Position numbers and translations under genes: made by a program
IMG/VR virus record: IMGVR_UViG_3300034095_001732
Coordinates: 1 to 55,921 of that record
DNA: 55,921 bases
Origin: a virus
Lineage: Duplodnaviria > Caudoviricetes
Reading direction: 5' to 3' (one strand)
Part shown: positions 1 through 55,921 of the stretch, in pieces
How the letters are laid out: each line of letters begins with the position of its first letter
Position numbering within the stretch: the first letter of the stretch is position 1
Notes under the pieces: generated by a model
The model's database searches: none
Told to the model about the DNA's origin: nothing
Seen by the model: only the letters and a program-made list of their open reading frames with translations

Positions 1-127
1 GATCCCGGCGGGTGCGGCGGGTTCATCGCCCCCGACACGACGCCCAACCCGAACGGCCAGACCCTCCGCGAGAAGTGGGAAGGCGCCGTGTTGCAAGGCG
101 AGTTCCTCGCCAAGTCGCTCGGTCAGG
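1..127. repeat. Terminal direct repeat, copy 1 (circular-assembly overlap)
   Basis: Identical to 55795-55921. The 127-nt length is typical of an assembler k-mer overlap. Confidence 0.95.
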
Positions 128-699
128 GTAACCTGCCGGCCGACCTCGCGCGGATCGTGCAACGTGTCCGTGCGGTCGAGGTCAACTGGCGGCAGGAGTT
201 GGCCGACTGGACCCGCTCCATCGTCGCCGACCGCGCCGACTGGAGCCGCTCGTCCCGCCGGCACGCGACGGCGCCCTGCATCTACCCGCGCCGCAAGCGC
301 GATCAGCTGGGCACCATCGTCGTCGTCCGCGACACCAGCGGGTCGATCGACAAGGCGCTGTGCGATGAGTTCAGCGCGCAGGTCACCCAGTTCAGCGCCG
401 ACCTGCGGTGCAAGGTCGTCGTCCTCGACTGCGACACGCGGATCCACGCCGAATACCATCTGGAACCCGGCGATGAATGCCCGCTCGACGCACGCGGCGG
501 TGGCGGCACCGACTTCGAGCCCGCGTTCGACCGCGTCGCGCAGCTGCTCGACGAGGGCGAGACGATCGCCGGCCTCGTGTACCTGACCGACCTCGACGGC
601 AAGTTCCCCGCCGATCCCGAGGAGTACCCGGTCCTCTGGGCCGCGTACAATACGACCGGCGCGGCGCCCTTCGGCCGCACGATCCACGTGAAGAAGTAA
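1..699 (+). CDS. C-terminal vWA-like domain of the peptidase/vWA protein
   Basis: MIDAS-like DTSGS, GGGGTDF and YLTDLDG motifs. Confidence 0.88.
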   Translation, partial: DPGGCGGFIAPDTTPNPNGQTLREKWEGAVLQGEFLAKSLGQGNLPADLARIVQRVRAVEVNWRQELADWTRSIVADRADWSRSSRRHATAPCIYPRRKRDQLGTIVVVRDTSGSIDKALCDEFSAQVTQFSADLRCKVVVLDCDTRIHAEYHLEPGDECPLDARGGGGTDFEPAFDRVAQLLDEGETIAGLVYLTDLDGKFPADPEEYPVLWAAYNTTGAAPFGRTIHVKK

Positions 700-713
700 G
701 GAGGTTTGACCCT

Positions 714-742
714 CTGCCCTCTCCGCCCTGCGGGGAGGGCAG
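714..742 (+). terminator. Strong hairpin after the vWA gene (no U-tract; terminator or RNA-processing site)
   Basis: CTGCCCTCTCCGC-CCT-GCGGGGAGGGCAG. Confidence 0.4.
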
Positions 743-778
743 CAGTCAGCCCTTCGGCTGAGAACAACCCAACAACGT

Positions 779-997
779 ATGATCACACGCACCCGCCAGA
801 ACTGGAGCCCCGGCTCCACCGTTCGCGTCGGCTTCCTCCGCCTGCGCGTCCTCGCCTCCATCGCTACGCCCGGCAACTACCGGCCCGACGAATACGCCCT
901 CGAATCCCTCGACGGGCGCACGCACTACCGCTTCACCCCGCACCACGGCATCGTCCGCGTGAGCGACCGTGCCGCCGCCCTCGAACCCACCTTCTGA
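779..997 (+). CDS. Hypothetical early protein (72 aa)
   Basis: ATG preceded by the CAACCCAACAAC leader; good codon usage. Confidence 0.7.
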   Translation: MITRTRQNWSPGSTVRVGFLRLRVLASIATPGNYRPDEYALESLDGRTHYRFTPHHGIVRVSDRAAALEPTF

Positions 998-1023
998 TCC
1001 CAACCCAACAACCTATGCCCACG

Positions 1024-1335
1024 ATGAAAGACAGTTACCTTATCCGCATACCCTCTGGAAGCTGGGGCCACTCCAACAAATCGTTTCAAGATGCCGCCCA
1101 ACAGCTGGGGCGGAAACGTCCGTACCTTCCACGGCGTTCCTTATGCCTCGTCTACCTTGTCACCGATGACCCGGGTGCCTCCATCAGCTACCCCGCGACG
1201 TTCTCAAAGGATAGCGACTTCATCGAGATGAGTGACCTCGCGCGCCTCCGTTCCCGCATTATCCGCGTCGGCCGCTTCAGCCTCGGCGCGATCCTCAAGT
1301 CCGACCATTCCGACTTCGACTGCGTTTACCCATAA
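1024..1335 (+). CDS. Hypothetical early protein
   Basis: Start at CCCACG-ATG (alternative ATG at 1015); conserved leader element. Confidence 0.65.
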   Translation: MKDSYLIRIPSGSWGHSNKSFQDAAQQLGRKRPYLPRRSLCLVYLVTDDPGASISYPATFSKDSDFIEMSDLARLRSRIIRVGRFSLGAILKSDHSDFDCVYP

Positions 1336-1348
1336 ACCTATGCCCACG

Positions 1349-1933
1349 ATGACCACTCACCTAAGCCCCAACCTCCGCGACGCCCTGATCGAACAAGGGT
1401 GGGACGGCGACGAGCAAGGCCCGAGCCTGCTGCTCGTCGGCTCCCGCTACGGCAACAAGAAGCACCGGCACCTGTACCTAGAGGTGCGCGGTGCGGACAA
1501 GGTCCGCCTGTACATCCACCCCAACGTCCGCGCCCGCGTGCCCGACTTCAAAGCGCAGACCATCGACCTCGCCCGCCGCAACTGGGCGAAGAGCCTGACC
1601 CGCTGGGTCTCCCTCGCCTGCCTCGCCTTGCAAGATTGGTGGCACGAGGAGGACGCGCAGAAGGCGCGCGAGAATCTGCGGGAGCGCCGTCGTCAGGAGA
1701 CGCTGGCCGCGCTGCTGGAGCCCGTCGGCGTCACGCCCGAGGAGTTTGGGGCCATCGCCAACGTCCAATGGGCGTGGATGAACGACGACGACATCGCGAC
1801 GAAGACGCCCGAGGTCTCTGGCGTGCGACTCGAAACGCTTTGGGGTCGCCCTTGCGTCAACTGGGACGGCGCGATCAAGGTCCGCAAGACGGCCCGCCTG
1901 CTCACGTTCCTGCAGCAGGAGGGGTGGCGATGA
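1349..1933 (+). CDS. Hypothetical early protein
   Basis: Start at CCCACG-ATG (alternative 1340); ATGA overlap with the next gene. Confidence 0.7.
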   Translation: MTTHLSPNLRDALIEQGWDGDEQGPSLLLVGSRYGNKKHRHLYLEVRGADKVRLYIHPNVRARVPDFKAQTIDLARRNWAKSLTRWVSLACLALQDWWHEEDAQKARENLRERRRQETLAALLEPVGVTPEEFGAIANVQWAWMNDDDIATKTPEVSGVRLETLWGRPCVNWDGAIKVRKTARLLTFLQQEGWR

Positions 1934-2259
1934 CGACGGCAACGCCCGCACCTGTTCGCCCGATGAAGCTCTACGCCCATAGCTACCGGCGCAAGCCGGG
2001 CACCGAGGAGCCGCTGCCTTACAGGCGCGGCCCCTTCGCCAGTATGGACGAGTGGGATACGTTCCGGCACTCTAAGCACGGTCGCAAGATGGAGCTATGC
2101 TACGTGCTGGTCGACGAGGAAACGAACCCGCCCACCATCGTCAGCAGCTACGGTTTCCGCTCGCCCATCCCGCTTCCGTACCTGCTCCTCGTCCGCAGCT
2201 GGGACGGCGCGCTGCTCACCGGCGACGGCACCGTGGTCTTCGAGGGGGGCGCGCCATGA
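1930..2259 (+). CDS. Hypothetical protein (109 aa)
   Basis: ATGA overlaps at both ends. Confidence 0.65.
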   Translation: MTTATPAPVRPMKLYAHSYRRKPGTEEPLPYRRGPFASMDEWDTFRHSKHGRKMELCYVLVDEETNPPTIVSSYGFRSPIPLPYLLLVRSWDGALLTGDGTVVFEGGAP

Positions 2260-2363
2260 GGCGCTTCACCTCTGGCGAATACCTGCTCGCCGTCACGGTC
2301 GCGATGTTCGTCCTCATCTGGGCGGCGCTGCGGTACATCGTGACGCCGCTGATCGTGCGATAG
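2256..2363 (+). CDS. Small single-TM membrane protein (35 aa)
   Basis: MRRFTSGEYLLAVTVAMFVLIWAALRYIVTPLIVR; ATGA overlap. Confidence 0.55.
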   Translation: MRRFTSGEYLLAVTVAMFVLIWAALRYIVTPLIVR

Positions 2364-2474
2364 GTTGTGCGGTTGATGCGCTATTGACATCGGCCCCCGT
2401 TGGGTGAGGTTCGCGCCGTTCCTCGACGGGGTCAGGTTCCCCGTTTTGTCTGGTCATAGTCGAATAAAGGTTGA

Positions 2475-2506
2475 GCCCCCCACCGTGAGAGCGGTGGGGG
2501 GTTTTT
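2475..2506 (+). terminator. Intrinsic terminator
   Basis: CCCCCCACCG-TGAGAG-CGGTGGGGGG followed by TTTTT. Confidence 0.85.
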
Positions 2507-2648
2507 GCTTTACAGCCTCCGCGCTGCGTGCCTCCTCTGCATCCGCCCCGCCGGACCTCAACCTGCCGCCGGGCGCCAACCTCAACCTGACAATCGCCGG
2601 ACCGTTGCGACTCTTGCCGCGCCGCGTCCGGTCTGGAACCATCCGACT

Positions 2649-5090
2649 ATGACACGTTATTTCGGGGGCGAGCCCTCCAATATGGGCGTCGTCCGCGCCC
2701 TGCCCTACTCAACCTTCGCCGAGCTGGTCGAAGGCTACCTGCGCGAGCCCGTCCTGTTGCCCGTGACCAAGGCCGCGCTGCTGGCGATGCCCAAGGCGGA
2801 GGCGATGGACGCCAAGCGCACCCGCTACCTCGTCCCCGCCACCTTCAAAGCCGACCCATCGCAGCGCCGCACCGAGCACGCGGTAGCGTGCAACGTGTTG
2901 TGCATTGACGTCGATGCGCTCGACGACGCGCGCCACCTGCTGGACACGGGGCTCGACGTTGTGCTCGGTGACCTCGCCGCCATCGTCCATCACACGGCAC
3001 GCTCCGCGCCCGACGCGCCGCGCCTCCGCATCATCGTCGCCGCCGACGGGGTGCCCGTCGCCGCCTACCCCGACGCCGTGCGCCAGCTGGCGGGACAGCT
3101 GGGGATCGGCGAGCCGAACCGGGAGTCGCTCGTCCCGGTGCAGCCGATGTTTCTGCCAACCTGTTTCTCCGATGACCCATCCGACCCGGTCATCTACGCC
3201 AAGCCCGACGGCCACCCATTCACCCACGCGCAGGCGCCCGGCCCGGCGGCCCCGGCGGCGGCCGTACCTCCCGTGGATCTCGGGATCTCCCCGCTGGAAC
3301 ACTTTCGTCCGCCGCTGGAAGGCGTCACGCTGGATGACATAGCCCCTGCCCTCGACGCCATCGACCCGGGCTGCTCGATGCAACAGTGGATCGAGGTGGG
3401 GATGGGTCTGAAGCACCAGTTTGGGGACGCCGCGTTCCCCCTTTGGGACACGTGGTCAGCACGTTGCACCGATAAGTACCCGGGCGCAGCCCAGATCAAG
3501 CGGCGGTGGGATTCGCTGGCTGGTCAGACGGGGGACCGGGTGCCCGTGACCCTGCGTAGCGTGATGCGCGTGGCCGAGGAGGCCGGGTGGAAGAACACCA
3601 AGGTGGGTGAGAACGTGTACGGGCGACTCGTTGACTGGATGGCATCGACCTCGCGCTCGACCGAGGAGCTGCTCGACCACGCTATCCCCCGGATAACCGG
3701 GATCTCCCCGCTAGTAGGCCCCATCAAGCAGGCCGCGCTGGTGGGCACGCTCGCCCGCATCCTGCGTGCGCGTGGGATCGCCGGCGTGACCGCCTCGTCG
3801 CTGGCCAACGCGGTCAAGGAGCAGCTAGCCGAGGCGGCGAAGGCTGCACGTGGCAACGAGCCACCCTCTTGGTCGTCGCAGATCGTCTTCGTCACCGCGA
3901 GCAACCTGTTTTACAGGTACGGGGATAACCGGAAGATGAAACCCGAGGTGGTGGACCTGATCTACCGCTCGCCCGACCCGGAGAAGCGCCCGCGTGAGTG
4001 GCTGGTGCACGATGCGAAGATCAATGTGGTGGAGAACCTGCGCTACGACCCCGCTTCGACCGCCTCGATCGTGAACTACAACGGAGTGCCGTACTGCAAC
4101 ACGTACCGTGCGTCGTACCCGCAGGCGGACCCGTCGCAGATGCAAGAGGTGTACGATTTCTTCCTGCCCCATTCGCACAACCTCTTCGGTGCTCAATGGG
4201 CCAGCGTGATGTGGGACTTCGGCGCCTATCTGGTGCAGAAGCCGGGCTCCAAGATCCGCTGGGCACCGCTGGTGCAGAGCGGCGTCGGTGCAGGCAAGGG
4301 ATTGTGGGCGGCGTTCCTGACCCGGGCGCTGGGCTTCACCAACGTGCAACGGCTCGCGGCTGAGCACGTTTTGGAGGCCACGTACAATTCGTGGGCAACA
4401 GGTTATCAGCTCACGGTCCTCGATGAGGTGTACAACGTGGGGCACAACTCCCACCGCACGATGAACAAGCTGAAGCCGTCCATCTCAGACGACTTCGTGT
4501 CGGTCCGTGCGTTGTACGAGCCGGTGCAGACGGTGCCGAACGTGATGAACTTCGTGATGTTCACCAACCACCACAACTCGTTGGCCGTTCACGACAGCGA
4601 CCGCCGTTACTTTGTGCTGAAGTCCCCGCTACAGGGCGAGGGTGACGTCCGTGCCCTTGGCGGCGACGCCTACTTCACCAAGGGGTACAACCTGTTGTCC
4701 ACTCACGCCGGTGGGATTCGCGCCCTGCTGGAATCGTGGCCGATCTCCTCGACGTTCGCGCCCGAGGGCCGTGCCCCAGTCACTCCGTTCCTCAAGGAAC
4801 TGGCTGCGGCAACAGCCTCCCCGCTGGCCGCCGCCGTGCAGGACGCGCTCGACGACCAGCCCCACGCCCTCGTCCGCCGCGACCTCGTCTCGCTGCACGT
4901 GCTGCGCGCCGTGCTCCCGCCCGATCGGCTCGCCCAGTTCAGCGACCAAGGGTTGGCCGCCGTGTTGCGGGAGAAGGGGTTCATCTCCGTTGGGCGGCAC
5001 GACCTTGAAGGGGTGCGCCACGCGCTGTGGGCCCGTGATCTGGGCGGAGATCCTGTGGCCGAGGCGGCGGTGCGGCTGCAAGTTTTGTAA
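2649..5090 (+). CDS. Primase-helicase (AEP-like primase, PriCT-2-like domain, SF3/DUF5906-like helicase)
   Basis: DVD and HHTAR...PRLRII primase motifs; WIEVGMGLK...WDTWS...KYPG (PriCT-2); Walker A GVGAGKG; Walker B VLDE; FTN and DRRY. Confidence 0.85.
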   Translation: MTRYFGGEPSNMGVVRALPYSTFAELVEGYLREPVLLPVTKAALLAMPKAEAMDAKRTRYLVPATFKADPSQRRTEHAVACNVLCIDVDALDDARHLLDTGLDVVLGDLAAIVHHTARSAPDAPRLRIIVAADGVPVAAYPDAVRQLAGQLGIGEPNRESLVPVQPMFLPTCFSDDPSDPVIYAKPDGHPFTHAQAPGPAAPAAAVPPVDLGISPLEHFRPPLEGVTLDDIAPALDAIDPGCSMQQWIEVGMGLKHQFGDAAFPLWDTWSARCTDKYPGAAQIKRRWDSLAGQTGDRVPVTLRSVMRVAEEAGWKNTKVGENVYGRLVDWMASTSRSTEELLDHAIPRITGISPLVGPIKQAALVGTLARILRARGIAGVTASSLANAVKEQLAEAAKAARGNEPPSWSSQIVFVTASNLFYRYGDNRKMKPEVVDLIYRSPDPEKRPREWLVHDAKINVVENLRYDPASTASIVNYNGVPYCNTYRASYPQADPSQMQEVYDFFLPHSHNLFGAQWASVMWDFGAYLVQKPGSKIRWAPLVQSGVGAGKGLWAAFLTRALGFTNVQRLAAEHVLEATYNSWATGYQLTVLDEVYNVGHNSHRTMNKLKPSISDDFVSVRALYEPVQTVPNVMNFVMFTNHHNSLAVHDSDRRYFVLKSPLQGEGDVRALGGDAYFTKGYNLLSTHAGGIRALLESWPISSTFAPEGRAPVTPFLKELAAATASPLAAAVQDALDDQPHALVRRDLVSLHVLRAVLPPDRLAQFSDQGLAAVLREKGFISVGRHDLEGVRHALWARDLGGDPVAEAAVRLQVL

Positions 5091-5134
5091 CAAAAACTGT
5101 TGACGCTCGAACGGAAACTGTTTTTGTCAGTGCT

Positions 5135-5239
5135 GTGATCGCGGTACTAGCTCTACTCCTAACCTTCGTTCTGCTCGCTACGGCTGCGGCGGTCATCGCG
5201 GTGCTGCGGGCGGAGGACAACGACGACCACGACAACTAA
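5135..5239 (+). CDS. Small hydrophobic membrane peptide (34 aa)
   Basis: GTG start downstream of TTGACG (5100); one TM segment and an acidic tail. Confidence 0.4.
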   Translation: MIAVLALLLTFVLLATAAAVIAVLRAEDNDDHDN

Positions 5240-5241
5240 AT

Positions 5242-5517
5242 ATGAGTTCCGACATCGCATCAGTAACCATCGACAAGCTGCTCCGCGAAAACGAAGAGCA
5301 GGCCCGGCTCTTGGCCGGCGCCGCCGAGCGCGAGACCCGGCTGCTCGGCAAGATCGGCGAGTTGCAGCACCAGAACGCCGCGTTGCGGGCCGCGTCTGTC
5401 GAGGCGTGCGCTCTTGCCCGGGTATGGGTGACCATCTGGCACGACAAGTTGTCCGACGAGAGCGTCCAACTTTTCACGCAGTTGGAGAAGAAAATCCTGC
5501 GCGAGGTGCAGCCGTGA
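5242..5517 (+). CDS. Hypothetical coiled-coil protein
   Basis: ORF; GTGA overlap with the next gene. Confidence 0.7.
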   Translation: MSSDIASVTIDKLLRENEEQARLLAGAAERETRLLGKIGELQHQNAALRAASVEACALARVWVTIWHDKLSDESVQLFTQLEKKILREVQP

Positions 5518-6149
5518 GCCACCTTTTCAAACTCTCACCTGCCGACTTTTGCGCGGCAACCAAAGCCTGCGCTGAAGGCCGCGACTGGGCTCTCACCCAG
5601 CCGACGATGTCCGACGTTTGGGACAACTGTCCACGCAGCGAGTGGTTGCTGTGGATTTTGGACGCAATCGACCAACTACCTGACGACCGGACGCTGCGAC
5701 TTTTTGCGGTTTGGTGCGCGAGGAATACTCCGCTCGCAGACGGACGCAAAACAGGCGACCTGCTGACTGACCCGCGCTCGCTCGCCGCGCTCGATGTTGC
5801 AGAGCGATACGCTGCCGGCAAAGCGACGGATGAGGAGTTGCGTGCTGCGCGGGATGCTGCGGAGGCTGCTGCGGAGGCTGCGTGGGATGCTGCGCGGGCT
5901 GCTGCGCGGGATGCTGCGGAGGCTGCTGCGTGGGATGCTGCGGAGGCTGCTGCGTGGGCTGCGGGGGCTGCTGCGTTGGCTGCTGCGGGGGCTGCTGCGT
6001 GGGCTGCTGCGTGGGATGCTGCGTGGGATGCGGCGTGGGATGCTGCGCTGGCTGCGGGGGATGCTGCGTGGGATGCTGCGCGGGCTGCACAAGCCGACCA
6101 TCTCCGCACTCTAGTACCAAATCCGTTTAAGCGGGAGGTCAATAAATGA
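5514..6149 (+). CDS. Phage protein with Ala-rich AAWDAA/AARAA repeats
   Basis: LRLFAVWCAR...DPRSLAALDVAERYAAGKATDEEL followed by AAWDAA repeats; a widespread phage family. Confidence 0.8.
   Translation: MSHLFKLSPADFCAATKACAEGRDWALTQPTMSDVWDNCPRSEWLLWILDAIDQLPDDRTLRLFAVWCARNTPLADGRKTGDLLTDPRSLAALDVAERYAAGKATDEELRAARDAAEAAAEAAWDAARAAARDAAEAAAWDAAEAAAWAAGAAALAAAGAAAWAAAWDAAWDAAWDAALAAGDAAWDAARAAQADHLRTLVPNPFKREVNK
5841..6090 (+). repeat. Degenerate 12-bp coding tandem repeat (GCTGCGTGGGAT-type)
   Basis: About 20 imperfect units visible. Confidence 0.85.
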
Positions 6150-6535
6150 GCCAAGAACAAGACGACGCGACATCAGACAACGATACGATGGGAGGCCGGA
6201 CAGATCCGTTCGTTTTAATTAGGGTCCGCGCTAAAAGAGTTATCGATTGTTGGCACGACCTTACGACCACAACCCATCAACGAGCCTTCGGCAAAACTGC
6301 TCGCGCAATTCATCAACTTGAAAATGCGATAGAGGATTGCGAGTCCGAGCGACTGGGACAAGTTGTGGACGCTATGTCGCCGGAACAAGTCCACGCATAC
6401 CTAGAAATGATGGGTGTAAATGTGGAGGAGCTAGAATACCGAGCAGATGAGTTGAGAAAAAAGATCCAAACCAAAAACTGGGGACAAGATGATATTATGA
6501 ATAAACACATCAACGAAGGAGGGACGCCAACGTGA
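6146..6535 (+). CDS. Hypothetical protein (lower-GC segment)
   Basis: ATGA/GTGA overlaps; GGAGG upstream. Confidence 0.65.
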   Translation: MSQEQDDATSDNDTMGGRTDPFVLIRVRAKRVIDCWHDLTTTTHQRAFGKTARAIHQLENAIEDCESERLGQVVDAMSPEQVHAYLEMMGVNVEELEYRADELRKKIQTKNWGQDDIMNKHINEGGTPT

Positions 6536-6930
6536 GCGATCACTTAATCGCCGAAGCGAATAGGCACGCGAAAGCATTGGGTAAAATGACCTTGCCAACA
6601 ACGCAATCAACTCAGCGCGACATTCAATGGTACATCGAAGAGTGTATTGATTTGCGAAAGCAATTGGATCGGGAGTGCGCATCAAAGCGCGAGCACCTGC
6701 GGATTGCGGTTAGCGAAATCAACGAGCTGAAAGTAAAGGCCGGATTTTATGAACGGGAGACTGCTCGTCTAAGAGCAGACGGCGCCCGCTTGGATTTTAT
6801 ACTGTCGTTGGGATCTATCGCTAGGTTTTCAGCTGCGTGCTCAAAGTTGAAAATAGAGTCAACTGGAGAGCAATGGCTCCACGACGCTCGGCGGGCCATC
6901 GACGCCGCAATGGGGGAGGCGCAGCCGTGA
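6532..6930 (+). CDS. Hypothetical coiled-coil protein (lower-GC segment)
   Basis: LRADGARLDF...RRAIDAAM, a C-terminus common in small phage proteins. Confidence 0.65.
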   Translation: MSDHLIAEANRHAKALGKMTLPTTQSTQRDIQWYIEECIDLRKQLDRECASKREHLRIAVSEINELKVKAGFYERETARLRADGARLDFILSLGSIARFSAACSKLKIESTGEQWLHDARRAIDAAMGEAQP

Positions 6931-7139
6931 GCTATCCTATTAACCCCAAGGGTGAAGCAATTCGCCGGATGCTGATGGAGATGCGGACGTACAAGGAGAT
7001 CGCTCTCACCCTGCGCGTGCCCCTGTCCGCAGTGAAGTGGCAGGTGGATCAGCGTCGGATGCTCCGCATCCCGCTTACCCGGGAGGAACGTCTTTGGCTG
7101 GCGGACAAGCGCGGCGTGGATCGGAAGGTGGTTCCGTGA
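6927..7139 (+). CDS. Putative helix-turn-helix DNA-binding protein
   Basis: RTYKEIALTLRVPLSAVKWQV resembles a sigma4/LuxR-type HTH. Confidence 0.55.
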   Translation: MSYPINPKGEAIRRMLMEMRTYKEIALTLRVPLSAVKWQVDQRRMLRIPLTREERLWLADKRGVDRKVVP

Positions 7140-7447
7140 TCAATCAAGGCCCCACGATTGCCCCGGGCACCACCGCCACGGTCCCACTGGGCGGCATCCC
7201 TTACACCCATACCGTCAACCGCCCCGCGACTGGACGTCTGACCGAGACCAAGCTGTACGAGAAGCTGCCCGAGGACATCCGCAACGTGATGCAGGACGCG
7301 AAGACCAAGGGCAAATGGCTGGTCGGCGACTACCAAGTAGCTTGGCAGGACACGATGATCATCGGCCTCTGCGCCATCCTCGCCGAGAACTCCCATCTCT
7401 TCGTCAAGAAACCTACAACACCCAATGATCGAAACCAAACTGACTGA
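7136..7447 (+). CDS. Hypothetical protein
   Basis: GTGA overlap; codon usage. Confidence 0.6.
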   Translation: MINQGPTIAPGTTATVPLGGIPYTHTVNRPATGRLTETKLYEKLPEDIRNVMQDAKTKGKWLVGDYQVAWQDTMIIGLCAILAENSHLFVKKPTTPNDRNQTD

Positions 7448-7826
7448 ACTGACCGAGGCAATCCGGCAACTGACTGCTGCGTTGAACCACCGCAACGTGG
7501 CAGCCCCGGCTCCCGCGCCCGTCGTCCCTGCCAAGGTCGAAGCTCCGGCCCCCGTTCCCAAGGCGAAGCCCGCTCCGGCCCCCGAACCCGCGCCGTCGGC
7601 TGAGGATGCCGAGGACATTGAGGAGACGCCCGCCGTCCCACCCCCGGGTAAGGTGACGCAGGCCGACCTGCGTGATGCGGCCAGCAAGTTGCTGGAACAG
7701 AAGAAGCTGCCTGAGATCCTACGGATCAATCGCGAGCACGGCATCCGCCGCATCACCGAGTGCCCCGAGGAGAAGTACGAGTCGGTCTACGCCGCGCTCA
7801 CCGCCGCCCTTACCAATGGCTCGTAA
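7425..7826 (+). CDS. Pro/Ala-rich replication-module protein preceding the Cas4-like nuclease
   Basis: Typical position and C-terminus (ITECPEEKYESVY) of the gene upstream of DUF2800. Confidence 0.7.
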   Translation: MIETKLTELTEAIRQLTAALNHRNVAAPAPAPVVPAKVEAPAPVPKAKPAPAPEPAPSAEDAEDIEETPAVPPPGKVTQADLRDAASKLLEQKKLPEILRINREHGIRRITECPEEKYESVYAALTAALTNGS

Positions 7827-8976
7827 CCGCAGCATCATCGACGTCGGCCCGTCGGCTTCCGGCCGGTGGTCGGTATGCACCGCGTCGCCACAGTTCCTCG
7901 TGGACAACGCGGACAAGCTGCCGTCGGACTCGTCGGAGTACGCCGACGAGGGCAGCGTCGCGCACGCCGTGGCGGCCCAACTGTTGACCGCAGCGGATCC
8001 CGGCAATGTGAGCGGCGAGATGCTGGCGCACGTGACCAAGTACGTGGACTATGTCCGCTCGCAGTTCGACCAGTACCGTGGGTCGGTCGTCAAGATCGAG
8101 CAACCCATCAACCTGTTCTACCTGCCCAGCCGCAGCGGGATCGTAGACGCGGCGGTCATTCGCCACGACCACATCTTCATCAACGATCTCAAGTATGGGC
8201 AGGGTGTAAGTGTGGAGGCCGAGGGTAATACCCAGCTAGCCATCTATGCCGAGTCGTTGATCCAGTCGTGGGAACAGGTGATGGACTTCCCCGTTCACCT
8301 GACGGTGACCCTGTCCATCATCCAACCCCGGGACCGCAACAACCCCGAGCCCGTGCGGGTATGGACGATGACGCGCCAAGAGCTGTCCGAGTTCACCGCC
8401 AAGCTGGCGGCGAAGGCGGAGCTGGCCCTGACCGGCAAGGGCGAGTTCGTCCCCGACGACAAGGCTTGCCAGTTCTGTCCGGCCAAGGGGATCTGTGCGG
8501 CGTACGCCACTCGCGGTCTCGTTGCCCTGCCCGAACCGGCCCGAGTCATCGAGCTTCCCCACCCCGGCACCCTCACCCGCGAGCAACGTGTTCAAGCGTT
8601 GAAGGCGAAGAAGGTGCTGGCCCAGTGGATGGAGGCGCTCGAAGACCAAGAGATCCACGACCTGTCCAATGGCGCCGAACCCGCCGGCCTCAAGCTGGTC
8701 GAGGGCAAGTCCAACCGGAAGTGGGCGAACGTGGACGACGCGCTCAAGCTCCTGTCCAATCACCTCAGCCTCGATGAGATGCGCCCACGGGAGGAGGTCA
8801 TCTCTCCCGCCGCAGCCGAGCGACTGCTGAAGGGCATCAAACTTTCAACGCGCTTCACCAACCGGATGGAGACGTTGATCACCAGACCCGAGGGCAAACC
8901 GACACTGGTATCGGCGGACGATCCTCGTCCCGCGCTCTCGTTGACCCCCACCAATGGCCTGAAACCGCTAGAATAA
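7816..8976 (+). CDS. Cas4-like PD-(D/E)xK exonuclease (DUF2800 family)
   Basis: PSASGRW..C, GIVDA, DLKYG, QLAIYA and CQFCPAKGIC Fe-S cysteines. Confidence 0.88.
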   Translation: MARNRSIIDVGPSASGRWSVCTASPQFLVDNADKLPSDSSEYADEGSVAHAVAAQLLTAADPGNVSGEMLAHVTKYVDYVRSQFDQYRGSVVKIEQPINLFYLPSRSGIVDAAVIRHDHIFINDLKYGQGVSVEAEGNTQLAIYAESLIQSWEQVMDFPVHLTVTLSIIQPRDRNNPEPVRVWTMTRQELSEFTAKLAAKAELALTGKGEFVPDDKACQFCPAKGICAAYATRGLVALPEPARVIELPHPGTLTREQRVQALKAKKVLAQWMEALEDQEIHDLSNGAEPAGLKLVEGKSNRKWANVDDALKLLSNHLSLDEMRPREEVISPAAAERLLKGIKLSTRFTNRMETLITRPEGKPTLVSADDPRPALSLTPTNGLKPLE

Positions 8977-8990
8977 AACCACATACTGAT

Positions 8991-9512
8991 ATGAACGTCA
9001 CCCTCAACAACGTCCGCCTCTCCTTTCCCGCCCTGTGGGAACCGCGCAAGGGGCCCGATGCCAACTCGAAGGCTAGCTACCAAGCTGCCTTCCTCCTCGA
9101 CAAGAAGGACAACGCCGCCGACATCGCCGCCGTCAAGGCCGCCATCGCCGCCATCACCAAGGAGACCTTCAAGGGCAAGCAGCCGCCGAAGATCTGCCTG
9201 CGTGACGGCTCCGAGAAGCCTGACCTTGAGGGCTACGGCGACGGCGTGATGTTCATCAACGCCCGCAGCGACAAGCGCCCGCACGTGATCGGCCGCAAGA
9301 TGGAGGCGATCGGTCCCGATGACGGCATCGTGTACGCTGGTTGCTACGTCAACGCGACGATCCGCCTGTGGGGTCAGGACAATAACTACGGCAAGCGCAT
9401 CAACGCGCAGCTGCGTGCGATCCAGTTCGTCAAGAAGGGCGATGCCTTTGGCGACGGCGACATCGACGTAATGAAGGAGTTCAAGCCGCTCGACGATGAG
9501 TCCCCCATCTGA
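8991..9512 (+). CDS. Single-stranded DNA-binding protein (DUF2815, T7 gp2.5-like)
   Basis: NVRLSFPALW, YAGCYVNA, IQFVKKGDAFG, acidic C-terminus. Confidence 0.88.
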   Translation: MNVTLNNVRLSFPALWEPRKGPDANSKASYQAAFLLDKKDNAADIAAVKAAIAAITKETFKGKQPPKICLRDGSEKPDLEGYGDGVMFINARSDKRPHVIGRKMEAIGPDDGIVYAGCYVNATIRLWGQDNNYGKRINAQLRAIQFVKKGDAFGDGDIDVMKEFKPLDDESPI

Positions 9513-9687
9513 GACGCCGCTCGACAAGTCGCGGCGCCTTGCCCGTGAACTGTCCGAAGACCCGGTCGCCGCGTCGATGATCCGGCAACACGTTGCCTCG
9601 ATCCGTCTGATCGACCTGCTCGAACTGACGGAAGAGGACTTCTACAAAGCCTTCCCCGATCTCGGTAACCCGAGTGATGGGGACTAG
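9496..9687 (+). CDS. Hypothetical protein (63 aa)
   Basis: ORF between SSB and the polymerase. Confidence 0.5.
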   Translation: MSPPSETPLDKSRRLARELSEDPVAASMIRQHVASIRLIDLLELTEEDFYKAFPDLGNPSDGD

Positions 9688-9747
9688 AGATAGGGTTGTT
9701 GTTCCATACCGAGACTGGGCAACCTGCGTAGTGGTGGCCCACCAATT

Positions 9748-11715
9748 TTGACCATCCTCGTAGACATTGAGACGCGCTCCCGTGCTGACCTGCCCGAGGT
9801 CGGTGCGTACCGCTACGCCTGCGACCCAAGCACCGAGGTGCTGATGATGGGTGTCGCCGAGGCTAAGCCCAACGCGCCGGTCTACCTGTGGGTGAATCCC
9901 AAGTACGAGGATGCCGGGGTGAAGACGGATCCCGAGGCGCTCAGGCTGCTGACCTTGGCGACCAAGGTCGTGGCGCACAACGCCCCGTTCGAGATCGCGG
10001 TGCTGCACGAGACCGGCTTCCAACCTTACTTCGGGCTCGACCAGTGGGAGTGCACGATGGCGATGGCCCGCATCGCCGGGCTGCCCGAGAGTCTGGAGAA
10101 GTGCGTGGTCGCGTTGCAATGCCCGGGGCTTTTCAAGGACGCCAAGGGCAAGGCGCTCATCCGGTTGTTCTCCATCCCGCGTGATGATGGGGACTTCAAC
10201 GCGCCAACGGATTATCCGGATAAGTGGAAGGAGTTCTGCGAGTACTGCCGACAGGACGTACGTGCGGAGCTGTTCCTCTGGTCAGCCCTGCACGACTTCC
10301 GGTTGAAGGGGGTCAACGCGGACACGTGGCAGTTCACCTTGCGGATGAATGACGTTGGCATTCCGGTGAACGTGCCCGCCCTGCGGAACGCGCAGCGTAT
10401 TCTGGACGAGGTCAACCAGTCGGCGGGCGAGGAGTTCCGTAAGTTGACCGGACTCAACATCACGCAGCGTGAGTCGGTACGGAAGTGGATCAACGACCAC
10501 GGCTTACCGCTGGAGGACATGCAGGCCGAGACTCTGCTCGCCTTGGACACCAGTAAGGCGTTCCACCCTAACGTTGCCCGGGCCGTGGAGTTGTACCGGC
10601 AGATGTCGTTTGCCGCCGCGAAGAAGGTGCAAGCGATGCTCAACTGGGTATGCCCCGATGGGCGGATGCACGGCGTGTTCAAGTTCTATGGCACGGGCAC
10701 CGGGCGGTGGTCGGCCGGCGGGCCGCAGATGCAGAACGCGAAGAAGCCCACGCGGGCGATGCGCCCGGTGGTGAAGGAGGCGTACAAGGCGATCTGTGAT
10801 GGCGCCTCCGCGGCGGAGATCGACGCTATCTACGGCAACCCGGTCGAGGTGATCTCCTCCTGCATCCGCCAGTTTGTCCACGTGCCCGGCGAGCAGATGT
10901 TCGACGCGGACTACAACGCCATCGAGGCGCGCATCGCGGTGTGGTTGTCGGGCGATGACGAACTGGTGGACGAGTACCGCAAGGGCGTGGACCGCTACCG
11001 TGCGATGGCCGCCCTGATCTTCAACAAGCCGACCGCCAGCGTCACATCCGACGAACGTGATTTGGGGAAGCAGGCTATCCTTGGCCTGTCGTATGGGATG
11101 GGCGCCGACAAGTTCCGCACCAGCTGCGAGGCCAAGGGGATGAAGGTCAGCGGCGAGCTGGCCGAGCGGGCGAAGGATGCGTTCCGTCGCCGCCACTACC
11201 GGATGGTCGGGATCTGGAGCGAGCTGGATCGGGGGGTGCGCCGCTGCCTCGCGAGTGGGGTGTCAGGGCCAACGGCAATCTTCAAGGGTATCTCCATGCG
11301 TTGGCATCACCCCGGCGATCTGCCTCCGTACATCGCGCTCCGACTCCCGAGCGGGCGTGACCTGTGGTATCGTGACCCGCGGTTGGGGGCTCCCTTGAAC
11401 GGCCAGCGAACGGAGATCACGTACGAAGGTCAGCTGCCGATGAGCACGCAATGGGGGCGGATCAAACTCTACGGGGCCAAGATGTTTGAGAACATCTGCC
11501 AAGCCATCGCCGCTGACCTGATGTCGCACGGCGCCCGCGAGGCCGAGTCCAAGTGGATGGTGCCCTTTGCATTGATCCACGATCAGGCGCTGGCTATGCA
11601 GATGCCCGGCCAGACTCCTGACCAGTTCGCCTCCGCCCTCACCCAGCTCCCGCCGTGGGCAGACGGACTTCCACTCAAGGCGGAAGCAAAGTCAGTTCAA
11701 TACTACAGCAAATGA
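9748..11715 (+). CDS. Family A DNA polymerase with 3'-5' exonuclease
   Basis: Exo DIET and AHNAPFE; motif A DYNAIEARI; motif B R..GKQAILGLSYG; motif C IHDQ; TTG start. Confidence 0.92.
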   Translation: MTILVDIETRSRADLPEVGAYRYACDPSTEVLMMGVAEAKPNAPVYLWVNPKYEDAGVKTDPEALRLLTLATKVVAHNAPFEIAVLHETGFQPYFGLDQWECTMAMARIAGLPESLEKCVVALQCPGLFKDAKGKALIRLFSIPRDDGDFNAPTDYPDKWKEFCEYCRQDVRAELFLWSALHDFRLKGVNADTWQFTLRMNDVGIPVNVPALRNAQRILDEVNQSAGEEFRKLTGLNITQRESVRKWINDHGLPLEDMQAETLLALDTSKAFHPNVARAVELYRQMSFAAAKKVQAMLNWVCPDGRMHGVFKFYGTGTGRWSAGGPQMQNAKKPTRAMRPVVKEAYKAICDGASAAEIDAIYGNPVEVISSCIRQFVHVPGEQMFDADYNAIEARIAVWLSGDDELVDEYRKGVDRYRAMAALIFNKPTASVTSDERDLGKQAILGLSYGMGADKFRTSCEAKGMKVSGELAERAKDAFRRRHYRMVGIWSELDRGVRRCLASGVSGPTAIFKGISMRWHHPGDLPPYIALRLPSGRDLWYRDPRLGAPLNGQRTEITYEGQLPMSTQWGRIKLYGAKMFENICQAIAADLMSHGAREAESKWMVPFALIHDQALAMQMPGQTPDQFASALTQLPPWADGLPLKAEAKSVQYYSK

Positions 11716-11999
11716 GCACCGACGCAAACGAACCAGCCTATCCCGACCGCAACAATCCCGGCCTCACCAAGCGTGAGTACTTCGCCGCCATGGCCCTGAA
11801 GGGTATCCTCTCCAACGCGGAGGAGATGCCGCGTGAGAAGGGCGCGATGGAAGACGAAGACGAGATGGAAGGTGAGGAGGGCGAGGAGAGCTACGGCGAG
11901 GGAGACAACTACCGCAGGGATGGCGAGAGCTGCACCGAATGCGCCTGCCGCATCGCCGTGGAACACGCCGACGAATTGATCCGCGCCCTGAACAAATGA
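11712..11999 (+). CDS. Hypothetical protein (GLTKREYFAAMA family)
   Basis: PAYP...GLTKREYFAAMALKG...ADELIRAL, a common small phage protein. Confidence 0.75.
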   Translation: MSTDANEPAYPDRNNPGLTKREYFAAMALKGILSNAEEMPREKGAMEDEDEMEGEEGEESYGEGDNYRRDGESCTECACRIAVEHADELIRALNK

Positions 12000-12268
12000 C
12001 CATCCCCCGCCGATTTCAGATCTTCGACCGAGAGGTCGTCATAACCGACAAAGATGTTGAGCGATTGAGGATCCACCTGTGCAACTGGCAGAAGCTGCAC
12101 GAGATCCTACTGCTCGGTGTCAATGCCGAGGATCTGCGTCGGCTCGTCATCTTGGAGCTGGCCGGGCACGACCGGGAGACGATCATCTCCCGGCTGCTCG
12201 GCCGGCTAGCCAAGGTCGAACGTCGTGAGATGAAGAAACGGATGGCTGAAGCTCGGGACCGCAAATGA
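11996..12268 (+). CDS. Hypothetical protein
   Basis: ATGA overlaps. Confidence 0.7.
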   Translation: MTIPRRFQIFDREVVITDKDVERLRIHLCNWQKLHEILLLGVNAEDLRRLVILELAGHDRETIISRLLGRLAKVERREMKKRMAEARDRK

Positions 12269-12558
12269 CCGAGGCCGAGATCGAGCGACGCGTGGTCAAC
12301 CACTGCCGTGAGCGTGGCCTGATCACCTACAAGTTCACCTCACCCGCGCAACGGGGTGTGCCCGACCGTATCATCATCGCCCCCAACCAAGTGCTGCTGC
12401 TCGAACTCAAGCAGGCGGGGAGAAAACCTACACCCCTGCAACTGCGGGAGATCGACCGGATCAACACGATGTCCGGCCCCAACCTGTTGGCTACTTGGGC
12501 CGCGGGATGGGACGACGCTCGGCAAGTCATTGATGACCTCATCGCCCCTCTCCCTTGA
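12265..12558 (+). CDS. VRR-NUC domain nuclease
   Basis: EAEIE...GVPDRI...LELK...PTPLQ. Confidence 0.88.
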   Translation: MTEAEIERRVVNHCRERGLITYKFTSPAQRGVPDRIIIAPNQVLLLELKQAGRKPTPLQLREIDRINTMSGPNLLATWAAGWDDARQVIDDLIAPLP

Positions 12559-13867
12559 GCCCTACCAGATGGTGATGAGGGAGTTCCTCACCACCAACCG
12601 GCTGGCCTACTGCACCGTTGGTCTGGGTCTGGGCAAGACCGCGACCACGCTGTCCGCCCTGAACGAACTGTTCAGGGATGGGGCGATCCGGGCTGCGCTG
12701 ATTGTGGCGCCGATGCGGGTGGCGCGGATCACGTGGCCGAACGAGGTACGCAAGTGGGGCCAGTTTAACTGGATGGAGATCGAGCACCTCAAGGGGCAGG
12801 AGCCGTCGGGCAATGCTCAGCTGTACCTGATAAACTACGAACGTCTTCACCAGTTGAAGTCATTGGACTTCGTGGATGCGGTGGTGTTCGACGAGATCAC
12901 GCGCGCCAAGAACTACGCCTCCAAACGGATCAATGCGTTCCGCCCCCTGCTGAAGAAGCGCCACTACCGATGGGGTCTGACCGGAACCCCCCGACCAAAC
13001 AGCATCCTCGAACTCTTCGGGCAAGTACGTTTGCTGGATGAGGGGGAACGGTTGGGCGCTAAGTTCGAGACATTCAAGCGCAAGTACTGCTACCCGACCG
13101 ACTACATGCAGTACAACTGGGTGCCCCGGCCCGGGGCGGAGGAGCAGATCTACTCCAAGATCCAAGACATCACGCTAACCCTGCGCTCCAGCGACTACCT
13201 CGACGTAGCGGATACCGAGGTCAACGACATCCCGGTGCCGCTCAACGACAAGACCGAGAAGATCTACAAGCGGTTGGAGAAGGACTTCCTCGCGCAGATC
13301 AACAGCCGGGACATCACGGCGGTGAACGCCGCAGTCCTTGTGAACAAGCTGTTGCAGGTTTGCAGCGGCGCCATCTACGCCGAGGACCGATCGGTGCAGG
13401 CGATCCACGAGGACCGGATCGTGGCGCTCAAGTCCCTCATCCGCAAGCTGGCCGGGCCCGTGATCGTTGGCTGCCAGTATGTCCACGAGGCCAAGCGCAT
13501 CTGCGATCTGGTGCAGGGGGCGGTGCATTCGTCCCACGTGAAGGGCAATCTGGAGGACGAGTGGAACAGCGGGCGCATCAAGGTGCTGGTCGCCGACCCT
13601 CGCAGCTTGGGCCACGGGCTCAACCTGCAACAGGGTGGGCGCGACATCATCTGGTACTCGCCCACGTGGAGCCGCGAACTCTACGACCAGTTCAACGCCC
13701 GGGTTGCTCGCAAGGGACAGGACAAGGTGCCTCGGGTGCACCGCCTGTTCGCCCCCGGCACCATCGACGAGGTGGTCATTGAGTCGCTGCGGGAGAAGGG
13801 CGACGCGCAGAACGCGATGATGCGGATCATGGCCAACTATCAACGTATCGTGGAGGACGCCGAATGA
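12533..13867 (+). CDS. SNF2-like (SF2) helicase
   Basis: GLGKT, FDEI, LTGTP, GHGLNLQ, QFNARVARKGQ. Confidence 0.9.
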   Translation: MTSSPLSLEPYQMVMREFLTTNRLAYCTVGLGLGKTATTLSALNELFRDGAIRAALIVAPMRVARITWPNEVRKWGQFNWMEIEHLKGQEPSGNAQLYLINYERLHQLKSLDFVDAVVFDEITRAKNYASKRINAFRPLLKKRHYRWGLTGTPRPNSILELFGQVRLLDEGERLGAKFETFKRKYCYPTDYMQYNWVPRPGAEEQIYSKIQDITLTLRSSDYLDVADTEVNDIPVPLNDKTEKIYKRLEKDFLAQINSRDITAVNAAVLVNKLLQVCSGAIYAEDRSVQAIHEDRIVALKSLIRKLAGPVIVGCQYVHEAKRICDLVQGAVHSSHVKGNLEDEWNSGRIKVLVADPRSLGHGLNLQQGGRDIIWYSPTWSRELYDQFNARVARKGQDKVPRVHRLFAPGTIDEVVIESLREKGDAQNAMMRIMANYQRIVEDAE

Positions 13868-14211
13868 TCCCGATTCCTGCCATCCTGCTCTCCGCTCTGA
13901 TAATGGTGGAGAGCAGCGGCAATGACTGGGCGGTTGGGCGGATGGGGGAGATCGGCCCACTTCAGATAATGCCTGCCACGCTGCGGGACATCAACCGGAT
14001 CTCTGGCCGGAGGTTTACCCGGTCCGATGCGTTCCACCGGGAGACCGCCAAAGAGATGGCGACCATCTACCTCACCCACTACGCAACTGAGAAACGTCTT
14101 GGCCGGAAGCCTACGCTCCGTGATTATGCCCTCATCTGGCACCATGGACCCAATGGTTGGAGGCGAACCGGACCGAACCGTTACTGGACGAAAGTCCAGC
14201 GACACTTATGA
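13864..14211 (+). CDS. Lytic transglycosylase / lysozyme-like muramidase
   Basis: ALIMVESSG (catalytic Glu), GPLQI, WHHGP; short hydrophobic N-terminus. Confidence 0.8.
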   Translation: MIPIPAILLSALIMVESSGNDWAVGRMGEIGPLQIMPATLRDINRISGRRFTRSDAFHRETAKEMATIYLTHYATEKRLGRKPTLRDYALIWHHGPNGWRRTGPNRYWTKVQRHL

Positions 14212-14462
14212 CCGACGATCCGGAGTTCCCCCCGTGCCCGAAGCGCCGCGATGACTGCCTGTTCGTCAACGGCGAAGCCAAGCGGACGTGCATGCACAGT
14301 CCGCTCATCTTTAACCGACGGGGCGAACCCGTCGGCGGAGGGGCCAACGTGTCAACGCGTGTGCTGCACTGCACGGTGTGCCACCGCAACTGGACCGCGA
14401 AGCAAACCGAACTCGAAGCCACGCTCGGGTTCCCGCTCAAGTGGGAGACTCTACGCCGATGA
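14208..14462 (+). CDS. Small Cys-containing (zinc-ribbon-like) protein
   Basis: C..C pairs (CTVC); ATGA overlaps. Confidence 0.6.
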   Translation: MTDDPEFPPCPKRRDDCLFVNGEAKRTCMHSPLIFNRRGEPVGGGANVSTRVLHCTVCHRNWTAKQTELEATLGFPLKWETLRR

Positions 14463-14638
14463 AAAAGAAATCCACAGTCAACGCGGCTGGTAACTACACC
14501 AAGCCATCGATGCGGAAACGCATCTTCGAGAAGGTCAAGGCGGGCGGCAAGGGCGGCAAGCCCGGCCAATGGTCCGCCCGCAAGGCACAGATGGTCGCCA
14601 AGGAATACAAGGCCAAGGGGGGAGGCTACACGTCATGA
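14459..14638 (+). CDS. Small basic protein (N-terminal half of a DUF5872-like protein)
   Basis: YTKPSMR...KGGKPGQWSARKAQ...YKAKGGGY. Confidence 0.75.
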   Translation: MKKKSTVNAAGNYTKPSMRKRIFEKVKAGGKGGKPGQWSARKAQMVAKEYKAKGGGYTS

Positions 14639-14868
14639 AGCGCCAACAGAAAAGCCTGAAGGATTGGACCGACCAGAAGTGGCGCACCGCCAGCGGCAAG
14701 CCCTCGCTCAAGACAGGCGAGCGTTACCTACCCGGCAAGGCGTGGGAGAACCTGACCGCCGCTGAGAAAGCTGCGACCAACGCGGCCAAGCGGAAGGGCA
14801 TGCGAGCCGGCAAGCAGTTCGTCGCCCAGCCCAAAGCCATTGCCAAGAAGACGGCGAAGTTCCGGTGA
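14635..14868 (+). CDS. Small basic protein (C-terminal half of a DUF5872-like protein)
   Basis: QKSLKDWT..KW...ERYLP.KAW..L...KQFV. Confidence 0.75.
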   Translation: MKRQQKSLKDWTDQKWRTASGKPSLKTGERYLPGKAWENLTAAEKAATNAAKRKGMRAGKQFVAQPKAIAKKTAKFR

Positions 14869-15347
14869 GGCTGCCCTACGCCTACGAGACCGAGCAGGGA
14901 CAGGAGGCGATCCGCCGTCGTAATGAGACGGCGGAGATCTACGCGTGCATCCGTGGGTGGGACGTCCACATAGACCCCAAACCGCTCAGCCCTCTGGCCG
15001 TGTCGTTCTACCGGGACGACCGGCTTCGGGAGTTGGCCATCGTGCGGAACCGTAGCGAGACATACGAGGGATACCGCTGGCCCAGCGCATTGGTGACCAC
15101 CAAGAAGCTGGAGTTCATGATCGACCGGGCCCTGCGATTCAATGTCTCTGCGGTGGTGATCATCGGACTGGCTGACAATACGTTGCTCACTTGGCCCGTG
15201 GTTGATGGGCGCGGCAACGTCGCGAGCTTTGTCCGCTACATCAGCGAGACGAAGGGCGACTGTATGGGGTCGCACATGGCCAACCGGGAGAACTCCCACC
15301 TCCCGATCGAGGAGGCACAGGTGTTGCCTCCGACACTGCTAGTCTAG
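14865..15347 (+). CDS. Hypothetical protein (possible degenerate PD-(D/E)xK fold)
   Basis: GTGA overlap; last + strand gene before the convergent junction. Confidence 0.6.
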   Translation: MRLPYAYETEQGQEAIRRRNETAEIYACIRGWDVHIDPKPLSPLAVSFYRDDRLRELAIVRNRSETYEGYRWPSALVTTKKLEFMIDRALRFNVSAVVIIGLADNTLLTWPVVDGRGNVASFVRYISETKGDCMGSHMANRENSHLPIEEAQVLPPTLLV

Positions 15348-15384
15348 GACTTCCGGCATTTGCCGGGTAATCCGCGTCACCACC

Positions 15385-18300
15385 TCATCGTCCCGCCGGG
15401 ACTGGGGCCGGCTGGGTTACCCTCTCGTATTTGCCGTTGGGCAACTGGCGCCAGAGCCTGCCTTGGTCGTCCCGGAACACGTCGTTCTGCGGGGCGGGTT
15501 GGGCGGGCGGCGCTGCAGGCTTCGGCCGCGCGGGCGGCGCGACAGGCGCGGGCGCTTGCTCGACCGACGACGTGGGCAGAGGCAGGTAGTTGGGGTTCTT
15601 CCCCGTCTCCAGCAAGACGCGGGCTTCGGCCCAAGTCTTGGCCTTCAGTTCCGGGTTGGTGTACAGCCACCGTCCGGTTTCCCCACTGAGCAACCCGAAC
15701 GAGCGGAGTTCCTCCTGTTTAAGACCCTGTGCCTTAGCGTCACCAGCATTGAGGATCAGCTGCGCGATAAAGCGTGCGCGCTTACCATCCTCCTCGTCGA
15801 TGTTCCGAATCATCCGGACCTCGGACGTAATGCCTGCCCGCTTTTCCCGTTCCAGAGCCTGAAACTGCTTCTTCAGCCGGGGATCCTCACTCTGGAGTCG
15901 CAGCCGCTCCGCGTCCTGCTCCGCCTCTGGCAGGCGCTTGAGCGCCTCGAACTGGTCCCGGGCGGAGACGTCCTTCTCCTTGGTTCCGGGGACGTAGATC
16001 TTGTTGATCGCCCCCAGCAGGAAGTCGGAGGGCACACCCGCCTTTTGCAGCATCCGGATAGTCGCTTCCCGGTCCTGACTTAGCAACTTGGCGTCGTCCA
16101 AGTACTGCACCAGATCCCGGTACACGATCTTCCGGGACTGCTCGGACATCTGGTACGCAGTCTCGATGGACTCCGGCGTGGCGTCCTTGCGGTTACGCGC
16201 CCGGCCGAACTCAGTGCGTGCCTCGTTGATGCGGCTGAACAGCTCGCCCGCCTGACGCTCGAACTGGAGCGGCAGGTTGATGCGCTGGAGCCGGACACCG
16301 AGGAGACGGGCACCCAGATCACTGGGCTTGTAGACCTGACCGTCCGGACCGACTTCATCCCGGGCGGACTTGTACCACTTCATGCCCTCAGTCATGAAGC
16401 CCGGCGCGGTGGACTTGAGCACGTGCATCGTGCCGACAACCAGATTCTGGCCACCTGTTGCCGCGTTGCGGATCGCGTCCGCTTGGATTTCGGAGACGTC
16501 CACGTACTTGCCGCCATCGCGAGGGTAGATGCGGCGACCGTATTCGTTGTAGCCGGTCACCGCTTCCATCACCGGCTTGAGGATCAGGCCGCCGTCCGAG
16601 ACCATCGACCCCGCGGTCTCCTTGATGAAGGCAGCCCCAGCCTGCGCGGGGGTAACGCCCTCCAACCCAGCCTTGATGGCGGCGGAGATCATCGACTGCG
16701 GCAGCAGGTAGCTCTGGTTGGCATACGCCACTTCATCCGGGGTCAACGTGGGGACCACCAGCATGCCGGTGCGGTCCCAGTCCGGCAGTCGCCGGCGCAG
16801 CGCCTTGTCTTGCTCACCGCTTACTCCGTTGAGTTGGTTGTACGCCTCGTTCAGCCAGTACGCCCCATACAGCGCGCCGATCAACCCAGTCAGACGGGCA
16901 ACCCCAGCTTTGATCATCCGAGGGTTCCCGGTCCGTCGCCCCTCATCGATGTCCGTGTTGACGGTCTTTACCGTCTCAATCGTGGTCTGGAAGATCGACC
17001 ATTTGTAGGCCACGAAAGGCTCAAGCGCCCCGACAGTGGAGAACTTCTTCACCACCTCCGGCACCATCTGCGAGTTGGGGTACACCCGCTTGGTCACGTC
17101 GATCGCCTTGCGGTACACCAGCGCCGCCTCCTCCGGGACCAGATCCTCGAACGGCTTCCCGAACAAGGCATGGGAGTAGCGCCCCACCTCGGCGTAGAAG
17201 CTGATCAGACGGGGGAACTCCTCGACTTTGCCATACGTCCACAGTGCCCCCTTGATGACCGCCTTCGGGATAGCCATCGTTTTGGGGAACCAAGTGACTA
17301 ACTTGTTTCCCACATCAGTGTACCCGGCAGCCTGCGCGGTCTCGACTAGATCGTTCAGGTTGACGTCCTGCTTCAGGATCCCCTCGCGGATGAGCATGGG
17401 GATGTCCGCCCGGATCTTTGCAGCGTTGGACGGGAACGGGGTGTTGAACGAAATGCTGAAGGCGTCCCGGTAGATCCCGGGATGGAAGATGCCTTGAATC
17501 AGATGCCCCTGTACCAACGGCTGTGACGCGGCGCTAAGGAAGTTGGGCGCCACCGAGATGGGGTGCAGGGCGGTCTTGCCGATCTTGACGGCTGCCGTGG
17601 AGAACGCCAACGCCCGAAGCGGGGCACTGGTGGTCTGATACGCCCGGAGCGTGAACATCGCGTCCCGCACTTCCGGCGTGGTGAAAAGCCCGTCAAGCGG
17701 GTTCCTCGACACGTCCCGGGGAAGAAGCGGGGCGGACGGGTCCGAGAAGATCGGAGGCCCCTTCTCCGAGGTCATGGGGATGGAGTGCTGCTTGCTGAAG
17801 CGACGGCTCAACAGGCCCAACTCCAACCCGACCTCGGCGATTTTGAACTGGGTCGCACGGGCGGCGATCATGTCCGCCATGCGATCAACGGTGATCGCAG
17901 CGGCGCGGATGGGATCCTTCTCAATACCCAGCATCTCGGCCCACGCCTCCGACAGTTCCTTGCGGGGCTTGAGGAGCGAACCGTCCACCCGGGCAATGCC
18001 GTTGCCCTGTGCGAACGAGCGAGCGGGCTCCATGCCGGTGCCCTTGACCTTGGCCATCTGGTAAGCCGCCTGTGCCTGACCCTCGTTGACCAGATCCGCA
18101 AACGGGCGGGTATCCCCTTCCAGCTTCAGTTGGGTGGCATACTCCGTCGCCGCCCGCACGACGTTGGCGGGGTCGTACTCGAAGTTGGGGTCGGTGAAGA
18201 TCTTGTACGTCCGGGTCAGGTACTTGCCCAGATTGTTGTAGATTGTGTCGTGCAGGTCGCTCCCGGGCGTGGCGATACCCAGAGCGACAAGGTTGCGGGA

Positions 18301-21300
18301 AAAGTCATCGATGGTGCTGCGGACGATCTTGGCCTGCGCCCGCAGTTCCTTGTTCAGGATCAGCATCGGGTTGGCTTGGTTGGCCAAGTAATCGCCCACT
18401 GCGGTCCAGTCGCCGGGCGTCCCGACCTTGCCCCGCATCTTTTCCAGCGCATCGAGGGCCTTGAGCGGCGTGTCCTTAACGGACTCCGCCAGCATCCGCT
18501 CGCCCTTGATGACGTCGTACAGTTCCCCCAATCCGGAACGGACGAAGATGGGCCAGTTGTCCATACCGCCCAGCAACTTCTGCGCCCCGGGCCCCATGAC
18601 TTTCACCGGGATACGGGCCTTGTAGAGCCCGTCGAACACCGCGTTGCGGAGTTTGGTGTTGGCCACGCCTGCGCCCAACGCACCCCACATGAACCCGTTG
18701 ATGATACGGTCCATGGTCGAGGCGCTGCTGTCCTTGTTGTAGCCGTAGGCAAACCCGATCGCGCTGCCAATGGAACTTTCACCAAGGGCGCTGAGCAGGG
18801 ACAGGTTGATAGCTCCACGCCGAGCGCGACTCATTGACCGATCAGTGCGGACGTCATCTGCCGCAGCAGCTTGACGCTTGACCGCGTCCTCAAACTGCAG
18901 CGGCGGGATCTGGTTGCGGATTTCCGAGTAGTTGCCCTCGACCTTCGGGGCACCCGTCACCCCGTCAGGATCGCGTACCATGTACACGATGTCCGGACGA
19001 CCGAGCCGCTTGTACGACCAGCCCTTCGGGGCGAAGTCGGGGTTGAACGCCACGCGGGCCACCGGGCGGAAGCCCAGCTTCCCATACTTGTTGATCAGGA
19101 AACCATTGCCGGTGTCGTACGCGTCGAGCTTGATCGCCCGCTCCGCCGCTTGCTTGAGCAGTGGATCGACATCCGCCTTGGAGCCCGGCGCCTTGAACAC
19201 GCTGACCAGATCCCCGTCAGGGGTGACGCCCACGCCGGCGCTCTTGTCAGGCGCGAGGTAGAACTTGAACCCCCGTTCAGCGTACTCCTCCGCCGTCTTG
19301 ATCGTTACCGCTTTTCCGTACGGGTGCTTCTTTGCGGCGGCTGTGATGGCGTCTCGGAAATCTCGTCGGGCAATAGCATCAGGGAGCCAGCGGCCTTTTG
19401 CATCAGCTCTCTCGGCCCTAAACTGCTCAAGGAGTTGGGGAGAGTGTTCAGCGAACGCGGGTTCGAGGTATTCTGACGCGTACCGCTTACGAAGATCCAC
19501 GAGTTGGGAAACTCGCGTTCCGCCTCCTGCGCGGACAATGTTCTGAAGGTAGACTTCGCCATTGGGGGATTTGTTCCAGTCATTGGTGCTCGACTTGATG
19601 GTTGAGGGTACATCCCGCACGTCAAGCGGGAGGTCCGGGTTGCCCTTTGTCCACTCCTCCAACCGGATGGTCAGAGCTTTGGCCTTCTCGGCGCTGAAGG
19701 AACGGGGCGTAAACTTCCGATCCGCATCGGTGACGAGAATCATGTTCCCGTCTCCGGGCGACCGCATCACCGAATAGCCTTCCAGCTTGGCCTCGCCGGT
19801 GATCCGGTTGAGGTCCGCGTCCGAAAGCTTCTGGCCATCGGCCCGCTTGATGATGACAGCGCGCTTGTTCTCACCGCCGACGACGGCACGCCAGCTCATC
19901 GTGGCCTGCTGGTCCGTGACGTACGCCAGCGCATCCCGCAGGATTGTGGTGGCGGCGTCGCTACCCAACACCTCGATCGAGGTCATCGGGCTCACCTCGC
20001 CGGCGAACCGACCCTGACCCTCGCTGATGTTCACCAGCTTCAACGACCCGCCGACCGCCCTCACTAGGTCGGGCACTAGCTTGTTCAGCACGTCGGTGGT
20101 GATCTTGCGCTGAGCCGCGGGCTCCAGATCGCCCCACGCCGGGAACTCGAACGGCAGGATGGACCCGCTGCTGTAGTTCACCTCTGCCGGGATGCGGCGG
20201 ATGTTGGACTCGAACGCTTCCTGCACCGTCTGGCCAGCGCGACCGTACTGCTTCAGGGTCCGCATCCACCCCACCGCTTGGAACTCGATCGGAGTCCAGT
20301 CGGTGATGCCCGCGAACCCGACGAGGTTCATGCGCCGGGCGCCATCGTTCATCCACTTGGATACGCCCTCGTACTGGGTGCCGCTGGGGGACGAGGTGAG
20401 ATCGACCTCCAACGGAACCGGCTCCGGCATGGACGCCGTCTTGTACGTCATCTCCAGCGGAACCCGGCGGCGTTCGGCACCCTCCTTGATGGTCTTGAAC
20501 TCGGAGACCTCCAGCTTCACGGGCTCGCCGTCGAGGTAGAGGTTGCCGCTCTCGGCCATATCGTAGAGCCGCGACAGCGTCTGATGGTCCACGTGGCCGG
20601 AGTCACGTCCAGACCACACGTCGGCCACAGCCGGCTGCCCCATCGCCGGATCATCCCCGTGGAACGTGCGCGTGTTCTTGAGCTGACCGGAGTCAACGAA
20701 GTCCAGCAGCTTGCGGCTCAGGCCCGCAGCGGTGCCCTCGGCCATCTCGCCCGACAGGACCGCCATCAGCTTCTTGTGGGCCAGACCACCCTTCTTGCCC
20801 AAGCCGATCCCGGCCAGCATGTCCTTGACGTTAGAGATGTTCCCGATCCCGCCGCTGGGCGAGACGTTCTGCTGGGACATCAGCCACAGCAGCAGCTCCC
20901 GCGGCATGTCGTCGCCGTAGATGTCGCGGAACATCTGGTTCGCCTCCCGATACCAGAGGCGAGCGTCGGCGATCTCCTTCGGGCTCATCCACGCCTTCGT
21001 CTCCTCCATCCACGCGTCGTAGGACTTGCCGCCATCGCCAGTGGTGGCACCCACGGTGATGGGCTTGGTCTTCCCATTGGTGTCCGGCTTGGTGGTGAAC
21101 GTGACCTCGGGGTTCTTGGCGACACCCGTGCCCTGACGCATCGCCAAGAAGAGGCGACGGTTCTCGGCCGCATCACCCACCGCCTGCTGGATCAACTCAG
21201 CGGGGGTGATCTTGGTCGTGGGCTTTACGCGTCGGCGTCCGGCAAGGATGCCGGGGACGTCCTCGTTGTGCAGATACTTCCAGAGCTTGCGGAGGTGCGG

Positions 21301-24300
21301 GCGGATCTCCTCGCCCAGCTCCTTGAGCATCCCGGCCGACCAACGACCAAACGTGGTGGCCCCACGCCCCATGATGAAGGCGCCCTTGACGGCATTGGCC
21401 GCCACCCACTTGGGGTCGAGGAAGGGGTTGGCTGATACCCGCCCTTGGTAATCCTTGAGGGTCTTGTCCGCCCAGTCCTCGACTCGGGAGACCATCCCCT
21501 TTTTCATCGCGGCGTCTCGCAGCTTCTTGGCTCGGGCAATGAACGCGTTCTCCCGGGCGATAAGATCCCGCCAATACGCTTCCTTATCAGTAAGGCTCTG
21601 GATGGCATCTGCCTTGGTCCCCCCCGCGGACAAGACCCGCCGGGAGTGATGGCCCGGGCCATCCAAGTACCACCAGCGATCCTCTGGGTCACGGAAGATG
21701 CGGTACTTGTTGGGCCCCAGCTGGACATCCCAACCACCGACGGTCGGATCCTTGACCTTGGTGATCGTCGGAGGGGCACTCTTCACCGCCTCCAGTTCCG
21801 CTTTGGCTTCCACCACCCGCGTCTTGTGCTCCTCGGGAGTGATCTCGCGGGTGGCCTTGAGTTCATCCAGATACTCAATGCGGCTCTGGATCTGCTCCGC
21901 CTTCTCTTGAACCTTGATGGAGTCGGTACGAACTTCCGGGGTCTTGGTGCGAACTTTGGCCGGCTCTGCACGAGACTGGACCGCCTCAAGTTCCTGCTTG
22001 GCGTCGATCTTCTTATCGCCCGCGGCTAGGAACTCCTTGGTCGCATCATCGCGAAGTTTCTCCAGCCTAGCGATTTCCTTCTTGCTCGTCTTGCCCGCCT
22101 TGGCCTTGACCAACATCTCCTTGAAGGCAGCCATCGAAAGCGCGGCTACATACTCATCCTTTTCGGCGGCCCCCAAAGCAGCCTGTTTGGTACGAACTTC
22201 CGGGCTTTCAGCACGAACTACGGAAGTTTCGGTACGAACCACTTCAGGACGGCGTGCCTTCACGACCGCTTTCGGTTTAGGCGCCGCTGCCGCCGCAATG
22301 TCCACGTTGGGGACCACCATCTCGCCTTCGCTGGTGGCCACGCGGGAGAAGCCGGCACTGTCCGGCACCCGGCCGAGGAACGTGGCCGGCACCGGGGTCT
22401 CTGCCTCGGGCAAACGGACGGTAACCGGGGCGTTCTCGGGTAGTTGCTGCACCACCTCCAGCGCCGTGGATTTGCGGTCTAGCTCCACGAGACGGCTGAT
22501 CTGCTGGTCGTAAAGCGCCTGTTCCTGCGGGGTACGCACGACTTCCCGCGGGTCTTGGTACTTGCGCGGGTCCACCGGGGCGCCGCGTTCATTGACGAAC
22601 ACCGGGTTGCCCACCTCATCCACCAAACCTGAATCGTAGATGAGTGGTTCCAGCTCGATCATCCGCGGGCTCTTGGGCAGCGGGACCAACGGCTCGGGCG
22701 CGGGGGCAGCCTTCTCCAGCACTGGCACTTCGCCTGCCACCACTCCGGCCTTCTTTGCAGGAGGGATAACTACATACTCCCTACCCCACTTGGACGTGAA
22801 CGACAGCCCGTCGTATCCTTGAGCCCTCGCTGCGCGGATCAGGCCGTCCATACCTGCGTCCCGGGCCAAACCCAACTTGCTCTTGGCCTGTATCCACGTA
22901 TCCGCCTCCAACAAATTGTTGAAGGTCACATCCTGCTCGGTGACCTTGCCCGTCTTCCCGGCATAGGCTTCGGCGACTTTCCGATCGGGGGACATGAACA
23001 ACGCATCCCCAACCGTCGGAGCCCCTTCCCATTCAGGCTTCGTACCCCGATAGAGCTTTATCGACCCTTGACCCACCATCTCAGGCGTCAGCTCCTCGAA
23101 GCCCTTGAGCGCCGTGGCCTTCCGCACCTGCTGCGCCGCCGGCACATTCTGCGGCAGCGGCTTGACCGTGTCGAGGATGGCCTGCCGCGTGAGCGAGTAC
23201 TCACGGGGGTCCGTGATGTTCGCCATCATCACCGCCTGATCGCGCTTCAGCACGATACCATCTTCGCGGAAAGTCTCGGTGATGCGCTTTACCCGCTCGT
23301 TAAACTCCTTGGTCCGGGCAACGGAACGGACGTTGGCCTCCGCCAGCTCATCGCGAGGCGGCGGCACACGGATCGTCTCACCGGACGGGATAGCGGTGCG
23401 GACGAACTCCTCAACGGGGGGACGCGCAGCTGGCAGTTCCAGCGGGGGGCGAACCGCCACTGTCTCGCTGGACGGGATGACCGTGCGGATGAACTCCCCT
23501 TCCGGAGTCCGGGCAGTGTCGATCTGGGGCAGCCCTTCCGGCAACGCGAGGGGACGCCGCATCATCGCGGAGTAATCCTCGTCGGTCATCTGCGCGGCTT
23601 TGACGCGATTGCGAACCGCGTCCCACTCATTGTCCGAGACCACGCGATCCGCGTCGGAGATCCGCGTACCAGTTGCCCTGAAGGCATCGACCGCGCCCAA
23701 CCCGGCAAACGCGGCCAAGAACGTGCTGGCCGTAGCACCTGCGACGTTGCCCGCCGTGGGGTCAGCCACCGCCTCGTTGATGGCCTTGACCGCCTCCACC
23801 ACCGCCGGCGTCGCCGCGGTAACTTGGACGCCAAGATCAACACCGCGGACAGTCTTCTCAAACGGGTCGGAGACCCTCCTTAGCCTCCTCGCCGCCGTAA
23901 CCGCAGGACCGATGACACCGCCCGTCGCCACCGACGCCATGTCGATGGGGGAGCTGACGGCCTCACCGACTTTGAGTGCAACCAGCTTGGCCGTTTCGCG
24001 GCTCAGTTCGTCGGGCAGAGCCTGCGACCGCATGATGCCGAGCATCGGGTCCACCACGACATCCTCCTCGGCCGGAGCCGGGGGCCTCGCCAGTATCTCG
24101 TCGATCTTTGCCTCCTGCTTTTTGACCGCATCCCGGACGAACTGCGGCGAAGTGGTGAGCCAGTCGTAGGCGGGCTTGATGTACTTCTCCCCCGCGGTCT
24201 CCGCCGCTTGAGCCAGTGCCGCCTGCGTTTTATCCGGCAGGAACGCCCCAAGAACACGTTCGTACATCCCCGGCTCGGTGGACTCATACACCACCGGCTC

Positions 24301-24522
24301 CAGCTTGATGGGGATGTTGGCCTTGGTCGCCTCGATGTCCGTGTATGGCCCCACCTCCGGGGGCTGGAAGCCTTCCGGCAACTCCATCGCCTGCCCCACA
24401 ATGGACTCAAACTCCTGCGCCGCCGCCTGCTCCGGAGTGATCTCCGCCGGAGAGGTGAACAAGGGCCTCTCGCCCTCTTGCTCGGTCAACGGCTCTAGGG
24501 TGATCTTGATGGGTTGAGCCAT
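15385..24522 (-). CDS. Large polyvalent virion ejection protein (3045 aa) with ADP-ribosyltransferase-like, glycosylase-like and GNAT-like domains
   Basis: End of the virion operon. LYRGT...FMSPDRKVAEAYA...GYDGL...EYVV (ART); WY...SQQNVSP...ADVW...QAVGW; DGDLVSVF...LDAYD...YGKLGF (GNAT). Confidence 0.8.
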   Translation of the reverse strand: MAQPIKITLEPLTEQEGERPLFTSPAEITPEQAAAQEFESIVGQAMELPEGFQPPEVGPYTDIEATKANIPIKLEPVVYESTEPGMYERVLGAFLPDKTQAALAQAAETAGEKYIKPAYDWLTTSPQFVRDAVKKQEAKIDEILARPPAPAEEDVVVDPMLGIMRSQALPDELSRETAKLVALKVGEAVSSPIDMASVATGGVIGPAVTAARRLRRVSDPFEKTVRGVDLGVQVTAATPAVVEAVKAINEAVADPTAGNVAGATASTFLAAFAGLGAVDAFRATGTRISDADRVVSDNEWDAVRNRVKAAQMTDEDYSAMMRRPLALPEGLPQIDTARTPEGEFIRTVIPSSETVAVRPPLELPAARPPVEEFVRTAIPSGETIRVPPPRDELAEANVRSVARTKEFNERVKRITETFREDGIVLKRDQAVMMANITDPREYSLTRQAILDTVKPLPQNVPAAQQVRKATALKGFEELTPEMVGQGSIKLYRGTKPEWEGAPTVGDALFMSPDRKVAEAYAGKTGKVTEQDVTFNNLLEADTWIQAKSKLGLARDAGMDGLIRAARAQGYDGLSFTSKWGREYVVIPPAKKAGVVAGEVPVLEKAAPAPEPLVPLPKSPRMIELEPLIYDSGLVDEVGNPVFVNERGAPVDPRKYQDPREVVRTPQEQALYDQQISRLVELDRKSTALEVVQQLPENAPVTVRLPEAETPVPATFLGRVPDSAGFSRVATSEGEMVVPNVDIAAAAAPKPKAVVKARRPEVVRTETSVVRAESPEVRTKQAALGAAEKDEYVAALSMAAFKEMLVKAKAGKTSKKEIARLEKLRDDATKEFLAAGDKKIDAKQELEAVQSRAEPAKVRTKTPEVRTDSIKVQEKAEQIQSRIEYLDELKATREITPEEHKTRVVEAKAELEAVKSAPPTITKVKDPTVGGWDVQLGPNKYRIFRDPEDRWWYLDGPGHHSRRVLSAGGTKADAIQSLTDKEAYWRDLIARENAFIARAKKLRDAAMKKGMVSRVEDWADKTLKDYQGRVSANPFLDPKWVAANAVKGAFIMGRGATTFGRWSAGMLKELGEEIRPHLRKLWKYLHNEDVPGILAGRRRVKPTTKITPAELIQQAVGDAAENRRLFLAMRQGTGVAKNPEVTFTTKPDTNGKTKPITVGATTGDGGKSYDAWMEETKAWMSPKEIADARLWYREANQMFRDIYGDDMPRELLLWLMSQQNVSPSGGIGNISNVKDMLAGIGLGKKGGLAHKKLMAVLSGEMAEGTAAGLSRKLLDFVDSGQLKNTRTFHGDDPAMGQPAVADVWSGRDSGHVDHQTLSRLYDMAESGNLYLDGEPVKLEVSEFKTIKEGAERRRVPLEMTYKTASMPEPVPLEVDLTSSPSGTQYEGVSKWMNDGARRMNLVGFAGITDWTPIEFQAVGWMRTLKQYGRAGQTVQEAFESNIRRIPAEVNYSSGSILPFEFPAWGDLEPAAQRKITTDVLNKLVPDLVRAVGGSLKLVNISEGQGRFAGEVSPMTSIEVLGSDAATTILRDALAYVTDQQATMSWRAVVGGENKRAVIIKRADGQKLSDADLNRITGEAKLEGYSVMRSPGDGNMILVTDADRKFTPRSFSAEKAKALTIRLEEWTKGNPDLPLDVRDVPSTIKSSTNDWNKSPNGEVYLQNIVRAGGGTRVSQLVDLRKRYASEYLEPAFAEHSPQLLEQFRAERADAKGRWLPDAIARRDFRDAITAAAKKHPYGKAVTIKTAEEYAERGFKFYLAPDKSAGVGVTPDGDLVSVFKAPGSKADVDPLLKQAAERAIKLDAYDTGNGFLINKYGKLGFRPVARVAFNPDFAPKGWSYKRLGRPDIVYMVRDPDGVTGAPKVEGNYSEIRNQIPPLQFEDAVKRQAAAADDVRTDRSMSRARRGAINLSLLSALGESSIGSAIGFAYGYNKDSSASTMDRIINGFMWGALGAGVANTKLRNAVFDGLYKARIPVKVMGPGAQKLLGGMDNWPIFVRSGLGELYDVIKGERMLAESVKDTPLKALDALEKMRGKVGTPGDWTAVGDYLANQANPMLILNKELRAQAKIVRSTIDDFSRNLVALGIATPGSDLHDTIYNNLGKYLTRTYKIFTDPNFEYDPANVVRAATEYATQLKLEGDTRPFADLVNEGQAQAAYQMAKVKGTGMEPARSFAQGNGIARVDGSLLKPRKELSEAWAEMLGIEKDPIRAAAITVDRMADMIAARATQFKIAEVGLELGLLSRRFSKQHSIPMTSEKGPPIFSDPSAPLLPRDVSRNPLDGLFTTPEVRDAMFTLRAYQTTSAPLRALAFSTAAVKIGKTALHPISVAPNFLSAASQPLVQGHLIQGIFHPGIYRDAFSISFNTPFPSNAAKIRADIPMLIREGILKQDVNLNDLVETAQAAGYTDVGNKLVTWFPKTMAIPKAVIKGALWTYGKVEEFPRLISFYAEVGRYSHALFGKPFEDLVPEEAALVYRKAIDVTKRVYPNSQMVPEVVKKFSTVGALEPFVAYKWSIFQTTIETVKTVNTDIDEGRRTGNPRMIKAGVARLTGLIGALYGAYWLNEAYNQLNGVSGEQDKALRRRLPDWDRTGMLVVPTLTPDEVAYANQSYLLPQSMISAAIKAGLEGVTPAQAGAAFIKETAGSMVSDGGLILKPVMEAVTGYNEYGRRIYPRDGGKYVDVSEIQADAIRNAATGGQNLVVGTMHVLKSTAPGFMTEGMKWYKSARDEVGPDGQVYKPSDLGARLLGVRLQRINLPLQFERQAGELFSRINEARTEFGRARNRKDATPESIETAYQMSEQSRKIVYRDLVQYLDDAKLLSQDREATIRMLQKAGVPSDFLLGAINKIYVPGTKEKDVSARDQFEALKRLPEAEQDAERLRLQSEDPRLKKQFQALEREKRAGITSEVRMIRNIDEEDGKRARFIAQLILNAGDAKAQGLKQEELRSFGLLSGETGRWLYTNPELKAKTWAEARVLLETGKNPNYLPLPTSSVEQAPAPVAPPARPKPAAPPAQPAPQNDVFRDDQGRLWRQLPNGKYERVTQPAPVPAGR

Positions 24523-24531
24523 GAGAAAGGG

Positions 24532-25767
24532 TTACTCGGGACCGCTGACGCGCATCGGCACACCTCCCACGTACACGATCTTGCCGATCAAGCTGGGATT
24601 GTCGTTGACCGCGGCCTGCACCTCCTCGGCGCTGTTGAACTTCGGCGCGGTCTTGAGCAGGAAGTCCATGTTGATCGGTCCGCGGCTGGCCGTGCCAGTG
24701 CCGCTGACCCGCGTCAGCTTGGCGGGATCGGGCTGTTCCTCCTCAGTTGCAGCCCCCTCAGTTGCAGCCCCCTCAGTTGCAGCCCCCGTATCGACGGCCG
24801 CAGTATCGCCCGCTCCGGGGCCCCCCTTGCTGTAATAGTCGTACAGCGCCGGATTCATCCCACCATCGTAGGTGCTCTGGTCGCCGGTTTTCGGGTCGGT
24901 CTTGGTGATGCGGATGCTGACCGGAAGACCGCTCTTCGGATCCACATAGCCTCTGCTCGACCCTCCCCAAACCGTCGATATCTTTTTCCCGGCGACAGTA
25001 ACCTCGCCCGCGGGAACCGGGGGCTGCTTCTGGCCCGCCTTGATAAGCTCCTGCAGCCGGTCGTTCTCAGCCTTGAGGTCCGCGACCATCTTGCGGTTGG
25101 TGATGTCTTGCTGCTGAAGGTCCAAGGCGCGGTTACCCTGCGTCATCTTAATGAAGCTCGCAGCATCCATCCCAAGCTCGCCGGCCTGACGCGCCGCCTT
25201 CAGCATCTCGTTACCCTTGAGCTGTTGGTAACGCTCCGCCTGCTCGATAGTGAACGGGGCATCACTTTGCTCCAGCTGCTCAAATTGCTCTAGCTCTTTG
25301 ACGCCCTTGATGAACCGCTCTGCCTGCTGGGCTTCACGAAGACGATCGGCGGTCGCCGCTTCAGTCGCCTGTTTCTGCGCCAATGCGCTGACCGCCAGCG
25401 CGTCGGTGTACTTGCGTTGGGTCTCGGCCTGCTGCATGTCACGCGTCATCTTCGACGTCGTGATCGCCTGCTCAAGGAATCCGCCCAACCGAAGGTAGCG
25501 TTCCTTCGGGCTCTCGCTGGGGTTGACCTTGAGGAACGCGTCGATCGCCTCGGGGGTCGTGCCGAACTCCGCGGCCTTCGGCTTGATGAAGGTACCCAGC
25601 GCCTGCTCGGTCACCTTGAGCTTGGCGTTGAACTCCTTGTCCTGCTCCTGCCGCTTGTAGCCCTCATCCACGAACTGGTTGACGGCGCCAGCGATGCCAC
25701 GCGCCTGATCCATCATCCCCTGATAGAGGATGCGACCGGCTTCTCGGTTGGGTGCGACAAAGGCCAT
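24532..25767 (-). CDS. Putative internal virion/ejection protein
   Basis: Helical, Ala/Gln-rich; directly upstream of the giant protein. Confidence 0.65.
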   Translation of the reverse strand: MAFVAPNREAGRILYQGMMDQARGIAGAVNQFVDEGYKRQEQDKEFNAKLKVTEQALGTFIKPKAAEFGTTPEAIDAFLKVNPSESPKERYLRLGGFLEQAITTSKMTRDMQQAETQRKYTDALAVSALAQKQATEAATADRLREAQQAERFIKGVKELEQFEQLEQSDAPFTIEQAERYQQLKGNEMLKAARQAGELGMDAASFIKMTQGNRALDLQQQDITNRKMVADLKAENDRLQELIKAGQKQPPVPAGEVTVAGKKISTVWGGSSRGYVDPKSGLPVSIRITKTDPKTGDQSTYDGGMNPALYDYYSKGGPGAGDTAAVDTGAATEGAATEGAATEEEQPDPAKLTRVSGTGTASRGPINMDFLLKTAPKFNSAEEVQAAVNDNPSLIGKIVYVGGVPMRVSGPE

Positions 25768-25778
25768 GGGTAGAAGGA

Positions 25779-28547
25779 TTAAGACTTACCGCCGAAGATG
25801 TTCATCAGACCTTGGAAGAGACCGCCAAGCTGCTGCTGAGTGGTCTGAATGCCGTTCTTACTGAGGAAGTTTCCGAACGCATTCAAGAACTGAGCTTCCT
25901 GACCGCGAGCCGCTGCCTCCTTGTACGCCGCGAGGTTCTCCTTCGCCGCTTGGTACTCGTTGTAGGCGTTGACGTTGTAGTCGTACACCTGATTGGCGTA
26001 CTGGCTGTACGGGTTGAACGTACCCTGCAGCAGGTTGGCGATCGGGGCGAAGAGGTTACCCGTCTTCAGCTGCACCGCGTTCGCCACGTTCTGCATCGAC
26101 TGCTGGTAGTTGGCCCGCGCCTCGGCCTCGCGCTGCCGCGCCAAGGCATCGCGGCCAAGGATCTCAGCTCCCACAGCGCCGGGGGCGAACACTTGACCAC
26201 GGGCGGCGGCCGCCTCACGCGCCGCCTGCTGGGCATTGCGGATGTCCTCGGCCGAAAGCTCCCGACGCTCCGCGGCCTGCAGCGCAGTCAGATCCCGCTG
26301 CAGGCGGGAGGTCGCGGTGGGGTCGTACCCCGTGCCTGCCGGACCAGTCAGCGACGTGGGGGCAAACGCGTTGTACAGTTCCTTGTACATGTCCACGATC
26401 GGCTCCCTCAACTTTTCGAGGGCCTCGGAGGAGGTGCTGCCCTCCTTACCAAAGTCCCGCATGATCAGCTGATTCGGCTGCGGGAGAGTGAAGTTGTAAG
26501 TGCCAGTCAATGCAGTGCTCACGTTAGTGCCTGTTGTAGTTGATCCGCCTCCGCCGCCAGTAGGAATAATCGCGATGCCTCCGGGAGTGGTTGTCTCTCC
26601 ACCACCGCCACCGCCGCCGCCACCGCCGCCGCCACCGCCGCCGCCACCGCCGCCACCGCCGCCGCCAGCGCCGCCGCCAGTGCTAGCGCCGCCGCCAGTG
26701 CTAGCGCCGCCGCCAGTGCTAGCGCCGCCGCCAGTGCTAGCGCCACCGCCAGTGCCCGTACCAACAGAAGTGCCGGTGTTAGCACCAATGGTGTCATCGC
26801 CACCCCCAGAAGGAATCCTACCCCCGGTATTGACCACGACTCCGCCGGGCGTGCGCGTAACATTCTCAGGCGTTCCTCCGCCAGTGCTCGGAGTAGTGCC
26901 CGCACCCGGGGTAGTGCCGGTGCTTGGGGTAGTGCCGGTGCTTGGGGTAGTGCCGGTAGAGGGCCGGTTACCGCCAGTACCGGCCAATACCACCCCGCCG
27001 GGGGTGGTATTGACGCTCTCTGGCGATCCCCCGCCGGTACTCGGGGTGCCTGCACCCGTGCTCGCGCCTGCACCTGCACCCGTGCTCGCGCCTGCACCTG
27101 CACCCGTGCTCGCGCCTGCACCCGCGCCCGTGCTCGCACCTGCACCCGCGCCCGTGCTCGCACCTGCACCCGCGCCCGTGCTCGCACCTGCTCCTGCACC
27201 CGTGCTCGCGCCTGCACCCGCGCCCGTGCTCGCGCCTGCACCGGGGTTAAAAATGTTATTGTTCCCTCCGGGAGTAGCGCCGGTGCGAATATCGTTGGGA
27301 GTTCCCGTACCCGGGGTAGTGCCCGTACCTACGGGAACTTGCCCCTTGGGGCGCCAAACCCCAGCGGTCATAACGACTATCGACCCGTCGGGCATCCGCA
27401 TCTCGGAGCCTTCGGGGAAGTTTATTCTGGGCGAGGAAGTTGAAGGGGCGACATCCTCCATCCAGACCCCGTTTGAAGTGACGACTAGGCGGCCATCAGC
27501 AGACCGGGTTCCCGGCGGTAAACTCGTCCCATACCCAGCTCGCTGGTTCAGCGGGTCGTTGGGGTTGGCTGGAGTCCCGTAAATGTTGGCCGGGTATTCC
27601 CACACGCCTGTCGGGGAAACCTCCAACACGCCGTCAGGAGATTTAGTCCCGGGGGGCAACGAAGTCCGGTCCAGTCGCCTAGGAGGTTGCTGACCCCCAC
27701 CAGTAGCCGCACCACCAGTAGCCGCACCACCAGTAGCCGCACCACCAGTAGCCGCACCACCAGTAGCCGCACCACCAGTAGCCGCACCACCAGTGCTGCT
27801 TGAAGGCGCGCCACCGCCACCGATCGAGGAGCCACCACCAATGTTCAGATTGGCGATGTCTTCGCCAAGGTTCTTGCCGGTCTCAACGACCGTACCCACT
27901 GGATTGGAGATGATCCCGCCGACGTTCGTGGCTACTTGAACGGGATTGGGTATCCCACCGCCAAATATGTTTTCCAGATTACCCCGGTTCAGGATCAGGG
28001 TGCCGAGGATCGCGGCGGTGGGGTCAATCGGCAAAGGCAGCACGAGCGGCGGGCCACCTTGGTTTGCGGCGTTACGGGCGGCAACGCCGGCGGCCGTCCG
28101 CTGGACATCGTCATAGTCCTCGTAGACCGAATTGACGATCGACTGAATCTGAGAGTCGGGGAGATTCCCATACCCCCCAGCCCTCTGAACGCGACGTTGG
28201 ATTTCCTGATCGCGCCCTTCTGGGGTAAGCAGGATCTCCTTCAACTCATCCCACGTCGGCGTGCGCGTGTCGGGAGTAGTGGTGGTTCGCGGTGATCCGA
28301 CTGCCCCGGCCGTCGGAGTTATCTGCGGGATGGTAGGCGCCGTCGGCCGGGTAACCGGCGACGTGAACAGGTTGGGGGTGATGTAGAACCCCTCTTCTCC
28401 TGCGCCTTCGGGGCGGTACAATCCTGCATCCTCGTCGTTAGGCTCACTCCACCAAGCGTCGGGCCCGCGCCCACTCGACACCACGAACGGTGGAAGAACC
28501 ACCGGCGAGGAGTTGGCAGGGGTGATCGGTGGCGATACCTGCGGCAT
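25779..28547 (-). CDS. Gly/Thr-rich putative ejection (pilot-like) protein with tandem repeats
   Basis: Long low-complexity core with a helical Ala/Gln/Asn C-terminus; synteny. Confidence 0.65.
26599..26755 (-). repeat. Poly-Gly tract plus 18-bp GGGAST repeat (4 units)
   Basis: ccgccgcca run and gccgccgccagtgctagc units. Confidence 0.85.
27048..27243 (-). repeat. 24-bp coding tandem repeat (GAGASTGA, about 8 units)
   Basis: Repeated cctgcacccgtgctcgcg units. Confidence 0.9.
27698..27794 (-). repeat. 15-bp coding tandem repeat (TGGAA, about 6 units)
   Basis: Repeated caccagtagccgcac. Confidence 0.9.
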
Positions 28548-28549
28548 CG

Positions 28550-29062
28550 TTAACCCGCGGCGGCGGTACGGCTGAGTTCAATCAGCGACGTGCCGTCAGA
28601 GACGAACACGATGGAGTAGTATTTGGCGGCCGTGGACAACGTGTACGTGCCGGTGCTCTTGAAGTTCGTGCCGAACGTGATGACGTTGCCGCCAGTACCA
28701 TCAGTGATGAAACTGATCCGCAGCACGTAGCCGGCCCGGGGAACCGAGGCGGCATTGATCGTGGAAGCCGTGTTGCTGACGCAGGCGATGCGCCGCGTGT
28801 TCCCGTCGGTCGCGGTGAATGCGAGCGCGATGGTGGCCGCGAAGGTCACCGACGAGTAGGTCTCGTAGAGCGGGGTCGCCTGCTCGATGGTCGTGCCATC
28901 GGCCAGTGTGGGCGACTCATACGTGTTGTTTGCGGCGATCATGGCCGACGTCACCTCGTCGTTCCCAATGACCACCGTCGGCTGCGCGATCAGGTTCAGC
29001 TTGACGAACGTGATCGGGTCCGTGGTGCCCGTGAAGGTGTAGCCGGGAGTGACGTTGGCCAT
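28550..29062 (-). CDS. Putative tail/virion structural protein
   Basis: Thr-rich beta protein, MANVTPGYTF start, DGTGGNVITFGTNFK module seen in fibres. Confidence 0.65.
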   Translation of the reverse strand: MANVTPGYTFTGTTDPITFVKLNLIAQPTVVIGNDEVTSAMIAANNTYESPTLADGTTIEQATPLYETYSSVTFAATIALAFTATDGNTRRIACVSNTASTINAASVPRAGYVLRISFITDGTGGNVITFGTNFKSTGTYTLSTAAKYYSIVFVSDGTSLIELSRTAAAG

Positions 29063-29071
29063 GGTAGTCGG

Positions 29072-29713
29072 TTAAAGCGTGAAGAACGCGTTGCCCTCGG
29101 GTTCCGGCTCATCCGGTTCCGGAATGCGGATCCGACCCCCGACATTGGGATTGAACGGAGGCGGCGGAGGCATCGGCCGGGGCATCGGCATCGGCTCAAT
29201 GAGCCGGGGACTCGACGGCGGTGGCGGGAAAGGATCCGCCACAGTCACCGGAGGATTCGGGTACACCGTGTTGAAGTTGGGGATGATCGACCCGTAGAGA
29301 GGGTTGTACCCATTCGGCGCACGAAGCGCGGGCGCCATCGGGGGCGGGGTGTAGGGGCGATACCGTGGATCGGGCCCAACCCCTTGTCCCGACGTGATCG
29401 TGGGCAGCTGCTGTCCGGGGCCCACCATGGTCGGGGGGACATAACCCGACGCCGGCCCCGGGGGCATCGTCACCCCACCGAACATGGACGGCACGGAATT
29501 GACGGTCCCCATCGGCGACACAAACATCGGCGGCTGCGGCTGATAGTACTGCATCAGGTCCGTGAGATCCTCGCCGTCCTCAGGCTCGGGCATACGAACT
29601 CGGCCCCCGATGTTGGGGTTGAACGCGGGCGGTGCCGGGGGCGGGGACATCGGCGGAGGCATCGGACGGGGAACAAAAGTCTCTGGCATCTTAAAATCGT
29701 ACGAGGGGCTCAT
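29072..29713 (-). CDS. Proline-rich protein
   Basis: Very Pro/Met-rich ORF with an internal duplicated motif; fills the gap in the operon. Confidence 0.6.
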   Translation of the reverse strand: MSPSYDFKMPETFVPRPMPPPMSPPPAPPAFNPNIGGRVRMPEPEDGEDLTDLMQYYQPQPPMFVSPMGTVNSVPSMFGGVTMPPGPASGYVPPTMVGPGQQLPTITSGQGVGPDPRYRPYTPPPMAPALRAPNGYNPLYGSIIPNFNTVYPNPPVTVADPFPPPPSSPRLIEPMPMPRPMPPPPPFNPNVGGRIRIPEPDEPEPEGNAFFTL

Positions 29714-29720
29714 AATTAAG

Positions 29721-32378
29721 TTAAATCTGCACTAGGTTGGCCCGTTGACCGGGTCGAGTTTCAAATCCGAGGGACATGACCGAGATGAAGCCTTGGGTGT
29801 TGGTGACCTTCATCCAGCTCAACCGGCCCTGCCGACGCGTGATCAGCGGCAGCCGGAACTCCTGCACCATCTCGGGCTCAAAGCCCGTGCCCGACTGCAC
29901 GCCAATCGGCCCGGTGGCGTAGTCCTTCCGGTACGGGCGGTTGTAGTCGTTGTTCGCGTTGGTCAGGTCGTACGGCGTGTCGTTGAACTTCCAACTCTCC
30001 GCCCGGCTGTACGTCTGGTCAGTCAGCACGACCGACTCCTCATTGGCCCCTTCGCTGTAAGATGAGGCCGAGAACCGGGCGCGGTTGGTGGCAAGGTCGA
30101 GGTACAGCCGGCGCTGGAAGTGGTTCAGGTTCGACGTGTCGTACGCGCGGGTGACCAGCTCGGTCGAGATCTCAGCCACGATGGAGCCGCTGATGTCGTT
30201 CTGCCCCTCGTCGGTGACGAAGATCCGGCCGTCCTCGGTGATCGCATGCAGGCGCTGCAGGCCGAGGTAGTCGATCACCTGCCAGCTCTGGATCGCCATC
30301 GACATTTCGGGGGCGAAGTTCCACTCACCGTACCACTGGTCGGTGGTGAAGTTGTAGACAACGACCGCGTTGCAGACCGTGCTGTTGTCCAGCGGCAAGG
30401 CGATGTAGAGCTTGTTGCTCCAGTAGCCCATGCTGATCTTGTAGCCGTAGGGCCAGTTGACCCGGCTCATGATCTTCCTCACTCGCGACGACAGGGGCAG
30501 CGTCTTGTGCTGCGTCGAGTTGTTGGTCGAGGTCAGCGTCAGCATGTTGACGTTGCCGTAGCTGACGTAGGCCAGATCCGGGCCGACGGTGGTGACCGCG
30601 TTGATGCCGACCAACCCGACCTGACGCGTGATCTCGGTAGCGGTCACGTCGGAGAGGCTGCCCTCCACATTCTGCAGCAGGATGATCGACTTGTTCTTAA
30701 AGACGACGAGGCTGTTCTGGCCGAACGGGAAGGTCTCGACGACGTAGTCCGAGTTGCCTGTGTTGGTGCTGATCTCGTTGGCGAGCGGGTCGTAGTCCGT
30801 GAACGCGAGGATGTCCGACGCGGCGATGTTGTCCTTGCCGTTCACCACCCACAGGCGGTTCTGGTAGTACGTCGCCTGATTGCTATTCGGGATCGAGTTG
30901 AAGGACGCCGGCAACGTGGTGTTAGGCACCGGCACGAACGACGTGTCCCACTCGCCGTTCCAGTACAGGGGGGTGCTATCTTCGCCGCGGAAGATGTACA
31001 CTTGGTTGTTTGCTTGAACGATGGTGGACTGCCGGATCACCGTCTCGCCACCGAGGCTGATCGTGCGGCTGGTCTTGCCGTTGGCATAGAAACCCACGGT
31101 CTCCGAGCCCAGCACCATGATCCAGATGTCCGACGGGGTGGACGGATCCGAGAACAACCCGGTGGCCCAGACCGAGTTGGCTGGCGTCGCGGTCATCACC
31201 TGATTGGGCGAGCCATTGGTCGAGACCGCCACGTAAAGCCCGATGCCGTACGCCACCGCCGACCACGCATTGCCGTTGGCCGCGTCACGCTTTGTCCACG
31301 TCTCGGCGTCGGTCGAGATCATCACCGAGTTGGCCGCCACCCCCGAGTTGCCGACCGCGGTGAACGTGGCGTTGCCGAACGTGATCGAAGTCCAGTCGTC
31401 GTTGGCTGTGGTACGGGCCGTCCAGACGATGCCATCCGGGGAACTCATTGCCCCGAGCGTGCCGCTGGTGCTGGTCGTCGCCACCGCGGCAAAGACACCG
31501 TTGCCGTACGCCACACTGACGCAGCCCGAAGGATCGGTCGGCGTACTCGTGGCTAGCCACGTAACCCCGTCGGAAGAATACATTGCCCGGTTATTGCTGC
31601 CGGTTCCGCCTGAAGCGACGGCCACGTACTTTCCCCCACCATAGGTCACGCTGCGCCAGTTGTGGTTGGGCTGTGTTGCGGGGGTATTCCGCAACGTCCA
31701 CGTGAACCCGTCGGTCGAGGTCATTACCTGCGTGGTGCCGCCATCGCCATTGGCCACGACCGCGAACTGCCCACCACCATAGGTGATGCCCGACCAGCTG
31801 TAAGGGCCCGGAACCGTCTGGGCAGTCCACGTCAGCCCGTCGTAGGAAGTCATCGACCGATAACCGAGATCGTAGCCGATGTCGTCTCCGGTGGAGCTGA
31901 CCACCGTGGAACCGAAGCTCGTGTCGAACAGGTAGAGCTGGGCGTTCGAGGCCATCGCCACGAACAAGCCTCCGCCATAAGTGATGCTTGACCAGTAAAG
32001 GGGGAGGTTGGAGCTAGCTTTCTGCCAGACACAACCATCCACCGAGGTCATGATGTCGTCCACGCCGGTGCCATCCGGCTGCAGCGCGACGATCCGGTTG
32101 GGCCCAACCGCCAACGCCGACCACTGCTTGTTGACCGGAGTGGTCTCGGAAACCCACGAAGCGCCAAGGCCGAACGGGCTTGAGCCCAGTTCCGGCAGGC
32201 ACACAAAACCGCCGCGCGTCTGGGCATCCTGCGACGAGAAGTCGTGGTTCACCGCCTTCTGCACGTTGCCCGGGCGGATGTTCTCCGACGCGTTGTACTC
32301 ATCGACGCCCGTGAACGAGCCATCACCCACCGAAACGGGTGAATCATCAACTGCGCCGTATGAGCGATACCTGTCCAT
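29721..32378 (-). CDS. Tail nozzle/stabilisation protein (P22 gp10/tubular protein B-like) with inserted beta-propeller repeats
   Basis: F.G...NIRPG N-terminus; YYQNRLW, LVVFK; repeated W.SV.YG.G.FVAV blades. Confidence 0.7.
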   Translation of the reverse strand: MDRYRSYGAVDDSPVSVGDGSFTGVDEYNASENIRPGNVQKAVNHDFSSQDAQTRGGFVCLPELGSSPFGLGASWVSETTPVNKQWSALAVGPNRIVALQPDGTGVDDIMTSVDGCVWQKASSNLPLYWSSITYGGGLFVAMASNAQLYLFDTSFGSTVVSSTGDDIGYDLGYRSMTSYDGLTWTAQTVPGPYSWSGITYGGGQFAVVANGDGGTTQVMTSTDGFTWTLRNTPATQPNHNWRSVTYGGGKYVAVASGGTGSNNRAMYSSDGVTWLATSTPTDPSGCVSVAYGNGVFAAVATTSTSGTLGAMSSPDGIVWTARTTANDDWTSITFGNATFTAVGNSGVAANSVMISTDAETWTKRDAANGNAWSAVAYGIGLYVAVSTNGSPNQVMTATPANSVWATGLFSDPSTPSDIWIMVLGSETVGFYANGKTSRTISLGGETVIRQSTIVQANNQVYIFRGEDSTPLYWNGEWDTSFVPVPNTTLPASFNSIPNSNQATYYQNRLWVVNGKDNIAASDILAFTDYDPLANEISTNTGNSDYVVETFPFGQNSLVVFKNKSIILLQNVEGSLSDVTATEITRQVGLVGINAVTTVGPDLAYVSYGNVNMLTLTSTNNSTQHKTLPLSSRVRKIMSRVNWPYGYKISMGYWSNKLYIALPLDNSTVCNAVVVYNFTTDQWYGEWNFAPEMSMAIQSWQVIDYLGLQRLHAITEDGRIFVTDEGQNDISGSIVAEISTELVTRAYDTSNLNHFQRRLYLDLATNRARFSASSYSEGANEESVVLTDQTYSRAESWKFNDTPYDLTNANNDYNRPYRKDYATGPIGVQSGTGFEPEMVQEFRLPLITRRQGRLSWMKVTNTQGFISVMSLGFETRPGQRANLVQI

Positions 32379-33160
32379 CAGATGTTTCGGTATTTGAATC
32401 GGACGATGATCACGCCCGGCGAACCTGCCCCGCCGGCACCGGGGGTCTGCGTTCCACCTCCTGTACCACCAGCGCCGCCGCCACCACCACCGCCATTTCC
32501 ATAGCCCGTGGCGGCAATGCCGGTAGAGCCTGCGGAGTTGGAAGCGCCACCCGTGCCGCCATTCCCTGCACCAGTGCCGCCAGTACCGCCAAGACCTACG
32601 GCAACGCCGGTAAAGCCAGTTCCGCCACCACCGCCGCCACCACTACTGCCGTAATAGACGGTGCCTGTCCCAGCAATCGTCGAGGCCGTACCCGTAACGC
32701 CGACTTGGCCGAAACCAATACTTTCGGACCCCCCACTCTTAACACCTCCGACTCCTCCGACCCCTCCGGAATTGCCCACATTGTTGCAGGTGAGTGAGGA
32801 AAATGCGTACGTAAGAACACTAGTCCCTCCCACCCCGGCTACGGTCCAAGAATACCCAGTATTCAAACCAAAAGAGGAAAGCGTAAGAGCAACCGCGCTC
32901 GTCTGGATCTGCGCCCCACCGCCACCTTGGCCGCCATTTCCGCCAACCCCTCCGGAATTAACCAACCCTGAAGAACCGTTATTCCCGCCCCCGGTCATCA
33001 GGAACTCCACGTAAGTGGAAGGAGCCCCAGCTAGGGTAACCGTGAACGTGCCGCTACTGGTAAACGTGTGGATCTGATAATCACCGTCGTAGGTGATCGT
33101 TCCACCAGTGGCATCGTTTATCTTGCCACCAGCCGCCATGACTAGCTGCTGGATGCTCAT
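32378..33160 (-). CDS. Glycine-rich tail fibre-type protein
   Basis: ATGGTIT...HTFTSSGTF...GGAGSPGVIIVR glycine-rich domain. Confidence 0.75.
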   Translation of the reverse strand: MSIQQLVMAAGGKINDATGGTITYDGDYQIHTFTSSGTFTVTLAGAPSTYVEFLMTGGGNNGSSGLVNSGGVGGNGGQGGGGAQIQTSAVALTLSSFGLNTGYSWTVAGVGGTSVLTYAFSSLTCNNVGNSGGVGGVGGVKSGGSESIGFGQVGVTGTASTIAGTGTVYYGSSGGGGGGGTGFTGVAVGLGGTGGTGAGNGGTGGASNSAGSTGIAATGYGNGGGGGGGAGGTGGGTQTPGAGGAGSPGVIIVRFKYRNI

Positions 33161-33636
33161 CAGGTAAGCCCGCCGCCGGCGATGATGAACGTGTTGGCGG
33201 CAATGCAGAGAACGCTGCAAAGGCCGCGCTGGGCGAGGGTGCGATTGCCGGTGGTGGCGGTGCCGGCGAGGTAGCAGGTCACGGCGGTCGCGGTGATCGT
33301 GATGCTCGACGCGCTGTTGTTGATGATCGACACGCAGTCGCCGGCCGAGAACACGCCCGAGGGGATGATCACTCCGGCGGTGGTGGAGATGTGCTTACCC
33401 GAGTCGGCAAGGACCAGTGTGTACGAGGTGGTCTGCGCGTTCTGCGGGATCACCCGCAGGTTGCCCTTGGAGTCGGAGACCGCCGTGAACGTCGGGCTGT
33501 CACCCGTGCCGAGGTTCTGGAACCGGGTCGCCGGCCACTTGCGCGAGCCGAGCGCGCTGCCGTCCAACGCGATGAAGTCGGTGGCGTCAGGCGAGGGCGC
33601 GGTCGTCGGGAAGTTGCGGATGAGGGTCGTGGGCAT
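33160..33636 (-). CDS. Tail fibre-associated protein
   Basis: IPQNAQTTSYTLVLADSGK module; partner of the Gly-rich gene. Confidence 0.7.
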   Translation of the reverse strand: MPTTLIRNFPTTAPSPDATDFIALDGSALGSRKWPATRFQNLGTGDSPTFTAVSDSKGNLRVIPQNAQTTSYTLVLADSGKHISTTAGVIIPSGVFSAGDCVSIINNSASSITITATAVTCYLAGTATTGNRTLAQRGLCSVLCIAANTFIIAGGGLT

Positions 33637-33642
33637 GGTCGG

Positions 33643-33858
33643 TCAGGTGAAGATCTTGAAGAGCCACGAGGCGCCGACGCCGATCACGGCGAAGACCGCG
33701 CCCCACTGCAGGAGCTTCTTGTCGTGAGAGTCAACGCGGTGCTCGATGTGTTCAACCCGTTGGGCAAGGCCACGGTGCCCCATCTGGGCATCCCCCACGA
33801 TCGCCTTTTCGATGCGATCGACGGACGACTGGAGTCGGTCGAAGTTGTCTGGTGTCAT
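33643..33858 (-). CDS. Small coiled-coil plus C-terminal TM protein (holin-like)
   Basis: GLAQRVEHIE followed by WGAVFAVIGVGASWLF. Confidence 0.55.
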   Translation of the reverse strand: MTPDNFDRLQSSVDRIEKAIVGDAQMGHRGLAQRVEHIEHRVDSHDKKLLQWGAVFAVIGVGASWLFKIFT

Positions 33859-33897
33859 CTAGGGCGAATCGGAGGGGGCCGGTGATCCGGCCGCGAG

Positions 33898-34227
33898 TTA
33901 CGGGAGGATCGACAGACTGATCGTCGCCCGGATGGGCGCCTGCGGGACCGTGATGGTGATCTCGTTCGAGTCGACGAAGCCGACCGAGTTGGAGACCCGC
34001 ACCTTGTAGGTGCCCGCGGAATCGCCGGTGACGCTCTCAATGGTCAGGGACGAACTGGTCTCGCCGGCGATCGGGGTGTTGTTTTTGTACCACACGTAGG
34101 TGAAGGGCAACGTGCCGCCCTCCACCGACGAGGAGAAGATCGCCTTCCGCCCTACCGGGACCGGGGTCGGGGCCACCTGAGCCGCGAGGGTCGCGGCCAA
34201 GAGGAACAGGACGGAGAGGAACTTCAC
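33898..34227 (-). CDS. Signal-peptide-bearing immunoglobulin-domain protein
   Basis: MKFLSVLFLLAATLAA; PFTYVWYKN, SLTI, DSAGTYKVRVSN (I-set-like). Confidence 0.8.
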   Translation of the reverse strand: MKFLSVLFLLAATLAAQVAPTPVPVGRKAIFSSSVEGGTLPFTYVWYKNNTPIAGETSSSLTIESVTGDSAGTYKVRVSNSVGFVDSNEITITVPQAPIRATISLSILP

Positions 34228-34424
34228 GGCTTGAACGAGTCGTTGCTCTTGCCGTCGTCGGCCAAGTCACCGATGCGGTTCACCACGTCCTTGAGGATCG
34301 AGGCGCCGGCGAAGATCAGGATGCCGGTCTGCGGGGGCACGAACGGGATGGCACCAAGGCCGGTAATGAAACCGAGGCCCTTGCCGACGAGGGACAACCA
34401 TCTGAGCGTTTTTTCTTTGTTCAT
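34224..34424 (-). CDS. Small membrane protein (holin-like, 66 aa)
   Basis: Two hydrophobic segments and a charged C-terminus. Confidence 0.55.
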   Translation of the reverse strand: MNKEKTLRWLSLVGKGLGFITGLGAIPFVPPQTGILIFAGASILKDVVNRIGDLADDGKSNDSFKP

Positions 34425-34429
34425 GGGAA

Positions 34430-34903
34430 TCAAAAGATGCAGCGGATGCGGGGAGCTTGGGGCGAGACTGTGACCAGTTGCCCTGTCTGCGGTTCGATGT
34501 AGAGGAGGCCGCGTTCGGTGGCAATCGCATTGATCGCGTGGCCCTCGCCCGGGGATGGTCGATACCAGAAACGCGCCACCGCCAGCGCCTCGGCCTCTGG
34601 GAGCGGGTGGCGCTCCCACTGAGCGAGGTAGAAACGGAGCTGAAGCAGATCCGCGTACAGGTTGGCGAAGTCGTCGCAGTCCTGCCGTTGGTTCCACCGG
34701 GTCAGGCCAAGGTCGAAGAGCTTGGTCTGAAACCAGTTGTAAAACGCCGGCAACGCCGCCGAGTTGACCTCGGCGTACGTCTCGTCTCCCCCGCCCTCCC
34801 AAGTCCCCAACAGCCTCTGGAACTCAGGGCCGGTGAGGATCCTCCCTGTCCACAAGGGGACCGGATCGGCCTTCTTGCGGAACAGGGAGGAGAGCCAGTT
34901 CAC
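34430..34903 (-). CDS. Papain/transglutaminase-like cysteine hydrolase
   Basis: DCDDFA...GHAINA...IEPQ catalytic-triad pattern. Confidence 0.65.
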   Translation of the reverse strand: MNWLSSLFRKKADPVPLWTGRILTGPEFQRLLGTWEGGGDETYAEVNSAALPAFYNWFQTKLFDLGLTRWNQRQDCDDFANLYADLLQLRFYLAQWERHPLPEAEALAVARFWYRPSPGEGHAINAIATERGLLYIEPQTGQLVTVSPQAPRIRCIF

Positions 34904-35052
34904 TTGTCGGTCTTTTCGAGGCCGGCCACCTTCTCGGTGAGCTCCTCGATCTTCGCGTTGGCTTCAGCGAGCGCCTCCACCAGCGTGTTGATGGTCTGGC
35001 TCTGGAGAGCCGACGCGATTTCGGTACGGATCTGTTCTTTGGTCTTGGGCAT
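34900..35052 (-). CDS. Small coiled-coil protein (50 aa)
   Basis: MPKTKEQIRTEIASALQSQTINTLVEALAEANAKIEELTEKVAGLEKTDK; overlaps the next start. Confidence 0.6.
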   Translation of the reverse strand: MPKTKEQIRTEIASALQSQTINTLVEALAEANAKIEELTEKVAGLEKTDK

Positions 35053-35062
35053 CGTGCGATTC

Positions 35063-35404
35063 TTACGGAGCCGGCGGAACTTCCGTCAACCCCAAGTTGG
35101 CCGAGATGCAGGAGAGCTGGTAGGGCTCGTCCTCGGTGATGGGGCCGGCCGCCCAGTCATCCCACTGCTGCTCGGTCATCGAGACGTTCCCGTTTTTCAG
35201 CACCACCACCGTGGTTTGCTCGGGCTGCGCCGGAGTGATGACGGAGCCGTCCGTCGGATCGAGCTGCTCGGCTATCGGAGGCACAACGGTGACAGACTGA
35301 AGCTCGTAGTAGTAGCCGGGCGGGGGCCCGAGGTTACCGGCGCGGATGTACAGCGTGTTAGCCGTACCGGGGTAGACATCAACTGGTTGAATGGTGGTTT
35401 GCAT
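35063..35404 (-). CDS. Putative tail fibre assembly/associated protein
   Basis: Immediately downstream of the main fibre; acidic. Confidence 0.6.
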   Translation of the reverse strand: MQTTIQPVDVYPGTANTLYIRAGNLGPPPGYYYELQSVTVVPPIAEQLDPTDGSVITPAQPEQTTVVVLKNGNVSMTEQQWDDWAAGPITEDEPYQLSCISANLGLTEVPPAP

Positions 35405-35413
35405 AGGAGAAGG

Positions 35414-37822
35414 TTAGTCGTTGGTGGTCTTGGCGTGGATGTAGTATGCAACGCCGGCGATCTCGATGGTGATGGTACGGTTGGGTGCAGTCGGGGTGAC
35501 CGTGTTGGCGATACCCAGCTCCCACAACCCAGCGCCACCTACGGGAGCCGATGTGGTAATCGCGGCACCAGATGTGATGTTTCCAACGGTGGTGAGCGTA
35601 GCAGAGAACGACACATTCCGCGTCCCAGTCGGGACGGTCATTATTGACTGACCGGCAGGGGACGTCAGGTGAAAGTCGTCCGATGATCCGGTAGCACCAG
35701 CAATCACCAGTCCAAGAGTGGCGGTTTTGTAGATTGTGGCGGCGGCAAACGACCCGCCAGAAACAGTCACCGCCCCCGCAAACGTCGCGTTTTGGCTGGC
35801 ATCAATTGTGAGCGCGGTAGTATTATTGGTGTAGAGCTTAATCCCTTGCGCTGCATTGGTGCCAATAGCAAGCGGAGTGGTGTACGCCGACTGGATAATC
35901 GAGTTTACTCCAGTAATTGTGCCGGCTGCGTAAGACGACCCGCTAACCATCACCGAAATACCATAACTGCTACCGGTCGTATTGAAAACTTGAAGGCCGG
36001 AAGCGCCATAGGAAAGACTAGTTCCGCTAATAACTAAGCTCCCCAAACTCTCTCGATACAGACTAACATCCGTTCCAAACCCAATGCCGCCCGTGCTGGT
36101 CGTGTGCGTCGCCAGTTGCAGGCGCCCGTTGTTGGAATTTGTAGTCGTGCCGAACAACGCAGTTTGCGAACCGGACAGGAAGTGCAGCCCGGCGCCGCCG
36201 GACGCGGTGCCGATGGACAGGTTTAAGCCGCTGTCTGATAACAGCGTTGCCGTAGTCGTTCCACCGAATCGAACCGTACCCGTTCCGCTTGGCGCGATGT
36301 AAACGAGCTGATTGGTTCCACCAGCGCGCAGATTTAGTTGCCCGCCGCTAGTCACGTTGCCACTAAACGGCACATTCCAGCCCACCCCGCTCGCAGGAAG
36401 CGTGATGTTGGCCGCGTTGCCAGAGGTGTCGTACCAAGTGAGGCCACCGCCGGTCTGGGTAGCGTCGGGGGCGAGGACGGCGCCGAGCGGGTACAGCAAC
36501 AAGTTGTCTAAAACTAGGGTTCCAGAAGGACTGACTATCTGGAGTCCAGTACCTGTACCTGCGGTCGTTGGAATTGCAACTTCAAACGTCTTGGTTCCAG
36601 TTGATCCAAATCCCGCAACTGCTCCAGTAACGAGCGTGGTTACGTTACCATCAGAGACGTAGGCAAACGCATCTGCTGTTACAACGGTAACCGTGATTCG
36701 GTAACGCTTGCCAAGTACCGTTAAATTTCCGCGAGAAATGTTGGAATTGGCACCACCATTCAGATTTGCCGTGCCGCCAGAAATAGTAGCTCCAGAACCT
36801 TTTGTCCAGTATCCCGTATCGCTTGAGAAGTCGGAGTTAGCGCCAGTAATTAACGACGTATTGCTAGCTGAGTTAATGTCAGCCGCCGCAGGCACGCCGT
36901 TCTCGTACAACGCCTTGACCTCCGCAGCGGACAGGGCGCGGTTGTAAAGCAGCGGAGCTTCAATCGTGCCGAGCCAGCCTGATGTCGCGTTGTTTCCGCC
37001 AACCTCCAGCGCGGTGCTGTATGTGAGGTTATCAGTCACCGTGCCAGCCGAAATTCCGTCGATGTAGAACGTGCCGGTCGAACCGTTCTTTACGTATGCG
37101 ACTGCGCTATTTTTCCCAACTACGACAGCATTTGTTGATGTAAGGATGGTCGTCCCGTTGAAGGCATAGACCTTGCCGAGTGCATCAATTCCTACCTCAA
37201 ACTGTAAACCTCGAATAAAAACACGACCTACCGCTCCAAAGTTGGTAGCGTTAACAACTGCCGAAGCAGTAAAGTTGCCGGACCCAATAGTGACAACAGG
37301 GAAAGAGGCCGCTGATCCAGACCCGTCAAACACCAGACCCTGCCTCGGCGCACGCGCACTCAACGTGCTCGGCACGGACGGACCGCTAGTGCCGAGCAGG
37401 ATGTCCTTGGCAAAGGTGGCCGCTGCCGTCGTGACCGTAAGTGACGAAGTACTGCCTCCGTCCGTAGTAACTCGGAACGCCTTGCCGGAAGTCGTGCGAA
37501 CTACGAGGTCGTCGACCGCTGAGTCAGCGACAATATTGCCTGCGGTTCCCGGTATGGAAAGGATTCCCTTGCCAGTACCAGCGCGTTGGAAGTTCTGCTG
37601 AACGTCGCCGCTGGACGGGTTGATGTTGATTGTCCCAGCAAAGGCGTGCGGCCCAACCCCATTCACCGTCAGCGTCCCGCCCACGGTGGCGTTGCCGCCA
37701 AACGTCGGACTAAACGCATCAAGCTTCCGCGTGCCGTTGGCCAACCCATCCAGCGCGAGGAAGTCATCTGACGCCGAGCTGGACGCTAAGTTGGCGAGAT
37801 CCCTGATGCGAATGTTGGCCAT
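35414..37822 (-). CDS. Tail fibre/receptor-binding protein with LamG (concanavalin A-like) domain
   Basis: MANIRIRDL start; FYIDG...LYNRALSAAEV; WYDTSGN; Gly/Ser/Thr-rich; lower GC. Confidence 0.8.
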   Translation of the reverse strand: MANIRIRDLANLASSSASDDFLALDGLANGTRKLDAFSPTFGGNATVGGTLTVNGVGPHAFAGTININPSSGDVQQNFQRAGTGKGILSIPGTAGNIVADSAVDDLVVRTTSGKAFRVTTDGGSTSSLTVTTAAATFAKDILLGTSGPSVPSTLSARAPRQGLVFDGSGSAASFPVVTIGSGNFTASAVVNATNFGAVGRVFIRGLQFEVGIDALGKVYAFNGTTILTSTNAVVVGKNSAVAYVKNGSTGTFYIDGISAGTVTDNLTYSTALEVGGNNATSGWLGTIEAPLLYNRALSAAEVKALYENGVPAAADINSASNTSLITGANSDFSSDTGYWTKGSGATISGGTANLNGGANSNISRGNLTVLGKRYRITVTVVTADAFAYVSDGNVTTLVTGAVAGFGSTGTKTFEVAIPTTAGTGTGLQIVSPSGTLVLDNLLLYPLGAVLAPDATQTGGGLTWYDTSGNAANITLPASGVGWNVPFSGNVTSGGQLNLRAGGTNQLVYIAPSGTGTVRFGGTTTATLLSDSGLNLSIGTASGGAGLHFLSGSQTALFGTTTNSNNGRLQLATHTTSTGGIGFGTDVSLYRESLGSLVISGTSLSYGASGLQVFNTTGSSYGISVMVSGSSYAAGTITGVNSIIQSAYTTPLAIGTNAAQGIKLYTNNTTALTIDASQNATFAGAVTVSGGSFAAATIYKTATLGLVIAGATGSSDDFHLTSPAGQSIMTVPTGTRNVSFSATLTTVGNITSGAAITTSAPVGGAGLWELGIANTVTPTAPNRTITIEIAGVAYYIHAKTTND

Positions 37823-37847
37823 GGTCGTCGAAAGTTAGTCGTTAAAG

Positions 37848-38030
37848 TTAGCGGTACTCGCTGTACTCTAGGAAGTCACCCGTGTCGGTGACCAAGAAGT
37901 CGGAAGTGTTGGTGATCAACCGGCCGTCAAACACGCCGGGCTCCTCGTTGTCTTGGAGGATCGTGTTGTTGAGCGCCGTCGCCATGCGCGTGCCCAACAT
38001 GTCATACTGACTGCCCAGTAGCCCGATCAT
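37848..38030 (-). CDS. Small virion-associated protein (60 aa)
   Basis: MIGLLG...LITNTSDFLVTDTGDFL fibre-type motif. Confidence 0.6.
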   Translation of the reverse strand: MIGLLGSQYDMLGTRMATALNNTILQDNEEPGVFDGRLITNTSDFLVTDTGDFLEYSEYR

Positions 38031-38353
38031 AGCTGGAACTCCGAGGCTTGGATGTTGGCGCTGGTGCCGGCCTGCCGGATGAACTTCGCGGCTTGGGCGG
38101 TCGCGGTGCTCCACGTGTAGTGGGAGCCGCTGTACAGGCGATGACCGTTGGTGCTCGTCGGGGCAGACCCGTCGAACGTGCACATCACGTCAGCGTCCTG
38201 CACGTCGAGGACGACCATGTTGGTCAGTTCGTTGAAGGTGGCGAACTGCACGCCACCCACGGAATTGTCCACCAGCAGGCGTTGATCCGCTACCGGCGAG
38301 CCGCGATAGATCGCCGGCTTCGGAAAGATGTTGTTGAGGTTGAAGGAGCCCAT
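38027..38353 (-). CDS. Putative structural protein
   Basis: DGSAPTSTNGHRL...AKFIR; located in the virion operon. Confidence 0.65.
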   Translation of the reverse strand: MGSFNLNNIFPKPAIYRGSPVADQRLLVDNSVGGVQFATFNELTNMVVLDVQDADVMCTFDGSAPTSTNGHRLYSGSHYTWSTATAQAAKFIRQAGTSANIQASEFQL

Positions 38354-38368
38354 GGTGGTGAGTAAGAG

Positions 38369-39682
38369 TTACCAGCTGCGGGAAGTCACGTGCGTTTGGA
38401 ACTTGGTGGGGAGAACCTCACCCATCTGGCGCTCCTGCACCTCGATGGAGTCGGCCAACTTCTGCTCGGCCATCTTCATAATCCGGTCGCCTTTGTCGAG
38501 CTGGCCGTCAGAGATCAGCCAGTCACCGAACGCCCGGTACACGCAGTACTGGAAGAAGACGGTGTAGAGCGGGATCACCGACCATTTGGAAGGTGCGGTG
38601 CTCGGGCTGTCCCCGGGGGTCGTCGCCTCGATGCACTTGTAGTAGTTGCCGTTGCCGGAGGCGTCGGTGAAGTACACCTGCGCGTCCACCGCGTAGGCCG
38701 TAGATGCTGAGTAGTCCGAGCCGGTGTACATCGGCAGGTACTTCCGGTAGTACAGGAACACCGGGTTGCAGGGCAGGACACCGTAGATGCTGCTCTGGTT
38801 GACGCCGTTGATGTACGTCGCCCAGCCGCCATTGATCATCTGGATCCCGTCCTGCGACAGCAGGTAGCCCTGCGAGCGCGGGTAGAAAGCCGCCGCGGGC
38901 GAAGCTTGATAGACGTCAAAGACCGCCTCGATCGTCTCCTCCCCCGTTTGCTGCCACGGGATGGTGAGGTCGCTGACCGGAACATTGGTCGTCTGTTGGA
39001 CGAGGCAGCCCCACGCGTACACGCCCTTGGCGGTGTCGCCCGTGTAGCTGACCGTGCTGCCGTCGGTGGACAGCTTCAGGCTGTAGGAGCCCGAGGAAGT
39101 CGCGTTGGCTGAAGCGGTGAAGCTCAACTGGCACAGGTAGAATCCGTTGGGCTGGAGCGTGATGCTCGTGCCCGTCGCGTTGACCACCGTGCCGACCGTG
39201 CCGGCCGCGATGTTGAAGAACGCGCTGTAGGTCGTGTCCCCGTCGTAGGCCACCAGCTGCACGTTGTTCCGACCATTGGGCCGAACGTAGGCGACGATGT
39301 TGTACTGCTGGGACGGGAAGAACGAGGTGACGTTCTGGTCTGCCCGGTGCTCCGAGTTGGCCGTGGTCTCCAGCAGCTTGCTAGCGGTGACCGAACCATC
39401 CAACGGATTGGCCAGTTGATTGGCTGTGATGGTTAGGCCGGTGCTCGTCCAGTAGGCCGTCTTGGCCAGATCGTTGGGGTAGGTCAGCTTGTTGCCGACG
39501 AACCGCGCCTCGCCCCGCGGGCAGATGTCAAACCACTGCGTCGCCAGCCAGACGTCCCGGATGGCGTTGTTGAAGAACTGGTTGATGGAGTCCGCAACCT
39601 CGGTCGTCAGCCGTGACGGTGGGATCCCGATCAGCTGGACAACGCTGTTCAGGAACTCCGAGTAGTTGCGGGTTCTGGCCAT
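38369..39682 (-). CDS. Head-tail adaptor (tubular protein A-like) with inserted carbohydrate-binding-like domains
   Basis: Adaptor-like N- and C-termini around NKLTYPND...W...A..L.ET and a YSASTAYAVDAQV...PSKW module. Confidence 0.65.
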   Translation of the reverse strand: MARTRNYSEFLNSVVQLIGIPPSRLTTEVADSINQFFNNAIRDVWLATQWFDICPRGEARFVGNKLTYPNDLAKTAYWTSTGLTITANQLANPLDGSVTASKLLETTANSEHRADQNVTSFFPSQQYNIVAYVRPNGRNNVQLVAYDGDTTYSAFFNIAAGTVGTVVNATGTSITLQPNGFYLCQLSFTASANATSSGSYSLKLSTDGSTVSYTGDTAKGVYAWGCLVQQTTNVPVSDLTIPWQQTGEETIEAVFDVYQASPAAAFYPRSQGYLLSQDGIQMINGGWATYINGVNQSSIYGVLPCNPVFLYYRKYLPMYTGSDYSASTAYAVDAQVYFTDASGNGNYYKCIEATTPGDSPSTAPSKWSVIPLYTVFFQYCVYRAFGDWLISDGQLDKGDRIMKMAEQKLADSIEVQERQMGEVLPTKFQTHVTSRSW

Positions 39683-40041
39683 CAGACAGGTTTCCCATTT
39701 ACGAACGTCTTACTGTGTCGGAGCCCGTTCTTCTTGGGCCGATACCCGGGAGCGCACAGCTCCGGGTTGTCGGCGAGCATGTCCCTCAGCCAGTTCTCCT
39801 CGTGGCCGAACGACTGCATCATCCGGAAGTACAGGCGGGCGTCGATCTCGGCGATCTTCTGGCCGACACCGGGGATGTGGGCCGACCCAGCCTGCTTCAT
39901 GATGCGGGCGAGCTTGGCCTGTCTCAGCCCAGCCTCGATCTTTTCCTGCGGCACGCGGCCGAGGACTTCGTTCTCAAACTCCCGGAGGAACTGCTCCGGC
40001 AGCGAGGTGATGACTTCGTTGTCGCCGACTTCTTGGGTCAT
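39682..40041 (-). CDS. Hypothetical protein of the head module
   Basis: ORF, synteny. Confidence 0.7.
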   Translation of the reverse strand: MTQEVGDNEVITSLPEQFLREFENEVLGRVPQEKIEAGLRQAKLARIMKQAGSAHIPGVGQKIAEIDARLYFRMMQSFGHEENWLRDMLADNPELCAPGYRPKKNGLRHSKTFVNGKPV

Positions 40042-40042
40042 G

Positions 40043-40079
40043 AAAGGGAAAGGGGGGAGCCGCCGTAGCGACTCCCCCC
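40043..40079 (-). terminator. Intrinsic terminator after the capsid/decoration genes
   Basis: - strand GGGGGGAGTCGC-TACG-GCGGCTCCCCCC-TTTCCCTTT (UNCG tetraloop). Confidence 0.75.
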
Positions 40080-40085
40080 AAGCAC

Positions 40086-40562
40086 TTACGGGAGCTGCGC
40101 GGCGTCCTGCAAGTTCAGATAGACGTCAACGGCGCCCGCGGTCAAGGCGCTGGGCGAGCCGCTCACGGAGTTCGTGAACAGCAGCTGCAGCGTCGCGGCG
40201 GACGTGGACGTGGACTGACTGGCATTCGCCACCACGGAACCCGCGGTGTTGATCACGCCGGCCGAGAGGACCGACGTGGCGGCGATCATAGCGCCCGTGT
40301 TCGAGGACGTGCCGACCGCGAGGGTCAAACCGCCCGTACCGGCGAAAGCCGTCCGGACGTTGGCCAGCGCGCGGTTGACGTACCACTTGGTCGGCGTGGA
40401 CCCGATCGTCACCGTGACGGTGTCGGAGGTGCCGTTAGCCGCCGCAAGGGCGATGTCCGAGGACAGGACGGTGAACTTGTGCGAGAAGCCCGTGCCCGCC
40501 TCTTCCTGAATGGAAAGGGGCGAAACGCGGTCATCGTTGATGGTGATGGTTTGGCTAGCCAT
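40086..40562 (-). CDS. Capsid decoration/minor capsid protein
   Basis: Follows the major capsid gene; beta-rich; AAGGAG SD. Confidence 0.65.
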   Translation of the reverse strand: MASQTITINDDRVSPLSIQEEAGTGFSHKFTVLSSDIALAAANGTSDTVTVTIGSTPTKWYVNRALANVRTAFAGTGGLTLAVGTSSNTGAMIAATSVLSAGVINTAGSVVANASQSTSTSAATLQLLFTNSVSGSPSALTAGAVDVYLNLQDAAQLP

Positions 40563-40586
40563 TGTAATGGTCTCCTTGGTTTAGGG

Positions 40587-41594
40587 TTAGCTGGAAGCCG
40601 CGAACTTGCCGAGACCCTTCGGGTTCTTGCAAACGAGCAGCAGCGAGGTGGAGACGAAGCCGCGACGGCCACCGCCCTGATCCTCCAACTCATCAGCGGC
40701 CATGCCGAGCATGGTGCCGAGCCCCACGAGCGCGGGGTCGATCACGTAGCCACGGGCCTTCTGCTGGTTGGTGGTGGTCGAGGGATCGGCACCGTCGAGC
40801 AGGCCGTTGAACATGTCCGGGATGATGGTGACCGTGTGGAAGTCACCGTCATAGACAGACACGTTCAGGGTCACCTTGCCCTCGGTGGCGTCCTGCATGA
40901 CCTGATAGGTCTTGGTCGTGCCGGAGGTGCCCTCAACACGCTGGAACTTCGAGACCGCCCGCTTGAGGGACGGACCGGCGAAGAGCGTGTAGTTGCGGCG
41001 ACCGCCGTTCACTTGGAAGATCGACTGGAACACGTCGTTGAACACGGACTCCGTGAGGGAGCCGGTCGCCGTGGTGTCGATGCTGGCGGACGGCGTGAGG
41101 AACGCCGAGGGCACCGGGTTGGTGCTCTGCGCGGTGGCGCGGATCCAGTTGCCCAGACCGCGGGTCTTCCACGGCACAACGCCGTTGTCGGCCTGCATGT
41201 CGTTGTCGGAGCCGATGGCCGCCTCGATGCTGCGCTTGATCTCGCGCATCGCCTTGACCTTCGAGTTCGCGACCTCGCTGGACACGCCCGCGGGATCGGA
41301 CGCCTCCTGCAGACGGGAGACCATCCACGGACGGCGGAAAGTCTGGATGTAGTTGCCGAAGCGCGCGCGGTTGGCGGCCTCGTTGTTGAACGCCTGAACG
41401 TCCTGACCTTCCAGCACACCGGAGAAGTCAACAGCCGCGAGGCTGTCGGCCTGCCAAGTCTGGAGGGCATTGGTCACCTTCGTCGTCTTGGCGAAGGTGG
41501 ACGTTTTCGGGCAATCCTCGGGTTCGAGGATGGTGAGGAAGTTCGTGAGATCTTCACGATCCCCCTGAACATTGTAGGTAGTTGCGACAGGCAT
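40587..41594 (-). CDS. Major capsid protein (DUF5309/SU10-like)
   Basis: GDREDL...WQAD.L...GNYIQTF...EIKRSIE; follows the scaffold. Confidence 0.88.
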   Translation of the reverse strand: MPVATTYNVQGDREDLTNFLTILEPEDCPKTSTFAKTTKVTNALQTWQADSLAAVDFSGVLEGQDVQAFNNEAANRARFGNYIQTFRRPWMVSRLQEASDPAGVSSEVANSKVKAMREIKRSIEAAIGSDNDMQADNGVVPWKTRGLGNWIRATAQSTNPVPSAFLTPSASIDTTATGSLTESVFNDVFQSIFQVNGGRRNYTLFAGPSLKRAVSKFQRVEGTSGTTKTYQVMQDATEGKVTLNVSVYDGDFHTVTIIPDMFNGLLDGADPSTTTNQQKARGYVIDPALVGLGTMLGMAADELEDQGGGRRGFVSTSLLLVCKNPKGLGKFAASS

Positions 41595-41599
41595 GGTAG

Positions 41600-42745
41600 T
41601 TAACGATTGGTACGAAGTTGATCACTACGCAGCAGAAGCGCCGCGGCCTCACTGGCCGTTACAGCGCCCTTCAGTTTTAGCTTTTCCCGTTGAGCATCCA
41701 GCGCATTGCGAGCCACCGAGGCGGTCGGAGTGCGCGGAGTCGTGGTGCCAGATGACACCGCCGTCTGATCCCCCGCCGGCTTGGCCGTCGGGATGGTCTT
41801 GGGCTTGGGTTTCGGAGCGGGAGCGTCCGCAGTCTTGGAAGACTTGGTCGCCGTGGTCTGCCGGGCCTTGAGTGCCTTCAGTCCCTCCACCTGCACGCCG
41901 ACAATGAAGTCAGCGTTGGGAAGATCCTGAAGCCACGGGTTGAGCCGGTAGGCTTGGACGGCGGCTTGGTAGTCCTCTGAGTTAGGATCAGCTAGGAACG
42001 GGAACATCTGAACGGCTTGTTGAGATGCCTGTGCCTTGGTGAGGAGAAAGTTCTGCCTCGCCGGGATCTGATCCTCGATCGCGATCTTGGCCTTCCGCAA
42101 CACGTCGCGAACTTGGTCGCGGGTCAGGGTTTGATCCCCCACCGTGACACCTTCGCTAATGTCGTCTCGGGCCAGTTGGTCCTCTGCCCAACGCGCCGCC
42201 TGCTTCGCCTGCTCATGATACTTCTGCAGGGAAGGGAGGTCAGTGTAGTCAGCCAAGGGCATAGTGCCCTTGGGCATCGGGGGTGGGGGGTTTGCCTTCT
42301 CGGTCTCGGCCTTTTTCAAGGTCGCTTCCAAGTTGGCCAGCCTCTCCTCCAACGCCTTGCGCTTCGCCACTTCCTCACTGACGCGTTTCTGGACCTTCTC
42401 GCGGATCCGGGTCTCCTTGTCCGAAGAAGATTTCTGGGAAGGAACGTCCTCCTTCTCCGCTTCCGCCTCGGGTTCAGGGATTTCTTCCCCTTCCGTGGCA
42501 GCCTCGGGTTGGGAGGATTCGGGTGCGGTCTCTGCTGTTTCCGCGGTTGTTTGTGTCGGTTCGGGAGCCGAGGGCTCTTCCGTGGCAGCGTCCTCCGCGG
42601 GAGGGGTTGGCGCCGGTTTGGGCTCCGCCTTTTGCGCGTTCGCAAAGAGCATCGCCGCCGCCTGCGTCAATGATACGTTGCCCGACTTGTCTCCATCACC
42701 AGTATTGGAAGCCGGTGAAGCCGCTTCAGTAGTAGTTTCGTTCAT
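41600..42745 (-). CDS. Capsid scaffolding protein
   Basis: Acidic disordered N-terminus and coiled coil; lies between portal and major capsid. Confidence 0.75.
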   Translation of the reverse strand: MNETTTEAASPASNTGDGDKSGNVSLTQAAAMLFANAQKAEPKPAPTPPAEDAATEEPSAPEPTQTTAETAETAPESSQPEAATEGEEIPEPEAEAEKEDVPSQKSSSDKETRIREKVQKRVSEEVAKRKALEERLANLEATLKKAETEKANPPPPMPKGTMPLADYTDLPSLQKYHEQAKQAARWAEDQLARDDISEGVTVGDQTLTRDQVRDVLRKAKIAIEDQIPARQNFLLTKAQASQQAVQMFPFLADPNSEDYQAAVQAYRLNPWLQDLPNADFIVGVQVEGLKALKARQTTATKSSKTADAPAPKPKPKTIPTAKPAGDQTAVSSGTTTPRTPTASVARNALDAQREKLKLKGAVTASEAAALLLRSDQLRTNR

Positions 42746-42861
42746 CACCAATCATGGCCGGTGAAGCCGCCCGTCCCTAACAAGTTCATCACCAATCAAG
42801 GCCGGTGAAGCCGCCACCTAACCAACTAACATCATCACCATTTATGGCCGGTGAAGCCGCC
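42694..42861 (-). repeat. Four ~29-bp hairpin repeats over the scaffold 5' UTR and start codon
   Basis: CATCACCA-N6-8-GCCGGTGAAGCCGC at 42694, 42743, 42787 and 42833. Confidence 0.9.
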
Positions 42862-42923
42862 AAGTCCGGACGAGGATCATCCGGTAAACATGAGCTGTGC
42901 ATGTCACCGGATTAAGTCAACGG

Positions 42924-43175
42924 TCAAATCTGTTCCCTACGCTTGTACTCGTCGTACACCGCGATGACGCCCTTCAGGGCGCGCAGTTCACCCACGAGCG
43001 CCATCATTGCCCGCTCGCTCTTGATGTTATCGTCACGACAGATGTCCTCGATGACGACTTCCCGCTGTTCACGCAGCACACTGATGAACTGCTGAAAATT
43101 GATGTTGGGCATCAACTGGGACATCGCCGAAGCGACGGCCTGCTGACGAAACTCCTCCCGCTCGCGGTTGGTCAT
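42924..43175 (-). CDS. Hypothetical protein downstream of the portal
   Basis: Typical small helical gene between portal and scaffold. Confidence 0.7.
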   Translation of the reverse strand: MTNREREEFRQQAVASAMSQLMPNINFQQFISVLREQREVVIEDICRDDNIKSERAMMALVGELRALKGVIAVYDEYKRREQI

Positions 43176-45299
43176 TTACGCTCCTAGCCGCCCGATCTGG
43201 GCATTCTGGCGTTGGGTGATCTGGAACTGCAACTGCTTGGTCAGCTTCTCGATGCGCTTGCCGAACGGATCCTGCTGGTTCTGCAGACGCTGCTGCACGA
43301 CCGGGTCGTTCTGCACGTAGCCTTGGATGACCTGCAGGCCCAGCTCGGGCGGCGTGCCGATCTTGATGTCCTGATCCTGACCGGCGTAAATCTTGGCCAG
43401 CATATCCTGCATATCAGCCACGACCTTCTCTTGGCCGATGTCCTTGGGCTGGATGATGCGCTCGGCAATCGTCGGGTCGATGGCCTCGATCATCGCCTGC
43501 AGCCACTCGCCGTAATCAACGACGCCCTCGCGGTCAGCGGTCGCCACGATCTGGGCGATCTGCTTGATCTTCTCGAAGGTCTTCTCCGTGTCCATCGCCT
43601 CGATCTGGTAATTGAGCACGAAGTCGTACTCTTCATCCTGACCGCCCTTGATGAACTGCGTGGGCTCCTGCTGGCGCAAGCCGACCACCCGGAAGTAAAC
43701 CTCCTCCGATCCGTACTGCTGGTAGAGGGACCAGATCTGCCGGTACGCCTTCGACCAGCTCGACATGAACTTGTCGGTCTCGAACTGGTTCTTCATCAGG
43801 GCGAACTGCTGGTCGCCCGTCTGTGACGCGAACCCAAGGTAACGGTTGAAGTCGTTCCTCAGCTGCTGCTCGCTCGCCTCGGTGTTGCCGTCCGGCATCG
43901 GCCGGTCGAGGAAGTGGTACTCGTTGGGCCGTCGTTCCGGGATACGCGCGCCCGCGCCCCAACGGGCGGGCGGACGCCCGACCGGATAGCCCATCGGGGG
44001 TAGGATCGCCAGCGACGCCGCATCAATACGGCTGTCTTTGTGGACCTTGATCTGATCCTGCAACGGCTTGCCTACCTCCGGGATACCGCGGCTGTCATGC
44101 AGCCGGCGGGACAGGAACTCGCGGCGATGGAGGACAAACGGGTACTGCCCGTGGGCATATCCCAGCAACCCATGCTTGGCATAGCCGGGATGGTCAGCGC
44201 CATCCGGCCCCATCAGTGGGGTGAAGACCGTCAGGTAGATACCGGGATAGCCGTCCTCATCCGAAAGACGCTGATAGGCGTACACCACGCCGATCAGGTC
44301 ATTCATCTCCTCTTGGATGTAATTGAACGACCGCGAGTGAACCCGGATGTACTCGTTGGTGGTGGGCGTAATGTACTGGCCCCGGCAACTGGCGATAGCG
44401 GCATCCACCCACTCCTGATTCCACCCCTCGGTCGCGGCGAACGAGCGCAGCTGCTCGGCCGAGAAGTACTGCACGCGGTAAATCGCGGGGGCAGTCTCCA
44501 AATCCGTAGACGAGTTGGGGATGAAAAGGTTCTCGTCGAGGTTGAACGCTCGGACTACCGGACGAGACTTTTCCTTGCCGATCACTGGCACGGTGGTGCG
44601 CCCCACCTGCTGCAGATCAGACAACATGTTGCGCGCCTTCTTGCTCGTGCAGCCGTAGATCTCCTCGAAGAGCGAGACCAGCGTGCCTGACATCACCGGG
44701 TCAGTCAGCATCACCGTCAGGTCCGCCTCGGGGAACTGCTGCTGCAGGTCGGAAAGCTGCAAGGTGAGCAGCGTTTTCTGCCGGCTTACTTCCCAGAACT
44801 GCCCAGTAGCGGCTACGCCCTTCTCGGAAAGGTAGTTGCACAGCAGCTCCACCTCCCGGTCGATCTCTGGGATCTGGGTCTGCACCAGCCACTTCATGAA
44901 GTTGCTGACAATCTTCGCCCGCTTGAGGTCGTTGCCCTCGACCGGCACCGCCACCAACTGCGCCTTGCGGAAGGCCATGCACAGCATCGCCACCTTAGCG
45001 TTGATGGCCTCGTCCGTCAGGAAAACCCGCAGATCCGACGCCCCGTCCCACGGGGTCGGGTCGATTTTGGAACCCTCACGCGCATGCTTGCGCCCGTCAG
45101 CCGACTGACCATCCCAGAGCGCGAACCGGGTGTCATAGTTCTCCCGGCACTGATCGACGTACGGCTGCAGGTTCGAGGTGCAAAGCTCGAAGTCCCGTTT
45201 TAGCGACGGGTAGTCTGGACCGGACTCGCCCTTGGGGGCTTTTTGCAGTCCGGGATCGGTCGGCGCAACGTCCGTATTGCTCCCGTCGTAGGAACTCAC
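43176..45299 (-). CDS. Portal protein
   Basis: 707 aa after TerL; PWDGASD, YPFV...R...SRGIPE. Confidence 0.85.
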   Translation of the reverse strand: MSSYDGSNTDVAPTDPGLQKAPKGESGPDYPSLKRDFELCTSNLQPYVDQCRENYDTRFALWDGQSADGRKHAREGSKIDPTPWDGASDLRVFLTDEAINAKVAMLCMAFRKAQLVAVPVEGNDLKRAKIVSNFMKWLVQTQIPEIDREVELLCNYLSEKGVAATGQFWEVSRQKTLLTLQLSDLQQQFPEADLTVMLTDPVMSGTLVSLFEEIYGCTSKKARNMLSDLQQVGRTTVPVIGKEKSRPVVRAFNLDENLFIPNSSTDLETAPAIYRVQYFSAEQLRSFAATEGWNQEWVDAAIASCRGQYITPTTNEYIRVHSRSFNYIQEEMNDLIGVVYAYQRLSDEDGYPGIYLTVFTPLMGPDGADHPGYAKHGLLGYAHGQYPFVLHRREFLSRRLHDSRGIPEVGKPLQDQIKVHKDSRIDAASLAILPPMGYPVGRPPARWGAGARIPERRPNEYHFLDRPMPDGNTEASEQQLRNDFNRYLGFASQTGDQQFALMKNQFETDKFMSSWSKAYRQIWSLYQQYGSEEVYFRVVGLRQQEPTQFIKGGQDEEYDFVLNYQIEAMDTEKTFEKIKQIAQIVATADREGVVDYGEWLQAMIEAIDPTIAERIIQPKDIGQEKVVADMQDMLAKIYAGQDQDIKIGTPPELGLQVIQGYVQNDPVVQQRLQNQQDPFGKRIEKLTKQLQFQITQRQNAQIGRLGA

Positions 45300-45330
45300 G
45301 AACAGATGCTGTGGTTGATGCTAGCCCAAG

Positions 45331-45444
45331 TCAAGGGCCCAGTAGGGGCCGGCGGCGTTGCCGCGGTTTGGCAGCTAGACGCATCGACTTCATCCAGCTG
45401 TGACGGGATACGTTCCTCGGTTTCGACTCTTTGGTGCCCTTCAT
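45331..45444 (-). CDS. Small basic peptide (37 aa)
   Basis: TGATG coupling to the TerL stop; MKGTKESKPRNVSRHSWMKSMRLAAKPRQRRRPLLGP. Confidence 0.35.
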   Translation of the reverse strand: MKGTKESKPRNVSRHSWMKSMRLAAKPRQRRRPLLGP

Positions 45445-47081
45445 CAATAAACTCCGGTGCGGTTGGTGGTATCGACGAGGTCAGTCTCGTCGTAGAACCG
45501 TGGATTTGATACGGCGATGTAGCGCAACGCGTCAATCGGATCCTTCGTCGCCTCGTCCTTGCCGCCCTTGGCGGTGTACTCCTGCATCGCGAAGATGAAG
45601 TTCTGGCACTCCTCGCTGATGAACAGGTGGGGCGCATTGACCGAGCTGATCTCCTTCTCCTCGTCGTACGCCAGTTTGTTGGAGATAAGCTGCAGCCCGT
45701 TGTCGATGTCCACCCCGGGGGCCGGGATGACCGTCATGTCCTCATCATCCAGCTGGCTGATGATGGTGACCGCCCCATCAGCGGACTGCTTCTCGGCCGC
45801 GCCGAGCCGCGGGTCGATGAACCGCTCGAAGATCACCTCGCGCCCCTCCAGATCGCGGATCAGCTCGACGTAGTCGCGGATCCCCTTGCGGCTGCCCTTC
45901 TGCGCCGGGCCCGCCTTGCCCTCGGGACCGTTGCCGGGCAGCGCCCAGTCGTCGTGATCGGGCCACTCACGGTACACCCACCACGTGTCATCCGCGTCCA
46001 CCGCCACCCAAAGCATGAACCAGTTCTTGGATCCCGCCGGGTCGATAGCCATGTAACGTGTGACCTTGTACTCTGGATTCCTCACCCAAGGCAGATCCTT
46101 CGCTGCCACCACGTTGTACTCCTTGTTGAACCCGGGGAACGCGCCCGAGATCGCCTTGGTCGGGATGCCGTGGGCACGGGCCAGCACCTCATCACGCGGC
46201 CGTCCGCGCACCTTGCGGAGGAAATCGGCGGTGTCGATGAACGGGTTGTCCTCCGTCCAGAAGTAGAAGATCGCGGCACCCGGGCGGGACAGCGACTCCT
46301 GAAAGACCGGTAGGTCGGCCTTGAGCAGGCTGGACCGCCGCTTCTCCAGCGTGCGAGTGCGGCCGAGGATGTCCTGAATGAGGGGCGTCCAGCCCGAGAG
46401 CGTGGTGAACGTGAGCACCACCCGCCCGTGGAAGTCGGTCGTGCGGTACACGAGCGTCTCGAACATCTTGGGCGGAACCTCCTCGTCGGCCCAGATCAGG
46501 TGGGCCTTGAACCCTTCCGTCACCTGCGCGTCCTGCTGGTACTGGCGGTAGTTGCCGAACCGGATCGCGCCGCCGCCCTTGGCGCCGGGCAGCGGGGGCA
46601 GAATGCACACGTTGTCGGTGAACCCGTTTTTCTGGCTGTACTGCACCGAGTGGAACGTGCCCTTCTTGGTGGGCAGGTTCTTGATGCCGACCGGCAGCCC
46701 CTCCCAGATGAATCGCTGCTGATCCTCGATCGAGCGCGTCTCGTTCACGTGGTACGCCCGCACCTCCGCGTCGGGGATCGTGGCCGCGGCCCACACGCAC
46801 AGGCGCGAGGCGAAACTGGACTTGGTGCTGCGTTGACCGCCGAGGATCACGATGATCGGGTACTTCTTCCATGCGTGCATCACGCTCCGCCAAGAAGGCA
46901 GGATCCAACCCGCGCCCACTGGGTTCTGCTCCGCCCGCAGATCTGCGTACTTCCTCGCCTCCGCATACTTTACAAGCTGGTCGTGCGGCATCTTCGCGAG
47001 GATCTCGCGGGAGTGAGGCGGAATCCACTCGATCCCGAAGTCTGGCTGGTACGAGTCGGCGAGCAGCTTTGGGTTTACCAT
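45444..47081 (-). CDS. terL: Terminase large subunit
   Basis: Walker A-like GGQRSTKS, Walker B IWADEE, TFT coupling motif, nuclease AIDP...KDPIDALRY. Confidence 0.9.
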   Translation of the reverse strand: MVNPKLLADSYQPDFGIEWIPPHSREILAKMPHDQLVKYAEARKYADLRAEQNPVGAGWILPSWRSVMHAWKKYPIIVILGGQRSTKSSFASRLCVWAAATIPDAEVRAYHVNETRSIEDQQRFIWEGLPVGIKNLPTKKGTFHSVQYSQKNGFTDNVCILPPLPGAKGGGAIRFGNYRQYQQDAQVTEGFKAHLIWADEEVPPKMFETLVYRTTDFHGRVVLTFTTLSGWTPLIQDILGRTRTLEKRRSSLLKADLPVFQESLSRPGAAIFYFWTEDNPFIDTADFLRKVRGRPRDEVLARAHGIPTKAISGAFPGFNKEYNVVAAKDLPWVRNPEYKVTRYMAIDPAGSKNWFMLWVAVDADDTWWVYREWPDHDDWALPGNGPEGKAGPAQKGSRKGIRDYVELIRDLEGREVIFERFIDPRLGAAEKQSADGAVTIISQLDDEDMTVIPAPGVDIDNGLQLISNKLAYDEEKEISSVNAPHLFISEECQNFIFAMQEYTAKGGKDEATKDPIDALRYIAVSNPRFYDETDLVDTTNRTGVY

Positions 47082-47088
47082 TCTGGTA

Positions 47089-47119
47089 TTGACGATGGGG
47101 GTTTAATCCCCACGGTCAA
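47089..47119. promoter_or_regulatory. Palindromic divergent promoter/operator
   Basis: TTGAC-GA-TGGGG-GTTTAAT-CCCCA-CG-GTCAA between the terL ATG and the RHH ATG. Confidence 0.65.
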
Positions 47120-47122
47120 GAC

Positions 47123-47281
47123 ATGGCTCGCAAGTTGCCGCTGCAGATCCGCGTTGACCCCCGGCTGGAACCGGGCTTGAAGAAGCTCGCCCGGAAGAGC
47201 CGTCGCTCCGTGACCTCGGAGGTGAACAACATCATCGAGTACTACCTGCACTACATCGCGGCGAACCAGAAACCCAACTGA
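47123..47281 (+). CDS. Arc-like ribbon-helix-helix DNA-binding protein (52 aa; absent from the ORF track)
   Basis: MARKLPLQIRVDPRLEPGLKKLARKSRRSVTSEVNNIIEYYL matches the Arc pattern (RSVNSEI). Confidence 0.75.
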   Translation: MARKLPLQIRVDPRLEPGLKKLARKSRRSVTSEVNNIIEYYLHYIAANQKPN

Positions 47282-47285
47282 TCCC

Positions 47286-47432
47286 ATGCCATTCGATTCC
47301 AAGGCGCAGATGCGCTATCTGTTCTCCAAGGAGCCCAAGGTCGCCAAGCGGTTTGCTGAGGAGATGAAGTCCTCTGGCAAGTCGATGAAGGCGCTGCCCG
47401 AGAAGGTGAAAAAGAAGAAGAGAAAGATGTGA
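47286..47432 (+). CDS. Small basic protein (48 aa)
   Basis: MPFDSKAQMRYLFSKEPKVAKRF...LPEKV, a common small phage family. Confidence 0.7.
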   Translation: MPFDSKAQMRYLFSKEPKVAKRFAEEMKSSGKSMKALPEKVKKKKRKM

Positions 47433-47435
47433 GCC

Positions 47436-47726
47436 ATGAACAAGGGAGTACGTGATTACATTCTGAAGAACGCCGGGGTTTCCGAGTACAACAACCCCAA
47501 GCGCACGCCGGGCCACCCGAAGAAGTCGCACATCGTCGTCGCCAAGGAAGGCTCGAAGGTGAAGACGATCCGCTTCGGCCAGCAGGGCGTGTCGGGCTCG
47601 CCGAAGAAGTCCGGCGAGAGCGCCTCCTACGCCGCCCGGCGAAAGTCCTTCAAGGCGCGCCACGCGAAGAACATCGCCAAGGGCAAGATGTCGGCGGCCT
47701 ACTGGGCCGACAAGGTAAAGTGGTGA
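47436..47726 (+). CDS. Small basic protein (DUF6321-like)
   Basis: KTIRFG...RRKSFKARH...SAAYWA..KW. Confidence 0.75.
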   Translation: MNKGVRDYILKNAGVSEYNNPKRTPGHPKKSHIVVAKEGSKVKTIRFGQQGVSGSPKKSGESASYAARRKSFKARHAKNIAKGKMSAAYWADKVKW

Positions 47727-47986
47727 GGTGCCGATTGACCCGGAAAGACATCGAGGGATGGTTGGAGGAACGTGAGCTAACGCTCCTTTTGGCCGACGGT
47801 CTAGACGACGCATTCCTCGGCGTGGACGTGACGGGGGAAAAACCCCGTGCCGTCTACTCGATCGACGACTGCATCCGTGTCCTGTCCGAGGACATGGACG
47901 GCGACGACGCCGAGGAATACTTCTGGTTCAATGTCGCCGGCGCTCACGTGGGACCACAGACGCCGTTGTTTATCCAGACCATGTGA
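47720..47986 (+). CDS. Conserved hypothetical phage protein
   Basis: ADGLDDAFLG...VYS...AEEYF.FN..GA.VG..TP. Confidence 0.7.
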   Translation: MVRCRLTRKDIEGWLEERELTLLLADGLDDAFLGVDVTGEKPRAVYSIDDCIRVLSEDMDGDDAEEYFWFNVAGAHVGPQTPLFIQTM

Positions 47987-48534
47987 CCATGAACAGCGTC
48001 ATCGGCTCCCTACCCAAGCACCAGTACGTCCGGGTGGACACCGCCTTCACCCACCGGGAGCCGTGCGGGCACGCGCCCGCCGTCTGGTTCGGGTTGGTCT
48101 CGCTGCCCGGGCGGATGTGGGGCTGCAACGTGTTGCTCGAAAGCGGCGCCCTGTACCGCGGCCTGCCGCTGCACGCGCTGTCCCACGGCAACCGCGCCGA
48201 CGACTGGGGCGCGGGGCAGGCCCAGCGGTGGGACTGCTACGGCACCGACTGGAGCGGGCACGAGTACTCGTACCTGCGGGCGCTGCGGGTGAAGGCCCGC
48301 TGCGGCAAGGGGGAGTTCAACGGCGAGTACCTCTTTACCGTGGTGCCAGCCAACGACGCGTTCAGCGAGGTGCCGGAGCAGGCGAAGGAGTTTACCTTCG
48401 TGAAGCTGGAGAACGGCCGCTTCACCGTGCAACCCACCGACCATCTTCTGTTCGAGGAACGCTCTTTCACCGTCAACCAAGGTGAATGGCCGAAAGGCTA
48501 CAAACGACAAAACGAGGTGTACACATGCGAATGA
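47983..48534 (+). CDS. Conserved hypothetical phage protein
   Basis: LLESGALYRGLPLHAL...WDCYG...LENGRFTVQP. Confidence 0.75.
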   Translation: MTMNSVIGSLPKHQYVRVDTAFTHREPCGHAPAVWFGLVSLPGRMWGCNVLLESGALYRGLPLHALSHGNRADDWGAGQAQRWDCYGTDWSGHEYSYLRALRVKARCGKGEFNGEYLFTVVPANDAFSEVPEQAKEFTFVKLENGRFTVQPTDHLLFEERSFTVNQGEWPKGYKRQNEVYTCE

Positions 48535-48782
48535 TGATCAACCGACTGCTGCTGCGTTTCAACCTGCAGCTTGTGAACCCGACGGAGCAAATTGCTGTAT
48601 GCTCAGTCCCGAAACTGCAGGAGGAACTGGAGGAGGCCAACGTGAACCTCCGCAAGATGCGACGCGTAATCGCCCGTCTGCAGGCGTCGGCCTACTATTA
48701 CCGGAGCCGGTATCGCGAAGTGAAGGGGCTGCCCAAGACCCGCAAGACCCGAGAGTCCTACTCCGTCCCCCACGTGCCATGA
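48531..48782 (+). CDS. Hypothetical coiled-coil protein
   Basis: ATGA-type overlaps. Confidence 0.55.
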   Translation: MMINRLLLRFNLQLVNPTEQIAVCSVPKLQEELEEANVNLRKMRRVIARLQASAYYYRSRYREVKGLPKTRKTRESYSVPHVP

Positions 48783-49000
48783 GCGCCCTCCTCTGTTCCC
48801 ACGACCTGTACCGCAAGTACGCCGAGAAGTGGGAGACGATGTGCGCCCTGACCGATGACACCGAGTTCCTCCGCCAGTACGAGGCGCTGATCCGCGAGGA
48901 GCCCAATGTGCGTCATTGCAGCTGGTTCGACAACGACCACGAATTGGCCGTGCGGACCCTGCGCCAACTCAACCGCCTAAACCATGAACGGAAAACCTGA
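48779..49000 (+). CDS. Hypothetical protein
   Basis: ATGA overlap; codon usage. Confidence 0.55.
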   Translation: MSALLCSHDLYRKYAEKWETMCALTDDTEFLRQYEALIREEPNVRHCSWFDNDHELAVRTLRQLNRLNHERKT

Positions 49001-49541
49001 CATCAACCTGATCTCGTTCAACGGCCCCGGCCACAACGGGGGCGACGTGGACTGGAGCACCCGCACGCTGATCGGCGGTCCCGACATCGACGACACGCTC
49101 AAATGCTCGACCGGCCTGACGGACTTCAAGCTGCACGTCGGCGAGGTGGAGACCGGGCGCGAGGACGCGCTCGACATCAACAACCACTGCCGCGGGATCC
49201 AAGTCCACGCGGACCAGTGGGTGTTCCCCAAGGGCGTCGCCCGCACCGGCTTCACCATCAAGGGCAACTCGCACGGCGTCCGCGTCTCGGGCAACGTGCT
49301 GGGCGACCCGCTGGTGGATCTGGGCAACTGGTCCGACCAGAGCAACGAGCCGGTCACCAACGTGCGCCTCGCGCTGCGCCGGGCGGACGGCAAGGCGATC
49401 CGCGTGCGCGTGCTCAACGGCGACCTGCCGGTCTTCGAACCCGGCACCGGCCCGTACCGCTACGTCTTCCCGTGGAAGATGAAGTGGCTGCAGCGCCTGA
49501 CCTTCGGCGCCTACAGCCTCTGGAAGCGGGTCACTGGATGA
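48984..49541 (+). CDS. Hypothetical protein, possible short beta-helix
   Basis: DDTLK, EDALDIN and TIKGNS.GV.V rung-like motifs. Confidence 0.65.
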   Translation: MNGKPDINLISFNGPGHNGGDVDWSTRTLIGGPDIDDTLKCSTGLTDFKLHVGEVETGREDALDINNHCRGIQVHADQWVFPKGVARTGFTIKGNSHGVRVSGNVLGDPLVDLGNWSDQSNEPVTNVRLALRRADGKAIRVRVLNGDLPVFEPGTGPYRYVFPWKMKWLQRLTFGAYSLWKRVTG

Positions 49542-49998
49542 CCGGCTCGTAGTACGCGTCCGGCCCGACCTGATCGACTAGCTTGACCCGCACCATCGCG
49601 TGCACCGGGTGGGTGGTGCCGCGTTTCCACATCGAAGCCCGGCGCTGGTCCGGCAGACGCACGACCTGCATCCGCGGATTCGGCGGCTGGCCCAACACGA
49701 CCACGTCAGTCTCGGCCGGCCACTTGTGCTCGATCGGGGCGGGCGGCGTGGCGGGCGAGGTCGGGATCACCGGCGCGTGCGGCTTCGGCTCGATGATCTG
49801 CTTCATCACCTCATCCGGCTCGGCCACCACCTCGGGCGGCGCGTCGGCGTCAGCGGGCAGGCGGATGTCGAGAATGTCGATCCCCCATTCTGTCGCCTTG
49901 CGGCCAGCTTCCTCCACCTCACCGCGCACCAGTAGGGAGCGCAGGATGTTGCGGCGGTTGATGTTTATCTGATCAGTGGGTTTTCCCTTTCGGTTCAT
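49531..49998 (-). CDS. Hypothetical protein
   Basis: Coupled by ATGA to the TerS-like gene. Confidence 0.65.
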   Translation of the reverse strand: MNRKGKPTDQININRRNILRSLLVRGEVEEAGRKATEWGIDILDIRLPADADAPPEVVAEPDEVMKQIIEPKPHAPVIPTSPATPPAPIEHKWPAETDVVVLGQPPNPRMQVVRLPDQRRASMWKRGTTHPVHAMVRVKLVDQVGPDAYYEPVIQ

Positions 49999-50522
49999 AT
50001 CACGTCCTCTGGTTTCAAATTCTCCACGTCCAGCTCGGCCGGCTGGAACGCCGGAGCGGCGACGGGCGCCGGCATCAGCGCGGCGATGATCTCATCACGA
50101 CTCTTGTCGCCGTAGTGGTTCACCTGAATGTTCACCTGCGCCGCGCCGACCTGCGCCCGCGCGTCCAGCGCCCGGCGCTTGTCCTCGGTCACCGAGAAGA
50201 TGAACCCCAGTTCCCCCGGCTTAAACTCGTTGGCGTCCACCTTCTCCTCGATCCGCCCCGCGATCTTGTCCGAGATCAGCGCCAGCTTGTGGGCCAGCCG
50301 CTGATTGAACTCATCCAGCGGCATACCCAGCACCCGCTCGATCCGTTCGCAGTCCATCTTTGACGGGGGGTTCTTCTTAAACGTCTTCGGCAGGATAGGC
50401 TTCCCCGTCAGGGCCCGGTCCACCGCGGCCTCGATCGCCTGCTCGGTGTCCACGGGTTTGACGGGCATGATGTACCCCTTGGGCCGTCCACCTTTACGCG
50501 CATTACTTGTTCCGCCTCTCAC
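49995..50522 (-). CDS. Putative terminase small subunit (start may be 50468)
   Basis: KGGRPKG N-terminus, helical core, QVNIQVNH..KSRDEII C-terminus. Confidence 0.45.
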   Translation of the reverse strand: MRGGTSNARKGGRPKGYIMPVKPVDTEQAIEAAVDRALTGKPILPKTFKKNPPSKMDCERIERVLGMPLDEFNQRLAHKLALISDKIAGRIEEKVDANEFKPGELGFIFSVTEDKRRALDARAQVGAAQVNIQVNHYGDKSRDEIIAALMPAPVAAPAFQPAELDVENLKPEDVI

Positions 50523-50578
50523 GGCTGCAGTCCAAAAACCTGTTGAGCAGTTGTCAAGGTTGGGCTAAGGCCCGGGGC

Positions 50579-51229
50579 ATGAACTTCCTCCGCACCCAGA
50601 CCCTGACCCGTATTGCTGATGTTCTAAAGCTAAAGCTCAACGGCGTGTTGTGGAAGACCCAGTCCAACCTGAACATCATCCCGGGTCATGGCATCTCTTT
50701 CACCCAGACTGAAGTCAAAGACGTCTCCAACCTGACCATCTCAGTCGGCGACGCCGACGGGTCGATCGGGTACTGGGGTGCGTTCTACGACACGACGGAC
50801 CAGACCATCGCCAGTACGACCACCGCCTACGTGGTAGGGCTGAATAGTTCCGGCCCCAATAACGACGGGGTGTCGGTGGTGGACGGCAGCAAAGTCACCG
50901 TGGCTAACGCCGGGGTCTACAACATCGCTACTTCGGTGCAGTTAACCTCCACCAGTGTACAGATTCACGACGCGTGGTTCTGGTTCCGTAAGAACGGGGT
51001 CGATCTACCCGACAGTTGTTCGCAGGTTTCCATCCCCCAGAGCCATGGTGGCAACCCGGGAGCCCTGCTGTTCTACGTCAACATCATGGAAAAGCTCAAC
51101 GCTGGGGACTACATCCAGCTGGTTTGGAACGCCAACGACACCAATGTCTCGCTAGAGACCATCCCAGCGGCCGTCTCACCCGTCCGGCCGCGCAATCCTA
51201 GCGTAATCCTGACCGTTAATCAGGTCTAA
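50579..51229 (+). CDS. Fibre-like protein with C1q/BclA-C-like jelly-roll domain
   Basis: YWGAFYDTTDQT...AGVYNI..SVQ...WFRKNG...AGDYIQL...PSVILTV. Confidence 0.7.
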   Translation: MNFLRTQTLTRIADVLKLKLNGVLWKTQSNLNIIPGHGISFTQTEVKDVSNLTISVGDADGSIGYWGAFYDTTDQTIASTTTAYVVGLNSSGPNNDGVSVVDGSKVTVANAGVYNIATSVQLTSTSVQIHDAWFWFRKNGVDLPDSCSQVSIPQSHGGNPGALLFYVNIMEKLNAGDYIQLVWNANDTNVSLETIPAAVSPVRPRNPSVILTVNQV

Positions 51230-51432
51230 GGCGCTTTAGCGTAGGGGTTTGGGGGCGGTTTGGGGGTACTTTGCACTGCGGATTTTCACTTATGGGGGTG
51301 AAACGATAATACGCGCGCCCCCGCGCTAGCCCGAGACCCCCTCCCCCCCTCGCTTTACGGACGCCGGTTGGGCGTATCGGGGCAACAGGTTGTGCACACC
51401 AACCCGTTGAGCCTCAACGCTTTAGGAGGCGT

Positions 51433-51460
51433 GCCGTAAACAATCCCTATTATGTTAAGT
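51433..51460 (+). promoter_or_regulatory. dif/cer-like XerCD recombination site
   Basis: GCCGTAAACAA-TCCCTA-TTATGTTAAGT; the right arm is 10/11 identical to the E. coli dif XerD arm. Confidence 0.7.
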
Positions 51461-51540
51461 TGCTGCGGAAGCCCTTACGGATGAACAGGTTTTGTCAGTA
51501 TGACTGTCAGAAATCGGGCGAACGCGGATACCGATCTCCC

Positions 51541-52035
51541 TCAACCCACGCACTCCGCCAGCCGCGAAGCCTCGGTGCCCCGCAATAGCCTGCGCCGCAC
51601 CGACTTCTCCACCAGCGGTCCCCCAAAGAGGTCACGGCCGCACCGACCGCAGCGGGCGGCGACGCTCTCCACCGGAGCCACCCGACCGCAGCACCGGACG
51701 CCGAGGGGCTCCGCCGGAGGAAGGCGCCTGCGCCGTCGGGGCGTCGGCCCGATGACCAACCGGGCAACGTGTTCCTCCGGCGCGCCGTGGGACCAGAGGA
51801 CAAGCGCCCTCCGCAGGTGCCGGGCGAGGCTCCGCCGGCCAGAGCACCGGCCGCAGCGTGCCGCGCAGTTGCCCACGCCGACAGAGGCGCCGCAGTCGGT
51901 GCAGCGCCAGAGGTGACGGCACCGACGGCGCCAGCGGCTCGCCGGTGTGCCAGCGGTGTGGGCTGCGATGCTTTCCCCCTCGGTCTGCTCCGGCGTTTTC
52001 TCTTCTCTGTTTTTCCCCGTTAGAACAAAAACCAT
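51541..52035 (-). CDS. Possible double zinc-ribbon protein
   Basis: CTDC...CGRC and CCG...CGRC duplication; otherwise Arg-rich and could be spurious. Confidence 0.3.
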   Translation of the reverse strand: MVFVLTGKNREEKTPEQTEGESIAAHTAGTPASRWRRRCRHLWRCTDCGASVGVGNCAARCGRCSGRRSLARHLRRALVLWSHGAPEEHVARLVIGPTPRRRRRLPPAEPLGVRCCGRVAPVESVAARCGRCGRDLFGGPLVEKSVRRRLLRGTEASRLAECVG

Positions 52036-52126
52036 AGCAGCCCACACCGTTGGTCACGGGCCCCGACGGCGACAAGCGGCAACGGCGATTTCAGAGGAGA
52101 ACGTGACGTTTTCCGTAAATTGAGAC

Positions 52127-52157
52127 TTGACCGGCGAACGTGTTTCGCCGATAAGGG
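52127..52157 (+). promoter_or_regulatory. Putative early promoter with a palindromic operator in the spacer
   Basis: TTGACC followed by CGGCGAA-CGTGT-TTCGCCG. Confidence 0.5.
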
Positions 52158-52159
52158 CG

Positions 52160-52870
52160 GCTCAGTTCTTTTCCATTCAACCGCAGCGGGCCAACCGGGC
52201 CCCAAGGCGATGCCGGCGAAATGCCTGCCGCCCGACCCGGACCCAACCCGCCGCGACCCACCGACAGCCGGGGCCCCGAGAAGGCGCCCGGCACCGACCC
52301 GCGACCCCGAGGCTGAGCAGGCCCAGAGGGGGACACGGCGCTGGCGGACCACCGGGAGCACCCGGCGGAGGTGGGGGCCGAATCGATAAGGGGTTGCCGC
52401 CGCGAGAGCGACTGCACCCCGCCCGACTCACTCACCCGTTGCCGACGTAACGTCTGCCGGGGCCCGGGTGGAGACGCGATGCCGACGTAACGTCTGCCGC
52501 GTGATCCCGGGGAGTCCCTCCCGTTGCCGCCGTCGAACGCTGCCGGGAGGTTCCGCCCTCCGCGATGCCGACGAAACGTCTGCCGCAGGGGGAGCCGGAT
52601 GGGCGGGGCGCAGGGTAGCGGACGGCGCCCACGGTCCCCCTGAGAGGGGAGCGGATGGAAGCGGGGAGCGCCCCGCGAGGGTCTCACGCCGTTAGCTCGG
52701 CGGAGAGGCCCGCCGCCTTGACCGTTCCGCCCTCGGCACCGAGGGACGGAGAACGCGCGAATCTCACCCCGACCTGCCGCAATGCCACGGCGGGAAGGAG
52801 TCAATGCAGCCACCGCCGCCATCGCGGCCGGTGCCGGTCCCAAGCCCGGACGCCCACGGCGATGCAGAGG
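52160..52870 (+). ncRNA. Candidate structured non-coding RNA or ssDNA element with six repeated bulged hairpins
   Basis: Covarying stems around a conserved WTGCC/TGC core; further hairpins; no credible ORF. Confidence 0.55.
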
Positions 52871-52879
52871 GACTCCTCG

Positions 52880-53095
52880 ATGACCACGACCACCGCCTAC
52901 AAGTTTGCCGTCGCCTGCAACGCCGATCGCTGGGTGCCCGCCCACGGCGGCACCGAGACCGAGTTCACCGCCCGCACCGGCAAGCGCCTGCTCTACTGCT
53001 ACAACCCGCGCCTCGGCCGCCACGCCTTCCTCGACCTCGGCTCCGACATCATCCTCACCGACGACGAAGCCCTCGTTGCCCTCGGCTTCGTCTGA
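52880..53095 (+). CDS. Hypothetical early protein (71 aa)
   Basis: Strong C-ending codon bias; first early gene. Confidence 0.7.
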   Translation: MTTTTAYKFAVACNADRWVPAHGGTETEFTARTGKRLLYCYNPRLGRHAFLDLGSDIILTDDEALVALGFV

Positions 53096-53119
53096 CCCAA
53101 CCCACAACCCGTTCCCACG

Positions 53120-53251
53120 ATGTACCGCATCCCGCGCCGTCCCACCCTCGCGCAGCAGCTGCTGCGCCTCGCCCTCCTCACCGCCGGCGCCCTCGTGGGC
53201 GTCGGCCTGTTCTGGGGCTTCCTCGTCCTCTGGTTCTCGCTCCCGCTTTGA
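53120..53251 (+). CDS. Small single-TM membrane protein (43 aa)
   Basis: CCCACG-ATG leader; basic N-terminus plus a hydrophobic helix. Confidence 0.65.
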   Translation: MYRIPRRPTLAQQLLRLALLTAGALVGVGLFWGFLVLWFSLPL

Positions 53252-53305
53252 CCGTCCCTTTGTCCGTCAACCTCAACCCAACCGTCTGAAAAACCTGTTC
53301 GTCCT

Positions 53306-54355
53306 ATGACCTCCAACACGACCGAAACGTACCTCCGCTCACTCATCGACGCCCGCCAGCGCGTCCTGTTCGTCGGCCCGCCGGGCTGCGCGAAAACCTC
53401 CCGCGTCGCCGCCGCTGCGGCCGCCGCCGGTCACGACCTCATCGTGTTCCGCGCCTCGCTCGCCGAGCGCGTGGACCTCGGCGGGTGCCTCGTGCCCGAC
53501 GTCGCCGCCGGCGTGACCCGCGCCCTCCCGCTGGAACTGCTGCACCGGCTCCGCACAACGACCACGCCCACCGTGCTCCTGCTCGATGACCTCGGTCAGG
53601 CGCCCATCGACGTACAGAACGCCGCAATGAGCCTGTTCGACGCCGGCGCGCTGCCGCCGCACGTGCTGATCTGGGGCGCGACCAACCGCCCCGGCGACAA
53701 GGCCGGCGTGTCCGCGCTCTCGGAGCCGCTGCGCTCCCGGTTCAAACTCAAGTTCGCGATCCCGACCCCGGGCACCGAGGACAAAAGTGACGGCGCCGTC
53801 CTGCTCGGCACGTGGAAGGACGAGGTCGATGGCTGGTGCGACTGGGCGAGCGCGCAGGGCTTCGCCGCCGAAATCATCGCTTGGCACCGCTCCACGACCG
53901 GCCGCGACCTGTACGCTTGGAAGCCGGCCGCCGACCCGGGCGTCGCGCTGCCCGACTTCCGCGGCTGGCAGACGGTGGGCGAGCTGTGGAACGCCGGGCT
54001 CCGCGACTTCCGCACCATCGCCGCCGCGATTGGCAAGGCCGCCGCCGCCCCGTTCATCGCCTTTGCCCAGCTGGCCGACCAGCTGCCCACGCCGCAACAG
54101 GTGTGGCTCGACCCCGACGGCGCGCCGGTCCCGACCGACCCGGGTGCTCAGTACCTCATCGCCTCGATGCTCGGCCGCGCGGCGGAGCCCAAGTACGCCG
54201 ACGCCCTCGTGCGCTACTTCTCCCGGCTCGACCGGGTGCAAGGCGCCTATTGCGCCCGCGACTCTTACCGCCGGCTCGGGGCGAAGCTTGCCGGCTGCGC
54301 CGCTTGGCAGCGCTGGTGGCTCGACAACCGCCAGCTGTTTGAGGCCCACGGCTGA
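53306..54355 (+). CDS. MoxR-like AAA+ ATPase
   Basis: Walker A GPPGCAKT, Walker B LLLDD, ATN, LRSRF arginine finger. Confidence 0.85.
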   Translation: MTSNTTETYLRSLIDARQRVLFVGPPGCAKTSRVAAAAAAAGHDLIVFRASLAERVDLGGCLVPDVAAGVTRALPLELLHRLRTTTTPTVLLLDDLGQAPIDVQNAAMSLFDAGALPPHVLIWGATNRPGDKAGVSALSEPLRSRFKLKFAIPTPGTEDKSDGAVLLGTWKDEVDGWCDWASAQGFAAEIIAWHRSTTGRDLYAWKPAADPGVALPDFRGWQTVGELWNAGLRDFRTIAAAIGKAAAAPFIAFAQLADQLPTPQQVWLDPDGAPVPTDPGAQYLIASMLGRAAEPKYADALVRYFSRLDRVQGAYCARDSYRRLGAKLAGCAAWQRWWLDNRQLFEAHG

Positions 54356-54361
54356 TCTCGC

Positions 54362-54391
54362 GGGGCGCCCCTTCACCGGGGCGCCCCTTTC
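54362..54391 (+). terminator. Hairpin (possible terminator/attenuator)
   Basis: GGGGCGCCCC-TTCACC-GGGGCGCCCC followed by TTT. Confidence 0.4.
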
Positions 54392-54441
54392 CCTCTCCTC
54401 CCGTTAGCTCAACCCAACCGACTGAAAAACCTGTTCCCACA

Positions 54442-55230
54442 ATGTCCTCCATCATCGCCCGCAAAGCTGTCATTGCCTCGTTCGACTCCGGCCAGCCTCG
54501 CTTCCGCAAGGCGCACCGCGACGAGACCGCCGCCCTCAATGCCAAACACGGCACGAGCAATCTCGCGCTCGTCACCGTGACCATCTGCGATCACCCGGCG
54601 CTCGCCGAGGCCGGCCGCATCATCACCGCCGCCCGCGCGGACCACTACCGCCTGACCGTGCCGGCGGCGGATCGCGGGATGCGCCTGCTCCCCGGCGCCC
54701 GCCAGCTGGAGCACTCGTCCCTGCTGCAGGGGCACGCGGTCAAGTTCCAAAGCGCGGTCGCCGACTTCGTCCGCGAGTACGACACGATCCGCGCCGACGC
54801 ACCTGCCCGGCTCAATGGCCTGTACGTCCCCGAGCAATGGCCCGATGTGGACTTCGTCCGCAACGCGTTCCGGCTGCGCTGCCGCTACCTGCCGGTCCCC
54901 TCGCTCGGTCAGTGGGATGAGTGGCTCGCCGAGTCCGCCAGCACGGCGACCGACGAGCTGCGCGAGCGAATCGGCGAGGCGCTCCGCGCCTACGCCGCCA
55001 AGCTGGGCGACGGTGGCAAGATCTTCCGCGACTCGCTCGTGGAAAACCTCCGCGACATCGTCAACCTCGCCGAGGATTTGAACGTCGGCGGCGACAAAAC
55101 GGTGGCCGACCTCGTCGCCAAGGCGCGCGACCTCGCGCAGCCCGACCCCGACCAGCTGCGCGAAGACCCCGCGCTCCGCGCCGACACCGCCGCCCGCGCG
55201 GCTGACCTCTGCTCCCTGTTCTCCCTGTAA
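54442..55230 (+). CDS. Conserved phage protein between the AAA and vWA genes (DUF3150-like)
   Basis: HYRLTVP...GMRLLP...FVREY...KIFRDSLVENL...LNV. Confidence 0.75.
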   Translation: MSSIIARKAVIASFDSGQPRFRKAHRDETAALNAKHGTSNLALVTVTICDHPALAEAGRIITAARADHYRLTVPAADRGMRLLPGARQLEHSSLLQGHAVKFQSAVADFVREYDTIRADAPARLNGLYVPEQWPDVDFVRNAFRLRCRYLPVPSLGQWDEWLAESASTATDELRERIGEALRAYAAKLGDGGKIFRDSLVENLRDIVNLAEDLNVGGDKTVADLVAKARDLAQPDPDQLREDPALRADTAARAADLCSLFSL

Positions 55231-55254
55231 GCAACCCAACAACCTAGTCCCACG

Positions 55255-55921
55255 ATGACCTCGAAAATCAAAATCGAACGCGCCCGCTGGTGGGCGCTCT
55301 CCAACCCGGCCGCCGTGTTTTACGGCAGCCTCGCCACCCACCTCGTCGACGTCCTCGACGAGTCCGTCCCGACCGCTGCCACCGACGGCAAGCGCATCCT
55401 CTGGAACCCCGCGTTTCTGGAGTCGCTCACCGACGAGGAGGTCCGGTTCGTCCTGCTCCACGAGGCCCTGCACTGCGTGTACGGGCACTTCTGGCGCCTG
55501 CCCCTGACCGACGACGGCAACCGCGCCGGCGACTACGCGATCAACCGCATCCTCGCGGGCATCCCCGGCATCTCGATGCCCAAGGGCGGCCTGCTCGACC
55601 CACGCTTCGACGGGCTCGCCGAGGAGGAGATCCTCGCCGCCCTCGGTCGCACGCCGCAGCCCCAGCCGGGCAACGGCAAGCCCTCGCCGCAGCCCGGCAA
55701 GGGCGCCGGCAAGCCGCAGCCCGGCGCCGGCCAGCCCGGCAACGGCAAGCCGCAGCCCGGCAAGGGCGCCGGCAAGCCGCAGCCCGGTGCCTCTGATCCC
55801 GGCGGGTGCGGCGGGTTCATCGCCCCCGACACGACGCCCAACCCGAACGGCCAGACCCTCCGCGAGAAGTGGGAAGGCGCCGTGTTGCAAGGCGAGTTCC
55901 TCGCCAAGTCGCTCGGTCAGG
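55255..55921 (+). CDS. N-terminal part of HExxH metallopeptidase/vWA protein (DUF2201-like), continuing across the join to 699; about 412 aa in total
   Basis: ATG at 55255; TAATDGKRILWNP...VLLHEALHCVYGH (HExxH); Pro/Gly/Gln linker; in frame with position 1. Confidence 0.85.
   Translation, partial: MTSKIKIERARWWALSNPAAVFYGSLATHLVDVLDESVPTAATDGKRILWNPAFLESLTDEEVRFVLLHEALHCVYGHFWRLPLTDDGNRAGDYAINRILAGIPGISMPKGGLLDPRFDGLAEEEILAALGRTPQPQPGNGKPSPQPGKGAGKPQPGAGQPGNGKPQPGKGAGKPQPGASDPGGCGGFIAPDTTPNPNGQTLREKWEGAVLQGEFLAKSLGQ
55795..55921. repeat. Terminal direct repeat, copy 2
   Basis: Identical to 1-127. Confidence 0.95.

What the first reader, a model, noticed from the sequence alone, without database searches (positions are those of the whole stretch)
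51400..51492. dif/cer-like XerCD site with symmetric flanking palindromes in an integrase-less tailed phage
Seen: a 28-bp 11-6-11 site, GCCGTAAACAA TCCCTA TTATGTTAAGT (51433-51460). Known: the E. coli dif XerD arm is TTATGTTAAAT and the ColE1 cer XerC arm ends in ACAA. Two 25-bp degenerate palindromes with identical spacing lie 8 and 7 bp on either side: CAA-CCCG-TTG-AGCCT-CAA-CGCT-TTA (51400-51424) and GAA-GCCC-TTA-CGGAT-GAA-CAGG-TTT (51468-51492). They look like accessory protein sites. No recombinase gene is recognisable in the genome. Inference: the phage borrows host XerCD either to integrate at dif (IMEX behaviour, best known from filamentous phages such as CTX) or to resolve dimers of a circular form.
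Basis: partly seen in the sequence, partly recalled or inferred. Interest (0 to 1): 0.75.

Follow-up and report, generated by a model that had tools for sequence, protein, structure and literature searches.

The report
Host-type dif site in tailed phage
A lake-water tailed phage with no recombinase of its own carries a strictly conserved 20-base copy of the core of a bacterial chromosome-dimer-resolution (dif) site, which suggests it borrows the host's Xer enzymes, something so far described mainly for small non-tailed phages.

Summary
Across three independent phage lineages, four copies in all, only the inner 20 nt are invariant (51440-51459: ACAA, the spacer TCCCTA and 10 of 11 bases of the XerD-like arm). 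The outer 7 nt of the "XerC arm" drift freely.

The only exact copy of this 20-mer in 185,579 species genomes lies at the cumulative GC-skew maximum, that is the replication terminus, of a Bacteroidaceae chromosome. A 1-mismatch copy in a second genome also sits at a skew peak. The same spacer and XerD arm occur with a canonical XerC arm in other viral contigs. These include fragments or genomes of unrelated tailed phages, at least one of them complete and without a tyrosine integrase.

The core is therefore a genuine dif-type sequence. The phage has no tyrosine or serine recombinase.

Function is not shown. I found no integrated copy, no host, no repressor and no Xer activator. My odds are about 0.65 that host Xer enzymes act on it and about 0.4 that it is a truncated dif mimic used for integration, as in Legionella LME-1. 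Dimer resolution or cyclisation, and an early regulatory element, remain rivals. I rate it a new variant of a known kind.

The parts
51433..51460 (.). 28-bp dif-like site with 11-6-11 layout
   Evidence: Read directly. 4 of 6 dyad pairs.
51440..51459 (.). 20-nt invariant core: ACAA, spacer TCCCTA and TTATGTTAAG
   Evidence: Identical in the window, L011, L002 and L012, while surrounding columns average 69% identity. Sole exact genome hit lies at a replication terminus.
51433..51443 (.). Left (XerC-side) arm. Degenerate; only the inner ACAA is conserved
   Evidence: The outer 7 nt read GCCGTAA, GCTGCAA and TGATGCC in the three lineages. Canonical viral sites have ..TTCGCATAA here.
51444..51449 (.). 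6-bp spacer TCCCTA, the presumed strand-exchange region
   Evidence: Invariant in relatives. The same spacer is found in L162 and L189 with a canonical left arm and at the G001 terminus site.
51450..51460 (.). Right (XerD-type) arm TTATGTTAAGT
   Evidence: 10 of 11 to the arm quoted in the finding. Identical to the arm in the Bacteroidaceae terminus sites, an Acinetobacter plasmid site and 122 viral sites in 119 loci that were selected with this arm. The last base is C in L002 and L012.
51400..51424 (.). Left flank doublet (AA-N4-TT twice). Overlaps the hairpin CGTTGAG-C-CTCAACG at 51405-51419
   Evidence: Skeleton kept at 8 of 8 positions in L011 and 7 of 8 in L002/L012. Hairpin potential with compensatory changes.
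51468..51492 (.). Right flank doublet (AA-N4-TT twice)
   Evidence: Skeleton kept at 8 of 8 positions in L011 and 6 of 8 in L002/L012.

Best explanation
The 20-nt core is a mimic of a bacterial dif site on which the host's Xer tyrosine recombinases act. I put this at about 0.65.

The use I consider most likely (about 0.4 absolute) is as the phage attachment site for integrase-free integration at the host chromosome's dif, that is IMEX behaviour. XerD would bind the perfect right arm. A XerC-type partner would be recruited cooperatively to the degenerate left arm, and strands would exchange in the TCCCTA spacer.

Because only one full arm, the spacer and 4 nt of the other arm are kept, integration would regenerate one intact dif and one modified site. 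In Legionella LME-1 that arrangement stabilises the integrated form.

The phased AA/TT doublets on both sides would bind an architectural or accessory protein.

Shown: the sequence, its conservation pattern, its identity to a terminus site, the absence of a phage recombinase, and the non-random flanks. Inferred: Xer binding, integration, and the role of the flanks.
For: (1) The core is invariant in 4 copies from 3 lineages. Flanks are 38 of 100 identical between the window and L002.
(2) Conservation stops at the end of the XerD-type arm on the right and 4 nt into the left arm.
(3) One exact hit in the genome-contig collection (185,579 species), at G001:91010. The cumulative GC-skew maximum falls in the bin 89,312-94,311.
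(4) In G087 a 1-mismatch copy at 200,152 sits at the skew maximum of 200,000.
(5) At up to 3 mismatches, 40 of 101 Bacteroidaceae genomes have hits. By my count that is 49 hits against 16 for the reversed control, and 6 genomes match at up to 2 mismatches.
(6) L162 and L189 carry AGTTCGCATAA-TCCCTA-TTATGTTAAGT. L189 encodes TerS, TerL and a portal.
(7) G665, 39 kb and 100% complete, is a tailed phage with a canonical site between its replication genes and terL. 0 of 5 larger site-bearing records have PF00589.
(8) No PF00589 or PF00239 in the window.
(9) The site lies at the junction between the late-accessory and early modules.
(10) Precedents: LME-1's att is 22 of the 29 bp of the host dif (PMC9765430, passages), and integrase-less microviruses of Bacteroidales are flanked by dif-like repeats (PMC3091885, passages).
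Against: No integrated relative was found. The exact-core scan found no prophage context. The portal protein was found in 0 of 401 Bacteroidota genomes searched, a sample from a phylum that may not be the host's. Logan contigs of X13, X14 and X20 cross the site with no listed joint, although contigs drop rare forms and 326 loose ends were not shown.

The phage looks virulent: PolA, primase-helicase, exonuclease and gp2.5-type SSB. No repressor or partition domain turned up in the 20 ORFs scanned with Pfam, and no DUF3653/XafT.

The left arm is not a XerC consensus and is unconserved. The dyad scores 4 of 6, below Kono's cut-off.

Known IMEX such as GGI and TLC keep the XerC arm and degrade the XerD arm (PMC5357621, passages). 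This site is the reverse.

The host is unknown. Genes lack Shine-Dalgarno sequences but the Bacteroidota promoter motif is absent.

In G087 a second skew peak at 300,000 (4582) nearly equals the one at 200,000 (4681), and only 400 kb around the site was sampled.
Confidence: 0.4

Rival explanations
1. The site is a Xer site used on the phage's own DNA. Host XerCD would resolve multimers of a circular replicating or carrier-state form, or circularise terminally redundant injected DNA, as Cre-lox does for P1 (recalled). No chromosomal integration would be involved. The symmetric flank doublets would act as accessory or topological-filter sites.
For: All the evidence that the core is a dif-type sequence applies. 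The record assembles as a circle with a 127-bp overlap. No integrated form was found. The flanks are non-random and partly conserved. Plasmid-prophage tailed phages do need dimer resolution, usually with their own Xer-like enzymes (PMC8026635, passages).
Against: Phages that package from concatemers gain nothing from resolving them. No partition or plasmid-maintenance gene was seen. Self-resolution puts no outside constraint on the spacer, yet it is invariant; this is weak evidence, because only about 3 free positions are involved. cer-type accessory sequences lie on one side only and go with an 8-bp spacer (PMC5357621, passages).
Confidence: 0.22
2. The core is an early regulatory element, such as a -10-like TATTAT promoter or an operator at the head of the rightward early transcription unit. 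Under this view it resembles dif only because both are short AT-rich dyads.
For: It lies at the start of a roughly 20-kb block of + strand genes running from 51.5 kb through the wrap to 15.3 kb. It contains TATTAT. It is one of only 31 AT-rich islands. A conserved twister ribozyme downstream on the + strand indicates rightward transcription through this leader. Hairpins on either side could be terminators or insulators.
Against: There is no conserved -35 at 16-18 nt and no extended -10 (reading). A separate conserved sigma-70-like site exists 150 nt upstream at 51283-51310. No second copy of the core exists in the genome; the best other match has 6 mismatches. This view does not explain why the only exact genomic match sits at a replication terminus, or why the same spacer and arm occur with canonical XerC arms elsewhere.
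Confidence: 0.18
3. The core belongs to a replication origin or a packaging or terminus signal in the 2-kb non-coding region.
For: The 2-kb gene-poor region holds four 26-nt iteron-like repeats at 52205-52585. The phage encodes a primase-helicase. In G665 and L189 the canonical sites lie just upstream of the terminase genes.
Against: The repeats lie about 750 nt from the core. No molecule ends could be examined because only contigs were available. This view gives no reason for identity to a chromosomal terminus site.
Confidence: 0.08
4. The resemblance is chance and the core has no function.
For: The XerD-like arm alone at up to 2 mismatches is at expectation. A 20-mer is expected about once by chance in 596 Gbp (my estimate).
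Against: 20 of 20 positions are invariant in three lineages amid flanks 36-40% identical. The single genomic hit falls within a 5-kb bin at the skew maximum of a 2.7-Mb chromosome.
Confidence: 0.02

Closest known systems
[quoted passage not shown]
   Same: It is a phage-like dsDNA element without its own recombinase. Its att is a truncated dif mimic (22 of 29 bp), so one junction is a modified dif. Here 20-21 nt of the 28 are kept.
   Different: LME-1 uses a single recombinase and perfectly symmetric arms unrelated to XerC/D motifs, and its integration has been demonstrated. Here the arm is of XerD type, the element is a 56-kb tailed phage with its own replication genes, and integration is not shown.
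Vibrio IMEX phages CTX, VGJ and TLC, and the gonococcal island GGI (PMC5357621 and PMC12715192, passages read)
   Same: A dif-like attP, no integrase, and reliance on host XerC/XerD.
   Different: Those elements are filamentous, satellite or island elements. GGI and TLC keep the XerC arm and spacer and degrade the XerD arm; here the XerD arm is perfect and the XerC arm degenerate. No XafT-like (DUF3653) gene is present.
Bacteroidales microvirus proviruses (Alpavirinae) and enterobacterial gokushoviruses (PMC3091885, passages read; PMC7062461, listing only)
   Same: Integrase-less phages flanked by dif-like repeats.
   Different: They have small ssDNA genomes, and some carry two inverted dif-like sites. 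Here there is a single site in a tailed dsDNA phage.
ColE1 cer and pSC101 psi plasmid resolution sites (PMC5357621, passages read)
   Same: A XerC/D core plus flanking sequences proposed to bind accessory proteins, and an intramolecular role is possible.
   Different: cer has an 8-bp spacer and roughly 180 bp of accessory DNA on one side that binds ArgR and PepA. Here the spacer is 6 bp and short doublets lie on both sides.
Acinetobacter plasmid pdif sites (literature in listing only; sequence seen)
   Same: L254 reads AATTCGCATAA-TCCGTA-TTATGTTAAGT, which matches the phage's inner arm, spacer and XerD arm at 19 of 21 positions.
   Different: pdif sites have a canonical XerC arm, occur in pairs bounding modules, and sit on plasmids.

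Membership tests
XerC/XerD core site (dif/cer type) | Two 11-bp arms separated by a 6-8 bp spacer | tested here: met
   11-6-11 layout read.
XerC/XerD core site (dif/cer type) | Right arm matches the XerD-binding consensus | tested here: met
   10 of 11 to the arm quoted in the finding. Identical to the arms at Bacteroidaceae terminus sites and in an Acinetobacter plasmid site. 10 of 11 positions are invariant in relatives.
XerC/XerD core site (dif/cer type) | Left arm matches a XerC-binding consensus and is conserved | tested here: not met
   Only ACAA is conserved. The outer 7 nt differ in each lineage and do not resemble the ..TTCGCATAA arms of canonical viral sites.
XerC/XerD core site (dif/cer type) | Dyad symmetry: more than 4 of 6 pairs between positions 7-12 and 17-22 (Kono et al.) | tested here: not met
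   4 of 6. Criterion taken from PMC3025954.
XerC/XerD core site (dif/cer type) | Bound and cleaved by Xer recombinases | not testable with these tools
   Needs EMSA or cleavage assays.
IMEX (integrative mobile element exploiting Xer) | No recombinase of its own | tested here: met
   No PF00589 or PF00239 in six frames.
IMEX (integrative mobile element exploiting Xer) | The att site mimics the dif of its host | tested here: inconclusive
   The core equals a terminus site of a 38-43% GC Bacteroidaceae genome. That genome cannot be the host of a 63% GC lake phage, and the true host is unknown.
IMEX (integrative mobile element exploiting Xer) | Integrated copies at dif, flanked by att repeats | tested here: not met
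   None found. Exact-core scan; portal in 0 of 401 genomes; contigs cross the site. All three are weak negatives.
cer/psi-type resolution site | One-sided accessory region binding ArgR/PepA or ArcA, and an 8-bp (cer) spacer | tested here: not met
   6-bp spacer and short doublets on both sides. Protein binding is untestable here.
Chromosomal dif | Single copy at the replication terminus of a cellular chromosome | tested here: not met
   The element is on a viral genome. This feature was met only for its bacterial look-alikes.

The most novel reading that the evidence does not exclude
Tailed dsDNA phages that look virulent and have no integrase form an unrecognised class of Xer-exploiting elements. 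This class would include the present lineage and unrelated podovirus-like phages such as G665 and L189. They would lysogenise, or persist as resolvable circles, through canonical or truncated dif mimics placed at module junctions, with phased AA/TT flanks binding an accessory factor. That would mean hidden temperate behaviour in a sizeable share of environmental 'lytic' phages.
Probability: 0.3. Interest if true: 0.85.

Novelty: new variant of a known kind. Interest (0 to 1): 0.7.

Why it matters
Xer-exploiting integration is established for filamentous phages, microviruses, double jelly-roll phages and genomic islands. In my four literature searches (listings and abstract starts only) I found no report of a tailed phage relying on host Xer.

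If confirmed, three things would follow:
- Lifestyle prediction from the presence or absence of an integrase would be unreliable for tailed phages.
- The phage's dif mimic would give a sequence handle for predicting the host: find the bacterium whose terminus carries the matching spacer.
- It would add a case with reversed arm asymmetry (perfect XerD arm, degenerate XerC arm) for studying how Xer recombination is activated outside cell division.

It is directly testable with gel shifts and plasmid integration or resolution assays.

Tried and rejected
- **Phage database.** Nucleotide searches of the INPHARED phages with 2 kb and 20 kb of the window found nothing.
- **Inversion crossover site.** The block g49531-g49995-g50507 is inverted in L002 relative to the window. 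However, no inverted partner of the core exists, and the conserved intergenic DNA starts about 170 nt to the left of the core. Rejected.
- **Early-gene leader motif.** The resemblance of the core to that motif is only vague.
- **Conserved mini-ORF.** ATG 51452 opens a 10-codon frame of equal length in L002 (my reading), but no residues beyond MLS are shared.
- **Structured RNA.** Rfam finds nothing at the core. RNAalifold gives only flanking hairpins on either strand.
- **N4-type virion RNA polymerase and hairpin promoter.** The 3045-aa protein hits only a generic virion structural family, and the hairpin is absent from the L002 lineage.
- **Bacteroidota host.** The leaders lack Shine-Dalgarno sequences, but the phylum's promoter motif is absent and the portal was found in 0 of 401 genomes. 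Left open.
- **Phylum-wide motif.** There were 33 hits against about 47 for the reversed control, by my count. No enrichment.
- **Order scan around G170.** 8 of 201 genomes had hits, against 9 control hits by my count.
- **Sinorhizobium 17-mer matches.** They lie inside a GntR/FadR-type gene and are a coding coincidence.
- **Named phages.** Only chance-level matches.
- **RNA runs.** No RNA holder is listed.
- **Read-level evidence.** All runs were Logan contigs, so split reads and molecule ends could not be examined.
- **dnaA as an origin proxy.** It was misleading: the sites lie 0.13-0.29 of a genome from dnaA, and skew places the G001 origin at about 1.43 Mb.
- **Material I could not see.** Supplements were closed, so Kono's per-genome dif lists were not available, and figures are not held, so Krupovic's Figure 2 (Bacteroidales att sequences) was not seen. 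Both could bear on the dif assignments.

Full report
**The object.** The window is a complete IMG/VR virus record of 55,921 bp whose first and last 127 bp are identical, which indicates a circular or permuted assembly. It is 63% GC and has no tRNA.

Its genes mark it as a tailed, podovirus-like phage with a replication module of lytic type:
- DNA polymerase A, primase-helicase (PriCT-2 plus DUF5906), exonuclease, gp2.5-type SSB and an SF2 helicase on the + strand;
- a leftward late block with large terminase, portal, a T7-like major capsid protein and a 3045-aa virion protein.

The closest named phages share only 31-37% protein identity. Six-frame searches find neither a tyrosine nor a serine recombinase.

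**The observation.** The 28-mer GCCGTAAACAA-TCCCTA-TTATGTTAAGT is at 51433-51460, and the two 25-nt flank elements are at 51400-51424 and 51468-51492, as stated. They lie in a roughly 2-kb stretch (51230-53305) with no convincing ORF by GC3, apart from a partly conserved small gene near its right end. This stretch separates a small accessory gene block from the long rightward early block.
- With up to 2 mismatches the XerD-like arm is at chance level: 2 hits against 1.4 expected.
- With up to 1 mismatch it appears in 16 of 300 shuffles, and together with an inner A[CT]AA in 0 of 300. This null ignores the 31 AT-rich islands.
- The flank pattern AA-N4-TT-N7-AA-N4-TT occurs 3 times in the genome against 0.14 expected, and two of those copies bracket the site.
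- By Kono's dyad rule the site scores 4 of 6, where more than 4 is required.

**Conservation.** Flanking proteins retrieved four sets of relatives:
- a 56-kb viral contig (L002, L003 and L010; 70-76% protein identity);
- its 94%-identical sibling L012;
- a third lineage, L011 (75-81% DNA identity to the window);
- fragments that do not reach the site, L004 and L013.

In all four copies that reach the site, representing three lineages, the 20 nt ACAATCCCTATTATGTTAAG are identical. The 7 outer bases of the left arm are GCCGTAA, GCTGCAA and TGATGCC in the three lineages, and base 28 is T or C.

Between the window and L002 the flanks are only 21 of 58 and 17 of 42 identical, yet 13 of the 16 AA/TT skeleton positions are kept. 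Hairpin potential on each side is retained through unrelated sequence.

**What the core is.** An exact scan of one genome per 185,579 species found a single copy, in a record titled as a Bacteroidaceae MAG.
- I first took this for chance, since about one hit is expected (my estimate). However, it lies at position 91,010, and the cumulative GC skew of that 2.7-Mb chromosome peaks in the 5-kb bin 89,312-94,311.
- The skew analysis used coarse sampling of the whole chromosome plus 440 kb of contiguous sequence. Skew places the origin near 1.43 Mb, and dnaA is not there.
- In a second genome with different flanks (G087), a 1-mismatch copy at 200,152 sits at the skew maximum of 200,000 in 10-kb bins, or 204,000 in 2-kb bins. 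A second peak at 300,000 is nearly as high, and only 400 kb around the site was sampled.
- In the family, 40 of 101 genomes have hits at up to 3 mismatches. By my count that is 49 hits against 16 for the reversed control, and 6 genomes match at up to 2 mismatches. Two of those six (G085 and G026) look like a shared coding sequence.
- One family member (L031) has a perfect ACATAA-N6-TTATGT dyad.

These are therefore very probably chromosomal dif sites. Their outer left arms also differ between genera. In three genomes an inverted second XerD-like arm lies about 65 nt away, which I cannot explain. At phylum level the exact motif is not enriched.

**The same site type in other replicons.**
- An Acinetobacter plasmid carries AATTCGCATAA-TCCGTA-TTATGTTAAGT.
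I estimate that many hits in AT-rich contigs are chance. The 30 sites in loci of at least 50% GC mostly have canonical left arms and 5-6 of 6 dyad pairs; 28 of the 30 reach that score.
- Two of those loci, L162 and L189, read AGTTCGCATAA-TCCCTA-TTATGTTAAGT, which is the phage's own spacer and right arm joined to a canonical left arm.
- L189 is a fragment of a tailed phage, with TerS, TerL and a portal. It is unrelated to the window phage beyond a weak TerL similarity.
- 0 of 5 larger site-bearing records have PF00589.
- One of them, G665 (39,119 bp, 100% complete), is a tailed phage with its site between the replication genes and terL.

**Mechanism.** The evidence shows a dif-type core under strong purifying selection in a recombinase-less tailed phage. 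It does not show what the core does.

I favour IMEX-type integration through a truncated dif mimic, for four reasons:
- Known Xer-exploiting elements are integrative.
- The site sits at a module junction, like an attP.
- The conserved span (one arm, the spacer and 4 nt of the other arm) parallels LME-1's 22-of-29-bp att, where the truncation stabilises the prophage.
- An invariant spacer fits an external partner, although this argument has little statistical power.

Against it:
- No lysogen, junction, repressor or Xer activator was found.
- The phage looks virulent.
- The arm asymmetry is the reverse of GGI and TLC.
- The host is unknown. The leaders lack Shine-Dalgarno sequences (2 of 26 genes have one by my reading), but no Bacteroidota promoter motif is present.

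The rivals are dimer resolution or cyclisation of the phage's own circle, an early promoter or operator, and an origin or packaging role. Their odds are given in the Rival explanations section.

**Comparison and novelty.** The element works like an IMEX att site or a cer-like site. It fails two formal tests for a canonical XerC/D site, the left-arm consensus and the dyad score, so I do not file it as a canonical dif.

In the papers I could search, Xer exploitation is described for inoviruses, microviruses, double jelly-roll phages, islands and LME-1. Tailed plasmid-prophages encode their own Xer-like enzymes. I found no tailed phage relying on host Xer (listings and abstract starts only). This makes it a new variant of a known kind, of good interest because it is testable and apparently recurs in unrelated tailed phages.

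Noticed in passing
window 52798-52875 (+); L012 4513-4594; L011 1525-1607; L013 706-777: A twister-P1-like self-cleaving ribozyme scoring 37.5-47.8 bits, below Rfam's gathering score of 67.2, with E-values from 3.5e-8 to 3.9e-5. Its catalytic core is intact. It is conserved in all four lineages examined (window, L011, L012, L013) and lies just upstream of the conserved C-terminal half of ORF 52655-53095, in the early leader.
   Followed up: partly
window 52103-52755, with repeats at 52205, 52434, 52474 and 52560: Four 26-nt iteron-like direct repeats sit in a non-coding block that is 93-95% identical between L011 and L002/L012. The adjacent ATPase gene is only 77-82% identical between the same contigs. 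This could be an origin, an RNA gene or a recently exchanged segment.
   Followed up: no
window 765-791, 1001-1027, 1326-1352, 53097-53123, 53272-53318, 54408-54454, 55232-55258: A conserved 27-47 nt leader motif (AACCCAAC...CCCACG-ATG) lies directly upstream of at least seven early-gene start codons. It may be a phage-specific promoter, a processing site or a translation signal.
   Followed up: partly
whole window: Well-supported genes lack Shine-Dalgarno sequences; the leaders are G-poor, of the type 'TAAC..ACC-ATG'. The Bacteroidota -7 promoter element is depleted, 1 match against 5.6 expected. The host phylum is unresolved.
   Followed up: partly
window 49531-51229 versus L002 4745-6426: The three-gene block g49531, g49995, g50507 is inverted between lineages, and in L004 further genes are rearranged. 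No inverted repeats were found at the boundaries.
   Followed up: partly
window 51273-51351: A conserved sigma-70-like site (TTTTCA-16-GATAAT, 51283-51310) is followed by a GC hairpin and an invariant 17-nt C-rich block (51335-51351). Both are shared with L002.
   Followed up: no
G001:C1 about 90,944-91,030; G061:C1 2,760,491-2,760,577; G087:C1 200,086-200,172: At the replication terminus of three Bacteroidaceae genomes the dif-like site is paired with a second XerD-type arm in inverted orientation, about 50-65 nt away. I have no explanation for this.
   Followed up: partly
G665 (L250 and L251), site near 20,406-20,433; L189 site near 5,179-5,206: Unrelated tailed phages carry fully canonical dif-type sites just upstream of their terminase genes. 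G665 is complete and has no tyrosine integrase. L189 is a 6-kb fragment that was not tested for an integrase, and it also has an AA-N4-TT doublet next to its XerC arm.
   Followed up: partly
window 15385-24522 (-): A 3045-aa virion protein with no Pfam domain and only a weak match to a generic virion structural PHROG.
   Followed up: no
window 53306-54355 and 55255-55794 continuing into 1-699: An AAA+ ATPase is followed by a DUF2201 metallopeptidase/VWA-like protein whose gene runs across the record's junction.
   Followed up: no

What the first reader, a model, noticed from the sequence alone, without database searches (positions are those of the whole stretch)
52206..52586. Six-unit array of covarying bulged hairpins (WUGCC/UGC core) in the pre-early non-coding region
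Seen in sequence: six units share the form outer stem-[A/T]TGCC-inner hairpin-TGC-outer stem'. A 52206 GGCG ATGCC GGCG AAA TGCC TGC CGCC. B 52390 GGGG TTGCC GCCGC GAGA GCGAC TGC A CCCC. C 52435 CCCG TTGCC GACG TAA CGTC TGC CGGG. D 52474 ACGCG ATGCC GACG TAA CGTC TGC CGCGT. E 52517 CCTCCCG TTGCC GCCGT CGA ACGC TGC CGGGAGG. F 52562 GCG ATGCC GACG AAA CGTC TGC CGC. The outer stems differ in sequence yet always pair, the inner stem shows compensatory change (GACG/CGTC to GGCG/TGCC), and the core is invariant. That pattern points to selection on a single-stranded structure rather than simple duplication. Inference: a multivalent protein-binding RNA (a CsrB-like sponge or decoy against a host regulator or defence protein, or an antitermination element) made from the TTGACC promoter at 52127 as the first early transcript. 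An alternative is ssDNA hairpins read during injection or replication. I do not recognise it as a known family.
Basis: partly seen in the sequence, partly recalled or inferred. Interest (0 to 1): 0.85.

Follow-up and report, generated by a model that had tools for sequence, protein, structure and literature searches.

The report
Hairpin modules in ribozyme-cut phage RNA
The repeated hairpins are real and conserved, and they are modules of a roughly 630-base folded non-coding RNA at the front of a lake phage's early genes, probably cut free by a self-cleaving ribozyme; what the hairpins bind is unknown.

Summary
A, C, D, E and F are one motif: outer stem, WU bulge, G-C, C-G, C.U mismatch, 4-bp stem, triloop. 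A model built from 39 distinct copies finds only these five in the 55.9-kb window (30.8-49.3 bits; next best 13.9). Unit B does not match. Comparative data pair it with the stretch after unit F, closing a loop that holds C-F.

Fourteen other contigs (one viral, 13 metagenomic) carry the motif. Outer and inner stems change in a compensatory way, and complete leaders hold 3 to 7 copies.

The array is part of a conserved non-coding leader of about 750 nt. The leader ends in a below-threshold but full-length twister-P1 ribozyme match (52798-52875, + strand), present in 9 of 9 relatives tested. This points to a + sense RNA of about 630 nt released before the first gene.

Five complete, more distant relatives lack both hairpins and twister. 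No Rfam family matches the hairpins.

The RNA reading is well supported. Multivalent protein binding (sponge or decoy) is an inference, and no partner was found.

The scan had already noted the twister-released RNA on a relative's DNA, and similar leader-plus-twister layouts in other lake phages.

The parts
52127..52155 (+). Conserved promoter-like block: TTGACC, 17 nt, GATAAG
   Evidence: Sequence. Conserved in the relatives whose contigs reach it (alignment A1). Does not pass the strict sigma-70 scan.
52164..52176 (+). T-rich island (GUUCUUU core), boxA-like, at the predicted 5' end of the leader
   Evidence: G52165, T52167 and T52169-52171 are invariant in 10 of 10 leaders. Resembles the rrn BoxA 12-mer quoted in PMC3177189 (passages). 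The 7-mer alone is not rarer than chance in the window: 6 found, 7.6 expected. This is a lead, not a finding.
52176..52802 (+). Predicted released non-coding RNA (about 627 nt), from the candidate 5' end to the twister cut
   Evidence: 5' end from a single RNA-library contig. 3' end from the twister match. The fold has covariation. + strand z -2.06, - strand z -0.23.
52182..52255 (+). Domain that carries unit A: two helices (52182-52190 with 52247-52255; 52193-52199 with 52236-52242) below the unit A hairpin
   Evidence: RNAalifold helices 3 and 4. Helix 3 has 4 of 7 pairs changed on both sides; helix 4 has 2 of 7.
52206..52232 (+). Hairpin unit A
   Evidence: R1 46.8 bits. Inner stem GGCG/UGCC with a G.U pair.
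52391..52427 (+). 'Unit B': 5' strand of a long-range closing helix that pairs with 52598-52630. A local hairpin is also possible.
   Evidence: No R1 match. Helices 14 and 15: 28 pairs, 10 changed on both sides, 96-98% paired. The local fold shows no covariation.
52435..52461 (+). Hairpin unit C
   Evidence: R1 43.6 bits.
52474..52502 (+). Hairpin unit D
   Evidence: R1 49.2 bits.
52517..52550 (+). Hairpin unit E: variant with a 12-nt inner part, a bulged C and a 7-bp outer stem
   Evidence: R1 30.8 bits. The identical variant occurs in L044, L050, L051 and L069.
52557..52592 (+). Hairpin unit F with extended outer stem (core 52562-52586)
   Evidence: R1 49.3 bits. Helix 19.
52598..52630 (+). 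3' strand of the closing helix
52632..52751 (+). 3' domain: four hairpins (52632-52653, 52661-52676, 52679-52711, 52725-52751), largely invariant in sequence
   Evidence: Helices 20-23. Helices 20 and 21 never vary. Helix 22 has 6 of 8 pairs changed on both sides; helix 23 has 4 of 11.
52774..52793 (+). Hairpin with invariant AAUGCCA loop and covarying stem
   Evidence: ATGCCAC is invariant in 10 of 10 leaders. The stems were read by eye and were not counted with a tool.
52798..52875 (+). Twister-P1-like self-cleaving ribozyme, predicted cut between C52802 and A52803
   Evidence: RF03160 at 45.2 bits (gathering score 67.2), E 1.5e-8, model positions 1-68 of 68. Found in 9 of 9 relatives at 37.5-47.8 bits. 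P1 has 3 of 5 pairs changed on both sides.
52880..53095 (+). First gene after the leader (71 aa, no family)
   Evidence: The first gene differs among relatives.

Best explanation
The hairpins are repeated modules of a + sense non-coding RNA of about 630 nt, the leader of the phage's rightward (presumably early) operon.

The host RNA polymerase starts near 52160-52176. The RNA folds into a scaffold. Unit A sits on its own domain. Units C-F sit in a loop closed by a helix of about 28 bp. An invariant 3' domain follows. A twister-type ribozyme then cuts between 52802 and 52803, freeing the RNA from the message.

Each hairpin shows the same surface: the WU bulge, the G-C and C-G pairs, the C.U mismatch and an A-ended triloop. 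The scaffold displays 3 to 7 copies of it.

I infer that these copies are binding sites for one protein, more likely a host protein than a phage one, which the RNA titrates or recruits at the start of infection.

Shown: the motif, its conservation and covariation, the surrounding fold, and the ribozyme match.
Inferred: transcription, self-cleavage, release, and protein binding.
For: - The motif is real and occurs only here.
- It is kept by compensatory change in 39 distinct copies out of 55 found in 11 loci.
- The bulge, mismatch and flanking pairs are invariant or nearly so, while the outer stems vary freely. That is the usual signature of a recognised surface.
- Complete leaders hold 3, 5 or 7 copies, and extra copies sit at different places in the scaffold: after unit A in L024, and before the twister in L018 and L022. 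This fits dosage-type modules.
- The whole-leader fold is 95.9% paired against 88.0% shuffled, with 53 of 181 pairs changed on both sides against 29.3, and a covariation score of 0.242 against 0.110 (0 of 500 shuffles as high); slid partners give 0.036-0.054.
- The strand is +: z -2.06 against -0.23; 13 G.U cells against 6 A.C cells out of 407.
- A twister is present on the + strand in the window and in 9 of 9 relatives.
- A ribozyme cut argues that the leader acts after release, not only in cis.
- Spacings of 40, 45 and 41 nt put the units in different reading frames, so no protein repeat explains them.
- One contig of a metatranscriptome library equals 52176-52298 exactly and is flanked by adapters. 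This is a weak hint only, because DNA can be present in such a library.
- The gene next to the leader differs among relatives. The one basic zinc-ribbon protein encoded beside it is absent from a complete array-bearing genome. This points away from a dedicated phage partner.
Against: - No binding partner was identified and the host is unknown.
- The whole-leader structure was predicted from the same alignment on which it was counted, which favours it. The sequences form only two or three lineages.
- The twister match is below Rfam's gathering score in every case (37.5-47.8 against 67.2), its usual UAAA stretch is not matched in the window, and cleavage is untested.
- Transcription rests on one short contig.
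- No canonical sigma-70 promoter was found.
- The motif could equally serve RNA-RNA contacts.
- A boxA-like element at the 5' end fits a cis-acting leader.
- The motif was found with an exact-core pattern, so relatives with a changed core would have been missed.
Confidence: 0.45

Rival explanations
1. RNA-only architecture. The hairpins are building blocks of tertiary or quaternary RNA structure: the A-ended triloop of one unit docks on the bulge/mismatch of another. They would help the 630-nt RNA fold or multimerise, as large ornate RNAs do, and no protein would read them.
For: - Each unit has both an A-rich loop and a conserved asymmetric internal loop.
- The units are embedded in a large fold with long-range helices and an invariant 3' domain.
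- GOLLD, ROOL and OLE RNAs form RNA-only homo-oligomers (PMC12286853, abstract seen).
Against: - Copy number (3-7) and position vary among close relatives. This is unexpected for a precise architecture.
- The middle loop base varies: AAA 17, ACA 16, UAA 3, UGA 1 of 37.
- No GOLLD or ROOL match in Rfam.
- No tool here models RNA tertiary contacts.
Confidence: 0.17
2. Cis-acting leader elements. The hairpins, together with the boxA-like element, act on the transcribing polymerase or on the message itself (nut-like antitermination, pausing, or protection from nucleases). No released RNA has a job of its own.
For: - Position at the head of a + strand operon that runs from 52880 through the record's join to about 15.3 kb.
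- An invariant boxA-like island lies about 30 nt before unit A.
Against: - The ribozyme would detach the leader from the transcript.
- Three to seven copies inside a closed scaffold are not needed for a nut site.
- The loops are triloops, not boxB-type pentaloops.
- No arginine-rich N-like gene is evident next to the leader.
- The motif is not repeated ahead of any other operon.
- The boxA-like 7-mer is not rarer than chance by itself.
Confidence: 0.18
3. Mimic of a specific host RNA: a decoy for a CRISPR repeat-binding protein (an RNA anti-CRISPR) or for a type III toxin (a pseudo-antitoxin). This is a special case of the decoy idea.
For: - Phages are reported to encode repeat-mimicking RNAs (PMC10651486, abstract seen).
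- The array lies in an accessory position and is absent from more distant relatives.
- One distant relative carries 11 copies of a 45-nt tandem repeat in the same neighbourhood (L218).
Against: - The outer stems differ from copy to copy and the linkers are unrelated. The period is irregular: 229, 40, 45 and 41 nt. CRISPR repeats and type III antitoxin arrays are near-identical units at a fixed period (from my own knowledge).
- The 89 bacterial genome contigs that match the core hold one copy each, with no array.
- The host is unknown, so its repeats cannot be compared.
Confidence: 0.07
4. Single-stranded or cruciform DNA signals: N4-type hairpin promoters, a replication origin, or a packaging site read on DNA.
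For: - The hairpins have a short stem and a 3-nt loop, as N4 early promoters do (PMC4496689, passages).
- They lie in a long non-coding region next to the early genes.
- The phage has a primase-helicase that needs an origin.
Against: - No virion RNA polymerase was detected. The 3045-aa protein has no Pfam family, no match to any solved chain at E up to 1, and only a 'virion structural protein' PHROG.
- The fold favours the + strand, which is the non-template strand for the rightward genes.
- 16 of 37 loops have C, not a purine, at the centre.
- The hairpins sit inside an RNA-type fold that ends in a ribozyme.
- Five complete, more distant relatives lack the motif. A core cis-site would more likely be kept, though such sites also drift.
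Confidence: 0.05

Closest known systems
Multi-site sponge RNAs such as CsrB/RsmZ (from my own knowledge)
   Same: One non-coding RNA displays several copies of one small hairpin, and the copy number varies among relatives.
   Different: CsrA-type sites carry GGA in the loop. Here the loops are AAA, ACA or UAA, and the conserved part is a bulge plus a C.U mismatch in the stem. No partner is known. The RNA is phage-encoded and ribozyme-processed.
Twister self-cleaving ribozyme, type P1 (Rfam RF03160)
   Same: The 78 nt after the array match the whole model, including its most conserved stretch, on the same strand, in the window and in 9 of 9 relatives.
   Different: This concerns the neighbour of the array, not the hairpins. 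Scores are below the gathering score and activity is untested.
Phage early leaders cut from the message
   Same: The order promoter, boxA-like element, untranslated leader, then a cut just before the first gene.
   Different: The leader here is about 630 nt, conserved, has a covarying fold and a repeated hairpin motif, and uses a ribozyme rather than RNase III.
Large ornate RNAs GOLLD and ROOL (PMC12286853, abstract)
   Same: Large (600 nt or more), intricately folded RNAs of unknown function. Their link with phages is from my own knowledge.
   Different: No Rfam match. Those RNAs have no repeated bulged hairpin module or 3' ribozyme that I know of.
N4 virion-RNA-polymerase hairpin promoters (PMC4496689, passages)
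   Same: Short hairpin with a 3-nt loop, with conserved and free stem positions, at the head of the early genes.
   Different: No such polymerase was detected. The folded strand is the wrong one for the downstream genes. The centre of the loop is often C. The hairpins are embedded in an RNA fold.
RNA anti-CRISPRs (PMC10651486, abstract)
   Same: Phage-encoded hairpin RNAs proposed here, as there, to occupy a host RNA-binding protein.
   Different: Racrs copy a CRISPR repeat. Here the stems vary between copies and no matching repeat is known.

Membership tests
Any Rfam 15 family (for the hairpins) | A covariance-model match over the hairpin array | tested here: not met
   Gathering threshold: 0 matches in the whole window. 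At E up to 10 over 51900-52950, only chance-level microRNA and frameshift-site hits touch the array.
Twister-P1 ribozyme (RF03160), element next to the array | Score at or above the gathering score of 67.2 bits | tested here: not met
   45.2 bits in the window and 37.5-47.8 bits in 9 relatives.
Twister-P1 ribozyme (RF03160), element next to the array | Full-length match with the conserved core and paired stems | tested here: met
   Model positions 1-68 of 68, E 1.5e-8, with the GCCGGUCCCAAGCCCGG stretch identical to the consensus. P1 covaries: 3 of 5 pairs changed on both sides.
Twister-P1 ribozyme (RF03160), element next to the array | Self-cleavage at the predicted site | not testable with these tools
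   Needs an in vitro transcript.
N4-type ssDNA hairpin promoters | A virion-packaged single-subunit RNA polymerase in the phage | tested here: not met
   The 3045-aa ORF has no Pfam family, no PDB chain at E up to 1, and only a 'virion structural protein' PHROG. A very divergent enzyme cannot be excluded.
N4-type ssDNA hairpin promoters | Hairpin formed on the template strand of the genes it drives | tested here: not met
   The fold favours the + strand, which is the coding strand of the downstream genes.
N4-type ssDNA hairpin promoters | Purine at the centre of the 3-nt loop (PMC4496689, passages) | tested here: not met
   On the + strand, 16 of 37 loops are ACA. On the - strand the centre is T or G.
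CsrB/RsmZ-type sponge | GGA motifs in the hairpin loops (recalled) | tested here: not met
   Loops are AAA 17, ACA 16, UAA 3, UGA 1 of 37.
Lambda-type nut site | boxA element upstream of the hairpin | tested here: inconclusive
   An invariant GUUCUUU island at 52165-52171 resembles the BoxA quoted in PMC3177189. The 7-mer is no rarer than chance in the window.
Lambda-type nut site | boxB hairpin with a pentaloop, plus an arginine-rich N-like protein (recalled) | tested here: not met
   The loops are triloops closed by G-C or G.U. Ten neighbouring ORFs have no Pfam family. N-like proteins are hard to detect by sequence.
Type III toxin-antitoxin RNA array (ToxI-like) | Near-identical tandem units at a fixed period (recalled) | tested here: not met
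   Start-to-start spacings are 229, 40, 45 and 41 nt, with unrelated linkers and differing outer stems.
RNA anti-CRISPR (repeat mimic) | Sequence likeness to a CRISPR repeat of the host | not testable with these tools
   The host is unknown. The core pattern finds only single copies in 89 bacterial genome contigs.

The most novel reading that the evidence does not exclude
A new class of phage non-coding RNA: a ribozyme-released scaffold of about 630 nt, made first in infection, that displays a variable number (3-7) of one bulged hairpin to capture a host RNA-binding protein. The target could be a defence nuclease, a regulator or a processing enzyme. This would be an RNA counterpart of the protein 'sponges' that phages use against host immunity.
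Probability: 0.3. Interest if true: 0.85.

Novelty: new variant of a known kind. Interest (0 to 1): 0.68.

Why it matters
If the reading holds, this is a compact natural example of a multivalent RNA display scaffold whose release is timed by a self-cleaving ribozyme.

It would give a concrete biological role to a bacterial or phage twister ribozyme. A review states that the roles of such ribozymes are largely unknown (PMC6765202, passages).

It would also add an RNA-based way for phages to handle host proteins.

The hairpin is small and sharply defined, so it makes a ready bait for finding its partner. The 15 natural variants already show which positions may change.

Tried and rejected
- My first pattern had the wrong spacing and missed the units. 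One search corrected it.
- BLAST of 51900-53300 against 50,697 phage records found no match.
- The viral-contig scans found only the one relative. The 12 other contigs hold single copies without flanking stems.
- In the metagenome scan, 86 of 99 loci are single chance or coding hits. In the genome scan, all 89 are single hits. So no array was found in any bacterial genome.
- Coding explanation: rejected. The units fall in different frames and the stems vary in a compensatory way.
- Virion RNA polymerase: looked for and not found.
- Phage partner by linkage: the zinc-ribbon, arginine-rich protein at 51541-52047(-) is real. It is 50-95% identical in 5 of 10 near loci searched. It is absent from 4 array-bearing loci (L002/L003 counted once) and from the complete genome behind L002, where the tool warns that an empty answer proves little. 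I therefore rejected it as an obligatory partner.
- Host: the Atlas look-up gave only viral clusters. There are no tRNA genes.
- More distant relatives (ATPase 55-71% identical): 17 loci gave one marginal R1 hit at 19.9 bits. Rfam was run on 7 of the 17 and found no twister. Five complete genomes gave no convincing hairpin and no twister. In one search the control genomes were silent too, so that blank is weak.
- Leader BLAST against the 17 loci gave only two 14-nt chance hits.
- Read laying: all runs were contigs. The RNA run covers only 52176-52298, and the rest of the leader has no RNA cover, which shows nothing either way. No ends or joints bearing on the array were seen.
- Strict sigma-70 scan: none found.
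- Literature searches turned up no description of this hairpin array or of a twister-released phage leader of this kind. I saw listings and abstracts only. Supplements are closed and were not consulted.
Full report
WHAT THE WINDOW IS. The window is a complete 55.9-kb virus record with about 63% G+C.
- It has an SU10-type capsid protein and a large terminase, and its structural genes lie on the - strand.
- On the + strand it has a primase-helicase, a DUF2800 nuclease, a family A DNA polymerase and an SNF2 helicase.
- The record's 127-bp terminal repeat lies inside a gene that spans the join, so it is an assembly overlap and the true ends are unknown.
- The DNA occurs in many lake-water metagenome runs. 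Nineteen runs hold at least 80% of the sampled words, and 11 of them may be the source. Three that I laid carry the whole stretch in one contig.

THE OBSERVATION.
- The core pattern is strongly over-represented: 9 matches against 1.53 expected, with 0 of 100 shuffles as high. The four exact matches are units A, C, D and F.
- Each unit is one long imperfect hairpin: a variable outer stem, a two-base bulge (AU or UU) on the 5' side, G-C, C-G, a C.U mismatch, a 4-bp stem and a 3-nt loop.

RELATIVES.
- One viral contig has the homologous array (L002/L003; its AAA ATPase is 76% identical).
- A metagenome scan with the exact core gave 99 loci. Thirteen of them belong to the family: L018, L022, L024, L044, L050, L051, L052, L054, L056, L069, L071, L072 and L101. 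The other 86 are single hits without an array.
- From 11 loci I collected 55 units, of which 39 are distinct. L054, L056, L072 and L101 were found later and are not in that set.

THE HAIRPIN IS SELECTED AS A FOLD. On the 39 distinct units (A2):
- The three pairs next to the bulge and the inner stem are paired in nearly all copies and change on both sides: 6-33 is CG 17, GC 14, UA 3, UG 3; 7-32 is GC 34, CG 3, GU 2; 8-31 is CG 37, UA 2; 16-24 is AU 31, GC 6; 18-22 is GC 31, GU 6.
- The covariation score is 0.227 against 0.107 in shuffles (0 of 500 as high) and 0.051-0.109 with slid partners.
- The C.U mismatch is kept in 39 of 39. The bulge is AU in 35, UU in 3 and CU in 1. Of the 37 regular units the loops are AAA 17, ACA 16, UAA 3 and UGA 1.
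- The copies descend from one another, so these are not 39 independent events. Several distinct stem versions do exist, such as GGCG/CGCC, CCGCG/CGCGG, GCGUG/CACGU and CUGCG/CGCAG.
- A model built from A2 finds only A, C, D, E and F in the whole window, at 30.8-49.3 bits. The next best scores 13.9 bits. So the motif is not a promoter or nut-like site repeated around the genome.

UNIT B. B is not found by the model.
- It can fold locally (91% of cells paired), but that fold does not covary: 0.044 against 0.042, with 190 of 500 shuffles as high.
- RNAalifold on ten aligned leaders instead pairs 52391-52427 with 52598-52630. That is 28 pairs, 10 of them changed on both sides, 96-98% paired.
- This helix closes a loop from which units C, D, E and F project. 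The single-sequence minimum-energy fold recovers the same helix.
- B does keep the GCC/UGC pairs and the C.U mismatch, so it may be a decayed unit, or the two folds may alternate.

THE ARRAY IS PART OF A LARGER CONSERVED RNA-LIKE REGION. The stretch from the TTGACC block (52127) to the first start codon (52880) is conserved in all ten aligned leaders. It has long invariant blocks and indels that are not multiples of three.
- The predicted fold has 181 pairs in 28 helices.
- 95.9% of cells are paired against 88.0% in shuffles.
- 53 pairs are changed on both sides against 29.3.
- The covariation score is 0.242 against 0.110 (0 of 500 as high), and slid partners give 0.036-0.054.
- The structure was predicted on the same alignment, which favours it, and the ten sequences form few lineages.
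- Unit A sits on two further helices (52182-52190 with 52247-52255; 52193-52199 with 52236-52242).
- The 3' domain has four hairpins, two of them invariant and two covarying.
- A last hairpin carries an invariant AAUGCCA loop. I read this one by eye.

THE RIBOZYME. Rfam finds nothing at the gathering threshold.
- In E-value mode it finds a full-length twister-P1 match at 52798-52875 on the + strand: 45.2 bits against a gathering score of 67.2, E 1.5e-8, model positions 1-68 of 68. The most conserved stretch of the family is identical to the consensus.
- The same match is present, on the strand of the hairpins, in 9 of 9 relatives that include this part, at 37.5-47.8 bits. Its P1 stem covaries.
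- The predicted cut is between C52802 and A52803, 77 nt before the first start codon.
- A review notes that bacterial self-cleaving ribozymes often lie near phage genes and that their roles are mostly unknown (PMC6765202, passages).
- A first-stage note on another genome, by its coordinates probably the L002 contig, had already proposed a roughly 680-nt RNA released by the twister (e1-6309802).
- Follow-up notes describe leader-plus-twister layouts in other lake phages. These are AI notes. I checked the first claim myself on this window and its relatives.

WHICH STRAND, AND RNA OR DNA.
- The + strand of 52176-52802 folds better than its shuffles (z -2.06, 0 of 20 as good). The - strand does not (z -0.23, 7 of 20).
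- Within the units there are 13 G.U cells against 6 A.C cells out of 407.
- The ribozyme and the downstream genes are on the + strand.
- One contig of a metatranscriptome library equals 52176-52298 with no differences and is flanked by adapter sequence. It hints at an RNA with a 5' end at 52176, but DNA can contaminate such libraries and it is a single contig.
- The promoter is uncertain. TTGACC-17-GATAAG is conserved, but no site passes the strict scan.
- Just downstream lies an invariant GUUCUUU island that resembles BoxA (PMC3177189, passages). The 7-mer alone is not rarer than chance.

DISTRIBUTION.
- The ATPase next to the leader has 304 homologues at E up to 1e-10 among the candidates scored.
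- Seventeen viral loci with 55-71% identical ATPases gave one marginal hairpin hit at 19.9 bits.
- Rfam on 7 of the 17 gave no twister.
- Five complete genomes of this wider group gave no convincing hairpin and no twister. The control genomes were also silent for the twister.
- Their equivalent regions hold other things: short tandem repeats, an AT-rich non-coding stretch and, in L218, eleven 45-nt tandem repeats.
- The module is thus an accessory of a narrow clade. However, my collection of that clade rests on an exact-core pattern.

MECHANISM. I commit to a released, trans-acting RNA whose repeated hairpins are binding sites for one protein. The reasons are:
- an invariant, asymmetric surface on freely varying stems;
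- a copy number that changes (3, 5 or 7 in complete leaders), with extra copies inserted at different scaffold positions;
- detachment from the message by the ribozyme;
- no linked phage partner. The first gene differs among relatives, and the basic double zinc-ribbon protein encoded divergently at 51541-52047 is missing from four array-bearing loci and from one complete array-bearing genome.

None of this shows binding. The rivals are in the Rival explanations section: RNA-only architecture, cis-acting leader function, mimicry of a specific host RNA, and DNA-level signals. The N4-type promoter idea fails three of its defining features as far as they can be tested.

LIMITS.
- The host is unknown.
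- No raw RNA reads were available.
- Supplementary files were not consulted.

Noticed in passing
window 52798-52875 (+): Twister-P1-like ribozyme just before the first gene of the + strand operon. It scores below the Rfam threshold but matches the full model, and it is conserved in 9 of 9 relatives.
   Followed up: yes
window 51541-52047 (-): Real gene for a basic 168-aa protein with two CxxC...CxxC zinc-ribbon motifs and arginine runs, transcribed away from the leader. It is 50-95% identical in L050, L018, L069, L052 and L056, absent from L002, L071, L022 and L101, and has no Pfam family.
   Followed up: partly
window 51950-51974 and 52029-52053: A 25-nt inverted repeat (88% complementary) around a 54-nt pyrimidine-rich loop, just upstream of the promoter-like block. 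The L002 relative has a different inverted repeat at the same place (L002:2740-2860), so the structure is kept but not the sequence.
   Followed up: no
window 52164-52176 (+): Invariant T-rich, boxA-like island at the predicted start of the leader.
   Followed up: partly
window 42694-42861 (-): Four copies of another hairpin-like unit (GGCGGCUUCACCGGCC...UGGUGAUGA) at about 45-nt spacing around the start of the gene at 41600-42751. The motif is unrelated to the one studied here.
   Followed up: no
L218:40-540: Eleven tandem 45-nt repeats ahead of an HNH-like ORF in a more distant relative, in the same general neighbourhood upstream of the early genes. This could be another RNA array.
   Followed up: no
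L211:1-260 and L219:1990-2340: Runs of 7- to 8-nt tandem repeats upstream of the early genes in distant relatives. They may mark genome ends or protein-binding iterons.
   Followed up: no
window 1-127 and 55795-55921: The 127-bp 'direct terminal repeat' lies inside a gene that spans the join. It is therefore an assembly overlap and not evidence of physical ends.
   Followed up: partly
window 52610-52680 (+): A block of the leader (GCAGGGUAGCGGA ... GAGCGGAUGGAAGCGGGGAG) is almost invariant across phages whose proteins are only about 75% identical. It is much more conserved than the genes, and no family matches it.
   Followed up: partly
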